Translations under genes and position numbers: made by a program
Shown here: positions 1-64,000 of the stretch, one piece after another
Layout: every line of letters starts with the position of its first letter
How positions within the stretch are numbered: position 1 is the first letter of the stretch
The notes under the pieces: model-generated
What the model was told of the DNA's origin: nothing
What the model saw: only the letters and a program-made list of their open reading frames with translations
Databases searched by the model: none
From: Malacoraja senta
Taxonomy: Eukaryota
Length of the DNA: 64,000 nucleotides
NCBI GenBank assembly: GCA_038087875.1
Contig: CM075990.1
Location: 3,412,001 to 3,476,000, forward strand
Reading direction: 5' to 3'

Positions 1-276
1 TACGGAACAAATCCAGGCAAATGGGACTAGCCCACTATGCCAACTTGGTCAGCGTAGGATAGAGCTAGTGTGCGGGTGATCGCTGGCCGGCATGGGCACA
101 GTGGGCCGAAGGACCTGTTCCCACACTGTCTCTCGAAACTAAACTAAACTAAGCATGGGCAAGATGTCAGAAGGTCCTGTTTCCATGTTGTATATCTCTA
201 TGACTCTATGACTTAGCCAGAAATAAAAATATTCAGCAAAAGGTATTGATAGTTATCTGGTCTACTGTAGGTCTGA

Positions 277-604
277 TGGGCCTGTCCCACTTACGCAAAT
301 TTTTCGACGACTGCCGGCACCTGTCATAGGTCATTGCAGGTCGCCGAAAATGTTCAACATGTTGAAAATCCAGCGGCGACCAGAAAGGCGCTACGACTCG
401 GGCGACTGAGGAGACGACTCACGACCGTACAGGCGACATGTCGTGGGGTGAAGCCTGTATGGTCGTGAGTAGTCGCCCAAAGAGTCGCACCTTGTCCTGG
501 TCGCTGCTGGATTTTCAACATGTTGAACATTTTCGGCAACCTGCAACGATCTATGACGGGTGCCGGCAGTCGCCGAAAAAAGTTGCGTACGTGGGAAAGG
601 CCCA
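277..604. mobile_element. PIF/Harbinger-like palindromic MITE (subfamily A)
   Basis: Ends TGGGCCTGTCCCAC...GTGGGAAAGGCCCA. Almost the whole element is an imperfect palindrome, with flanks tga/taa. Mirror copy at 12910-13239. Confidence 0.75.
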
Positions 605-1435
605 TAAGTCTTTCAGTTGGGGACATGATATCCAGGCCCTATAACTTCCTACTTGAGATCACTACGTGCAACTAAACCAGTTATTCCTTCAAGTAATCAG
701 TAAATGAATATGATGAGCAATGGTACTTTATTGCCACGTGTACCTAGGGAGAGTGAAATTCCTTTATTGCGTACAGTTCAGTAAAAACCTTACTGTACAT
801 AGGCACCATCATACCTAAGTACAAGAGTGTACCAGTAGTACATTACACTGAGGCAGTGTAGAAGAGTCACAAAAGACAGGCCACAGAATGCTGGAGTAAC
901 TCAGCGGGACAGGCAGCATCTCTGGAGAGAAGGAATGGGTGACCTTTCGGGTCGAGACCCTGCTTCGCAAGAGTCGGCATGTTTCTGTCGCCATTTTGTA
1001 TGATTCAAGTCTGACATGACCATCTCTAACAAGGTAGAATCCAATCACCATATTGTTAAGCTGGAAGGAGAGCAGAGAAGATTTACGAGGATGTTGTCAG
1101 GACTCGAAAGCCTGAGCTGTAGGGAGAGGTTGGGCAGGCTAGGACTCTATTCCTTGAAGCACAGGAGGATGAGGGAGAAATGTTATGATGGAAGCTGCCT
1201 CAACTACCTCTTCTGGCAAATTGTTCCATACACCCACCACACTTTGAGTAAAAAAGTTGCCCTTCAGGTTCCTATTAAATCTTTCACCCCCTCACCTTAA
1301 ACCTATGTTATCTGATTCTTAATTCCCCTAATCTGGGTAAAAGACTGTGCATTCACCCTATCTATTCCTTTCATGATCTTATACACTATAGGATCACCCC
1401 GCATCCTCCTAGGCTCTAAGGAATAAAGTCATAGC

Positions 1436-1746
1436 AGTTAGACTTTAGACTTTAGAGATACAGGGTGAAACAGGCCCTTCAGCCCACCAGGTCCGTGCCG
1501 CCCAGCGATCACCCCGTATGCTAGCACTATCCTACAAAGTAGGGACAATTTACAATTTTACCAAAGACAATTAACCTACAAACCTGCACGTCTTTGGAAT
1601 GTGGGAGGAAAACCGGAGCACCAGGAGAAAACCCACACAGTCACAGGGAAAACTTCCAAACTCCGTACAGGAAGCACCCATAGTCAGGATTAAACACGGG
1701 TCTCTGGCCCTGTAAGGCAGCAACTCTACCGCTGTGCAACTGTGCC
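1436..1746 (-). mobile_element. tRNA-derived V-SINE (HE1-like)
   Basis: SINE head, central ggtttcctcccaca domain and CR1-like tail ending in (ctaaagt)n. Mirror copy at about 11769-12077 (+). Confidence 0.85.
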
Positions 1747-1884
1747 TTCTCAACCTCTCCCTATAGCTCAGGCTCTCGAGACCTGGCAGCATCCTTGTAA
1801 ATCTTCTCTGCACCTTTTCCAGCCCATGTTCTGGAACTTCTTCCTCTGTAGCACTCTGGAAGGACCTCGTTGAAACTTAGCGAA

Positions 1885-2240
1885 TAGTGCAAGGCCTGGA
1901 TAGAGTGGATGTGGGCAAGATGTTTCCATTAGTGGGAGAGTCTAGGACCAGAGGCCATGGCGTCATAATAAAAGGACGTCCCTTTAGGAAGGCGATGAGA
2001 ACAATTTCTTTAGTCGGTGGGTGGAGAATGTGTGGAATTGGAGATGGAGACCAAGTCAATGGATATTTTTAAGGTGGAGATTGACAGATTGTTGATTTGT
2101 ATAGGTGTCAGGGGTCATGTGGAGAAGGCAGGAGAATGGGGTTGAGAGGGAAAGGTAGATGAACCATGATTGAATGGCGGATTAAACTTGATGGGCCGAA
2201 TGGCCTAATTCTGCTCCTATAACTTATGAACTTATGAAAG
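1885..2240 (+). mobile_element. CR1 LINE 3' fragment
   Basis: Translates to GLDRVDVGKMFPLVGESRTRGH..KGRPFRK, the CR1 ORF2 C-terminus, followed by a 3'UTR ending in (aacttatg)n. Mirror copy at about 11275-11630. Confidence 0.85.
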
Positions 2241-2937
2241 CTTGGCTGAATAAGTCCTGAGACTGACTATGCTGCTTACTGAGGGCAGGAGTGAACTGCC
2301 TGCCAGAGGAAACCTTCCCATAATGGGACCATCTATCCCACTAATGACTTATCATCAATCACAACTTGCGACCTTAAAGCCTTACACCATGTTCACTTGC
2401 AGCGTGGATAATTTACAATGGAAATACTTTGTCATTGCCGACGTTGTAGTATTTCAAAGGTTACGCGAAGGCAGGAGAATGGGGTTGAGAGAGAAAGCTA
2501 AAATCCGCATTCATTGAATGGTGGGGTGGACTCGATGGGCTGAATGGCTAATTCTGCTCCTATGACATTAACCTATATTGTAGACTCCCTTTTAGTTCCT
2601 GGTTCTGGACGAATCAATAGAAAAAGTCCTTTATCTATTGGCCATCATTAGATTTGTGCCTGACAAATTGGCCAACATGCCCCATCTACACTAGGCCCAC
2701 TTGCCTGCGTTTGGCCCAAATCCCTCCAACCCCCGCCTATCCATGTACCTGTCTAAATGTTTCTTAACCATTGTGATAGTACCTGCCTCAACTACCTCTT
2801 CCAGCAGCTCATTCCATTCACCCACCACCCTTTACTCTCAAGCCTTTCTTGACGTCCTCTGAGGGAGGGCTATATGTATGTACTTATGTATGTACTTAAT
2901 CTATGAACCAATGTTGTATAACGTTAGTATCTCCACC

Positions 2938-3008
2938 AATGTAAAGCACTTTGGCCAACGAGAGTTGTTTTTTAAATGTGCTATAGAACTTGACTTGACT
3001 TGACTTGA
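2938..3008 (+). mobile_element. L2-type LINE/SINE 3' tail
   Basis: tgtaaagcactttgg...aaatgtgctatag followed by (acttg)n resembles fish L2 3' ends. Confidence 0.55.
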
Positions 3009-3699
3009 GTGAAAAAAGCTGCCTCAGGTTCCTATTAAATCTTTCCCCCCTCACCTCAAACCCATGTCCTCTGGTTCTCGATTCCCCTACTCTGGGCAAG
3101 AGAGTCTCTGTGTTTACCTGATCTATTCTCTCATGATTTTGTGCATGTTTTAGTTTGAGGTACAGCATGGAAACAGGCGTTTCGAACCATCAAGTCCACG
3201 CTAACATATATGCATGCAGTCGCTGTGCTTGTGTCAGTGTGTGTTAATGTATGTGTATGTTTGAGTTTAGAGTATAGACAAATCGCCATGGAAACAGGCC
3301 CTTCAGCCCATCGGGTTTGTGCCAGCCTTCTCCCACCCTATCACACCAGCTCTATGTCATCCCACTTTCCCATCCACTCCCAACACAATCGGACCAAATT
3401 TACAGCGGGCCAATTAACCTGCAAACCCACCATGACTTCGGGATGTGGTGGGAAACCAGGAAGAAACCGGAAGAAACCCTCGCGGTCACAGCGAAGCACA
3501 CGCAAACTCCACACAGACAGCAGCCAAGGTTAGCATCGAACCCGGGGTCTCTGGCGCAGTGAGGCAGGGGCTCCACCCGCTGCAGCAATGTGCCACCCAC
3601 GCACGTTGATGTCAAGAATTGACGCACCATCCCCCTTCTCTCTCTCACTCTCTCCCTCCTCCTTTTACTTCTGTACCCTTCCCACCTCTCCACATGGCA

Positions 3700-3902
3700 T
3701 TCACCGAGGTCAGCACCCGGCAACACCTAAGTTAACCTGGCGACAACCTACGACGCCCAAATTGTCGCCACTATCGCTGAAAAATGTTCAACATGCTGAA
3801 AGGTTTTTCGCCAGTCGCCTGTAGTCGCCTAAAAAATCGCCTAAGTGGGACAGGCCCATAATGGGCCTGTCCCACTAGGCGATTTCTTAGGCGACTACAG
3901 GC
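3700..3902. mobile_element. Two Harbinger-like MITE ends joined across TAA
   Basis: agtgggacaggccca-taa-tgggcctgtcccact at about 3844-3876. Mirror of 9605-9815. Confidence 0.7.
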
Positions 3903-4329
3903 ACTCCCTCTAATCCTCCCCCTGTGTTCTTTCACTTCCATCCTTACCTTTTCAATGGAAATGCCTCCTTCCGCTTCGCACTGACGTATTAGTATTCTGT
4001 TATGGCTTCGTAACACGATTAAAGCCACAATTAACTCACGTTTATTTTTTGTTAGATCGCATGATCAATAACAATTACGGTTTTAATCACTCAGCAGTCC
4101 TAATTACAGCGTTGTGATGTTAAAGATGTTGATGTTATGTTACATTATGTTTGTAATGTCATTCATGTTAATAATGTACATAGCATTTGACGATACTTTT
4201 TTTATTGTTGCAGATTTTTGAGGTAATAAAGTGATTGTTCAGCACTTTCTCATGCCTTTTTCTGACGTGTCCTTGGCTTATAATTGAGAACTTCCTTTAC
4301 GATATATGAAACGAAAATTTTAAGTGTGT

Positions 4330-4600
4330 TTTAAATTTTTTTTAAATTCATTTTATTAGAAGCAATTGTACGAGAATAAAGCAATGGACATGAAAGTTAT
4401 ACAATTTTCGTACAGCTTCATTTTTAACGTTAATACATAAATTTAAAAAAAAGGAAAGAATGAAGAAAAAAGAAAAAAAATGCAAAAGACAGAGAGAAGA
4501 AAAAGACCCTAAACTACCAAAGAAGTGCAAGAAGAAAGAAGATAAATGAGTAAAAAGAAGAGGGAGATATGCCCCACTGTCCTCCCCCCCCCCCCCCCCC
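4330..4600 (-). mobile_element. Probable L1/Tx1-type 3' UTR remnant
   Basis: On the minus strand, aataaaa is followed by an A-rich tail and preceded by a T-rich UTR and a G-run. Family assignment is by resemblance only. Confidence 0.35.
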
Positions 4601-5324
4601 CTCCACCCCCTGAAAATTGTAAGTGTTTAAAGCTACTTTTGAAGATTGGAAACCATTGGTGCAGAGGTTGGGTTCATAAATGGTTCATATGGACTGCTGC
4701 TGCCTCACAGCGCAGAGACCCGAGTTCGATCCTGACTATCCTGACGCTGTCTGTACGGAGTTTACACGTTCTCCCTGTGACCGCCTGGGTTTCTTCCAGT
4801 TTCCTCCCACGTCCCAAAGGCGTGCAGGCTTGCAGATTGCCCTTGGTGTGGAGGGAGTGGTTGAGAATGTGGGATTACCAAAGCCAATTGACGTGCACAA
4901 GGCTGCACGTCTTTGGAGTGTGGGAGGAAACCGGAGCACCCCGGAGAAAACCCACGCGGTCTCGGGGAGAACGCGCAAACTCCCTGCGGGGCAGCACCTG
5001 TAGTCAGGATTGAACCCGGGGTCACTGGCGCTATAAGGCAGCAACTCTACCGCTGTGCCACTGTACCATTATAATGTTATAGAGTCATAGAGTCATACAG
5101 TGTGGAAACTGGCCCTTCAGCCCAACATGCCCCATCTACACTGGTCCCACCTCCCTGCGTTTGGCCCATATCCCTCTAAACCTGTCCATTCATGTTTTTG
5201 AGAATAATTTAGAAGATCACCTGGGCTGGGCTTGACTTTGCCCTGTCCAGAATAGATGCTGAGATCAACTTTGGGTTTTAGTTTAACCTAGTGGAGATCT
5301 ACACTCTAGAGGCAATTTACAGTG

Positions 5325-5524
5325 NNNNNNNNNNNNNNNNNNNNNNNNNNNNNNNNNNNNNNNNNNNNNNNNNNNNNNNNNNNNNNNNNNNNNNNNNNNN
5401 NNNNNNNNNNNNNNNNNNNNNNNNNNNNNNNNNNNNNNNNNNNNNNNNNNNNNNNNNNNNNNNNNNNNNNNNNNNNNNNNNNNNNNNNNNNNNNNNNNNN
5501 NNNNNNNNNNNNNNNNNNNNNNNN
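5325..5524. other. Assembly gap (200 N)
   Basis: Run of exactly 200 n. Confidence 1.
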
Positions 5525-5924
5525 GATGTGGCCCTTGTGGCTAAAGGGATCAGGGGGTATGGAGAGAAGGCAGGTACGGAATACTGAGTTGGATGATCAG
5601 CCATGATCGTATTGAATGGCGGTGCAGGCTCGAAGGGCCGAATGGCCTACTCCTGCACCTATTTTCTATGTATCTATGTATCTAAAATATCTGTGGTACA
5701 CAATTCATCCATTAGAGTAACCTTTTGTGGCCATTACTGATTTATGCTGTTGCTTCAGTAACTGATATCCCGTAGCTTATCAAACAATGTCACAGAGGAG
5801 AATGTGAAGAATGCTGTTTATGGTGTGAATTATTATGATTGGGGATGCACAGCCTGCGTGAGTGTTTTTATGTGTGAAACGAGCTTGTGTTTTGAGCATT
5901 TCACCACTGTTCCAACCCGCTACG

Positions 5925-6230
5925 GTTTAGGTTAGCTTAGAGGTACAGCATGAAAACAGGCCCCCTTGGCCCACCGAGTCCACGCCGACCAGCGATCACC
6001 TCGCACACTAACACAACCCTGCACACTTGGGACAATTTACAGTTTTACTGAAGCCAAGCAACCTATGAACCTGTGAGTGTGAGCGTGGGAGGAAACCGGA
6101 TCACCCGGAGAAAACCGACAGGGCCACGGGGAGAACGTGCAAACTCCGCACAGGCAGCACCCATTGTCAGGAACCAACCCGGGTCTCTGGCGCTGTGAGT
6201 CAGCAACTCTTCCGCTGCACCACCGTGCGG
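5925..6230 (-). mobile_element. V-SINE (HE1-like), full length
   Basis: Minus strand reads gccgcacggtggtgcagcgg (A box) ... central domain ... tail ctaagctaacctaaa. Confidence 0.85.
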
Positions 6231-6361
6231 CCTGTTGAATCTGTCCATGTCAAAATATATCACAGGCAATCCTCACCTTTGCGATTCAAACGTTCAAATC
6301 ACGGACTTCATCTGAATCATCTTCATATGATGGCCATTAAGGTCAGTGAGTGTATGTCATT

Positions 6362-7035
6362 GAAACATAGAAACATGGAAACTAGGTGCAGGAGGAGGCC
6401 ATTCAGCCCTTCGAGCCAGCACCGCCATTCAATATGATCATGGCTGATCATTCAAAATCAGTACCCTGCTCCTGCTTTTTCCCCATATCCCTTGAATCCA
6501 TTAGCCCTAAGAGCTATATGTAACTCTCTTGAAAACATCCAGTGAATTGAACTACACTGCCTATTGTGGCAGAGAATTTCACAGATTCACAACTCTCTCT
6601 GTGGATTGTCAGCTTGTCGTGGTGGAGAAGCTTGTGTGGTCCTGAGATCCTGAGAGCGATGCGGTCTGGAGCTATGCTCCTGGTAGGGCCACCCATGGTG
6701 GTAAGGTCGAGGGGGAGGTCTCTGACAAAGAGCAATCCAACCAAGACCTCAACGGTGAAACAGGTGGAGGATGATGGCTGACCTTAGTGGAGCGTCACAA
6801 CGGCTGAGAAGGCGGATGAAGGCTGCAGCAGAAAAGGGTCTCTGGTCATCTTGGACTCCATGCCACTGGATCCTGACCCAGATCTGTCAAGGACCGTGTG
6901 TGGTGGCTGTCTGTGCACCAGTCTCCCCACGTTAAACAAAGTCACGCACATGCGTCCTCCATGAGAGGACAGTCATACTCGTTTTGAGTGACCGCCGATG
7001 ACAACTCTCTGGGTGAAAAAGTTTTTCTTCATCTC
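6362..7035 (-). mobile_element. CR1 3' fragment interrupted by an RTE-derived insert
   Basis: (gaaacata)n tail and CR1 3'UTR. The host cagattcacaactctct|gggtgaaaaa is split at 6598/7001. Confidence 0.8.
6599..7000 (+). mobile_element. Short non-autonomous element with an RTE (Expander/Rex3/BovB-like) 5'UTR head
   Basis: Flanked by the direct repeat acaactctct (6589-6598, 7001-7010). The head cttgtcgtggtggag...ctatgctcctggtagggccacccatgg resembles RTE-clade 5' ends. Second copy at 46620-47033. Confidence 0.7.
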
Positions 7036-7189
7036 ATGTCGCTGAAATGCATTTGGGATAGAGTCATAGAGTCATACAGCGTGGAAACAGGCCCTTTGGC
7101 CCAACTTGCCCATACTGGCCAACATGCCCCATCTACACTATTCCAACCTGCCGAAGGGCCTGTTTCCAAGCTGTATAACTCTAGAACTA

Positions 7190-7320
7190 AATGGTGCAGT
7201 GGTTGGGACTGAACTGAGAGCTAAGGTTCCGGACCATTGATCCAGAAGCACAAGTTAAAATCCCATTGTGGCAGCTGGGGATTCAAATTCAAGTTTTATT
7301 GAATAAATCTGGTCCTTAAT
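7190..7320 (+). mobile_element. Old tRNA-derived SINE head (second family)
   Basis: tggtgcagtggtt (A-box-like) ... agttaaaatccc (degenerate B box), then gtggcagctggggattcaaattcaa...aataaatctgg. Confidence 0.4.
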
Positions 7321-7415
7321 TTCAAAGAAGAATCAAGTACAGGTTACAGTGATGATAGGCACAAAACCGTGAGATTATTGGAGCACCTCTCTGTTCCACA
7401 GGTACCTTTCTCTGT

Positions 7416-7966
7416 TTTGGTCAGATCTGCTCTTCTAATTTGAGGAAGGACATTCTTGCTATTGAGGGAGTGCAGTGTAGGTTCACCAGGTTAATTCCCA
7501 GGATGGCGGGACTGACATATGATGAAAGAATGGATCGACTGGGCTTATATTCACTGGAATTTAGAAGGATGAGAGGGTATTTATAGAAACATATAAAATT
7601 CTTAAGGGATTGGACAGGCTAAATGCAGGAAAAATGTTCCCCATGTTGGGGGAGTCCAGAACCAGGGGTCACAGTTTAAGAATAAGGGTTAGGCCAGTTA
7701 GGACAGAGATGAGGAAAAATCTTTTCACCCAGAGAGTTGTGAATTTGTGGAATTCTCTGCCACAGAAGGCAGTGGAGGCCAATTCATTGATGTTTCCAGA
7801 GAGAGTTAAAGATACCTGTAGCTCTTAGGGCTAATAGAATCAAGGGATATGGGGAGAAAGCAGGAATGGGGTAATGATTTTGGATGATCAGCCATGATCA
7901 TATTGAATGGCGGTGCTGGCTCGAAGGACCGAATGGTCTACTCCTGCACCTATTTTCTATGTTTCT
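7416..7966 (+). mobile_element. CR1 (HER1-like) LINE 3' fragment
   Basis: Translates to KMFPMLGESRTRGHSLRIR..KNLFTQRVVNLWNSLPQKAVEA, followed by a 3'UTR and (tttctatg)n tail. Confidence 0.9.
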
Positions 7967-9604
7967 ATATGTCACAGAATCATACAGCAAGTAAAGTGGC
8001 CCTTCAGCCCACTGATTCTACACTGACTATCCCACACCCCCCCCCCCACAAAAAAATCCAATAAATAGCCACGATTTTTCCACTTTAGTTTTGGCTTATT
8101 TTGTTTAGTTAAACTAAACTAATTTCCCCTGGAAGATCGGAATTCATCCCACCTCGCAGAGACATGCGGGTTGATAGGTTAATCACTGTAAATTGCCTCT
8201 AGAGTGTAGATCTCCACTAGGTTAAACTAAAACCCAAAGTTGATCTCAGCATCTATTCTGGACAGGGCAAAGTCAAGCCCAGCCCAGGTGATCTTCTAAA
8301 TTTATTCTCAAAAACATGAATGGGACAGGTTTAGAGGGATATGGGCCAAACGCAGGGAGGTGGGACCAGTGTAGATGGGGCATGTTGGGCTGAAGGGCCA
8401 GTTTCCACACTGTATGACTCTATGACTCTATAACATTATAATGGTACAGTGGCACAGCGGTAGAGTTGCTGCCTTATAGCGCCAGTGACCCGGGTTCAAT
8501 CCTGACTACAGGTGCTGCCCGCAGGGAGTTTGCGCGTTCTCCCCGAGACCGCGTGGGTTTTCTCCGGGTGCTCCGGTTTCCTCCCACACTCCAAAGACGT
8601 GCAGCCTTGTGCACGTCAATTGGCTTTGGTAATCCCACATTCTCAACCACTCCCTCCACACCAAGGGCAATCTGCAAGCCTGCACGCCTTTGGGACGTGG
8701 GAGGAAACTGGAAGAAACCCAGGCGGTCACAGGGAGAACGTGTAAACTCCGTACAGACAGCGTCAGGATAGTCAGGATCGAACTCGGGTCTCTGGCGCTG
8801 TGAGGCAGCAGCAGTCCATATGAACCATTTATGAACCCAACCTCTGCACCAATGGTTTCCAATCTTCAAAAGTAGCTTTAAACACTTACAATTTTCAGGG
8901 GGTGGAGGGGGGGGGGGGAGGGGGAGGACAGTGGGGCATATCTCCCTCTTCTTTTTACTCATTTATCTTCTTTCTTCTTGCACTTCTTTGGTAGTTTAGG
9001 GGTCTTTTCTTCTCTCTGTCTTTTGCATTTTTTTTCTTTTTCTTCATTCTTTCTTTTTTTTTTAATTTATGTATTAACGTTAAAAATGAAGCTGTACGAA
9101 AATTGTATAACTTTCATGTCCATTGCTTTATTCTCGTACAATTGCTTCTAATAAAATGAATTAAAAAAAAAATTAAAAACACACTTAAAATTTTCGTTTC
9201 ATATATCGTAAAGGAAGTTCTCAATTATAAGCCAAGGACACGTCAGAAAAAGGCATGAGAAAGTGCTGAACAATCACTTTATTACCCAAAAATCTGCAAC
9301 AAAAAAAAAAAGTATCGTCAAATGCTATGTACATTATTAACATGATGACATTACAACATAATGTAACATAACATCAACATCTTTAACATCACAACGCTGT
9401 AATTAGGACTGCTGAGTGATTAAAACCGTAATTGTTATTGATCATGCGATCTAACAAAAAAATAAACGTGAGTTAATTGTGGCTTTAATCGTGTTACGAA
9501 GCCATAACAGAATACTAATACGTCAGTGCGAAGCGGAAGGAGGCATTTCCATTGAAAAGGTAAGGATGGAAGTGAAAGAACACAGGGGGAGGATTAGAGG
9601 GAGT

Positions 9605-9815
9605 GCCTGTAGTCGCCTAAGAAATCGCCTAAGTGGGACAGGCCCATTATGGGCCTGTCCCACTTAGGCGATTTTTTAGGCGACTACAGGCGACTGGCGA
9701 AAAACTTTCAGCATGTTGAACATTTTTCAGCGATAGTGGCGACAATTTGGGCCGTCGTAGGTTGTCGCCAGGTTAACTTAGGTTGTCGCCGGGTGCTGAC
9801 CTCGGTGAATGCCAT
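9605..9815. mobile_element. Harbinger-like MITE right end + TTA + left end
   Basis: gcctgtagtcgcc...gtgggacaggccca-tta-tgggcctgtcccac...ggcgactacaggc forms a hairpin at 9605-9691. The left-end copy continues to about 9815. Confidence 0.7.
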
Positions 9816-12800
9816 GTGGAGAGGTGGGAAGGGTACAGAAGTAAAAGGAGGAGGGAGAGAGTGAGAGAGAGAAGGGGGATGGTGCGTCAATTCTTGACAT
9901 CAACGTGCGTGGGTGGCACATTGCTGCAGCGGGTGGAGCCCCTGCCTCACTGCGCCAGAGACCCCGGGTTCGATGCTAACCTTGGCTGCTGTCTGTGTGG
10001 AGTTTGCGTGTGCTTCGCTGTGACCGCGAGGGTTTCTTCCGGGTTTCTTCTGGTTTCCCACCACATCCCGAAGTCATGTGGGTTTGCAGGTTAATTGGCC
10101 CGCTGTAAATTTGGTCCCGATTGTGTTGGGAGTGGATGAGAAAGTGGGATGACATAGAGCTGGTGTGATAGGGTGGGAGAAGGCTGGCACAAACCCGATG
10201 GGCTGAAGGGCCTGTTTCCATGCGATTTGTCTATACTCTAAACTCAAAACATACACATACATTAACACACACTGACACAAGCACAGCGACTGCATGCATA
10301 TATGTTTAGCGTGGACTTGATGGTTCGAAACGCCTGTTTCCATGCTGTACCTCAAATCTAAACATGCACAAAATCATGAGAGGAATAGATCAGGTAAACA
10401 CAGAGACTCTCTTGCCCAGAGTAGGGGAATCGAGAACCAGAGGACATGGGTTTGAGGTGAGGGGGGAAAGATTTAATAGGAACCTGAGGGGCAGCTTTTT
10501 CACTCAAGTCAAGTCAAGTCAAGTTCTATAGCACATTTAAAAAAACAACTCTCGTTGGCCAAAGTGCTTTACATTGGTGGAGATACTAACGTTATACAAC
10601 ATTGGTTCATAGATTAAGTACATACATAAGTACATACATATAGCCCTCCCTCAGAGGACGTCAAGAAAGGCTTGAGAGTAAAGGGTGGTGGGTGAATGGA
10701 ATGAGCTGCTGGAAGAGGTAGTTGAGGCAGGTACTATCACAATGGTTAAGAAACATTTAGACAGGTACATGGATAGGCGGGGTTGGAGGGATTTGGGCCA
10801 AACGCAGGCAAGTGGGCCTAGTGTAGATGGGGCATGTTGGCCAATTTGTCAGGCACAAATCTAATGATGGCCAATAGATAAAGGACTTTTTCTATTGATT
10901 CGTCCAGAACCAGGAACTAAAAGGGAGTCTACAATATAGGTTAATGTCATAGGAGCAGAATTAGGCCATTCAGCCCATCGAGTCCACCCCACCATTCAAT
11001 AATGGCGGATTTAGCTTTCCCTCTCAACCCCATTCTCCTGCCTTCGCGTAACCTTTGAAATACTACAACGTCGGCAATGACAAAGTATTTCCATTGTAAA
11101 TTATCCACGCTGCAAGTGAACATGGTGTAAGGCTTTAAGGTCGCAAGTTGTGATTGATGATAAGTCATTAGTGGGATAGATGGTCCCATTATGGGGAAGG
11201 TTTCCTCTGGCAGGCAGTTCACCTCTTGCCCTCAGTAAGCAGCATAGTCAGTCTCAGGACTTATTCAGCCAAGCTTTCATAAGTTCATAAGTTATAGGAG
11301 CAGAATTAGGCCATTCGGCCCATCAAGTTTAATCCGCCATTCAATCATGGCTCATCTACCTTTCCCTCTCAACCCCATTCTCCTGCCTTCTCCACATGAC
11401 CCCTGACACCTATACAAATCAACAATCTGTCAATCTCCACCTTAAAAATATCCATTGACTTGGTCTCCATCTCCAATTCCACACATTCTCCACCCACCGA
11501 CTAAAGAAATTGTTCCTCATCGCCTTCCTAAAGGGACGTCCTTTTATTATGACGCCATGGCCTCTGGTCCTAGACTCTCCCACTAATGGAAACATCTTGC
11601 CCACATCCACTCTATCCAGGCCTTGCACTATTCGCTAAGTTTCAACGAGGTCCTTCCAGAGTGCTACAGAAGAAGAAGTTCCAGAACATGGGCTGGAAAA
11701 GGTGCAGAGAAGATTTACAAGGATGCTGCCAGGTCTCGAGAGCCTGAGCTATAGGGAGAGGTTGAGAAGGCACAGTTGCACAGCGGTAGAGTTGCTGCCT
11801 TACAGGGCCAGAGACCCGTGTTTAATCCTGACTATGGGTGCTTCCTGTACGGAGTTTGGAAGTTTTCCCTGTGACTGTGTGGGTTTTCTCCTGGTGCTCC
11901 GGTTTCCTCCCACATTCCAAAGACGTGCAGGTTTGTAGGTTAATTGTCTTTGGTAAAATTGTAAATTGTCCCTACTTTGTAGGATAGTGCTAGCATACGG
12001 GGTGATCGCTGGGCGGCACGGACCTGGTGGGCTGAAGGGCCTGTTTTCACCCTGTATCTCTAAAGTCTAAAGTCTAACTGCTATGACTTTATTCCTTAGA
12101 GCCTAGGAGGATGCGGGGTGATCCTATAGTGTATAAGATCATGAAAGGAATAGATAGGGTGAATGCACAGTCTTTTACCCAGATTAGGGGAATTAAGAAT
12201 CAGATAACATAGGTTTAAGGTGAGGGGGTGAAAGATTTAATAGGAACCTGAAGGGCAACTTTTTTACTCAAAGTGTGGTGGGTGTATGGAACAATTTGCC
12301 AGAAGAGGTAGTTGAGGCAGCTTCCATCATAACATTTCTCCCTCATCCTCCTGTGCTTCAAGGAATAGAGTCCTAGCCTGCCCAACCTCTCCCTACAGCT
12401 CAGGCTTTCGAGTCCTGACAACATCCTCGTAAATCTTCTCTGCTCTCCTTCCAGCTTAACAATATGGTGATTGGATTCTACCTTGTTAGAGATGGTCAAT
12501 GTCAGACTTGAATCATACAAAATGGCGACAGAAACATGCCGACTCTTGCGAAGCAGGGTCTCGACCCGAAAGGTCACCCATTCCTTCTCTCCAGAGATGC
12601 TGCCTGTCCCGCTGAGTTACTCCAGCATTCTGTGCCTGTCTTTTGTGACTCTTCTACACTGCCTCAGTGTAATGTACTACTGGTACACTCTTGTACTTAG
12701 GTATGATGGTGCCTATGTACAGTAAGGTTTTTACTGAACTGTACGCAATAAAGGAATTTCACTCTCCCTAGGTACACGTGGCAATAAAGTACCATTGCTC

Positions 12801-12909
12801 ATCATATTCATTTACTGATTACTTGAAGGAATAACTGGTTTAGTTGCACGTAGTGATCTCAAGTAGGAAGTTATAGGGCCTGGATATCATGTCCCAACTG
12901 AAAGACTTA

Positions 12910-13239
12910 TGGGCCTTTCCCACGTACGCAACTTTTTCGGCGACTGCCGGCACCCGTCATAGATCGTTGCAGGTTGCCGAAAATGTTCAACATGTTGAAA
13001 ATCCAGCAGCGACCAGGACAAGGTGCGACTCTTTGGGCGACTACTCACGACCATACAGGCTTCACCCCACGACATGTCGCCTGTACGGTCGTGAGTCGTC
13101 TCCTCAGTCGCCCAAAGAGTCGTAGCGCCTTTCTGGTCGCCGCTGGATTTTCAACATGTTGAACATTTTCGGCGACCTGCAATGACCTATGACAGGTGCC
13201 GGCAGTCGTCGAAAAATTTGCGTAAGTGGGACAGGCCCA
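12910..13239. mobile_element. PIF/Harbinger-like MITE (mirror of 277-604)
   Basis: tta|TGGGCCTTTCCCAC...GTGGGACAGGCCCA|tca. Confidence 0.75.
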
Positions 13240-13554
13240 TCAGACCTACAGTAGACCAGATAACTATCAATACCTTGTTGCTGAATATTTTTATTTCTGG
13301 CTAAGTCATAGAGTCATAGAGATATACAACATGGAAACAGGACCTTCTGAACATCTTGCCCATGCTTAGTTTAGTTTAGTTTCGAGAGACAGTGTGGGAA
13401 CAGGTCCTTCGGCCCACTGTGCCCATGCCGGCCAGCGATCACCCGCACACTAGCTCTATCCTACGCTGACCAAGTTGGCATAGTGGGCTAGTCCCATTTG
13501 CCTGGATTTGTTCCGTAGCTGTTTAAATTACAAGTGGACAATGTCACACTGACG

Positions 13555-13766
13555 TGTTAAAGAAGGAACTGCAGATGCTGGAAAATCGAAGGTAGACAAA
13601 AATGCTGGAGAAACTCAGCGGGTGCAGCAGCATCTATGGAGCGAAGGAAATAGGCAACGTTTCGGGCCAGTCTGAGGAAGGGTTTCAGCCCGAAACGTTG
13701 CCTATTTCCTTCGCTCCATAGATGCCGCTGCACCCGCTGAGTTTCTCCAGCATTTTTGTGTACCTT
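13555..13766. mobile_element. Penelope-like inverted pLTR pair with TSD
   Basis: Two inverted arms matching the 3' end of the GIY-YIG fragments in this window. Flanked by caatgtcacactgacg at 13539-13554 and 13767-13782. Confidence 0.75.
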
Positions 13767-14194
13767 CAATGTCACACTGACGCCAGGTGAAATATCAGAT
13801 AATACCACAGAGCCAGAAAGTGACTCCAACGTGTGAGGCAGGCTCGGAGATTATTGTATGTTTGTCTTCAGTTTCAGTTTTTAGTTTCAGTTTCAGAGAT
13901 ACAGCGTGGTGGAAACAGGCCCTTCGGCCCATCGAGTCCATGCCGACCTTATACTGGTTCTATTTATTTTTAAGGTGGAGATCCTTGGTTACTAAGAGTG
14001 TCAGGGGTTATGGGAGAAGGCAGGAGAATGGGGTTGAGAGGGAAAGGTAGATCAGTCATGATGGAATGGCGGAGTAGACTAGATGGGACGAATGGCCTAA
14101 TTCTACTACCAGAGCTTATGAACTTATCCTACACTCTAGGGTCAATTTACAGAAGCCAATTAACCCACGAACATGGATAGACGCAAAGTGCTGG

Positions 14195-14393
14195 AGTAAC
14201 TCAACGGGTCAGGCAAAATCACTGGAGAAAAACCATGGGTGACAATTCAGGTCAGGACCCTACTTCAGACCAGACCCAAAACGTCACCCATCGTTTTTGT
14301 CCAGAGATGCTGCCTGACCCGCTGACCTACTCCAGCACTTTGGGTCTATCTTCGGTATATATACACACCAGCATCTGCAGTGCCTTTCCACAC
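14195..14393. mobile_element. Penelope-like inverted pLTR pair inserted in a V-SINE
   Basis: gatagacgcaaagtgctggag...ctccagcactttgggtctatc inverted arms split the SINE at gccaattaacc|acagacctgcac. Confidence 0.65.
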
Positions 14394-14489
14394 AACCTAC
14401 AGACCTGCACGTCTTTGGAGTGCGGGAGGAAACCGGAGCACCTGGAGAAAACCCACGCGGTTACCGGGAGAACGTACAAAACTCCAGAA

Positions 14490-14778
14490 CAATAGACAAT
14501 AGACAATGGGTGCAGGGGCAGGCAATTTGGCCCTTCGAGCCAGCACCGCCATTCAATGTGATCATGGCTGATCATCCCCAATCAGTACCCCGTTCCTGCC
14601 TTCTCCCCATATCCCCTGACTCCGCTATTTTTAAGAGCCCTATCTAGATCTCTCTTGAAAGCATCCAGAGAACCGGCCTCCACCACCCTCTGAGGCAGAG
14701 AATTCCACAGACTCACCACTCTCTGTGAGAAAAAGTGTTTCCTCGTCTCCGTTCTAAATAGCTTACTCCTTATTCTTA
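14490..14778 (-). mobile_element. CR1 3' fragment with (tctattg)n tail
   Basis: (aatagac)n tail on +, then CR1 3'UTR and the ORF2 end on the minus strand. Confidence 0.85.
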
Positions 14779-16012
14779 AGGGACAGCACCCATGTTCAAC
14801 ATCGTTGCTGCTCAGGATAGAATGATCCGATTACATGGGACACGCAAGGCTCATGAACCCACGTTTGGTCAAATGTCTGTCGGCATTCGATCCCACCATC
14901 TGAGGATCTGCATCCCAATCACGTGAGTCCTGATTAAGCTTGAGTTAAGCGTGGACATCAGAATTTAAAAACGAAACATAAAACTACTAACTCCAATGGA
15001 CCATAAACACAGCCTCTATCACAAGAAACATTTACTCCCCTTATTCATTTGTTTCAATTGCCCCTGTCAAGCAATGTTATCTCATCTAAGTTGAAAGTAG
15101 CAAATATCATGTCTACCATCAAGCAGAGATATACTGTATGTCACACTCTGAAAACTAATGACCTGTCAAAGCTAATGGAAACATAGTGAATGTCGAACCT
15201 GTTCAATTGCTGCAGCCTCCTTTGCAGTCACCAGTCTTGTTTCTGCACAGATTGATCTACTGTTCAATGCTTCCAATCTTGTGGTCAGCAGGTGAAGTGT
15301 CATTCCTGGTGTTCAACGTAAAGTTAGAGCAATCACCTTCAGCCTCTGCCGGGAACGCGCTGGGGGGTTTACGTTTGTAGGTTCATCGGTCATAAGAGCA
15401 GAATTAGGCCATTCGGCCCATCGGGTCCACTCCGCCGTTCAATCATGGCTGATCCATCTTCCCCTCTCAACCCCATTCTCCTGCCTTCTCCCCATAACCC
15501 CTGACAGTCTTACCAATCGAGAATCTGCAAATCCCTGCCTTAAAAATAAATAGAACTAGTATATGCGTGATCACCGGTCAGTGCGGACTTGATGGGCTGA
15601 AGGGCCTATTTACACCCTGTATCTCTATGACTAAAACAAAGAGTCAAACATACAATACAACTGGAGACAAAGATACAATAATCTCCCAGCCTGTCTTACA
15701 CGTTGAAATGACCTGGCTCTGTGGTTTTCTCTGATATTTCACCTGGTGGTCAGTTTCAAATTGTCCATTTGTAATTTAAAGAGCTGGCACATGTATTCAA
15801 GAGAGAGCTAGATATAGCTCTTAGGGCGAACGCAATCAAGGGATATGGGGAGAAAGCAGGAACGGGGAACTGATTTTGGATGATCAGCCGTGATCATATC
15901 AAATTGCAGTGTTAGCTCGAAGGGCCAAATGGCCTACTCCTGCACATATTTTCAATGTTTCTAGGTTTCTACATCCACACTGCTGCAGGGTGAAACAAAG
16001 GTAAGTCAAACA

Positions 16013-16318
16013 GTGGCCACAGTTTAAGAATAAGGAGTAAGCCATTTTGAACAGAGATGAGAAAACATTTTTTCACACAGAGAGTTGTGAGTCTGTGAAA
16101 TTCTCTGCCTCAGAGGGCGGTGGAGGCCAGTTCTCTGGATACTTTCAAGAGAGAGCTAGATAGGGCTCTTAAAGATAATGGGGTCAGGGGATATGGGAAG
16201 AAGGCAGGAACGGGGTGCTGATTGTGGATGATCAGCCATCACATTGAAGGCAGTGTTGGCTCGAAGGGCCGAATGGCCTACTGCTGCACCTATTGTCTAT
16301 TGTCTATTGCCTATTGTC
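16013..16318 (+). mobile_element. CR1 3' fragment
   Basis: ggccacagtttaagaataagg...gagagttgtgagtctgtg...(tctattg)n tail. Confidence 0.85.
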
Positions 16319-18012
16319 AAAGATAGGTGCAAAACGGGGCCTGGAATCACCTGTTCCTTTTCTCCAGAGATGCTGCCTGACCCGCTGAGTTGCTCCAATA
16401 CTGATTCTATGCCTCCTTGTCACCTTCCCCTCAGCTAACAATGAACCATTAACATTTCCTTATCATCGTCTGCTTTGATCTGTCATTTTCATACCTTACC
16501 CTTCCATATCTCTAGACTCCCTCTCCCCTGACTCTCAGTCTGAAGTAGGGTTTCGACCCGAAGCGTCACCCATTCCTTCTCTCCAGAGATGCTGCCTGAC
16601 CCGCTCAGTTACTCCAGCATTTTCTGTCTATTTCTCTCTTCCCTCAGGAGTCAAGGCTATCAACTCTGTGTGGAGCCACATGTGATGGGCAAGGTCCTCA
16701 ATGAGTATTCCTCCTCTGTTTATTCCATGGAGAAAGACAGGAGGACTGCGGAACTCAGGGCAGTCAACGGAAGAGTCTTGAGACTAGGCAGTATTTCGGG
16801 GACATGGGTTTAAGATGAAGGGGAAAAGATTTAATAGGAATCTGAGAGGTAACTCTTTCACATAAAGGCTGGTGGGTGCATGGAACGAGCTGCCGGAGGA
16901 GGTAGTTGAGACTTTTGCAATGTTTCAGAAACAATTAGACAGTTACATGGATAGAACAGGTTTAGATGGATATTGGCCAAATGCAGGCAGGTGGGACTAG
17001 AGTAGATGGGACATGTTGGTCGGTGTGGGCAAGTTGGGCAGAGGGGCCTGTTTCCACGCTGTACCACTCTATGATTCTATCTATATTAATGACTTGGATT
17101 TGAATGTCGGAGGTATGATTAATAAGTTTGTGATTAGTGGTGTTACAGCTAGACAGCGTGGTCTAAAAGGCTTTTCTACGCTAACCTCTAGTAAGAGCAT
17201 TGAGTACAGATGTTGGAATGCTATATTGCAGTTTCACAAGACGTTGTTGAGGTTGGACTTGGAGTATTGCTGAATCAAGCAACTGCAGATGCTGGTTGAT
17301 GGGAAAAGTGGCGCAAAGTGCTGGAGTAACTCAGCGAGTCAGGCAGCATCTCTGGAGAACATGGATAGGTAACATTTTTGGGTTATGAAGAAGGGTCCCA
17401 ACCTGAAACATCATCAATCCATGTTCTCCAGAGAACATACCTTATCTGTATGGAATTTGCACGTTCAAGTTGTGACCATGTGGGGTTTCTCCGGGTGCTC
17501 CGGTTTCCTCCCACATTCCGAAGACACGTTCCGAAGAAGGTTAATTGGCTCCTGTAAATTGTCCCTAGAGTGTGGGATAGAACCATTGTACGGGGTGATT
17601 GTTGGTCAGTGCAGACTCAGTGGGCTGAAGGGCCTGTTTCCATGCTGTATCTCTAAACTAAACTAAACTAAACCAAATTAAACTAAACCAAACTATGTAC
17701 AATACTTCACATTTCGCTTGAGCAGCTGACAGCCCGGCAGGATGATTCTTGCTATCTCTGATTTCAAGCAAACCCCTGCACTCCCCCTCTGTCCGTGACT
17801 CCCCAGTCTTCCTGCCAGTTCCACTGTTCATATCCTTTTGTTATCACCTCCTCTACAGCCAACAATGGACCATTGTGGGCTCCACCTTTTCTTTATCATC
17901 GGTGTCAGCTTTGTTTTGTACTGCACCTTTACATACCTCTAAATTTTTTTCTCCCCTGACTCTCAATCACCAATTCCTTTTCTCCAGAGATCCTGCCAGA
18001 CCCACTGAGTTA

Positions 18013-18341
18013 TACCCCTGTCCCACGGTACGAGTTCATTCAAGAGTTCTCCCGAGTTTGCCCTGATTCGAACTCGGAGATTTACGGTAATGGCCGCTCG
18101 CAGGTACTCGGGGCTCTCGTGGACATTTTTCAACATGTTGAAAAATCTTCACGAGTCTTCCCGTGCTTACCTGCCGTTAGCGAGTCTTCCCGAGTACCTG
18201 CCGTTAGCGTTACGAGCCGCTAAGAGACGTCCCCGAGCTCCGACGTACCCGCTACGTACATTCTATGTGCTTACCACAAGTTTGATTATTTTTTTTACTC
18301 GGGAGAGCTCTTGAATGAACTTGTACAATGGGACAGTGCTT
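18013..18341. mobile_element. PIF/Harbinger-like MITE (subfamily B) nested in a Penelope pLTR
   Basis: The host gagtta|ctccagc is split. Ends TACCCCTGTCCCAC...ATGGGACAGTGCTT, flanks tta/taa. Same body as 49690-49994. Confidence 0.75.
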
Positions 18342-18482
18342 TAACTCCAGCAATTTGTGCCCATCCTCAGGCTTGTAGGTTAATTGGTGTCATGGTCTAT
18401 CTTCAGTGTAAACCAGCATCTGCAATTCCTTCCTCAATTAAACTAAACTAAACTAAATTAAACTAAACTGGACTGACCTGAG

Positions 18483-18718
18483 TATGTGCAGGAAGGAACT
18501 GCAGATGCTGGTTTAAATCGAAGCTTGACACAAAATGCTGGAGTAACTCAGCGGGACAGGCAGCATCTCTGAAGAGAAGGAATAGGTGACGTTTCGGGTC
18601 GAGACCCTTCTTCACCCATTCCTTCTCTCCAGAGATGCTGCCTGACCCGCTGAGTTACTCCAGCATTTTGTGTCTACCTTCGATTTTAACCAGCATCTGC
18701 AGTTCTTTCTTACACATA
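18483..18718. mobile_element. Penelope-like inverted pLTR pair (about 105-bp arms)
   Basis: ggaaggaactgcagatgctgg...ccagcatctgcagttctttc palindrome inside a (ctaaa)n tract. Confidence 0.7.
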
Positions 18719-19037
18719 AACTGAACTAAATTAAACTAAACTAAACTAAACTGAACTGAACTGACAGTAAACTAAAGATGCAATGGATTAGTCTGGGTAT
18801 GGTGTAAATGGGTGGTTGGTCAAGGAGCCTGTTTCCCTGCTTCATCTACAGTATCCGTGACTCTCTATGACCTGTGCTGGCAGAGAACACTAATCCCAGT
18901 CAAGCACGTGCAAACTCCACACAGACAGCAGGCAAGGTCAGGCTTGCAACCGCACTCTGGATCAGTGAGGTAGTGGCTCCCATAGTTGTACGATTCTCGA
19001 AGGATGAGGTGGGACCCCATTGAAACTTACTGAGTAG

Positions 19038-19152
19038 TCTTCTTCTTCTTCTTCTTCTTCTTGTGTATGGCGTGCACAGCCTAAAGTTGTAGGACAACTT
19101 GCTCTATTTGATCTTGAAGCAGGGCGGACCACGTGAAGGTTGCAATCTTCCA
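19038..19152 (-). mobile_element. Retroelement 3' end with (GAA)n tail
   Basis: (ttc)n followed by gtatggcgtgcacagcctaaagttgtaggacaact. A related copy lies in the opposite orientation at about 59303-59420. Confidence 0.55.
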
Positions 19153-20239
19153 CCCCACTGAATAGTGAAAGGCCTGGGGAGAATGGATGTGGCGAGGATG
19201 TTTCCACTAGTGGGAGAGTCTAGGACCAGAGGGCACAGCCTCAGAATAGAAGGACGTACAGTACCTTTAGGAAGGAGATGAGGAGGGATTTCTTTGGTCA
19301 GAGGATGGTGAATCTGTGGAATTCATTGCCACAGGAGGTTGTGGAGGCCAAGTCAATGGATATTTGTAAGGTGGAGAATGACAGATTCTTGATTAGTACG
19401 GGTGTCAGGGGTTATGGGGAGAAGGCAGGAGACTGGAGTTATAGAGTCATACAGCATGGAAACAGTCCCTTCAGCCCAACTTGCCCACATCGGCCAATAT
19501 ATCCCAGCTACACTAGTCCCACCTGCTTGCATTTGGCCCATATCCCTCCAAACATGTCCTATCTGTGTACCTGTCTAACTGTTTCTTAAACAATGGGATA
19601 GTCCCTGCTTCAACTACCTCCTCTGGCAGCTTGTTCCATACACCCATCATCCTTTGTGTAAAAAAATTACCCCTCAGATTCCAACTAAATCTTTCCCCCC
19701 TCACCTTAAAACTATGTCCTCTGGCCTTCGATTCCCCTACTCTGGGCAAGAGACTCTGCATCCACCCAATCTATTCCTCTCATGAGTTGAGAGGGGTTGC
19801 GAGGGAAAGACAGATCAGCCATGATTGAATGGACCTGATGGGCCGAATGGCCTAATTCTGCTCCGAGAACATATGAACTGATGAACATGCAGCCTTGCAT
19901 TTGGGCTGGATTGCTGGGATTGTTGTGATCGGATACAGAAAAGGTCATGCTTGCTTTCAATCCCCTTGTTAAGAGCTGGCCGGGTCAAAATCAAAATTGT
20001 GAATTAGCTACTGCTTGAGCAAGCTGACCTCCTCACAGCACTGCTGTATTTATGGCCTTGCTCCAAAGAAATGGTGATTAAGCAGCTTGTTAGCTGCCTG
20101 AGAAGTATGAAAATAGCCATCAGTGCAGGTACATGCTGACTGGCTTCTTTCTATCGATACACCCATCAGGTTTATGAAGCATTAAAATGCAATTGGAAAT
20201 GCAACGTTCTGTCTGCTTCACATCCACGTATCTTTAGAT

Positions 20240-20522
20240 CCACAGGAGATCCTTTTTCCCTGTGGCTATCAAACTGTACAACTCCTCCACCTTCAGTCGT
20301 GGGGTAGACAGACTCCCCCCCCTCCCCACCACCACCCACCCACACACACCCCCCTCCCCCCACCCCACACCCCCCTCCCCTCCCCAATCTCTGCACATCC
20401 CCAAACTGGACTTTCCACGCGTCACTTTGATTTCATGTTTCACATATCTTGTTGTGTTTTATGACTGTTGGCAGAACCAATCTCCCTCCTGGGGTAAGTA
20501 ATGTTCTAATGTATCGTATCGT
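20240..20522 (+). mobile_element. Rex1/Babar-type LINE 3' end
   Basis: Encodes HRRSFFPVAIKLYNSS, followed by a C-rich UTR and (gtatc)n tail. Second copy at about 49000-49250. Confidence 0.6.
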
Positions 20523-20984
20523 TCTGTGCCAACTCTCCGGTGTAAATGTGTGAACTTGGATAGATATTCTGCAATTGCAAAGACACATGGCTCAGAAATG
20601 CAGCCAGCATCACCCTAGACCCACACCAGCCTGGCTACGCTCTCATATCACTCCTGCCATGGCGAGGAGTCAAGAGTCAAGAGTGTTTTATTGTCAAGTG
20701 CCCCAGACAGAACAATGAGATCCTTACTTGCTGCAGCACAACAGAATGTGTAAACATAGTACACTGTAAACAATATCATAAACAAAAATAGCTCCGTGTG
20801 TATATATATTTGTATGTATTGTATTATTATTATTATTATTAATGTTTAATGTTTTATGTATCATTCCTAGCTGTCACTGTATGTCATGTTGTCACTTGTG
20901 GGCGGAGCACCAAGGCAAATTCCTTGTATGTGAATACTTGGCTTATAAACCTATTCATTCATTCATTCATTCACATACAAACAC

Positions 20985-21584
<600 letters not shown>

Positions 21585-21637
21585 TCAATAGCCTGATGGT
21601 TGTTGGGAGGAAGCTGTTCTTAAACCTGGACGTTAGA

Positions 21638-21955
21638 GTTTAGTTTAGTTTAGAGATACAGCGCGGTAGCAGGCCCTTTAGCATTTCCGCACTGACAAGC
21701 AATCCCCGCACATTAACACTACCCCACACACACTAGGGACAATTTTACATCCATACATTTTATACCAAGCCAATAAACCTACAAACCTGCACATCTTGGG
21801 AGTGTGGAAGGAAACCGAAGATGTCGGAAAACCACGCAGGTCACAGGGAGAACGGTCAAAAACCATACAGACAGCCCCCGTAGTCAGGATCAAACCCAGG
21901 TCTCTGGCGCTGGCACTGCGAGGCAGCAACTCTACTGCTATGCCACCGAGCCGCC
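21638..21955 (-). mobile_element. V-SINE nested in a Rex1 fragment (about 21585-22220, minus)
   Basis: (tttag)n tail through to the head ggcggctcggtggcatagcag. The flanks read as Rex1 ORF end on the minus strand. Confidence 0.8.
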
Positions 21956-22454
21956 TTTAGGTGTTCAGGCTCCTGTACCTTCTTCCCGATGGCAGGAGTG
22001 AAATGAGAGTGTGGGCAGGGTGTTGTGGGTCTCTGATGAAGCTCGCTGTTTTTTTGAGGCAGCGACTCCTGTAGATCCCTTTGATGGTGGAGAAGTCAGA
22101 ACCTGTGATGGACTGAGCTGTGTTCACCACATTGTGCGGTCTTCTGCGGTCCTGGGCTTTGTCGAGTTGCCGACCAGGCCATGACGCAACCAGTCAATAT
22201 GTTCCCTACTGTACACCTGCCATTTCTACTCATCCTCCACTGTGGAAACTCAACCCAAACTCATGTGGAGATAAATATTAAAGCTGGGGTCTATACCTCT
22301 TGTCCTATTGTTTAACTCAAGAATATTCCTGTGCCCACACTTCTACCATGTCCAGTTTGTGTACCTACCCATTCCTTTCTCCCTATAATCCCCCCTCCAC
22401 TCAACGTCCATTATATATGGGTAAAGGTAAACCTTCCTCCGACATGCAATCCTT

Positions 22455-22940
22455 TCCATACACACACGTATATGCTCCAATCAACAGACACACAGAAGCA
22501 TGCGGCCAACACACACATGATCACACATGCACGCACATGCACACAGACACACACGTGCTGCAATGCACAGACACGCACACACACACACATGCTCCGACAC
22601 ACACACACAAACGCATACATACACAGGTACACAAGCACATGCGCACATATACATGCACACAAACACACACACAGAAACATGCTCCATGCACACGGACACA
22701 TACGCTCCAACACACACACATACAAACATAAACACAATCCAGCATGCACATGCGATTTGCACACACATGCACATTCACACACACACACATACACACACTC
22801 ACACACATACACACACATACACACATTCACACACACTCACACACATACACACATTCACACATACACATACACACTCACACATACACACACATACATATAC
22901 ACACACACACTCACACACATACACACACACACACACACAT

Positions 22941-22976
<36 letters not shown>

Positions 22977-23021
22977 TCACACACATACACACACACACAC
23001 ATACACACACACACACACTCA

Positions 23022-23064
<43 letters not shown>

Positions 23065-23212
23065 ATATTCACACACATACACACATTCATACACATACAC
23101 ACACACACACACTCACACACATACACACTCACACTCACACACATACACACACTCACACACACACACTCACACTCACACTCACACACATAGACACACACTC
23201 ACACACATACAC
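22455..23212. repeat. Degenerate (CA)n microsatellite
   Basis: About 750 bp of CA-rich dinucleotide repeat. Confidence 0.95.
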
Positions 23213-24017
23213 AAGGTCACTTGGAGATATCAGAGGGCGGGTTGAGCCTAAGGAAGCATATCATCAAAGAGTCGGTGCTTTTGTTAGGAGGAAATAAAAA
23301 CTCTCGGGGAAAAAAAAGAGGCAAAAGTTAAAAAAGATAATGTGCAGGCCAGCACAATCTTAGTGTGAAAGTTGCTGATCGAGTTATCATCGGTGAACGT
23401 TGATTGTAATAATTCACGATGTTGATGACCCTGGTGCAGTGACGGGCTCCTTGTCTAAACCGTGGAGAGCCTCAGTTTGGGCGGATTGAAGCCCCTACTG
23501 TTCACTTGTGAGGCTGAAGAGGCTGTTTGCAACATTTAATTATCTTTTTTTCCCAACTTCTTCCCCCCTCCGTTTCTCTTTGCTTGAGAGAACGCCCGTT
23601 GTGGGAGAGCTGAAAGAGCAGTGGGTCAGAGGCGTAGTCACCGGCCCCACCTCCGACCACCCCCCTCCTCCTCTCCAAAGTTAAGCTCCTTCTTCGTTTC
23701 ATCTACCACGGGACACACAGCAGGAAATGAAAGATGAAGAAAAGAAAGAGAAGTTTCTTGTCTAACAAGCAGGAAGCGGGAGGGGGGGGGGAAAGAAAAA
23801 AACACACAAATATCTTCCTGACATAACTGTGGTGAACATCTGAGAGAACTTTGATTGCAGAAAGTGTCACCGAGACCACCACAAATGTAGTTTAGAGTTA
23901 CAGCGTGGAAACAGGCTGACCATTGATCATCCGTACACTAGCGTAGTTGAGATACAGAGTGGAAACAGGCCCTTCGTCCCACAGAGTCCACGCCGACCAG
24001 CGATCACCCGTACATTA

Positions 24018-24183
24018 CCCTGGCCACAAACTCTTTGAATCACTTCCCTCTGGAAGGCGACTCCGGATTGTCAAAGCTGCCACAGCCAGACATAAAAACA
24101 GTTTTTATCCACGAGTAGTTGCTCTACTCAACAGCCAAAAATCTGTAGCCTCCCTTTGATCTGGTATTTTGTTGGTTCACATA
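24018..24183 (+). mobile_element. Rex1/Babar LINE 3' fragment
   Basis: PGHKLFESLPSGRRLRIVKAATARHKNSFYPRVVALLN. Nearly identical to 48098-48262. Confidence 0.85.
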
Positions 24184-24895
24184 CAATACAATACAATACA
24201 ATTTATTTGTCATTTGGACCCCGTTGAGGTCCAAACGAAATGTCGTTTCTGCAGCCATACATTACAAAACGAAGAAGACCCGAGACACAACACAATTTAC
24301 ACATACATCCATCACAGCGCTGTGATGGAAGGCAAAAAAAAACATATCTCTCCACTGCACTCTCCCCCCCCCCGATGTCAGAGTCAAAGTCAAAGCCCCC
24401 GGCGGGCGATGGTGATTATCCCGCGGCCATTAAAGCCACGCCGGGTGATGCAAGGTCGCGCACCGGGTCTTGGTGTTAGAGCCCCGGCACGCGCTCGCAA
24501 AGTCCCGCGGCCATTCCAAGCAGCGCGGGGCGGTGATGTAAAGCCCCGCTCCAGGTGCTCTTCAACCCCGCAACTCGGGTGGGAGAAGTCGCCGCTGCGG
24601 AAGCCCCGAAAAGCGTTCTCCCACCAGGGACCCGCGGGCTTCCGGTGTTGCCGTCCGCCAGACCCGCGGTTGTAGCCTCCGAATCTCCGGGGGTCGGGTA
24701 GCAGCAGCGATTGTCTCCACCACAGCTCCACCCGCTTCGGACTCGGCCAGCCCCGTGACGGTGAGTAGTCCGCAGCTCCGCAACTGGAGCCCCAGGTCGT
24801 TCCTGCTGGAGGCCGCTCCACGTTGCCCAGCCCCAACGACAACGGAGACCCGACAAAGAAAAGGTCGGGTCTCCCGTGCAGGGGAAAGATTTTAA
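24183..24895 (-). mobile_element. GC/CpG-rich non-autonomous retroelement with Rex1-like 3' stem-loop
   Basis: The minus strand ends catttcgtttggacctcaacggggtccaaatgacaaataaa(ttgta)n. Shares tgccttccatcacag...ctgtgatggatg with the 29367 and 50231 elements. Confidence 0.55.
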
Positions 24896-25552
24896 AGTTA
24901 CAATTTTAAAGTTTTAACCTACAAAACCCGCACGTCTTTGGGATGTGGGAGGAAACCAGAGCACCCGGAGGAAATCACAGGGAGAACATGGCCTGGATAG
25001 AGTGGATGTGGAGAGGATGTTTCCACGAGTGGAAGAGTCTAGGGCCAGTGGTCATAGCCTCAGAATAATGGGATGTAAACATAGAAACATAGAAACATAG
25101 AAAATAGGTGAAGGAGTAGGCCATTCTGCCCTTCGAGCCTGCACCGCCATTCAATATGATCATGGCTGAGATGAGGAAGGAGATGAGGAGGATTTTTTTT
25201 GGTCAGAGGGTGGTGAATCTGTGGAATTCTTTGCCACAGAAGGCTGTGGAGGCCAAGTCAGTGGATATTTTTAAGGCCGAGATTGACAGATTCTTGATTA
25301 GTGCGGGTGCCACGGGTTATGGGGAGAAGGCGGGAGAGTGGGGTTGAGAGGAAAGGGTAGATCAGCTATAATTGAATGGTGGAGTAGTTTGATGGGCTGA
25401 ATGGCCTCATCCTGCTCCTATAACATGAACCTATGAACTAATGAACGTATAAAATCCATACCCGTATTCAGGATCGAAGCCGGGTCTCTGGCGCTGTGAG
25501 GCAGTAACTCTATCACTACACCATCATGCCATCTGTTTCTCTTCAGTTGCAG

Positions 25553-26248
25553 TGGCACAGTGGCGCAGTGGTAGAGTTACTGCCTCACAGCGCCAGAGAT
25601 CCCGGGTTCGATCCTGACTACGGGTGTTGGCTGCACAGAGTTTGTACGTTCATTAGTTCATAGGTTCATGTTATAGGAGCAGGATGAGGCCATTCAGCCC
25701 ATCAAACTACTCCACCATTCAATTATAGCTGATCTACCCTTTCCTCTCAACCCCACTCTCCCGCCTTCTCCCCATAACCCCGTGACCGCATGGGTTTTCT
25801 CCGAGATCCATAGTTTCCTCACACACTCCAAAGACGTACAGGTTTGTAGGTTAATTGTCTTGGTGAGTGGTGGTGAGTCTGTGGAATTCTCTGCCTCAGA
25901 GGGCGGTGGAGGCCGGTTCTCTGGATGCTTTCAAGAGAGAGCTAGATAGGGCTCTTAAAGATAGCGGAGTCAGGGGATATGGGGAGAAGGCAGGAACGGG
26001 GTACTGATTGGGGATGATCAGCCATGATCACATTGAATGGCGGTGCTGGCTCGAAGGGCCGAATGGCCTCCTCCTGCACCTATTGTCTATTGTCTATTGT
26101 CTATTGGTATCAATGTATAAATGTAAAATGGTCCCGAGTTTGTGTAAGAGTGGTGTTAATGTGCGGGAATAGCAGGTCAGTGCGGACTCGGTGGGCCGAA
26201 GGGCCTGTTTCCGCGCAGCTTCCCTAAACTAAACTAAACTCAACTAAA
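25553..26248 (+). mobile_element. V-SINE with two nested inserts (25645-25784 inverted local copy; about 25865-26105 CR1 tail)
   Basis: A box gtggcgcagtggt, B box ggttcgatcc and (ctaaa)n tail. The SINE consensus resumes after each insert. Confidence 0.85.
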
Positions 26249-27235
26249 ATTTGTTGGGCTGGGCTGATGAAAAGGTTATCACATAGTTCTAAACCAGGGA
26301 TGTACTTGAAGAAGCTGTACACTGTGTTCTTGTTGACACTTCTGCGCGTTAGTAAGGATCTAAAAATATAGCGTTCACAGACTCCCAATGTGCGCATGTG
26401 CAAGCCACTTCATTTCCTTTTATAGCACACATAAAATTAGATTGTAAAAATCTATAAAACCTTTCAAATAATTACAAAACAATGCACATTTTTAATATGA
26501 GAGTTTATTATTTGTAAAAATCAGTCATGTAAATATTAAACATAATAGGTAAAAACAATTTCCTACGGTTTCCAATTTTGCAATCATTGACTTCAAGCGA
26601 GATTTTGACTACACAGAGGCTAACTCTAATGTACAAGGATGTTGCCACGACTTGAGAGCCTGAGCTGTAGGGAGAGGTTGAGCAGGCTAGGACTACTCCT
26701 TGGAGCGCAGGAGGCTGAGGGGTGATCTTATAAAGGTGTATAAAACCATGAGGGTATAGATAAGGTGAATGCACGATGAGTTTTACCCAGAGTAGGGGAA
26801 TCAAAGAACCAGAGGGCAAAGGTTGAGGGTGAGAGGGGAAAGATTTATCAGGCTTTTTCACAGAGGGTGGTGGGTACGGGGTATACCAGCCAGAGGAGGT
26901 AATTAATTGAGGCAAGTATGATAAAAGTATATAAAGTCGGGAGGGGATAGCGAGAGTGAATGCATGGTCTTTTTCCTAGAGTAGGGGAATTGAGAACCAG
27001 AGGTCATAGGTTTGAGGTGAGAGTGGAAAGGTTTAATAGGAACCTGAGGGGCAGCTTTTTCACACATCTGGAGAGAAGGCTGCCTGTCCCACTGAGTTAC
27101 TCCAGCATTTCGCGTCTATCTTCGATTTAAACCAGCATCTACAGTTCCTTCCTACACAGAGGTGGTAGTTGAAACAGGTACTAAAACAGCATTTCAAAGA
27201 CATTTGAACAGATACATGGATAGGATAGTTTAAAG

Positions 27236-27302
27236 CGAGGGGTTGGCAACCTATACCCCCCGGGCTGAATGCGGCCCGTAAACTAAAATCATCCGGCCCG
27301 CA
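27236..27302 (+). mobile_element. hAT-Charlie (MER58-like) left terminus fragment
   Basis: aggggttggcaaccta...cccgggctgaatgcggcccg...atccggcccgc resembles hAT-Charlie left ends. No right end was found. Confidence 0.55.
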
Positions 27303-28384
27303 GACCTCCGTCATCTCCGGTACCTCCCGGGCCCGAGGCCGCGGCGCCCAGGCAAGGACACAAGGCGGCCTGCGCTGGCGGCCGTAATGGTGGAGCCACA
27401 GAGCAGCACACATACACACGCGCACCCACACACACATACACACACACACACACACACGGAGCGGAGGGCAGTCGGGGATGGCAGCGGACGCAAGAACAAA
27501 AGGCCAGTAGGAGAGTGAACCGACCTTCCTTCTGCGGCCTCACGGTGGGCTGCGGGAGGCTTCCCTCCCTCCCCGGGCCACAAGGGCTGCAGGCGGACGG
27601 GCAAGGAGAGGGACCATGGTTCACTGGACGATCCAGACGGAGGCGACGGCTGGAGGCCCTGCAGCAGCCTGGGGCTCGCCTGGATCGGGACCCGCTCCAG
27701 GAGACCGGGCGAGCGGACCGGACTGGCCTTTGGAAACGACGCCAAAACCTGGCCTCCGTGGACCGTTTCTACGCACTTTGTACGAATCGGGGATTGTGCT
27801 TAGGTATGGCAATACTTTACCGAACTGCATGTAAGAAAAAGGGTTTCACTGTATGTTTGTACATGTGATAATGAAGAACCAATGTGCCATTGAACCATTC
27901 AGTAGAGGCTGGGGAGATGCTCAGGAAGGTGATGACAAGTCATAGCTGGTCAGAAGCAAAGCTAAAACTCTTACCTTTGTTGAAGCAACCCAGGAGAACA
28001 GGGTGGGGGGAGCAAGAGAAAATATCTCAATCTCACGAGTATTTGGGGAGTGATACGAATTGGCAAGAATTGAGACACTTCACCTCTCTCCGTCTTTCAA
28101 GTGCCCGGAGAACACAGAGTTCTAGGATTGAAGCTTAGATCCAAGCCACCATTCCTGAGCTATCAGTCAGAGCTTTTTAATAAAAGCAGATCTGTTTTGC
28201 TGATTTATATTCAGTGGGGGGAGTGTATGTGCAATGATTCAAGGAGCTAAAGCACTAATTAATGGCTCTAATCTTATCAACAGAGTGTTGTTGCCAGCTG
28301 CCGACCCCACTCCATGTATTCCATCTCACCGCCATCTCGGAGAGCGAGGTAGAGAAAATACGGGTCAAGTGTGCTCATCATCAC

Positions 28385-28775
<391 letters not shown>

Positions 28776-29366
28776 CAAAAGCACGAATGAACGATACTTT
28801 ATTGTTACATGAGACATGTCAGTGATATTCTTTGTTTTGCCTACCCAAGGTATGCAAAGAGTGGCCACAAAAAGGGCACTGACAAAGTTACAAAGTATCC
28901 CATTTTTACACAACCTTCCATCGTGGTCACCCTTCCATTAGGTCTCGGCGGTTCCCCCACGCGCGGTCCTCCTTTGTTCTCAGCAGCGACCCGACGTCCG
29001 GCACCCACGAGGCCCATCCTCACGCGCCAGCCCACCCTCCTCCTCAACCTCGACCGCCGACCCCTTGCTGGACCTCCTCGCCCACCCGACCCCCCCGCCG
29101 GCCCGTGCACATGCGCACGCACAAGATCACACATATTTCATAGAAACATTGACAATAGGTGCAGGAGTAGGCCATTCAGCCCTTCGAACCAGCACCACCA
29201 TTCAATATGATCATGGCTGATCATCGAAAATCAGTACTCCTGCCGCATACACGGATAAACACCCACATATACACCTGCATCTGTCCTTTCTGATCATGGG
29301 TGAAGATGTACCTCCTGATATCATCCAAAATGTCTCCTCATTCTAACAACTATAATTCTAATAATT

Positions 29367-29747
29367 ATAATACCGGAGCTCCCGCAACAACAGCTTCGTC
29401 CGCTGGACTGGAGGGTGGCAGCATCGTCCGCCCCGGGCCGCGGAGTTTGAACCCGCCCGTTCGCTGAGCTCGGATTCGGCCGCGGGACTTACCATCACTC
29501 GGCGGGGGGGCCCAACATCGAAAGCCTGGATCGCCTCAACGCAGAGGGAGAACAAGGAAGGACTTTAAGACTTTTGCCTTCCATCACAGTGAGGAGGTGC
29601 CTGGTAGACTCACTGTGGTGGATGGTAAACTGTGTTCATTGTGTGTTCTGTTATTGTATTCTCTGTCATGACTGCAAGGTACGCAATTTCGTTCAAACTT
29701 AAAAGTTTGAATGACAATAAAGGAAACTTAATGCTTTATACTCTGTA
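29367..29747 (+). mobile_element. GC-rich non-autonomous retroelement with 15-bp TSD
   Basis: ataattctaataatt at 29352-29366 and 29748-29762. The 3' end is aatttcgttcaaacttaaaagtttgaatgacaataaa. Confidence 0.65.
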
Positions 29748-29914
29748 ATAATTCTAATAATTTCTCCTACTTTCTAGTCTCATAGTCTGCATTTGGTTTG
29801 AAATTATGCATTATAATCACCTACAATCTGCAACTTCCAACTTGAAAGGATTGGAGGGGAGTTGAGAATGTGGGACAATAGGCCACAGGGAAAATTCAGT
29901 TTCCTTTCTTTCAG

Positions 29915-30360
29915 TTTAGTCTATTGACTGAGGTACAGTGGAAAGCTTTTGTTGTGTGCTAACTGGTCAGCGGACAATACATGATTATAATCGGGCTGTC
30001 CACAGTGTACATGTAAAGGGAATAACGGGAATAACCTTTACTGCAAGAAATTAGTCCAGTGAAGTCCTATTAAAGGTAGTCTGAGGGTCTCCAATGTGGT
30101 AGATGGGAGCTCAGGTATGGTCTCTAGTTGTTCGTAGGACGGTTCAGTTGCCTGATAACAGCTGGGAAGAAACTGTCCCTGAAGCTGGAGGTGTGCGTTT
30201 TCACAATTCCCTAACTTTTTGCCCGATGGGAGAGGAGGGAGTGTCCAGGGTGAGACTGGTCCTTGATTCTGCTGCCAGTCTTGCCGAGGCAGCGTGAGGT
30301 GTGGATGGAGTCAATGGAAGGGAGGTTGGTTTGTGTGATGGTCTGGGCTACGTCCACAAT
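29915..30360 (-). mobile_element. Rex1/Babar LINE 3' fragment
   Basis: On the minus strand, gacagtttcttcccagctgttatcaggcaactgaac (DSFFPAVIRQLN), then a UTR ending aagctttccactgtacctcag. Confidence 0.75.
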
Positions 30361-30684
30361 TAATGGGGAAGGGGATAGCTTGGTGAGATGGTGTGGGCTT
30401 AATGAGGTGAGATGGCATCCTCCTAGTCATTACAAAGCAATGAAAGCCCCCATTGAAAGGGTTGTTGAACAAATGGTATGGTTCACCTATGGTCTACCAC
30501 CTATCTTCACATTTACTTTCAATATTCTCCAGCCAGAATGTTCCCACCAGCTCCTCAGGCACATGGTCAGTAGAACATGCTCTCACCACAGGACCTCCGC
30601 AAGGTCAGAATTAACAAGCTCACTGGACTGTTGGATCACTCCCAGCTCCCTCGTGTCCAGAGAGCAATACAGATCGCTCTCCTA

Positions 30685-31243
30685 GATATCGGCGAGACCA
30701 AGCGCAGGCTCGGCGATCATTTCCCTGAACACCTCCGCTCAGTCCGCCGAAACCTACCTGATCTCCTGGTTGCCAAACACTTTAACTCTCCCTCCCCCTC
30801 CCATTCCCACACAGACCTTTCTGTCCTGGGCCTCCTCCACTGTCAGAGTGAGGCCCATAGCTAATTGGAGGAACAACACCTCATATTTCGCTTGGGCAGC
30901 TTATACACCAGCGGTATGAACATTGACTTCTCTAACTACAAATAGCCCTTGCTTTCCCTCTCTTTCCATCCCTCCCCCTTCCAGTTCTCTGACTGTCCAC
31001 TTGATAAATTCTGTATGCTTCCTTGCCACCTTCCCCAAGCTAACAATTACCTATGCTACATTTTCCTCAATCTTCATCCCCTTTCATGTCCCATTTTCAC
31101 ACCTTACCCTTCCATATCTCTGTCTCCCTCTCCCCTGACTCTCAGCCTGAAGAAGAGTCTCAAACCTGAAAGGTCACCCATTCCTTCTCTCCAGAGATGC
31201 TGCCTGTCCCGCTGAGTTACTCCAGCATTTTGTGTCTATCTTC
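30685..31243 (+). mobile_element. Penelope-like element 3' end: GIY-YIG endonuclease remnant + pLTR
   Basis: IGETKRRLGDHFPEHLRSV..VAKHFNS..DLSVLGL..LEEQHLIFRLGSL..GMNIDF with an internal stop, then the pLTR ending tgtgtctatcttc. Confidence 0.85.
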
Positions 31244-31510
31244 AGATGCTATTAAATCTGTACCCTGCTCTATCCCATCCGATATGCCCAATCTTGCGCT
31301 TAGCTGGAGATGTTGGAGTGGAGATGGAACCATCTCCGTCTCTGTTGAAGATTGCAGCAATGGGAACCTGGTGAGTCTCTCATCTCAGCGTGGAGTCCAG
31401 GGCGGTCAGGCGAAGTCATTTATACCAACACTATTGATGGAAATATTCATAGAAATTGTTGGCGCATTCATCAGGCGGCACGGTGGCGCAGCGGTAAATT
31501 TGCTGCCTTA

Positions 31511-31971
31511 AGGGCCTGTCCCTCTTGGCCGTCATTTGCGCCTCATTTACGCGTTATATGCAAATTAGGTCGACGTGTCGTGATGCGTGGGGCGCGCATG
31601 CGTTGTGCATGGTGAGGCGTGGGATCGTATGCAGTATCGCGCGGCGCTCCAGAATTTAGTACAGGAACGAAATCCTCGCGCGCCACCTGCGCACACTGCA
31701 CCCGTGCCACGTACGCACGCTGACGCATTGGCGTCGTACGCTGGCATCCCGACGTCTCACGTGTATCGCTTGGTGATGCATGGTTACGTCACCGTGCGTC
31801 AACATCCTTACGTCCTGCCGCGCACCGCAGGGTATTCTAATGACGTCACGCGCACCAGACGGCTGTGCTGACGCGTGATTTGCGCGCGATGTCGCGCATC
31901 ACGACGCGTCGACCTATTTTACATATGACACGTAAATGAGGCGCAAATGACGGCCAAGTGGGACAGGCCCT
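31511..31971. mobile_element. PIF/Harbinger-like MITE (subfamily C, CpG-rich) nested in a V-SINE head
   Basis: The host gctgcc|tta...tca|cagtgccagaga is split. About 75-bp TIRs AGGGCCTGTCCC.CTTGGCCGTCATTTGCGCCTCATTTAC. Confidence 0.85.
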
Positions 31972-32317
31972 TCACAGTGCCAGAGATCCAGCTTCGATTC
32001 TGACTATGGGCACCGCCTGACGCAGTTTGTACTTTTTCCCTGTGACTCCGAGGGTTTCGGTCTGAAACCACACCTATTCCTTTTCTCCGGAGATGCTACC
32101 TGATCCACTGAGTTATTCCAGCATTTTGTGTATATCCCTATTAAGAAGAAATAGTTATAGTCATAGAGAGAAACAGTGTGGAAACAGGCCCTTCGGCCCA
32201 ACTTTCCCACACTGGTCAACATGTCCCAGCTACACTAGTCCCACCTGCATGCAGTTGGCCCATATTCCCCCAAACCTGTCCCATCCATGTACCTGTCTCT
32301 TTCTTACACGTTGGGAT

Positions 32318-32744
32318 CAGGCACGTGCCGTCAGTGTAGGCAAGGTAGGCAGTGACTACCCTGACTAAAATTATAAAAAGGTAGTTATTAAATATAAATA
32401 GTAAAGATTCCCAATTCATTTACTAAATTTCAGCATTTATTATTAAATGGTTATCATTTTAATAATCGATCTTAGGTAGGCATAATTCTCCCGTGCCGTT
32501 CCTCCGCAGTACGTGTAATACGCATAACTATGTTCAACTCACGTGCCGTGGACGCTGCTTCAAACCTTCACTGACAACGGGCAATAAAGGCAGCCGAAAC
32601 TCTGCCTTTGGAAGGTGCTGCGCATGCCCACAGGAGAGGAGACCGATCTGCGCAAGCGCGGTTTTCACGATTTTCTGCGCATGCGCGGATTTTTACTATT
32701 TTTAATAGTCGACTGACTGCCAAATTACTCACGGCACATGCCTG
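32318..32744. mobile_element. hAT-type MITE
   Basis: TIRs CAGGCACGTGCCGTCAGT / ACTCACGGCACATGCCTG. Perfect 8-bp TSD gttgggat at 32310-32317 and 32745-32752. Confidence 0.88.
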
Positions 32745-32752
32745 GTTGGGAT

Positions 32753-33075
32753 AGTCCCTGCCTCAACTACATCCTCCGGCAGATCGTTCCATACACCCAC
32801 CATCCTTTGTGTGAAAAGGTTACCCCTCAGATTCCTATTAAATAATTTCCCCTTCACCTTAAACCTACGTCCTATTGTCCTCAATTCCCCAACTCTGGGC
32901 AAGAGACTCTGTGCATCTACCCGATCTATTCCTCTCATGATTTTATACACCTCTATGAGATCACCCCTCATCCTCCTGTTCTTCATTGAATAGAGTCCCA
33001 GCCTACTCAACCTCTCCCTATAGCTCAGACCCTCTAGCCGTGGCAACATCCTCGTAAATCTTCTTTGTATCCTTC
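32753..33075 (-). mobile_element. CR1 ORF2 C-terminal fragment
   Basis: MLPRLEGLSYRERLSRLGLYS..RRMRGDLIEVYKIMRGIDRVD..FTQRMVGVWNDLPE. The 3' part continues at about 32160-32317. Confidence 0.88.
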
Positions 33076-33384
33076 CATAGAAACATAGAACATAGGTGCA
33101 GGATTAGGCCATTCGGCCCTTCGATCCAGCACCGCCTTTCAGTATAATCATGGCTGATCGTTGAAAATCAGTCTGAAGAAGGGTTTTGACCCGAAACGTT
33201 GCCTATTTCCTTCGCTCCATAGATGCTGCCTCACCCGCTCCAAAGTTTCCCCAGCATCTTTGTCTACCATTGAAAATCAGTACCCCGTTTCTGCTTTCTC
33301 CCAATATCCCTTGATTCCGTTCACCGTCAGGGCCATATCTAACTCTCTCTTAAAAACATCCAGTGAATTGGCCTCCTCATATCA

Positions 33385-33712
33385 GTCCTAAATGGCCTGC
33401 CCCTTATTTTTAAACTGTGACCCCTGGTTATGGACTCCCTCAACATCGGGAATATTTTTCCTGCATCTAGCCTCTCCTATCCCTTATGCATCTTATCTGT
33501 TTCTATAAGATCCCCTCTCATTCTTCCAAATTCCAGTGAATATAAGCCCAGCTTGACACCATTTTTCCTATAACATGGTGGCCAGAACTGAACACAATAT
33601 TCTAAATGCAGTCTCACCAAATTCTTATACGACTGCAACATGACCTCCCAACTTCTAAACTCAATACTCTGACTGATGGAGGCCAACGTGCCAAATGCCT
33701 TTATAACCACTT
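33385..33712 (-). mobile_element. CR1 ORF2 fragments
   Basis: KAFGTLASISQSIEFRSWEVMLQSYKNLVRLHLEYCVQFWPP. Confidence 0.85.
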
Positions 33713-34617
33713 CTTGATCATCCTTGTAAATCTTCTCTGCCCCTTTCTAGCCTGCTATAATCTTATTTTTGTGTGCAATCTTACCGATACAAATTTACTG
33801 AAATGTACTTCCTCACTGGACATTGAAAGCAAATATTCAGCAGACTTGCAAACTTTCTCCTCATGAAAATGAATGCAATTATATAAATGTGAGCGTTAAT
33901 CTAAACTATATTAACACAACATAAAGTATAGGGCTTTAACTATATTAACACAATTATAACACTGTAGTGATAATAATGTTATTATACAAATGGAGGTATT
34001 AATGTAACTGTCCCTCCATAATCACAGTAATGTAACAAACTATAATAACACAATCATATTACTGAACCATAATGTTAATTATACAGTTGTGACTATACAA
34101 CATCTTAACTATATTAATGAAATTAAAGAAGCAATGTGAAATGTAATTATAATTGTGTAACCAGGTTATGATATGTGCTGACAAGATTTAGTAGTGCGTG
34201 GATTTTCAGAATGGCGCTGGTTCAAGTACCAGGGAGCACAGGAATAAAAATGACCAAGTTAAAAGAGTAAGAAGGGGAGGTCATCTGGAACTGCCTAGCC
34301 AAAGACTGCAGGACATGCGGAATAAGTCACGCAGCTATTGAAGCCGACAGAACAAATGCATTTAAGATGCAGTCAGATGCAGTTGCGGAAGAGACGGGGG
34401 TTATGGTGAGAAGACAGGAAGGCTTAGATCAATCAAACTTCGTTTACTTTGGTTTAGTCTAACCATCCAGCGAAAAGACATTACATGATTGTAATTGAGC
34501 CTTCCACAGTGTACAGATATGGGATAAAGGGAATAACACGAATAACGTTTAGAGTAAGATAAAGTCCAGTAGAGTCCGGTCAAAGCTAGTCGAGGGTCTC
34601 CAATGAGGTAGATAGTA

Positions 34618-34935
34618 GTTTGGTTTAGTTTGGTTTAGTTTAGGGATACAGCGTGCAAACAGGCCCTTCGGCCCACCGAGTCCGCGCCAACCAGCGATCC
34701 CCGCACACTAACACTACCCTACACACACTCGGGACAATTTCACATTTTACATACCTAGCCAATTAACCTACAAACCCGCACACCTTTGGAGTATGGGGGA
34801 AATCCAAAGATCTCGGAGAAAAGACCACGCGGTCACGGGGAGAGAAGGTACAAACTCCGTACAGGCAGCAGCCGTAGTCGGGTTCGAACCCAGGCCTCTG
34901 GCGCTGTAAGGCAGCAACTATACCACTGCGCCACC
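34618..34935 (-). mobile_element. V-SINE (HE1-like)
   Basis: A box tggcgcagtggt and B box ggttcgaacc on the minus strand; (tttag)n tail on +. Confidence 0.88.
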
Positions 34936-36949
34936 AATTTAACACCAATCTCACCGCTTCAATATGACATGTCAGTACCAGCAAGCAAAGGTAACTAACT
35001 ATAATAATGTAATTAGATGAGCAGAATTAGATTATATTAACAAAATGGAATGCAGATGTAATGGAACCATTTATATATCATTGTATGCATATATCGTTAC
35101 AAATATATTGAAGCAATTATCTAAATCTAACAATCTTTCTATAATTATATTACTAAACAAATAAGCCCTACTGTTTATAAAACATCAGTATTAATGCAGA
35201 GAAAATATGGGGACATAAGTAATTATTGCAATGTTCTGTATGTTAATATAACTATATTACCATATTTAAGGCACACTTATGGTATGGGAACATATTCATT
35301 GTTACAATGTAAATTTGACAATTTAAATGAGACCACACCACCAAAGCTGTAGCTAAGATTCATCACTGATTAATGGAACTTTATAAATGCAGTTAACAAT
35401 ATTAGTCATTTTTATTCATTGAATTTATTATATTATAATAGCTATTAGCTAATATTATTACAATGAATTAAATATTTCTTCCGAGTATGATATACTTGTA
35501 ATATATCAAATGATATTACTGCTGTGTTAGCTGAGTGTCTGCATTGCCCACGAACAGAAAGCAAGTGTACAAATATGTAGCGCCGTTACTAACTAAATAG
35601 ATTATTTTTCTCTCCTTTTCGTGCCTCTGACAGATAATTCAAGATCAAGCACCCCAGAAACAGGCCCTTCGGCCCACCAAGGCCATGCCAGCATCCATTT
35701 TATTCCAAGCCTTTACTAATTCCAATATTATTCTCAGCACGGTGGCACAGCGATAGAGTTGCTGCCTCACAGCGCCAGAGACCCGGGTTCGATCCTGACT
35801 ACGGGGCGCTGTCTGTGTGGAGTTTGAACATTCTCCCCGTGACCTGCGTGGGTTTTCTCCAGGTGCTCCGGTTTCAGGACACAGGTTTAAGGTGAGAGAG
35901 GAAAGATTTAATAGGAATCCCAGGGGTAACCTTTTCACACAAAGGGTGGTGGGTGTATGGCACGAGCTGCCAGAGGAGTTGAGGCAGGGACTACCACAAT
36001 ATTTAACAAACATCTGGACAGGTACATGGATAGGACAGATTTAGAGGGATATGGGCCAAATGCAGGCAGGTGGGGCATGTTGGGCAGTGTGGGCAAGTTG
36101 GGCCGAAGGGCCTGTTTCCACACTGTATGACTCTAGGACTATGTGGATGGAATCCCAGAGGAGACCCACATGGTCACAGGGAGAACGTGCAAACTCCACG
36201 GAAACAGAAGCGATGGTCAGGATTGATCCTGGCTTTTCTGGCGCTGGAGGGCAGCAGCTCTACCAGCTGCTCCACTGTGCCACCATCCATCATGGAACTC
36301 ACCACACAAGACAGGCTGACAGTGGCAGGGAATTGTTGCTGATTGTTTCTTGGGTACAGTGGTACAAGAGAGGCAAAGGAGAGGAGGGGGAGGGAAGATT
36401 TGGCCCAGGAAACATTTAGACGGGTACAAGGATGGGACAGGTTTGGAGGGATATGGGCCAAACACAGGCAAGTGGGACTAGTGTAGCTGCGACATGTTGG
36501 CTAGTATGGGCAAGTTGGGCCGAAGGGCCTGTTTCCACGCTGTATCACCCTGACATGCATCAAGCAGGTGTGAAAAATATACAAAACCAACCAATAGCTG
36601 ATACAAGAAATCTGAAATCAAATCGAAAAATACTGGAAATTGTCCACAGATCAGTGCGGAGAAAGGAACAGATTCTTAGCTCATGTCATTTATTCGCAGC
36701 ATCGTGCTGTTGATAGAACATTCAGCCAAGCTGATGATTCTATTTCTCCACAGAGACTGCCTCACCTGCTGAGTAGTTGTAGCATTTTCAGGTTAAAGAC
36801 ACACACAATGAAGGTAAGGTCCCATTTCCTATGGCTAACCGGAATATCAACATCAAACCGTAGTGTGCTGTGTCGAGCAGCTGACTCAGTCTTTCAGCTC
36901 AGCTGGGTATATCTGGCGGTAAGGCCACCATGTGAGGCATCTCACAGAT

Positions 36950-37480
36950 GCACACACATGAACGCGTACACATGCACACGTGCACACACGCAAACACATA
37001 CGCACATGCACACACACATGCGCGCACACACACACATACGCGCACACACACACATGCACGCACACACATACAAATGCATGCACACACACATGCACGCACG
37101 CGCGCACACACACTCACATACATGCGGGCACACACACGCACTAGCACGCATGAACATTCAAATGCAAAGCAATTCTAATACACCTGCACATAGAGAGACA
37201 CCACACACACACACACACACTCATACTCACACACACACACCACACACACACACTCACACGCACACACTCACACACTCACACACACACACTCACACACACG
37301 CACCACACACTCACACACACAGACACCACACACTCACAGAGCCACACCACACACTCACACACAGAGACAACGCACACTCACACATCGACACACCACACAC
37401 TCACACAGAGAGACACACCACACACTCACAAACATAAACAGAGACACAGATGCACGCCGACAAACACATACACACAAACA
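36950..37480. repeat. Degenerate (CA)n microsatellite
   Basis: Direct observation. Confidence 0.92.
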
Positions 37481-38482
37481 GATGAGCCAAGGAATGGCAA
37501 ATAGAATGTAACCCTGCAGTGAGAGGTGTTGCACTTTGGGCTGTTGAACCAGAGCAGTGCTTGTACAGTATGTGGCACAGTCCTAATCACAGCTGAGTAA
37601 TGCAGGACACAGATATCTGGGAGTGCAGATGTATTTTGGAATAACATAGAATCGTTGCTCAGTGCGGACTCGGTGGGCTGGGGTCCTGTTTCCAGGCTGT
37701 ATCTCTAAACTACACTAAACTAAAATATGTTTTTTATGTAAGGAGAACATAACTTTGTGCAGTACTCCTTGTGTGGCCGGACTAATTCCTTGCACACTTC
37801 TTTGTTCTCAATGTTCAAAAGTTCATAACTTTTTCACACTGAGAGTTGTGAGTCCGTGGAATTCTTTGCCTCAGAAGGCGGTGGACGCCGGTTCTCTGGA
37901 TGCTTTCAAGAGAGAGTTAGATAGAGCTCTTAAAGATATGGGACAAAGGATACAACATTTAGTGCAAAGATATAACAGAAGGCTGTAGAGCCAAGTCAAT
38001 GGATATTTTTAAGGTGGAGACGGACAGATTCTTGATTAGTACGGGCGTCAGGGGATATGGGGAGAAGGCAGGAACGGGGTACTGATTGTGGATACTCAGC
38101 CATGATCACATTGAATGGCAGTGATCGCTCGAAGGGCCGAATGGCCTACCCCTGCACCTATTGTCTATTGCCTATTGTCTATTATAGGAACAGAATTAGG
38201 CCAATCGGCCCATCAAGTCTACTCTGCCAATCAATCATGGCTGATCTATCTCTCCCTCCAAACCCCATTCTCCTGCCTTCTCCCCATAACCCCTGACACC
38301 CGTACTAATCAAGAATCTGTCCGTCTCCACCTTAAAAATATCCATTGACTTGGCCTCTACAGCCTTCTGTTATATCTTTGCACTAAATGTTGTATCCTTT
38401 GTCCCATATCTTTGCACTGTGGGCAGCTTGATTGTATTCATATGTCGTCCCTTTTTTTGACTGAATAGATTAGTTTAGTTTC

Positions 38483-38878
38483 AGCCCCTGTCCCACTGTA
38501 GGCAATTTTTTCGGCGACTACAGGCAACTAAGCTGTTTTCACATGGTCTTGGGGTGACGCCTGTATGGCCGTGAGTCGTCTCCTCAAGTCGCCTAAAGAG
38601 TCGGAACGTTTTTCTGGTCGCCGCTGGATTTTGAAATGTTCAAAACCTTTCGGAGACTGTGGGCTTGACGTAGCTTGTCTTCTCCTGTCGTAGGTGCTGC
38701 CGTAGGTTGTCGCCAGGATGACGCAGGTTGTCGCCAGGATGACGCAGGTTATCGCCAGGTGCTGACCGGTGAATTCCATTGGCGACGACCTACTTCAACC
38801 TACGTCAACCGGTGACCTGTTACAACTGTGACAGTCACCGGCAGTCGCTGAAAAAATCGCCTATGTGGGACAGGCCCT
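38483..38878. mobile_element. PIF/Harbinger-like MITE (related to subfamily A)
   Basis: AGCCCCTGTCCCAC...GTGGGACAGGCCCT|tta, with an internal tandem ggttgtcgccaggatgacgca repeat. Inserted in a (tttag)n tail. Confidence 0.75.
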
Positions 38879-38949
38879 TTAGTTTATTGGCACCGAGGCA
38901 TAGTGAAAAGCTTTTGTTGCCTACTAACCAGCCAGCAGAATGACTATAC

Positions 38950-39270
38950 ATTTAGTTTTAGTTTAGTTTAGGGATACAGCGTGGAAACAGGCCCTTCGGC
39001 CCACTGGAATGCGCCGACCAGCGATCCCCGCATATTAACACTGACCTACACCCACTAGGGACAATTTTTTACATTTACCAAGCCAATTAACCTACAAACC
39101 TGTACGTCTCAGGAGTGTGGGAGAAAGCGAAGATCTCGGAGAAAACCCACGCAGGTCACGGGGGCAAGGTACAAACTTCGTACAGGCAGGAGCCGTTGGC
39201 CGGTTCGAACTCCGGGTCTCCGGCGCTCTGCATTCGCTGTAAAGCAGCAACTCTACCGCTGCGCCACTGT
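38950..39270 (-). mobile_element. V-SINE (HE1-like)
   Basis: Head gtggcgcagcggtagagttgc on the minus strand, central domain and tail. Confidence 0.85.
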
Positions 39271-39665
39271 TCGATTACAATCGAACCATCCACAGTGTAC
39301 AGAACATGAGAAGGGAAAACGGGAATAGTCCGAGGGTCTCCAATGAGGTAGATGATAACCACTCTCTAGTTGTTTGTAGGACAGTTCAGTTACCTGATAA
39401 CAGCTGGGAAGAAACTGTCCCTGAATCTGGAGGTGTGCGTTTTCACACTTCTGTAACCTCTTGCCTGATGGGAGAGGGGAGAGGAGGGAGTGGCCTGGTT
39501 TCGACATCCTTGATTATGCTGCTGGTTTGCCGAGGCAGGTGAGGTATAAATGGTGTCAACGGAAGGGAGGTTGGTTTGTGTGATGGTCTGAGCAGCCTTC
39601 ACAATTCTCTGCAATTTCTTGGGGTCTTGGATGGAGCTGTTCCCAAACCATGCTGTGTGACATCC
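39270..39665 (-). mobile_element. Rex1/Babar LINE 3' fragment
   Basis: CHTAWFGNSSIQDPKKLQRIVKAAQTITQTNLPSVDTIY...RFRDSFFPAVIR. Confidence 0.85.
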
Positions 39666-39671
39666 GATATC

Positions 39672-39990
39672 GGGCGGCACGGTGGCATAACAGTAGAGTT
39701 GCTGCCCCACAGCGCCAGAGACCTGAGTTCGATCCTGACAACGGGTGCTGCCTGTACGGAGTTTGTACGTTCTCCCCGTGACCGCGTTGGTTTTTCTCCG
39801 GGATCTGCGGGATTTCCCTCCCACACTCCGAAGACGTACAGATTAGTAGGTTAATTGGCTTGGTATAATTGTAAAAATTGTCCCTAGTGTGTGTAGGATA
39901 GTGTTAGTGTGCGGGGAATGCTGGTCGGCGCGGACTCGATCGGCCGAAGGGTCTGTTTCCACACTGTATCTCTAAACTAAAGTGAACTAA
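39672..39990 (+). mobile_element. V-SINE (HE1-like), full length
   Basis: gggcggcacggtggca..., B box agttcgatcc, central domain, tail gtatctctaaactaaa. Confidence 0.9.
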
Positions 39991-40834
39991 GAGCAGCCCA
40001 ATGGTTGCCTTTGCAAGCAGAGTATAATTACCGAGTTTTAATGGCTGCATCGAGGACCAAACTGGGCCCAATGATTTATAACACCAGCGGTAGCCCTGAG
40101 TTAAGCTGCAGCCTTGTAACACTCTCTGAGCCAGGTAGCTACTCCATATATAAATCTTCCCTGCTCGATGATTTTCCTTCCATATTAAAAGCTCTCAGAG
40201 GTGAGCGATGTTAAGACTCATGACTCAGTTTCCGATCTACAGGCACGCATTAAGCCAGCCTCTTCTAAATTCCTCACTAAATGCCTTATGTGTGCGTTAA
40301 GATTCCATCTGCCTCATTAGTTCACACAGTTTCTTAGTTTTTAACAATGTCTAGCGTGAGTTCTCCCAGTAGAATCCAAATTTTATATTTTCAGGCATAC
40401 TGTAGATAGCGCAGTTTCAGTTTGAAGGGTTTCTTTACTAACTGGCTTCAAGTTTGTAATTATCTCGTGCTGGGGAGCTGTAAATTGGATTAGACCGTAC
40501 TGATGCAGTTGAGCGCTCACCTCTATCGCCCCAGTTGGCAGGACACGTGGTGATAAGCAGCATAACGATGGATTTCGCCACAGCCTCACATGCATGACCT
40601 CTTCCTGGAAAGAATGAATCTTCCGTCGCCAGCCTTTCCTGAGTGTGCGGCCTCTTCTTTGCGCGTTAAAGCCCCCCCCCCGCGCTCCTTCTGCAGCTCT
40701 GCCGCCGAGTTCGGTTTAGTTTATTGTCACGTGTGCCGAGGTACAGAGAGAAGCTTTTGTGCAAAAGGAAGGAACTGCTGGTTTCAACCGAAGCTAGGCC
40801 CAGAATGCTGGTGTAACTCAGCGGGACATATCAG

Positions 40835-41231
40835 TTTGTTAAGGGCTTGGACACGCTAGAGGCAGGAAACATGTTCCCGATGTTGCGGGGAGTCCAGAAC
40901 CAGGGGCCACTGTTGAAGAATAAGGAGTAAGCCATTTAGAACGGAGACGAGGAAACACTTTTTCTCACAGAGAGTGGTGAGTCTGTGGAATTCTCCGCCT
41001 CAGAGGGCGGTGGAGGCCGGTTCTCTGGATACTTTCAAGAGAGAGCTAGATAGGGCTCTTAAAAATAGCTGGAGTCAGGGGATATGGGAGAAGGCAGGAA
41101 CGGGGTACTGATTGGGGATGATCAGCCATGATCACATTCAATGGCGGTGCTGGCTCGAAGGGCCAAATGGCCTACTCCTGCATCTATTGTCTATTGTCTA
41201 TTGTCTATTGTCTATTGTCTATTGTCTATTG
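40835..41231 (+). mobile_element. CR1 3' fragment with long (tctattg)n tail
   Basis: KGLDTLEAGNMFPML..SRTRGH; about 7 units of tctattg at 41183-41231. Confidence 0.88.
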
Positions 41232-42839
41232 ACAGGCAGCATCTATGAGAGAAGGAAAGGTTGACGTTTCGGGTCGAGACCCTTCTTCGGACAAAAAGTT
41301 TTTGTTGCGTGCTAACCAGCCAGCAGAGAAACAATACATGATTACAATCGAAGGTATACTCAAAATGCTGGAGTAACTCAGTGGGACAGGCAGCATCTCT
41401 GGAGAGAAGGAATGGGTGACGTTTCGGGTGGAGACCCTTTCTCGCTTGCTTTGATCTATTGTTTCCACACTTTACCCATCCATGTCAGTCGTTTCCTCTC
41501 CCCTGACTCTCAGCCTGAAGAAGGGTCCTAATTGAAAACCTAGCAATTATTGAAAGACTGGATAGAGTGGATGTGAAGAGGACCCAAAACGTCACCCATC
41601 AGTCTGAAGAAGGGTCTCCGACCCGAAAACGTCATCCATTCCTTCTCTCCATAGATTCTGCCTGTCCCGCTGAGTTACTCCAGCACTTTTGTGTCTATCT
41701 TCGGTGTAAACCAGCATCTGCAGTTCCTTTCTTCACAGTATTCCCCCGCGTTGGTTTATCCGAGGCAGAGGTGATGAAACTACACCTTGAGTTTAGTTCA
41801 GTTTAGTTTAGTTTGGTGCCCTCTGGTCCCAGACTCTCCCACTAATTGGAAATATCCTCCCCACATCCACTCTATCCAGTCCTTCATTATTTGCGAGGTT
41901 TAAATTAGGACCCTTCTTCAGTCTGGGAGTCAGGGGAGACGGAAACAAGAGATATGGGAGGGTAACGTGTAGAAAACAATAGACCAAAGCAGGCGAAAAA
42001 AGGGTCTCGACCCGAAACGTCACCCATTCCATCTCTCCAGAGATGCTGCCCGTCCTGCTGTGTTACTCCAGCTTTTTGTATCTATCTTAAATTTTAATTT
42101 AGTTCAGTTTAGAGATGCAGCTCGGAGCCAGGCCCTTCACAAAGACCAGGGATCCCCGCATATTAACACTATGCACCACCTACACACATGAGGGACAATT
42201 TTCCATTTATACCATTTATGTCTATAAACAGGTGATCGTTGGTCGGCACGGACCCGATGGGCCGAAGGGCCTGCTTCCACACTGTAACTCTAAAGCTAAA
42301 GTCCAAAGGCGATAGCAGGAACCTCAGTTACTGCCTGAAGCTCCTGACAGACTAATTAAAAAGCCAAAATCATAATCTGCATTTTTACACATACCCAATT
42401 TTTTTTCCCCCAAAGACACTCAAAGACAATGGTAAAATAAAAAAAGTGATTGCTTTTAAAGGAAGCATCGTGACTGATTGGATTTAGTCCGTGTCTGAGG
42501 TTGGGTGATATTCCTTTATCTACATTTAATTGTGTTGAGGGATGGAATTTGACTTTTTCGCGATTCAAAGATACATTCCCCACAAGCCTGCTACGCCCTG
42601 ACTGCTCATTGATGCAATAACTTATTATGCAAAGAATATCAAAACAATTCCACTCTACCGTTTTAATAATTCTGCTCTTTGAAAGTCGTGTGCAAGACCT
42701 ATAAAGTAAATTAATCATTTTAAAAATCGTTGCTTTGAATTTTAAGAACTTTGTCCAGTACATGCCCGCACACGTGCAGACCACAGGCAGACCGACAATC
42801 ACAGGTGTACACAGGCACACTGAGGCAAGTTACACATGT

Positions 42840-42987
42840 ATGTGGGAAAGAACTGCAGGCGCTGGTTTAAACCAGAGATAGACACAAAAAGCTGGAGTAA
42901 CTCAGCGGACAGGCAGCATCTCTGGAGAAAAGGGAATAGGTGACGTTTCGGGTCGAAACCCTTCTTCAGAGTCTGACGAAGGGTCTC
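42840..42987 (-). mobile_element. Penelope-like pLTR with intact hammerhead-like core
   Basis: Minus strand 42942-42969 reads CTGAAGA-AGGGTTTCGACCC-GAAACGTC. A short inverted stub, ctgacgaagggtctc, follows. Confidence 0.7.
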
Positions 42988-43032
42988 AAGTACACTTGTA
43001 AACAGAGAAACCTGGCAGAGACACAGGTACCA

Positions 43033-43356
43033 TGGGCAGCACGGTGGCGCAGCGGTAGAGTTGCTGCCTTACAGCGCCAGAGACCCATGTTTGATCCTGA
43101 CTACGGGGTGCACAATACCTGTCTGTACTGAGTTTGTACATTTCTCCCCGTGACCCGCGTGGGTTTACTCCGGGATCTCCGGTTTACTCCAAAGACGCAC
43201 AGGTTTCTAGGCTAATTGGCTTGGTAAAATTGTAAATTGTCCCTGGTGTGTGTGGGTTAGTGTTAAAGTGCGGGGATCGCAGGTCAGCACGGACTCTGTG
43301 GGCCGAAGGGCCAGTTCAGGCGCTGTATCTCTAAACTAAACTAAACTAAACTAAAC
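43033..43356 (+). mobile_element. V-SINE (HE1-like), full length
   Basis: gggcagcacggtggcgcagcggtagag ... (ctaaa)n tail. Confidence 0.9.
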
Positions 43357-43664
43357 AGATGAGGAATTATAGAGCTATAGCTATGGGTCTGTACAGCACA
43401 GAAACATTCGGAATATTATTATATTCCAGACAGCAGAATGAAAAACAAGACTTACACGCTGGTTTATTACCCAGCATTCCTGCTTATATTGAACACCAAC
43501 TCATTAACATACACATGAATATGTATGAATCCATTACAGGCCCAAATTGTCCAAGCCGATCTAGGTGCCCCATCTATACAATCCCCACATGCCCTGGTTT
43601 GGCCCATATCTCTCTCAATCCATATACCTGTCTAAATATCTTTTAAATGTTATTGTCGAAGCCA

Positions 43665-44220
43665 TTTATTGTGTACAGTTTTGGTCTCCTAATTTGAGGA
43701 AGGACATCCTTGTGATTGAGGCAGTGCAGCGTAGGTTCACGAGATTGATCCCTGGGATGGCGGGACTGTCATATGAGAAAGATTGAAAAGACTAGGCTGT
43801 ATTCACTGGAGTTTAGAAGGATGAGGGGATATTTTATGGAAACATATAAAATTATAAAAGGACTGGACAAGCTAGATGCAGGAAAAATGTTCTCAATGTG
43901 GGGCGAGTCCAGAACCAGGGCCACAGTCTTAGAATAAAGGGGAGGCCATTTAAGACTGAGGTGAGAAAAAAACGTTTCACCCAGAGAGTTGTGAATTTGC
44001 GGAATTCCCTGCCACAGAGGGCAGTGGAGGCCAAATCACTGGATGGATTCAAGAGAGAGTTAGATAGAGCTCTAGGGACTAGTGGAATCAAGGGATATGG
44101 GGAGAAGGCAGGCACGGTTATTGATTGGGGACGATCAGCCATGATCACAATGAATGGCGGTGCTGGCTCGAGTGCCGAATGGCCTCCTCCTGCACCTATT
44201 TTCCATGTTTCTATGTTTCT
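43665..44220 (+). mobile_element. CR1 (HER1-like) 3' fragment
   Basis: YCVQFWSPNLRKDILVIEAVQRRFTRLIPGMAGLSY...FTQRVVNLRNSLPQRAVEAKSLDGFKRELDRAL. Confidence 0.9.
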
Positions 44221-44676
44221 ATTTATGCTTAGTTAGTTACTGTTGTTATATTATAGACATACTGTATCTAGATATTTCTAGCTTTCTCCTGTGTATGCCT
44301 GTAGCTGGGATTTGATACATAGACGGACGTCTGAGGAATTTTCTGCCTAAGAAGGCAGGGGAGGCGTGTTCTCTGGATGCTTTCAAGAGAGAGCTAGGAA
44401 GGGCTCTTAAAAATAGCGGTATCATGCAAATGAAGGTTGGAGATTGGAAAGTCTTAGGAATTGCCATTACACATAAAGGAAAAAAATGGCGTTACAGTTG
44501 TTGTATGTGATGCAGTGGAGTTACTGATATCCATCAAAACACAGATCATCAGTTATCGATATACATAAAATAACCGTGGGACTGAAAAATGTCTTGAATG
44601 ACGACTCTTGTCCAATTTAAAGGCTTATAGATTTGTCTTGGAAATCTGAAAGGAAACATGAATTGTTTCATGAAGT

Positions 44677-45083
44677 GGCCCATTCTTAGTCACGTGTGTG
44701 ACCAGAAAATATTTTTAACAATTGTGGAATACATCTCTTCTAATTCTGAAAGCATTACAGGTATATTGTTTTGCACCGTATATACGATTCATATTTTTTT
44801 TTCGGTTTATCGGATGTAATTTTTATGTGTTATGCTGACAATCTTTGTTTAGGGTCGGAGGTCAAATAGGACTGGTCACGTGTGTGGCATCACACGGAAG
44901 CATTCTACAAACTGTGACTTTTTTTAAGCTAGAACATTCATATCTTTTGCATTATGGTTCTGCAGGTAGGAAAATAGCAATGAATAAGATTAATCCCTTA
45001 CAATAATTTTTTAATGTGTTGCTTCATGTGATAACACCTGGTCACGTGTGTGACGTTTTGGTTCACCTTCCAAAGAATGGGCC
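44677..45083. mobile_element. Unclassified MITE with 11-bp TIRs
   Basis: GGCCCATTCTT...AAGAATGGGCC, with three internal gtcacgtgtgtg motifs and an AT-rich body. No clear TSD. Confidence 0.55.
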
Positions 45084-46619
45084 TACAGTGTAGGTTCAGT
45101 CCTGGCCACCAGTGCTGTGGGAGGGTGGGGGGGTTTAACACCATTTTATTTACTTTAGTTCAGGGACGCAGCATTGAATCAGTGCCCTTTGGCCCACCAA
45201 GTCCACACTGACCAAGTTCACACCGAGTTCCATCTTGCCCCACTTTTTCATCCACTCCCTACACACTGGGGGCCATTTCTCAGAGGGCCCATTGACCTAC
45301 ACACCCACATGTCTTTGGGACGTGGGAGCAAACCGGAAAACACCCGGAGGAAACCCACGCAGTCACAGGGAGAACGTGCAAACTCCACGCAGCCAGCACT
45401 CGAGGCCAAGATCGAACCTGGGTCTCTGGAGCTGTGAGGCAGTGGCTCTACCAGCAGCATCACTGTTTGCTCCCACCGGCCAAATAGCATCATCGAGTCA
45501 TAGAGAGTGGAAACAGGCCCTTCGGCCCAACTTGCCCACACCGGCCAACATCTACACTAGTCCCACCTGACTGCATATGGCCCATATCCCTCTAAACCCG
45601 TCCTATCCATGTACCTGTATAAATGTCTCTAAAAAGTCGTGAAATTACCTGCCTCAACTACCTCCTCCAGCAGCTCGTTCCATACACCCACCACCCTTTG
45701 TGTGAAAATGTTGCCCCTATTAAATATTTCCCCCTCGGATCGTGTCCCATGCAGACTACTGAGGAACGGTGCCCGATCTGAAACGTCAGCAATCCATTGT
45801 TTTCCAGAGATGCTGCCTGTCCCGCTGAGTTACTCCAACTTTTTTGTGTCTACCTGCCACAAGACCTGGGCAGTAACCAGACCAGGACTGATCGGTGGCA
45901 AGTAACATTTACTGCACACAAGCAGTAGCGTTACTGCCTCACAGCGCCGGGGACCCAGGTCTGATCCTGACTACGGATGCTGACTGCGCGGAGTTTGCAT
46001 GTCCTCCCCGTGACCGCGTGGGTTTCTCACCAAAGACGTCCCAAAGTTGCACGAGTATGTAGGTTGACTGGTTCGGTAAATTTCCTTTAGTGCGTAGGAT
46101 GCAAATGTGGAATAACATGGTATTAGTGTGGAGTGATCGATGGTCGACGTGGACTCAGTGGGCCGAAGGGACCGTTTGCACGCTGCATCTCTAAAACTAC
46201 GAACTAAAACTAAAAACAAGTTTTAAGTTTTTAGTTAAAGTTTAAAGCTAACCTAAATTGAATTAAACTAAACTAAAAGTTTTTGTTTAAGTGAGGGCTC
46301 ATGCATCCAGTACATCCTGACCTACATCTCATAGATTCTAGTACCATTAGAAACCTCTACACATACATCATAGGAAGCATACTGTCGGGCTGCACCATTG
46401 GTTTGGGAACAGCTCTGCCCAAAACCGCAAGGCCGCAAAAGCGCAGAGAGTGCAGATCTAGCTCCGACCAACACGCAAACCAGCCTCCCCACCATTGACT
46501 TCATCTACATTTCACACTTCCCAGATAAGCAGCAAACATAAGCAGGTCCTTTATGGTTTTATAATGAATGCTTCATTAATATTTCGTGAAAAGTTACTGA
46601 AATACTTTGCAGAATTCTT

Positions 46620-47033
46620 AGGGCCCCCTCGGTCATGGCTGACCATGGGTGTCTCCAGGGTTGGAGGACGCCTGTGCATGACTTTGTTTAACGTGGGGAG
46701 ACTGGTGCACAGACAGCCACCACATGGTCCTTGACAGATCTGGGTCAGGATCCAGTGGCATGGAGTCCAAGACAACCGGAGACCCTTTTCTGCTGCAGCC
46801 TTCATCCGCCTTCCCAGCCGTCGTGACGCTCCACTAAGGTCAGCCATCGTCCTCCGTCTGTTCCACCGTTGAGGTCTTGATTGCATTGCTCTTTGTCAGA
46901 GTCGTCAGAGTCCTCACCCTCAACCTTACCGCCATGAGTGGCCCTACCAGGAGCATAACTCCAGACGGCATTGCTCTCAGAATCTCAGGACCGCACAAGC
47001 TTCTCCACCACGACAAGGTGACAATCCACGGAG
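46620..47033 (-). mobile_element. Second copy of the RTE-5'UTR-derived short element
   Basis: Reverse complement of 6599-6960 from ctccgtggattgtcacc to gcgtcctcca, with a different 3' end. Confidence 0.7.
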
Positions 47034-47875
47034 AAGGAACATGCAGAATACACCCAAGGAAAAGTGGAAATGAGTGGGAGAGTCTAGGACCAGAGGGCAC
47101 AGCCTCAGAATAAAAGGACGTACCTTTAGAATGGAGATGAGGAGGAATTTATTTAGTCAGAGGGTGGTGAATCTGTGGAATTCATTGCCTCAGATGGCTG
47201 TATAGGTCGTCAATGGGTATTTTTAAGCCAGAGATTGATGGATTTTTGATTTATACGGGCGTCAGGGGTTATGGGGAGAAGGCAGGAGAATGGGGTTGAG
47301 AGGGAAAGATAGATCAGCCATGATTGATTGGCCGAGTAGACTTGATGGGCCGAATGGTCTAAATTTTGTTCCCAGAACTTATGTACGTGAAATATGCAAA
47401 GGATGGGAAAGGATGAAAGGTAATTGACCAAAATTAAAATAGAAGTGGAGAGATTTAAACTGGAAGTTTTAGTGGGAAGGCTTCTTCAGTCGGTCCAATG
47501 AAATACATCTCAATATTTATTCGTCATGGAACTATTTAAGTCCACGCTGACCATGACTCACCTGTTCACACTAGTTCCATGTTATCCCATTTCCTCCTCA
47601 CTCCTGCACACTAGGGGCAATTTTACAGAGGGCCAATGAAACTACAAATCTGCACATCTTTGGGGTGTGGGAAGAAACCAGAGCACCCTGAGGAAACCCA
47701 CGCGGTCACAGGGAGAAGGTGCAAACACCACACAGAATCCAGAGACCCAGTTTCGATTCTGACTACGGGGTTTCCACATCCTCCCTCTGACTGCATGGGT
47801 TTTAGAAACATAGAAACATAGAAAAATAGGGTGCAGGAGGAGGCCATTGGGCCCTTCGAGCCAGCACCGCCATCC

Positions 47876-48413
47876 AATCTGCCACAGGCAATGATGGTCC
47901 AATTCTACACGGCCATCGTAGAGTCTGTTCTCACCTTCTCCATCATGGTCTGGTTTGGCTCAGCCACCAAGAACGACATCCGGAGGCTGCAGCGAATCAG
48001 CAGAGAAGATTATTGGCCGCAACCTTCCTTCCATTGATGAACTGTACACTGCAAGGGCCAGGAAGCGAGCGGGCAAGATCATCTCTGACCCCTCTCACCC
48101 TGGCCACAAACTCTTTGAATCACTTCACTCTGGAAGGCGACTCCGGACTGTCAAAGCTGCCACAGCCAGACATAAAAACTGTTTTTATCCACGAGTAGTT
48201 GCTCTACTCAACAGCCGAAAATCTGTAGCCTCCCTTTGATCTGGTATTTTGTTGGTGCACATGGTGTTTTATCATTAATGTTTTATTATTATTAATGTTT
48301 AGTGTTTTCTGAGTCATTCGTAACTGTCACTGTATGTCATGTTGTTACTTGTGAGCGGAGCACCAAGGCAAATTCCTTGTATGTGAATACTTGGCCAATA
48401 AACGTACTTACAT
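47876..48413 (+). mobile_element. Rex1/Babar LINE 3' fragment with complete UTR
   Basis: MMVQFYTAIVESVLTFSIMVWFGSATKNDIRRLQR..AEKIIG..ISDPSHPGHKLF..SGRRLR..FYPRVVALLN. The UTR ends ggccaataaa. Confidence 0.9.
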
Positions 48414-49689
48414 AAATTGTGATCATGGCTGATCATCCACAATCAGTAACCCGTGCCTGCCTTCTTCCCATATCCCTTGATTCCGCTAGCCCCTAGAGCT
48501 CTTTCTGACTCTCTTTTAAATTCATCCAGTGAATTGGCCTCCACTGCCTTCTGTGGCAGAGAATTCCACAAATTCACAACTCTCTGGGTGAAAATTCACA
48601 ACATCTCTGGGTGCTCCAGTTTCCTCCTACACTCCAAAGACGTACAGGTCTGTAGGCTAATTGGCTTGGATAGGTTGTAAAATTGTCCCTAGTGTGTCCC
48701 TAGTGTGCTCGTGTACGGGGTGATCGCTGGTCGGTGCGGATCCGGTGGGCCGAAGGGCCTGTTTCTGCGCTGTATCTCTGAAGTTTAAATACTGCAGACG
48801 ATGGAATCTGGAGCGAAAAAAAATCTGCTGGAGGAACTGGGTCGACAATGTTTCAGGTCAAGACTCCACGTCTTTCCACCTTCCACCTTGTGCAAGTAGA
48901 AACTGTTGACTGTTGGTTTTTCACTAATAGATATCCACTGGGAAATTTGTGCAACCATTTGTCCAGCACCAGGGTCGACCACCAACACCAAGATGCAGCA
49001 CAGAACGCCACAGGAGATCCTTCTTCCCTGTGGCTATCGAACTGTACAACTCCTCCTCCTTCTGTCGTGGGGTAGATTGACTCCCCCCCCCCCCCCCACC
49101 CAACCCCCCTCCCCAATTCTTTGCACATCCCCAATCCTTTCCACTCATCACTTTAATTTCACGTTTCAAGCATCCTGAGTTTTATGACTGTTGGCCGATC
49201 AATATCCCTCCTGGGATAAATATAGTTCTTTCGTGTTGTATCGCATCGTACTTCAACCTTCACAAGGGACACAGGTTTAAGCGATTCCTTCCAATCTCAT
49301 CGGACACATCGACCCGTGAACCATCGTCCCCTCTCCTCACTCGGCCACCCCACAGTCTTCCTGCCACAAGGGGGCGCCTCCAGCAGCCGACCTCGTAGAC
49401 CAAGCGCAGGCTCGGCGATCGTTCCACTGAACACATCCGCTCAGTCCGCCTGAACCTCCCTGATCTCCTGGTTGCCGGACACTTTAACCCCTTTCCCCTC
49501 CTATCCCACACTGACCTTTCTGTCCTGGGCCGCCTCCATTGTCAGAGTGAGGCCCAGCGCAAATTGGAGGAACAGCACCTCATATTTCACTTGGGCAGCT
49601 TACACCCCAGCGGTATGAACGTGGACTTCTCTACCTTGCTTTCCCTCTCTCTCTATCCCTCCCCCTTTCAAGTTCTCCAACCAGTCTTA

Positions 49690-49994
49690 TGGGGCTGTCC
49701 CACTGTACAAGCTAATTCAAGAGTTCTCCCGAGTTTCCCCTGATACGAACTCGGAGATTTACGGTAATAGCCGCTCGTAGGTACTCGGGGCTCTCTTGGA
49801 CATTTTTCAACATGTTGAAAAATCTTCATGAGTCTTCACAAGCTTACCACGTTTCCCGAGTACCTGCCGTTAGCGTTACGAGCCGCTAAGAGACGTCCCC
49901 GAGCTTCGTACATTCTACGTGCTTACCACAAGTTTGATTTTTTTTCTACACTCGGGAGAGCTCTTGAGTAAACTCATACAGTGGGACAGCCCCT
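49690..49994. mobile_element. PIF/Harbinger-like MITE (subfamily B) with perfect TTA TSD
   Basis: tta|TGGGGCTGTCCCAC...GTGGGACAGCCCCT|tta. Removing it restores ccagtcttactgtcc. Confidence 0.88.
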
Positions 49995-50230
49995 TTACTG
50001 TCCCCGACTACATTTCTGTTTGCTTTGTTGTTACTTTATCCCAGCTAACAATGATCTCTTCTACATTTTCCTCAATCTCCATTCCCTTTTGCCCTGTTTT
50101 CTCCCTTTGCACTTCCTTATCTATGTGCCTCCCTCTCCCCTGACACCAGTCTGAGGAAGGGGCTCGACCCGAAACCTTCACCCATTCCTTCCCTCCAGAG
50201 ATGTTGCCTGTCCCACTGAGTTACTCCAGC

Positions 50231-50590
50231 CGGCCCTGCGGTCTGCGGTGCTTCTTGCTGCGGCGGGGACTTTAGATCTTCGACCACCGGCCTGCGGCCT
50301 ACACCATCTTGAAGCCGCGGTCTCCGGTGGGGAGGCACCGATTCAGGACTTACCTGGACTTACCTTGTCTGAACGTCTGGGCGCCTGCAGCAGCGACTGC
50401 GGAGGGTTGAGTTCCCGACCACGGGGGAAAATGGAGGAGGACTGGCCAAATTTTGTGCCTTCCACCACAGTGATGAATGCTGTGGTGAATGTTTGTGTTA
50501 AATTTTTATTATTATGTGTTCTTCTTTTTATTGTACCGCTACTGGCAAATTCATTTCACTTGTGACGAATAAAACTTCACTTAACTTGAA
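50231..50590 (+). mobile_element. GC-rich non-autonomous retroelement
   Basis: Splits the pLTR ttactccagc|cattttgtg. Carries tgccttccaccacag...ctgtggtgaatg and ends tgacgaataaa(actt)n. Confidence 0.55.
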
Positions 50591-51329
50591 CATTTTGTGC
50601 CTGTCTGGTAGCATGTATAGCGTTTTTCGAGAGTTGCGGAGGGGGGGAGTAAGACCCCTATCTGCTCTGCAGGCACCTTTGTTTGCCCGCATCCGCCATC
50701 CCTGCCATCTGACAATTCATGAAATTCAAGGTGGAAGGCAGAAAGAGTGAATGAATGAATGAATGAATGAATGAATGAATGATACAGTATTGAAAGAGTG
50801 CGTTCGCTTCAGACGCCCGGTAGCTGTGGCTCATGCGCCGAGTATTTAGCTTTGTACTCCTTTATTTCTGCACCTCCATTGTTTATTTGCAAAGTTAATA
50901 AATTCTTTGCCCACTCGGTTCTCCAGATCTGTTAAATCCATTGCACGAATGTGAGCCTACCATTCAGCAGATGTCAAATCCACAGGGCTAATCTGCAAAT
51001 TGTAACAGCCTGTCTGTTGAGTATTTACCCAACTGCTCGCAAGTCTAAGGAGAGCAAATAGCCCTGTTCACCACTTCAAAGAGTTTGCCTTCCATGCTAT
51101 TGTCATTACGTGTCCATTATTAAAGTAGGAATTTACATAGTGCAACTAGTGCAGGCCTTTGAATCCTACCCTGCGGACCATCAGTGTTTAGCAACTCAAT
51201 CACCCTTGGGGAAATCGGCCCCCTTTATTCTGTGTAAGTTTGGCGTTTATTAAAATTAATTTTATCCCGAATCTAAGCACCTCAAAATTTAGTGACTAGG
51301 AAATTCGGCTGTGGAAGCAGATTTTTCAT

Positions 51330-51633
51330 GCTAGTTTCGTTTGGAGGTATAGCGAGGGAAACAGGCCCTTTGGCCCATGGAGTCCACGCTGACCAGCGAT
51401 CCCCACACACAAACGCTATCCTACACACACTAGGGACAATTTACCAAAGCCAATTAACTTGCAAACCTGTACATCTTTGGAATGTGGGAGGAAACCGGAG
51501 CACCCGGAGAAAACCCACGCAGGTCACGGGGAGAACGTACAAACTCCGTACAGACAGCACCCGTAGTCAGGATCGAACCCGAGTCTCTGGCTCTATAAGG
51601 CAGCAACTCTACCGCTGCGCCACCGTGCCGCCC
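51330..51633 (-). mobile_element. V-SINE (HE1-like), full length
   Basis: Minus strand reads gggcggcacggtggcgcagcggtagag ... ggttcgatcc. Confidence 0.9.
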
Positions 51634-51899
51634 GATTTGGTGCGAGCATGCTACTTTAATCAATTTCTATAAAACGTTAAACATGTTTGGATATGGAGGT
51701 TGGATAGAGTGGATGTGGTGAAGATGTTTCCACTAGTGGGGGAGGCAACGACCAGAGGGCACAAGAATGGAGTATGCAAACTCCACACAGACAGCAGCCG
51801 TAGTCAGGATCAAACCCGGGTCTCCGATGCTGTAAGGCAGTAACTCTACCGCTGCACCACTATGCCGTCTCTAAGGTCCTGTGTGCTCATCCAAAGTAA

Positions 51900-51902
<3 letters not shown>

Positions 51903-51989
<87 letters not shown>

Positions 51990-52325
51990 TGTGTGTGTGT
52001 GTGTGTCTGTGTATGTGCGCGGTTGTGCGTATGCGTGCATATTTGCGTGCATGTCCGTGCATGCATGTGTGTGTGTGTGTGCATGTAGGCATATGTGAAT
52101 GAGCATGCACCTGTTTATGTGTGTGTGACACACAAGTGTGAGCTCATGAATGTGTGTGTGTACATAGGTATACTGTATGTGTGTGCATGTATATTCATGT
52201 ATGTGTGTTTGTACATGTGTATGAGTGTGTGTGCAGTGTGTAGATATGTGTGTGTGTTTTTACATATGTATGTATGTACATGTATGTGCGGTTGTGCATG
52301 CATGTGTCTGTGTGTGCATGTGTGG
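51903..52325. repeat. (TG)n microsatellite, pure then degenerate
   Basis: Direct observation. Confidence 0.95.
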
Positions 52326-52464
52326 GTGGAACTCTGCCTGGATTTAAATGTGATGCAATTCCTTACACCATAGTTCAAAATTGACTATAGATTATGAAAA
52401 TAGATTACTTTCACAAAATTTAAGAGAACATCAATGAAAACAGGGGGTTGTGGTGGAATGATCA

Positions 52465-52775
52465 GGGACGGCACAGTGACGCAACGGCAGAGTTGCTGCC
52501 TTACAGCTCTGGAGACCCAGGTTCAATCCTGACTACGGGTGCTGTATGTACGGAGTTTTACGTTCGCCCGCGTGGGTTTTCTCCAGGTGCTCCGGTTTCC
52601 TCCCACACTCCAAAGACAAACAGGTTTGCAGGTGAATTGGCTCGGTATAATTTGTAAATTGTCCCTAGTGTGTGTAGGAGAGTGCTAGTATGCGTGGCGA
52701 TCGCTGGTCGGAGTGGACTCGTTGGGCCGAAGGGCCTGTTTCCACGCTGTATTCTCTAAAGTCTAAGGTCTAAAG
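52465..52775 (+). mobile_element. V-SINE (HE1-like)
   Basis: Head, B box ggttcaatcc and tail ctaaagtctaagg. Confidence 0.87.
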
Positions 52776-53924
52776 CTGGTGATATCGCAGGAAAAACATG
52801 TAGGAAGGAACTGCAGATGCTGGTTTACACCGAAGATAGACACAAAATGCTGGAGTAACTCAACAGGTCAGGCAGCATCTCTGGAAAAAAAATGAATAGG
52901 TGACATTTTGGGTCAGGTCTCTTCTTCAGACCACCACTCCCACGTCACGGGGCTAGGGTCAATTTCATTTCCAATGCTGACAGAAGATGAAAATCATACA
53001 GAGCTAAACTGAGAGAAAACTATTAACAGGAATGCTTTGAATGTTAAGATGATCAGAATGTATAATATTTGAATTCTCATATGTAGGAAAGGAATGGAAT
53101 AGGAATACTTGATTGTCCCGTGACTAGGCACAGTGCAATTCTTTGCTTGTATACCCAATGTATACAAATGGCAGCCACCTACAGAAGGAACTGCAGATGC
53201 TGGTTTAAACCGAATATAGACACAAAAAGCTGGAGTAACTCTGCGGGACAGGCAGCATCTCTGGAGAGAAGGAATGGGTGACGTTTCGGGTTGAGACCCT
53301 TCTTCATACTGGGGACCAATGGCTATACTTGGAGCTGATGCTGCTTGGAGTGTTTACAAAGTTGAATCTGTTTCTCCTTTTGGAAAAAGATGTCCGTTGG
53401 CCAATTTGTACATCAACCTAGGTTTAAGTTTAGTTCAGAAATACAGTGCGGGCAACAGGCCCTTCGGCCCACCGAGTCTGTGCCAACCAGAGCACTATCC
53501 CACACACACTACGGACAATTTCCATTGTTACCGAAGCCAATTAACCTGCACGTCTTTGGAGTGCGGGAGGGAACCGGAGCTCCTGGAGAGAACCCACCTG
53601 GTCACAGGGAGAACGTGCAAACTCCATACCGACAGCACCGGGTCTCCGGCGCTGTAAATGAGCAACTCTACCGTGCCGCCCTATGTGTTTTAGTATTTCC
53701 CACAACACCAAAACGTAGGCGCAGGTTCAAAGGTTTGATCGGCTCATACATTGGAGCGAATGGAGTGGTTGACTGTTCGTGCGTTGACCTTCGAGTTCAA
53801 TGCTGTCGATGTACTTTAACTCAGCGAGTGAACGTGGAGGCAGGCTTGGAGTGGGAAAAGATTCAGGGGAAATTGAGGGGCAACTTTTTCCTCAGCTTTA
53901 TCCCTCAAGTGAGAGAATGAAGAG

Positions 53925-54208
53925 AATAAAGGGGAGGTCATTTAAGACTGAGGTGAGAAAAAACTTTTTCACCCAGAGAGTTGTGAATTTGTGGAATTCC
54001 CTGCCACAGAGGGCAGTGGAGGCCAAATCACTGGATGGATTTAAGAGAGAGTTAGATAAAGCTCTAGGGGCTAGTGGAGTCAAGGGATATGGGGAGAAGG
54101 CCGGCACGGGTTATTGATAGGGGACGATCAGCCATGATCACAATGAATGGCGGTGCTGGCTCGAAGGGCCGAATGGCCTCCTTCTGCACCTATTTTCTAT
54201 GTTTCTAT
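53925..54208 (+). mobile_element. CR1 3' fragment
   Basis: RIKGRSFKTEVRKNFFTQRVVNLWNSLPQRAVEAKSLDGFKRELDKAL. Confidence 0.9.
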
Positions 54209-54343
54209 AACAGAGCAGAGGGCGCAACCTCTCCGCCCATGACTCGAGCGGTGCGCGTTAGAAGGCTGATGCTGGGGCTCCTTTGAAGTAGTTCAGTGCT
54301 GGATTGAACTGCTGCCAAACTGAAGTCTCCCGCCTCTAGTTTA

Positions 54344-54514
<171 letters not shown>

Positions 54515-54939
54515 GCTGCACTGGGTGTGTGGGTGGAAGTTGAGTGGGGTGTGGGGTGTGGTGGGGGGGGGAGAGGGGGTGGCGGAGATGATTCTCTGCA
54601 AAGGAAGAATCAAAATAAAGGCCTCCCAGGGGCGGAAACTCCGGCGGCTCCTAATTGATGAAAGGACAGACGTGGCTAAAGCCTCCCATTCATACTCTAC
54701 AATAGGCTTCCCTCTGAACCAGAACTCAAAGCGGGAAGGGAGAGGAAGTGAAAGGGCCGGTCAGAATCAGAGACCTTACGCCACCCTCATTTACCACAAG
54801 CCCCCAGTCATTGCGTTTCATGTTTCTGTTATTCACGTGCCTCATTCAACTGGTGTTGGAGGTTCTAAATTCTCCATTTAATGGGACCCACAAGCTCTGA
54901 CGATATAAGATTGTAAATTCAGGCAGCACAATAATAGCA

Positions 54940-55310
54940 ATAGACAATAGACAATAGACAATAGGTGCAGGAGTAGGCCATTCGGCCCTTCGACCCTTCG
55001 GCCCTTCGAGCCAGCACCGCCATTCAAAGTGATCATGGCTGATCATCCCCAATCAGTACCCGCTCCTGCCTTCTCCCCATATCCCCTGACCGCTATTTTT
55101 AAGAGCCCTATCAGCTCTCTCTTGAAAGCATCCAGAGAACCTGCCTCCACGCCCTCTGAGGCAGAGAATTCCACAGACTCACCACTCTCTGTGAGAAAAA
55201 GTGTTTCCTCGTCTCCGTTCTAAATGGCTTACTCCTTATTCTTAAACTTTGGTCCCTGGTTCTGGACTCCCCCCAACATCGGGAACATGTTTCCTGCATC
55301 TAGCGTGTCC
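54940..55310 (-). mobile_element. CR1 3' fragment
   Basis: (aatagac)n tail; SLRIRSKPFRTETRKHFFSQRVVSLWNSLPQRA on the minus strand. Confidence 0.88.
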
Positions 55311-55529
55311 AAAAGAGAAGGTAGGAAATGTCCAGTTTAATTCAGTTTAGATTCAGTTTTAGAGAGACAGCGTGGAAAAAGGCACTTCGGCCCATCGAAT
55401 CCATGCTGACCATCGATCACCCGTTCACACGAGTTCCATCTTATCCCACGTTCCCTTCCACTCACTACACACTGAGGCCAATCTACTGAGGGCCAATTAA
55501 CCTACACACCCGCACATCTTTGGGATTTC

Positions 55530-55830
55530 TAGTTTACTTTAATTTAGAGATACAGCGGGGATACAGGCCGAGTTCACGCCAACCAGCGATCCCCGCTAAC
55601 ACTATCTCACACACACTGGCGGACAATTTACAGTCTTTGCCCAAGCCAATTGACCTAGAACCCTGTACGTCTTTGGAGTGCGGGAGGAAACCGAAGCATC
55701 CGGAGAAAAACCCATGCAGGTCACGGAGAGAACGTGCAAACTCCGTACAGACAGCATCCGTAGTCAGGATCGAACCCGGGTCTCTGGCGCTGTGAGGCAG
55801 CAGCTCTACCGCTGCACCACCGTGCCGCCC
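55530..55830 (-). mobile_element. V-SINE (HE1-like)
   Basis: Head gggcggcacggtggtgcagcgg and B box ggttcgatcc on the minus strand. Confidence 0.87.
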
Positions 55831-55904
55831 TATGTGTTTTAGTATTTCCCCAAACCAAAACGTGGGTGAAGGTCTGAAGGTTTGATCAGCTGAGATCAAT
55901 TGTT

Positions 55905-55914
55905 TCTGTCTCTT

Positions 55915-55952
<38 letters not shown>

Positions 55953-56152
55953 GTCTCTCTCTCTCTCTCTCTCTCTCTTCCTCTGTCTCTCTCCCCCTCT
56001 CTCTCTCTCTCTCTGTCTCCCTGTCCATCTATCTGTCTGTCTGTCTCTCTCTGTCTCTATCTTTCGCTCTCTCTGTTTTCACTCTCTGTCTCTCTCGCTC
56101 TCTCTCTCTGTCTCTCCCTCCCAGCCCCTCTCTCCCTCTCTCTGTCTCTCTG

Positions 56153-56183
<31 letters not shown>

Positions 56184-56195
56184 TCCAGCCCCTCT
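55905..56195. repeat. (CT)n polypyrimidine microsatellite
   Basis: Direct observation. Confidence 0.95.
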
Positions 56196-57194
56196 CACAC
56201 AGGCTGTTCTGAACCTTTCCTTGCTCTATTGTAAACCCATTGAGTAATCAATTAGCAGGGACAGGACTGCATTAGCACCTAATTAAGGTGGCAGGGAATT
56301 GTAATCCAGAGTGCACTTGACTCCTTGTTGTTAATACGGTTCCTTGGATCAGTTGGCAGAGCTCCCTGCCCTGTGTCGCGGAGAGAAGGGAGCGTGAAGA
56401 TGTTGCACTTTGATGTCCTTTCTAGAGAATATTATGTAAACAAGTTAAAGGATAAAAGGCCTTTGTCTTGGGGGAAAAGGGCAAAATGAATTAAATTTAG
56501 TCTGGTCGACCTGGGCCAAGAGAGGGGCTGTTTTGTTCAGTCTGACAAACCTCCGTCGACCTGTTGTTTTCAGGCATCCTTCAGCAACATAGAAGAGGTC
56601 AGAGGTCAGAGGTACTGACTACAACATCTTGACCCCCCCCCCTCCACAAAGCCCCCCACTAAACCATGGGAATCCGAGCATGAACACAATCAGAGCAGCC
56701 GTATAAAGGCCGACTCGCCCAGGGTCAATATTCAACTCCAAAAGCAGGGCCTAGGAGGGAAAGTTCAGCTGCAAAGACCGCCAAGGCCAACTTCCACAAG
56801 AAAGGCGGAGAGAGAGAAGAACCTCGGCCACTAATTGCGACGTATTCACTGGATGGGCATGTTTGAAGATCGAGGGATGGGTTTTGGGGGGGATGAGAAA
56901 GAAGAGGTTAATGATGGCCAGGTGTGTCCATTCTTTACCGGATGCCCTGCTAATTCACCCTGACTTAACCCGAAGGCCTCTTGTCAACAACAGGGCAAGA
57001 CAAGGCCCAGAATTCTGTGGACGGCTTTTAAATTGTTCGCAAGGTGTTTTTTTGGGGGGTGGTGGTGGTGGTGGTGGGGGGGGGGGGGGGGGGAGGACCA
57101 TGGACACCATGGAAACCATTTTATCAGGATGCATTTTCAGTGGAACTGTTTCCTTTATCATTGTTACTTTTCTGCAGATCTTTCATTCATTTTA

Positions 57195-57646
57195 GGTAGA
57201 CAAAAATGCTGGAGAAACTCAGCGGGTGAGGCAGCATCAATGGAGCGAAGGAAATAGGCAACGTTTCGGGTCGAGACCCTTCTTCAAACTGGTGTGGGGG
57301 TGGAGGGGGCGGGAAGAAGAAAGGAAGAGGCGGAGACAGTGGGCTCTGGGAGAGCTGGGAAGGGGAGGGGAAAGAAGGAGAAAGCAGGGACTACCTGAAA
57401 TTGGAGAAGTCAATGTTCATACCGCTGGGGTGTAAACTACCCAAGCGAAATATGAGGTGCTGCTCCTCCAATTTACGGTGAGCCTCACTCTGGCCATGGA
57501 GGAGGCCCAGGACTGAAAGGTCGGATTCGGAATCGGAGGGGGAGTTGAAGTGCTGAGCCACCGGGAGATCAGGTTGGTTATTGCGGACCGAGCGGAGGTG
57601 TTGGGCGAAACGATCGCCAAGCCTACGCTTGGTCTCACCGATGTAG
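57195..57646 (-). mobile_element. Penelope-like 3' end (GIY-YIG remnant + pLTR)
   Basis: Minus strand reads YIGETKRRLGDRFAQHLRSVRNNQPDLPVAQHFNS..DLSVLGLLHGQSEAHRKLEEQHLIFRLGSLHPSGMNIDFSNFR-stop, then the pLTR. Confidence 0.88.
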
Positions 57647-57647
57647 A

Positions 57648-57978
57648 TTTTAGTATAGTTTAGTTTAGTTTAGTGATAGAGCATGGAAACAGGCCCTTCG
57701 GCCCACCGAGTCCACGCCGACCAGCGATCCCCGCACATTAACACTACCCCACACACAGTAGGGACAATTTTACATTTAATCCGAAGCCAATTAACCTACA
57801 AACCTGCACGTCTTTGGAGTGTGGGAGGAAACCGAAGATCTCGGAGAAAACCCACGCAGGACAAGGGGACGACGTACAAACTCCGTACAGACAGCACCCG
57901 TAGTCAGGATCGAACCCGGGTCTCCAGGGCTATAAACGCTGTAAGGCAGCAACTCTACCGCTGCACCACCAGGCCGCC
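57648..57978 (-). mobile_element. V-SINE (HE1-like)
   Basis: Full head-body-tail on the minus strand. Confidence 0.88.
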
Positions 57979-58235
57979 CATATGTTCTATATCTCTCTGC
58001 ATCATCGTCCATATCTCTCATTCTCCTCTCCCGTGACTTTCACTCTGAAGAAGGGTCTCGGCCCAAAACCTCACCCATCCCTTCTCTCCACAGTTGCCCT
58101 TTGACCCGCTATGTTACTCAAGCACTTTGTGTCAATCGTGGGCAAAAAGGGAACATGGAATATCAATGTCCATTAAGGTAGAGGAGAATCCCAAGAGAAT
58201 CTACATGTTAATGGTAACCAGGGAAGGAACTCCCT

Positions 58236-58727
58236 CTTGCTATTGAGGGAGTGCAGCGTAGCTTTACAAGGTTAATTCCCGGATGGCGGGACTGTCATAT
58301 GCTGAGAGAATGGAGCAGCTGGGCTTGTACACTCTGGAGTTTAGAAGGATGAGAGGGTATCTCATTGAAACATATAAGATCGTTAAGGGTTTGGACATGC
58401 TAGAGGCAGGAAACATGTTCCCGATGTTGGGGGAGTCCAGAACCAGGGGCCACAGTTTAAGAATAAGGAGTAAGCCATTTAGAACGGAGACGAGGAAACA
58501 CTTTTTCTCACAGAGAGTGGTGAGTCTGTGGAATTCTCTGCGGGTTCTCTGGATACTTTCAAGAGAGAGCTAGATAGGGCTCTTAAAGATAGCGGAGTCC
58601 GGGGATATGGGGAGAAGGCAGGAACGGGGTACTGATTGGGGATGATCAGTCATGATCACAGTGAATGGCGGTGCTGGCTCGAAGGGCCAAATGGCCTACT
58701 CCTGCACCTATTGTCTATTGTCTATTG
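58236..58727 (+). mobile_element. CR1 3' fragment
   Basis: MAGLSYAERMEQLGLYTLEFRRMRGYLIETYKIVKGLDMLEAGNMFPMLGESRTRGHSL. Confidence 0.9.
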
Positions 58728-59893
58728 GCATCTTAATGGTCAACAAAGCCCCGTGGAGCCACAGGAGATGGACAAGGAGTTGAATGAATATTTCTCGTCT
58801 GTAATTACTGGGGATAAGGACAAAAATGCTAAGAATCCCGACCTCTGACGCCACTTCTCCATGTTCTCCAGCGACATTGCCTGACCCGCTGAGTTGTGTG
58901 GGGTTTTTTGGATGCTAAAGGAACTCGGAGAAGTTAATAGTGATATCTTGAAGAGTCAAGTCAAGTCAAGAGAGTTTATTGTCATGTGTCCCAGATAGGA
59001 CAATGACATTCTTGCATTGCTGCAGTACAACAGAATATTGTAAGCATAAATACAGATCAGATCAGTGTGTCCATATACCAGAGTATCCACAATGCAGGAG
59101 GTTCTGGAGGTCTTACAACCTATACAGGTCAATAGATCCCTAGGGCATTATCAAGTGTAGCCTCAGACAGTGTAGGAAGCCAGATCATTGTATCACCCAG
59201 TTGCTGGATGACTGGAGATAATGACTGGAGCCAGTTAAAGTCATGGGAGTCATACAGCATGGAAAAAGGCCCTTCAGCCCAACTTCCCCACACTGACCAA
59301 CTTTCACGTGGTCCACCCTGTTTCGACTAATGCAATCAACCCGACGTGCACAAACAAATAGGTCAAATAGAAGGAGTTGTCCTACAACTTAAGGCTGCGC
59401 ACGCCATACGCAAGAAAAAGACTGACACTTGTTATACAGTTATACAGTTTAGTTTGTTGTCATGTGTACCGAGGTACAGTGAAAAGCTTCTGTTGCAGGC
59501 TATCCAGTCAGCGGAAAGACAATACATGATTACAACCGAGCCTTTTACAGTGTATACATACATGTTAAGGGAATAACATTTAGTGCAAGGTAAAACCAGC
59601 AAAGTTCCGATCAAGGATAGTCCGAGGGTCGCCAATGAGGTAGATAGTAGTTCAGGGCCTGCTCCCTGGTTGTGGTAGGATGATTCCGTTGCCTGATAAC
59701 AGCTGGGAAGAAACTGTCCCCGAATCCCACTTGCCTGCATTTGGTCCATATCTTAAACATTGCCTGCCTCAACTACCACCTCTGGCAGCTCGTTCCATAC
59801 ACCCAGCATCCTTTGTGTGAAAAAGTTAAAACATCCTGAGGCCCACCCCTTGTCGCAAGCCTCCAGTCTGAAAAAGCAACCTTCCACCATCAC

Positions 59894-60265
59894 TGTGTGT
59901 AGGAAGGAACTGCAGACGCTGGTTTACACTGAAGATAGACACAAAATGCTGAAGTAACTCTGCGAGACAGGCAGCATCTGTGGATGGAAGGAATGGGTGA
60001 CGTTTTTGGGTCGAGGCCCTTCTTCAGACTGAGCCTGCAGGGGAGAGGGAGTTACAGGGATAAGGAAGTGTAGCTAACATTGTTCTATTCTACATTTTCC
60101 TACATTGATCTGCATCTCTTTTGATCTCTTTCTCTTCCTTATCTCTGTAACTTCATCTCCTCTGACGCTCAGTCTGAAGAAGGGTCTCGATCCAAAATGT
60201 CACCCATTCCTTCTATCCAGAGACGCTGTCTGTCATGCTGAGTTACTCCAACATTTTGTGTCTAT
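59894..60265. mobile_element. Penelope-like inverted pLTR pair with 13-bp direct repeat
   Basis: cttccaccatcac at 59881-59893 and 60266-60278. Both arms carry ctgaagaaggg. Confidence 0.75.
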
Positions 60266-60671
60266 CTTCCACCATCACCTTCTGCTTCTTTCCATGAAGC
60301 CAATTTTCTATCCACTCAGATATCCTCCTTGGATCCCATGCAATCTAACCTTCCAGAACAGCCTGCAATGCGAAACCTTGTAGAATGCAAATATATGAAA
60401 GATTACAGGAGAAAGCCTGGGAACAACAGACTGGTGAGCCTTAGGTATCAATGGAGGGAAAGTAATGGCAGAGGATTCTGAGAGGCAAGAGCTCTTTAAA
60501 GCTAATCAGCTTGGTGCGTGGAAAATTATGTCTCAGTAATTTGATTGAGTTATTTGCGGAGGAAATCAAGAACACTGATGTAGAGTTAATATGACTTGAT
60601 GTTTCAATCCCTGTAGTAAGTCGGAACTCTTGATATTGACAGTGGGATTGGAGAGGTGAAAGGTTGGGTAG

Positions 60672-60871
60672 NNNNNNNNNNNNNNNNNNNNNNNNNNNNN
60701 NNNNNNNNNNNNNNNNNNNNNNNNNNNNNNNNNNNNNNNNNNNNNNNNNNNNNNNNNNNNNNNNNNNNNNNNNNNNNNNNNNNNNNNNNNNNNNNNNNNN
60801 NNNNNNNNNNNNNNNNNNNNNNNNNNNNNNNNNNNNNNNNNNNNNNNNNNNNNNNNNNNNNNNNNNNNNNN
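60672..60871. other. Assembly gap (200 N)
   Basis: Run of exactly 200 n. Confidence 1.
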
Positions 60872-61286
60872 CCAGGTGTGGTCTCACTAGGACTCTGTAC
60901 AACTGCAGAAGGACCTCTTTGCTCCTATATTCGATTCCTCTTGTTATAAAGGCCAACATGCCATTCGCTTTCTTCACTGCCTGCTGTACCTGCATGCTTA
61001 CTTTCATAGACTGATGTACAAGGACCCCCAGATCCCGTTGTACTTCCCCTTTTCCCAACTTGACGCCATTTAGATAGTAATCTGCCTTCCTGTTTTTGCT
61101 ACCAAAGTGGATAACCTCACATTTATCCGCATTAAACTTCATCTGCCATGCACCTGCCCACTCCCCCACCCTGTCCAAGTCACCCTGCATTCTCATAGCA
61201 TCCTCCTCACAGTTCACACTGCCACCCAGCTTTGTGTCATCTGAAAATTTGCTAATGTTACTTTGAATCCCTTCATCCAAATCATT
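60872..61286 (-). mobile_element. CR1 reverse-transcriptase fragment (young, frame intact up to the gap)
   Basis: NDLDEGIQSNISKFSDDTKLGG..DLDRVGEWA..WQMKFNADKCEVIHFG..RDLGVLV..KKANGMLAFITRGIEYRSKEVLLQLYRVLVRPHL. Confidence 0.93.
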
Positions 61287-61469
61287 GGACTTGATTGCTA
61301 GTTGAAGGGAGCGACCCCTCACCCCCATTATCTTCAATAGCCTGGTCGTAGATGCAGCAATGAATCCCCTGCATCCCATTTCTACAGGGAGAATCTTGGT
61401 CTTCCTGCCATTCTGGGCAGCTTCAGTTGCCAGATCAGAGTACTTGGTCTTTTTCCTCTCATTATCCAT
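61287..61469 (-). mobile_element. HERO/R4-like non-LTR restriction-like endonuclease C-terminal fragment
   Basis: ERKKTKYSDLA...ILPVEMGCRGFIAAS..LLKIMGVRG fits the K..KY..L...PVEvGCRG pattern of RLE-type non-LTR elements. Confidence 0.7.
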
Positions 61470-61697
61470 ATGGACTATGTTAACAAGATATCACATTGTA
61501 AGTTGGTCTGGAAGATTGGATCATACAGCATCCAGTGCAGGCAAGGCAATTGCATACCAAATTGGCTTGAGTTGTGTTTAGTATATTATACAGTGAAAAG
61601 CTTGAGGGTAAGAGATAGAAGATGGTGGAAGAGGACTATCTTCTACCTTTCCTTGATCATCGTTGATTTTTACAAATCTTCCTATGCGGTATTGGCT

Positions 61698-62010
61698 TTA
61701 TTTAGTTTTGTTTCGTTTCGTTCAGGGATACAGCGCGGAAACAGGCCCTTCGGCCCACCGAGCCCGCACCGACCAACGATCCCCGCACATTAACACTATC
61801 CAACACACACTAGGGACAATTTTACATTTATATCAAGCCAATTAACCTACAAACCTGTACGTCTTTGGAGTGTGGGAGGAAACCGAAGATCTCGGTGAAA
61901 ACCCACGCAGGTCACGGGGAGAACGCACAAACTCCGTACAGACAGCACCCAGAGTTGGGATCGAACCTGGGTCTCCGGCGCTGTGAGGCAGCAACTACGC
62001 CACCGTGCCA
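61698..62010 (-). mobile_element. V-SINE (HE1-like)
   Basis: Head and B box ggttcgatcc on the minus strand; (tttcg)n tail. Confidence 0.87.
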
Positions 62011-63331
62011 TCCCTGTGCCGTCTATATCACTCCTTTCCCTCTCCCCTGAATATCAGTCTGAAGAAGGGTCTCGACCCGAAACATCACCCATTCCTTTTC
62101 TCCATAGATGCTGCCTGTCCCGCTGAGTTACTCCGGCATTTTGTGCCTACCCGAGCAGAAATAGACACAAAGTGCTGGAGCAACACAATGGGTCAGGCAG
62201 CGTCTATGAAGATAGACAAAAAATGCTGGAGAAACTCAGCGGGTGAGGCAGCATCTATGGAGAGAAGGAATAGGCGACATTTCGGGTCGAGACCCTTCTT
62301 CAGACCCATGTTGGGGGGGGGGGGGTGGAGGCGGGATAAAGAAAGGAAGTAGGCGGAGACAGTAGGACTTGTGGGAGAACTGGGAAGGGGGGAAGGGGGA
62401 AGGAGGGAGAAAGCAAGAGCTATCTAAAATGAGTCAATGTTTAGCAGGTCAGTTTAGCAGCATCTACGGAGAAATAGTTTAGGTGGCGTTTCTGACCGGA
62501 CTGATAGTCCAAAGTCTCAAGAAGGGTCCCGACACGAAACGTCACCTATCCTTTTTCTCCAGAGATGCTGCTGGACCCGCAGAGATACTCCAGCACTTTG
62601 TGTCTACCTTTGGTCTAAACCAGCATCCACAGTTCTTTGTTTCTACCCTGGCAGAAGCTCTTTACCACTGCCATGTCCAGTTTTGCAGCATCCAAATTCT
62701 TGGACAGTTTTGTATATTTTCATTCAATCTCCGAATCCATTCTGCCGCATCTGGGCTCTTTATGTATGTGTTCAAAGGCTAACGAAAATTAAGTGCACTG
62801 AAATGAAATTATTACATTTCAAAGTATTTAGCAAGTACCGTGAACTGAGAAACATTATAATGGTCTTCACAGATTTTTCAGCTTATTCTAATATTCGGAA
62901 TTAGAAGTTTTCAGATGAGTGATCTTTGCTGATGTTACAAGATAGTTAATGGGCACATTATGAAAAGGACAATCAGCATTACGAAGGTTCACTTTCCATT
63001 AACACCTGTGATAGATATGGAAACCTACTGCAGTGTAAACACGCACACTGTAGCTAAGCAGTGCAGAAGCACCTCAAGTCTGGTGGCAACAATTGATTCA
63101 CAGAAGGCTGTGGAGGCCAAGTCAATGGATATTTTTAAGGCAGAGATAGATGGATTCTTGATCAGTACGGGTGTCAGGGGCTATGGGGAGAAGGCAGGAG
63201 AACGCGGTTAGGAGGGAGAAATAGATCAGCCATGATTGAATAGTGGAGTAGACTTGATGGGCCGAATGGCCGAATTCTGTTCCTATCTCTTATGACCTGA
63301 TGATTCCTGACTACCTTCAACAGTCTGCCTA

Positions 63332-63542
63332 TTGAAGGTAGACACAAAATGCTGGAGTAACTCAGTGGGTGAGGCAGCATCTCTTTAGAGAAGGAATGGG
63401 CGACGTTTCGGGTCGAGACCCACGGATCTCGCCCAAATCGACGCCCATTCCTCCTCTCCAGAGATGCTGCCTCACACGCTGAGTTACTCCAGCATTTTGT
63501 ATCTACCTTCGATTTAAACCAGCATCTGCAGTTCTTTCTTAC
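63332..63542. mobile_element. Penelope-like inverted pLTR pair with 12-bp TSD
   Basis: acagtctgccta at 63320-63331 and 63543-63554. Inverted arms gaaggtagacacaaaatgctgg / ccagcattttgtatctaccttc. Confidence 0.78.
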
Positions 63543-63613
63543 ACAGTCTGCCTAGGGAGCTGGTTTATATTTAAATCACTATTTCCTGTCTCTCTTATTA
63601 CCTGCGTCATATT

Positions 63614-63908
63614 TTGGTTTAGTTTAGTTTAGAGATACGGTGCGGAAACAGGCCCTTTGGCCCACCGGGTCTGCACACTAAGACTATCCTACACACACTA
63701 GGGACAATTTACAATTTTACCGAAGCCAATTAACCTACAAACCTGCACGTCTCTGGAGTGTGGGAGGAAACCGGAGCTCCCCGGGGAAAACCCACGCATG
63801 TCACGGGGAGAACGTACAAACTCCATACAGGCAGCACCCGTAGTCAGGATCGAACCTGGGTCTCTGGCGCTGTGAGGCAGCAACTCTACCGCTGTGCCAC
63901 CGTGCCAC
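63614..63908 (-). mobile_element. V-SINE (HE1-like)
   Basis: Head tggcacggtggcacagcggtagag and B box ggttcgatcc on the minus strand. Confidence 0.87.
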
Positions 63909-64000
63909 ACATGCTTGGGTTTAAAGCTGGCAGGAACCCATGATGTATGTTTGGTGCCCCAGAAAGATAAGAGAAAGAGCTGCATTTTTTTTAACATCTT

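What the first reader, a model, noticed from the sequence alone, without database searches (positions are those of the whole stretch)
42942..42969. Hammerhead-ribozyme-like core in the Penelope pLTRs, many copies
Seen: CTGA-N-GA-A-[stem-loop]-GAAA-CG-TH recurs. The best copy is on the minus strand here (CTGAAGA AGGGTTTCGACCC GAAACGTC); others are at 13672, 33173, 41604, 50151 and 62059 (+) and about 60000 and 62280 (-). N varies (A, G at 13672/50151, C at 42973), as tolerated at hammerhead position 7. The GGG...CCC stem is kept while its loop varies, and ACGT after GAA is palindromic. Established: Penelope-like elements carry minimal hammerheads that can cleave as dimers through a palindromic stem III. 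Caveats: there is an extra A before stem II and I see only about 2 bp of stem I, so activity is unproven.
Basis: partly seen in the sequence, partly recalled or inferred. Interest (0 to 1): 0.7.

Follow-up and report, generated by a model that had tools for sequence, protein, structure and literature searches.

The report
Known minimal hammerhead in Penelope repeat
The motif is a real minimal hammerhead-ribozyme sequence at the head of the short terminal repeat of a Penelope-like jumping gene in a skate-like fish genome, a known arrangement, and most copies here, including the one flagged, are too damaged to cut RNA.

Summary
The motif is real (7 exact hits, 1.35 expected) and heads a repeat of about 100 bp with 36 copies here. 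Three copies follow a GIY-YIG ORF end whose closest relatives are skate and shark Penelope-like proteins. Inverted pairs and two 3' ends about 35 nt apart fit Penelope pLTRs and tails. It matches the published metazoan min-HHR consensus (PMC4209133); the 'extra A' is a listed feature of that class, not a caveat. Helix I is only 2 bp, and only 2 of 22 core-spanning copies keep all features (13671, 33172). The flagged copy is not the best one: its helix I is 1 bp and an inverted arm pairs with its core. Variants shared between copies avoid the core (0 of 10 sites against 4 of 5 tolerant sites), private changes do not, and there is no covariation. No RNA ends pile up at the cut site. Activity is untested. 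The scan already noted this kind in shark genomes. Verdict: new member of a known kind.

The parts
42942..42969 (-). Flagged min-HHR core, C3 (42969) to C17 (42942); predicted cut between 42942 and 42941; helix I only 1 bp because position 2.2 is C
42838..42970 (-). Solo pLTR copy with tail that carries the flagged core
42971..42987 (+). Inverted arm holding only the 5' half of the hammerhead (N7=C); forms a -21.4 kcal/mol hairpin with the flagged core; P(stem II)=0.000
42826..42839 (.). Left copy of a degenerate ~13-bp target-site duplication (right copy 42987-42999; one indel, one mismatch)
   Evidence: read from the sequence
13670..13701 (+). Intact min-HHR (N7=G, U17, helix I G-C and U.G); head-to-head with a second arm on the minus strand
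33171..33202 (+). Intact min-HHR (U17, 2-bp helix I) in a solo pLTR with a 12-bp target duplication that overlaps the helix I 5' strand
57391..57642 (-). C-terminal GIY-YIG fragment of a Penelope-like ORF, with its stop codon
57194..57289 (-). pLTR about 100 nt downstream of that ORF end; hammerhead with C3->U
30688..30945 (+). Second GIY-YIG ORF end (79% identical to the first; one internal stop)
31145..31245 (+). pLTR downstream of the second ORF end; hammerhead decayed
49399..49638 (+). Third GIY-YIG ORF end (55% identical to P0005)
50149..50230 (+). pLTR downstream of the third ORF end, separated from it by an inserted repeat; palindrome broken
41602..41738 (+). Listed copy; extra A in GAAA and extra loop nucleotide; with tail
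59897..60270 (.). Head-to-head inverted pLTR pair (60028-, 60173+); both have lost G12; tail on one arm only
62057..62305 (.). Listed copies 62059(+) and 62303(-); palindrome broken in both

Best explanation
The motif is the minimal type I hammerhead (min-HHR) carried at the 5' edge of the pseudo-LTR of an endonuclease-bearing Penelope-like element, probably of the Neptune clade, in a skate-like cartilaginous fish. SHOWN: the sequence features; the position downstream of a GIY-YIG ORF end on the same strand; the pLTR anatomy; constraint on the core at subfamily level and neutral decay after insertion. INFERRED from published work: a monomer cannot form helix III. Two copies in a tandem transcript pair their ACGU palindromes and swap helix I strands, cutting 3' of GUC or GUU, slowly and probably only with the element's own protein bound. 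Most genomic copies are short reverse transcripts running from internal priming sites (about +97 and +133 from U2.1) back to the pLTR 5' edge, copied from uncleaved RNA, and are inert. My odds: identity 0.9; master-element RNA cleaves in some setting about 0.5; flagged copy cleaves under 0.05.
For: Motif excess. Match to the min-HHR consensus CUGANGAH G..C GAAAN-palindrome-NU H (PMC4209133 main text and Fig. S3 text). All 3 GIY-YIG ORF ends found in the window lie upstream of a hammerhead copy on the same strand. Best homologues are skate and shark proteins; P0003, P0005 and P0006 carry a Cys-rich linker before the EN, and P0005 has RVT_1 plus GIY-YIG. 3' ends: 16 of 36 at +95..+110, 14 of 36 at +127..+134, 5 elsewhere, 1 row misassigned; this fits the 30-40 bp tail (PMC8557442, PMC11167929). 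Variants shared by 3 or more copies: 0 of 10 non-CpG core sites against 4 of 5 tolerant sites (p=0.004). Private changes are equal in core and flank, 13/220 against 64/1034. In 4 public runs, 94-98% of depth has C3; the hammerhead variants shown fall at H17, 1.1, 11.4 and loop 2, and none of them breaks the core or a pair. A distant PLE found by protein alone (L002, 38%) also has a min-HHR-like motif downstream of its ORF (n=1).
Against: Helix I is 2 bp with a U-A or U.G closing pair, at the weak end of the published set. No covariation above shuffles: 293/500 for pairing, 281/500 for covariation. Core against downstream flank for shared variants is not significant (0/10 against 13/47, p=0.096), and copies of one subfamily are not independent. 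Stem II forms with P<=0.15 in the flagged copy and P<=0.04 in 13671; only 33172 reaches 0.12-0.69. The double-hammerhead fold scores about 10-13 kcal/mol above the cofold minimum (the model ignores core tertiary contacts). No read ends pile up in one RNA run. Only 40 of 138 variant rows were shown. No Rfam hammerhead family matched at E<=10. No RT domain, full-length element or ORF start of this family was found in the window.
Confidence: 0.88

Rival explanations
1. Vestigial hammerhead: the motif descends from a min-HHR but no longer cleaves in this lineage because helix I shrank to 2 bp. The core is kept, if at all, as promoter DNA or as a protein-binding RNA element. This is compatible with the identity above and rivals only the activity claim.
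For: 2-bp helix I and 2 of 22 intact copies. Competing folds. No covariation. No RNA ends at the cut site. Only 1 of 26 short 5' ends lies within +27..+31 around the cut. In the anole element, hammerhead mutants did not affect insertion in vitro (PMC11167929).
Against: Shared variants fall on the positions a hammerhead tolerates: N7, loop 2, H17, and 1.1 A/G against U2.1. 2-bp helix I examples are in the published set: D. virilis, Culex, Oikopleura.
Confidence: 0.4
2. Chance resemblance inside a multiplied repeat: one accidental match was copied many times, so recurrence says nothing.
For: Recurrence is indeed explained by repeat copy number. No Rfam hit.
Against: All class features co-occur at the place where they are reported in PLEs, and a distant PLE has the same motif.
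Confidence: 0.04
3. Non-LTR retrozyme: tandem hammerhead repeats that give circular RNAs.
For: Reported in one chondrichthyan genome and derived from PLE pLTRs (bioRxiv 10.64898/2026.07.22.740005).
Against: Copies here are dispersed, solo or head-to-head. I saw no head-to-tail array of two intact hammerheads among the 36 copies.
Confidence: 0.05

Closest known systems
Metazoan PLE minimal hammerhead, min-HHR (Cervera and de la Pena 2014, PMC4209133)
   Same: CUGANGA core, unpaired nucleotide between 9 and 10.1, G10.1-C11.1 pair, GAAA-CG-U-H with no loop 3, position in the pLTR downstream of the RT-EN ORF, mostly solo copies.
   Different: Helix I is 2 bp (G-C plus U-A or U.G) where the consensus shows about 3 or more; helix II is 4 bp. 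No shark, skate or ray row appears in the Fig. S3 text or Table S1 that I read.
Anole Poseidon element PAc hammerhead (Frangieh et al. 2024, PMC11167929)
   Same: pLTR hammerhead; two 3' end classes that define a tail; no RNA-seq reads ending at the cut site.
   Different: There the ORF starts inside the hammerhead and cleavage was shown with protein. Here the element looks Neptune-like, the ORF start was not located and nothing was assayed.
Drosophila virilis Penelope hammerhead (PMC4209133; promoter and intron in PMC2377424)
   Same: 2-bp helix I next to a 3' splice site; here a CAG after a pyrimidine-rich tract lies 2 nt before C3.
   Different: D. virilis has two G-C pairs, a 2-nt loop 3 and a proven intron. 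No spliced read was seen here.
Canonical type I hammerheads of non-LTR retrozymes
   Same: Core, and dimer formation through a palindromic helix III.
   Different: No 6-bp helix I with loop-loop contacts, no tandem array, no Rfam match.

Membership tests
PLE min-HHR (PMC4209133) | Core C3 U4 G5 A6 N7 G8 A9 and G12 A13 A14 A15.1, U16.1, H17 | tested here: met
   Majority state at every position in 22 copies; complete in the flagged copy; C3 in 94-98% of depth in 4 runs
PLE min-HHR (PMC4209133) | One unpaired nucleotide between 9 and 10.1 | tested here: met
   A in 22 of 22
PLE min-HHR (PMC4209133) | G10.1-C11.1 closing pair and helix II | tested here: met
   92% of helix II cells pair; 4 bp with a 4-nt loop
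PLE min-HHR (PMC4209133) | Palindromic 15.2-16.2 (ACGU) in place of helix III and loop 3 | tested here: met
   C-G in 12 of 22 copies; the rest mostly CpG decay
PLE min-HHR (PMC4209133) | Helix I (about 3-5 bp; 2 bp in some listed examples) | tested here: inconclusive
   Family state is 2 bp (G2.2-C1.2 in 15 of 22; U2.1-A or G in 19 of 22); 1 bp in the flagged copy
PLE min-HHR (PMC4209133) | Lies in the pLTR downstream of a PLE ORF, same strand | tested here: met
   3 of 3 GIY-YIG ORF ends
PLE min-HHR (PMC4209133) | Covariation of stems across families | tested here: inconclusive
   No excess over shuffles in 22 closely related copies; too little divergence to test
PLE min-HHR (PMC4209133) | Self-cleavage as dimer or with protein help | not testable with these tools
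   Only indirect: no read-end pile-up in one RNA run
EN+ Penelope-like element | C-terminal GIY-YIG endonuclease | tested here: met
   P0001 weak Pfam PF01541 hit (E=0.044, below cut-off); 66% identical to P0005, which passes the cut-off
EN+ Penelope-like element | RT in the same ORF | tested here: inconclusive
   Absent from the window's 5'-truncated fragments; present in homologue P0005 (RVT_1 E=9e-5, below cut-off)
EN+ Penelope-like element | Inverted head-to-head pLTRs and optional 30-40 bp tail | tested here: met
   Six two-armed inverted pairs plus the flagged locus; tail on one arm only in 5 of the 6; two 3' end classes
Neptune clade | CX2-5CxxC linker between RT and EN (PMC8557442) | tested here: inconclusive
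   Seen in homologues P0003, P0005, P0006, P0011, P0013; the window's fragments begin after it; no RT tree was built
Non-LTR retrozyme / canonical type I HHR | Tandem units each with a complete hammerhead; 6-bp helix I | tested here: not met

The most novel reading that the evidence does not exclude
The pLTR begins at the hammerhead's own helix I: 13 of 26 short copies start at -9..+3 from U2.1. Just there lie an initiator-like TCAGTC and a CAG after a pyrimidine-rich, often AG-free tract. If this is a transcription start or a splice acceptor, helix I is kept at 2 bp in the primary RNA so that the reverse-transcription template stays uncut. The ribozyme would then be switched on only when splicing or the element's protein supplies a longer helix I. 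That would give a testable answer to what PLE hammerheads do.
Probability: 0.1. Interest if true: 0.55.

Novelty: new member of a known kind. Interest (0 to 1): 0.17.

Why it matters
Little as a discovery: hammerheads in Penelope pLTRs have been known since 2014, and this scan noted them in shark genomes before. It adds a skate-type family at the weak extreme of the class (2-bp helix I) in which the core still seems constrained between subfamilies. That makes it a usable test case for the open question of whether PLE hammerheads cut in vivo and why they are kept. At this density (36 copies in 64 kb), activity in host transcripts would matter, but 20 of 22 core-spanning copies are broken.

Tried and rejected
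Rfam scan at E<=10: 49 weak matches, none a hammerhead family and none at gathering score; the miRNA-type hits at 13612-13742, 60037-60163 and 62113-62198 coincide with inverted pLTR arms. No whole genome is held for this window, so no full-length element or genome-wide subfamily set could be studied. Protein-seeded scans gave 1 locus in viral contigs (L001, not examined further) and 1 in metagenome contigs (L002), too few for cross-species covariation. A long hairpin between the purine-rich core and the pyrimidine tract downstream was considered as a selected 'off' switch. Rejected: z-scores -0.15 to +1.86 in 7 of 7 window copies. Copies starting at the cut site as products of cleaved RNA: rejected, 1 of 26; the other apparent cases are an inverted junction (18612) and a microhomology deletion of the core (about 17967). 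A cap-derived extra G at 5' ends was considered and dropped, because fold-back at the GTC/GAC microhomology gives the same letters (copy 17384; loose ends). Splicing at CAG|U: no such joint among the 15 of 180 joints shown; inconclusive. Automatic 5'-end calling misassigned 6 copies to neighbours and failed on 1, so ends were set by hand. Host exons: 130 of 145 non-repeat frames were scanned, with 3 weak Pfam hits below cut-off and no host gene. Lunse et al. (PMC5785218) is not held; I know it only through the review PMC6765202. Searches for a skate or shark PLE hammerhead paper each listed one paper, neither on this by its title and abstract start; the library lacks most subscription papers and Repbase or Dfam entries.

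Full report
OBSERVATION. The minus strand at 42969->42942 reads CUGAAGA-A-GGGU-UUCG-ACCC-GAAA-CG-U-C. The loose pattern has 7 exact matches in the window against 1.35 expected; 0 of 100 shuffles reached 7. The full motif with up to 2 mismatches has 11 matches against 0.00. The recurrence comes from a repeat: 38 BLAST hits. I dropped 969 (a duplicate inside a 98.7% identical 5.3-kb inverted duplication) and 36704 (a weak 38-nt hit), leaving 36. Of 26 copies aligned, four that lack the 5' core were dropped; 22 span the core. Rfam found no hammerhead family at E<=10.

WHAT THE REPEAT IS. Three C-terminal GIY-YIG fragments lie at 57642-57391(-), 30688-30945(+) and 49399-49638(+). Each is upstream of a hammerhead copy on the same strand. 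A search of longer proteins gave 22 hits among 67 candidates. The best are from skates (77-83% identity) and sharks (65-66%), so the window is inferred to come from a skate-like fish. P0005 has RVT_1 and GIY-YIG matches. Several homologues carry a Cys-rich linker before the endonuclease, which PMC8557442 (passages read) gives as the mark of Neptune and Nematis; the window's fragments start after it, so the clade is inferred. 3' ends fall in two classes: 16 of 36 at +95..+110, 14 of 36 at +127..+134 from U2.1, 5 elsewhere, 1 row misassigned. This matches the optional 30-40 bp tail and the two internal priming sites of the anole element (PMC11167929, parts 1-2 of 4 read). Six two-armed head-to-head pairs occur (13671/13684, 14257/14269, 17384/17399, 18585/18616, 60028/60173, 63415/63430), five with the tail on one arm only. 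No RT or full-length copy of this family was found in the window.

FIT TO THE KNOWN CLASS. PMC4209133 (parts 1-2 of 4 of the text and parts 1-2 of 3 of the supplement read) gives the consensus CUGANGAH G..C GAAAN-palindrome-NU H. It lists the nucleotide between 9 and 10.1, the G10.1-C11.1 pair and the palindromic 15.2-16.2 as conserved features. Helix I is the weak point: G2.2-C1.2 plus U2.1-A1.1 or U.G. The supplement lists 2-bp helices for D. virilis, Culex and Oikopleura, but with two G-C pairs. That paper found no cleavage of a min-HHR monomer and low cleavage of dimers and trimers. The anole hammerhead cut only with protein added, was not needed for insertion, and had no RNA-seq ends at the cut site.

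STATE OF THE COPIES. Only 2 of 22 keep core, 4-bp stem II, palindrome and 2-bp helix I: 13671+ and 33172+, both of the U17/G1.1 subfamily. The G12 flag on 41603 there is an alignment artefact; its defects are an extra A in GAAA and an extra loop C. The flagged copy has an intact core and stem II but C at 2.2, because it starts at a palindromic junction centred on 42971. The other arm (42971-42987) holds only the 5' half of the motif. With that arm the RNA folds into a -21.4 kcal/mol hairpin and stem II has probability 0.000. The insertion is flanked by a degenerate duplication of about 13 bp.

CONSTRAINT. Against the majority letter, non-CpG core sites differ in 13 of 220 cells and the downstream flank in 119 of 981 (p=0.006). 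Splitting the changes shows why. Private changes (1-2 copies) are equal, 13/220 against 64/1034. Variants shared by 3 or more copies hit 0 of 10 core sites, 1 of 9 paired sites, 4 of 5 tolerant sites and 13 of 47 downstream sites (core against tolerant p=0.004; core against downstream p=0.096). So copies decay neutrally after insertion, while the lineages that spread seem to have kept the core; copies within a subfamily are not independent, so the p-values overstate. Covariation does not exceed shuffles. Laying 4 public runs on 57185-57520 at 80% likeness placed 109,968, 120,312 and 10,724 contigs and 29,469 RNA reads. C3 is present in 94-98% of depth where this copy has U. The hammerhead variants shown are H17 U->C (24-67%), 1.1 G->A (7-30%), 11.4 A->G (9-33%) and loop 2 C->U (9-36%); none of them breaks the core or a pair. 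Only 40 of 138 rows were shown, so core variants may be hidden. No place had many RNA molecules beginning or ending. That run is single-cell cDNA, about 1% read, chosen by species label, and 77% of its reads run on into unlike sequence, which fits read-through of dispersed copies; it is a weak test. A distant PLE found by protein alone (L002, 38%) has a min-HHR-like motif with a 3-bp helix I about 440 nt after its stop; it is one case, and has G at the 9/10.1 position and A10.1.

FOLDING. Stem II forms with P<=0.15 in the flagged copy, P<=0.04 in 13671 and 0.12-0.69 in 33172, depending on flanks. The competing hairpin is no more stable than shuffles, so I do not treat it as selected. The double-hammerhead fold scores -6.5 and -7.1 kcal/mol against cofold minima of -16.1 and -19.7; the model omits core tertiary contacts. 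Unassisted activity is therefore unlikely.

5' EDGE. Ten copies keep 36 nt or more of upstream sequence. Of the other 26, 13 start at -9..+3 from U2.1 (4.8 expected, p=0.0003). These ends were set by hand and the interval was chosen after seeing the data. Loose ends in three contig sets also cluster there. One of 26 starts near the cut site. So most copies come from uncleaved RNA, and the pLTR begins at helix I. Two readings are open. One is a transcription start at TCAGTC (the initiator consensus is recalled; an Inr-like TCACT in rotifer pLTRs is in PMC3846280, passages). The other is a 3' splice site: 7 of 9 upstream-bearing copies have G at 2.2 as part of CAG (62304 has GGG and 58044 has CAC), 7 of 9 have an AG-free stretch of 53-104 nt, and pyrimidine fractions are 0.73-0.87. 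D. virilis has its intron end at helix I (intron in PMC2377424, passages). No spliced joint was among the 15 of 180 shown. Fold-back at short microhomologies explains the inverted cases without either.

MECHANISM AND RIVALS. Most likely, tandem transcripts of the master element form a double hammerhead through ACGU, helped by the element's protein, and cut 3' of GUC or GUU at a low rate. The genome fills with short uncleaved pLTR copies that then decay. Identity 0.9; activity of the master RNA about 0.5; activity of the flagged copy under 0.05. The main rival is a vestigial motif (0.4 on the activity question). Chance resemblance and retrozyme are unlikely.

NOVELTY. The class is published. 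No chondrichthyan row appears in the 2014 table or alignment text that I read. A 2026 preprint (10.64898/2026.07.22.740005; part 1 of 5, passages and section 14 read; supplements not seen) applied minimal descriptors to one chondrichthyan genome and may cover related families. Two searches found no paper on skate PLE hammerheads. Three earlier notes of this scan report the same kind in shark genomes; they are unchecked AI notes and are not counted as support. Verdict: new member of a known kind, interest 0.17.

Noticed in passing
window 1-5324 and 8184-13517: A 5.3-kb inverted duplication, 98.7% identical, abutting a 200-N gap at 5325-5524; possibly an assembly artefact or a recent segmental duplication.
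   Followed up: no
window 17940-18012 (+): pLTR copy in which the whole hammerhead core is deleted between two TCA microhomologies, joining the upstream tract to the sequence at the cut site.
   Followed up: partly
window 41230-42090: Nested cluster of at least four pLTR copies plus two 5'-half arms (near 41516 + and 41860 -), with rearranged inverted segments.
   Followed up: partly
window 62296-62310 (-): Copy 62304 has GGGU instead of CAGU before the core, which would give a helix I of 4 bp or more; its palindrome is broken. Single case; may be a variant or a junction product.
   Followed up: partly
window 49700-49990: A repeat of about 300 bp with inverted ends is inserted between the third GIY-YIG ORF end and its pLTR; a related copy starts near 18013 right after a pLTR fragment.
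   Followed up: no
window 60873-61490 (-): Open frame with a weak RVT_1 match (E=0.0026), probably a LINE fragment; cut by the N gap at 60672-60871.
   Followed up: no
window 42990-43356, 57655-57990, 61701-62030 and many others: A second abundant repeat of about 350 bp ending in (ACTAA)n, often next to pLTR copies; looks like a SINE (label from recall).
   Followed up: no
L002:2079-2115 (+): min-HHR-like motif (3-bp helix I, 4-bp helix II, palindromic loop 3) about 440 nt downstream of a distant PLE GIY-YIG ORF end in a metagenome contig.
   Followed up: partly
protein hits P0004, P0015: Skate gene models named receptor-transporting protein 3-like and neuromedin-U receptor 1 contain this GIY-YIG fragment at 71-77% identity; either mis-annotation or exonised Penelope sequence.
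   Followed up: no
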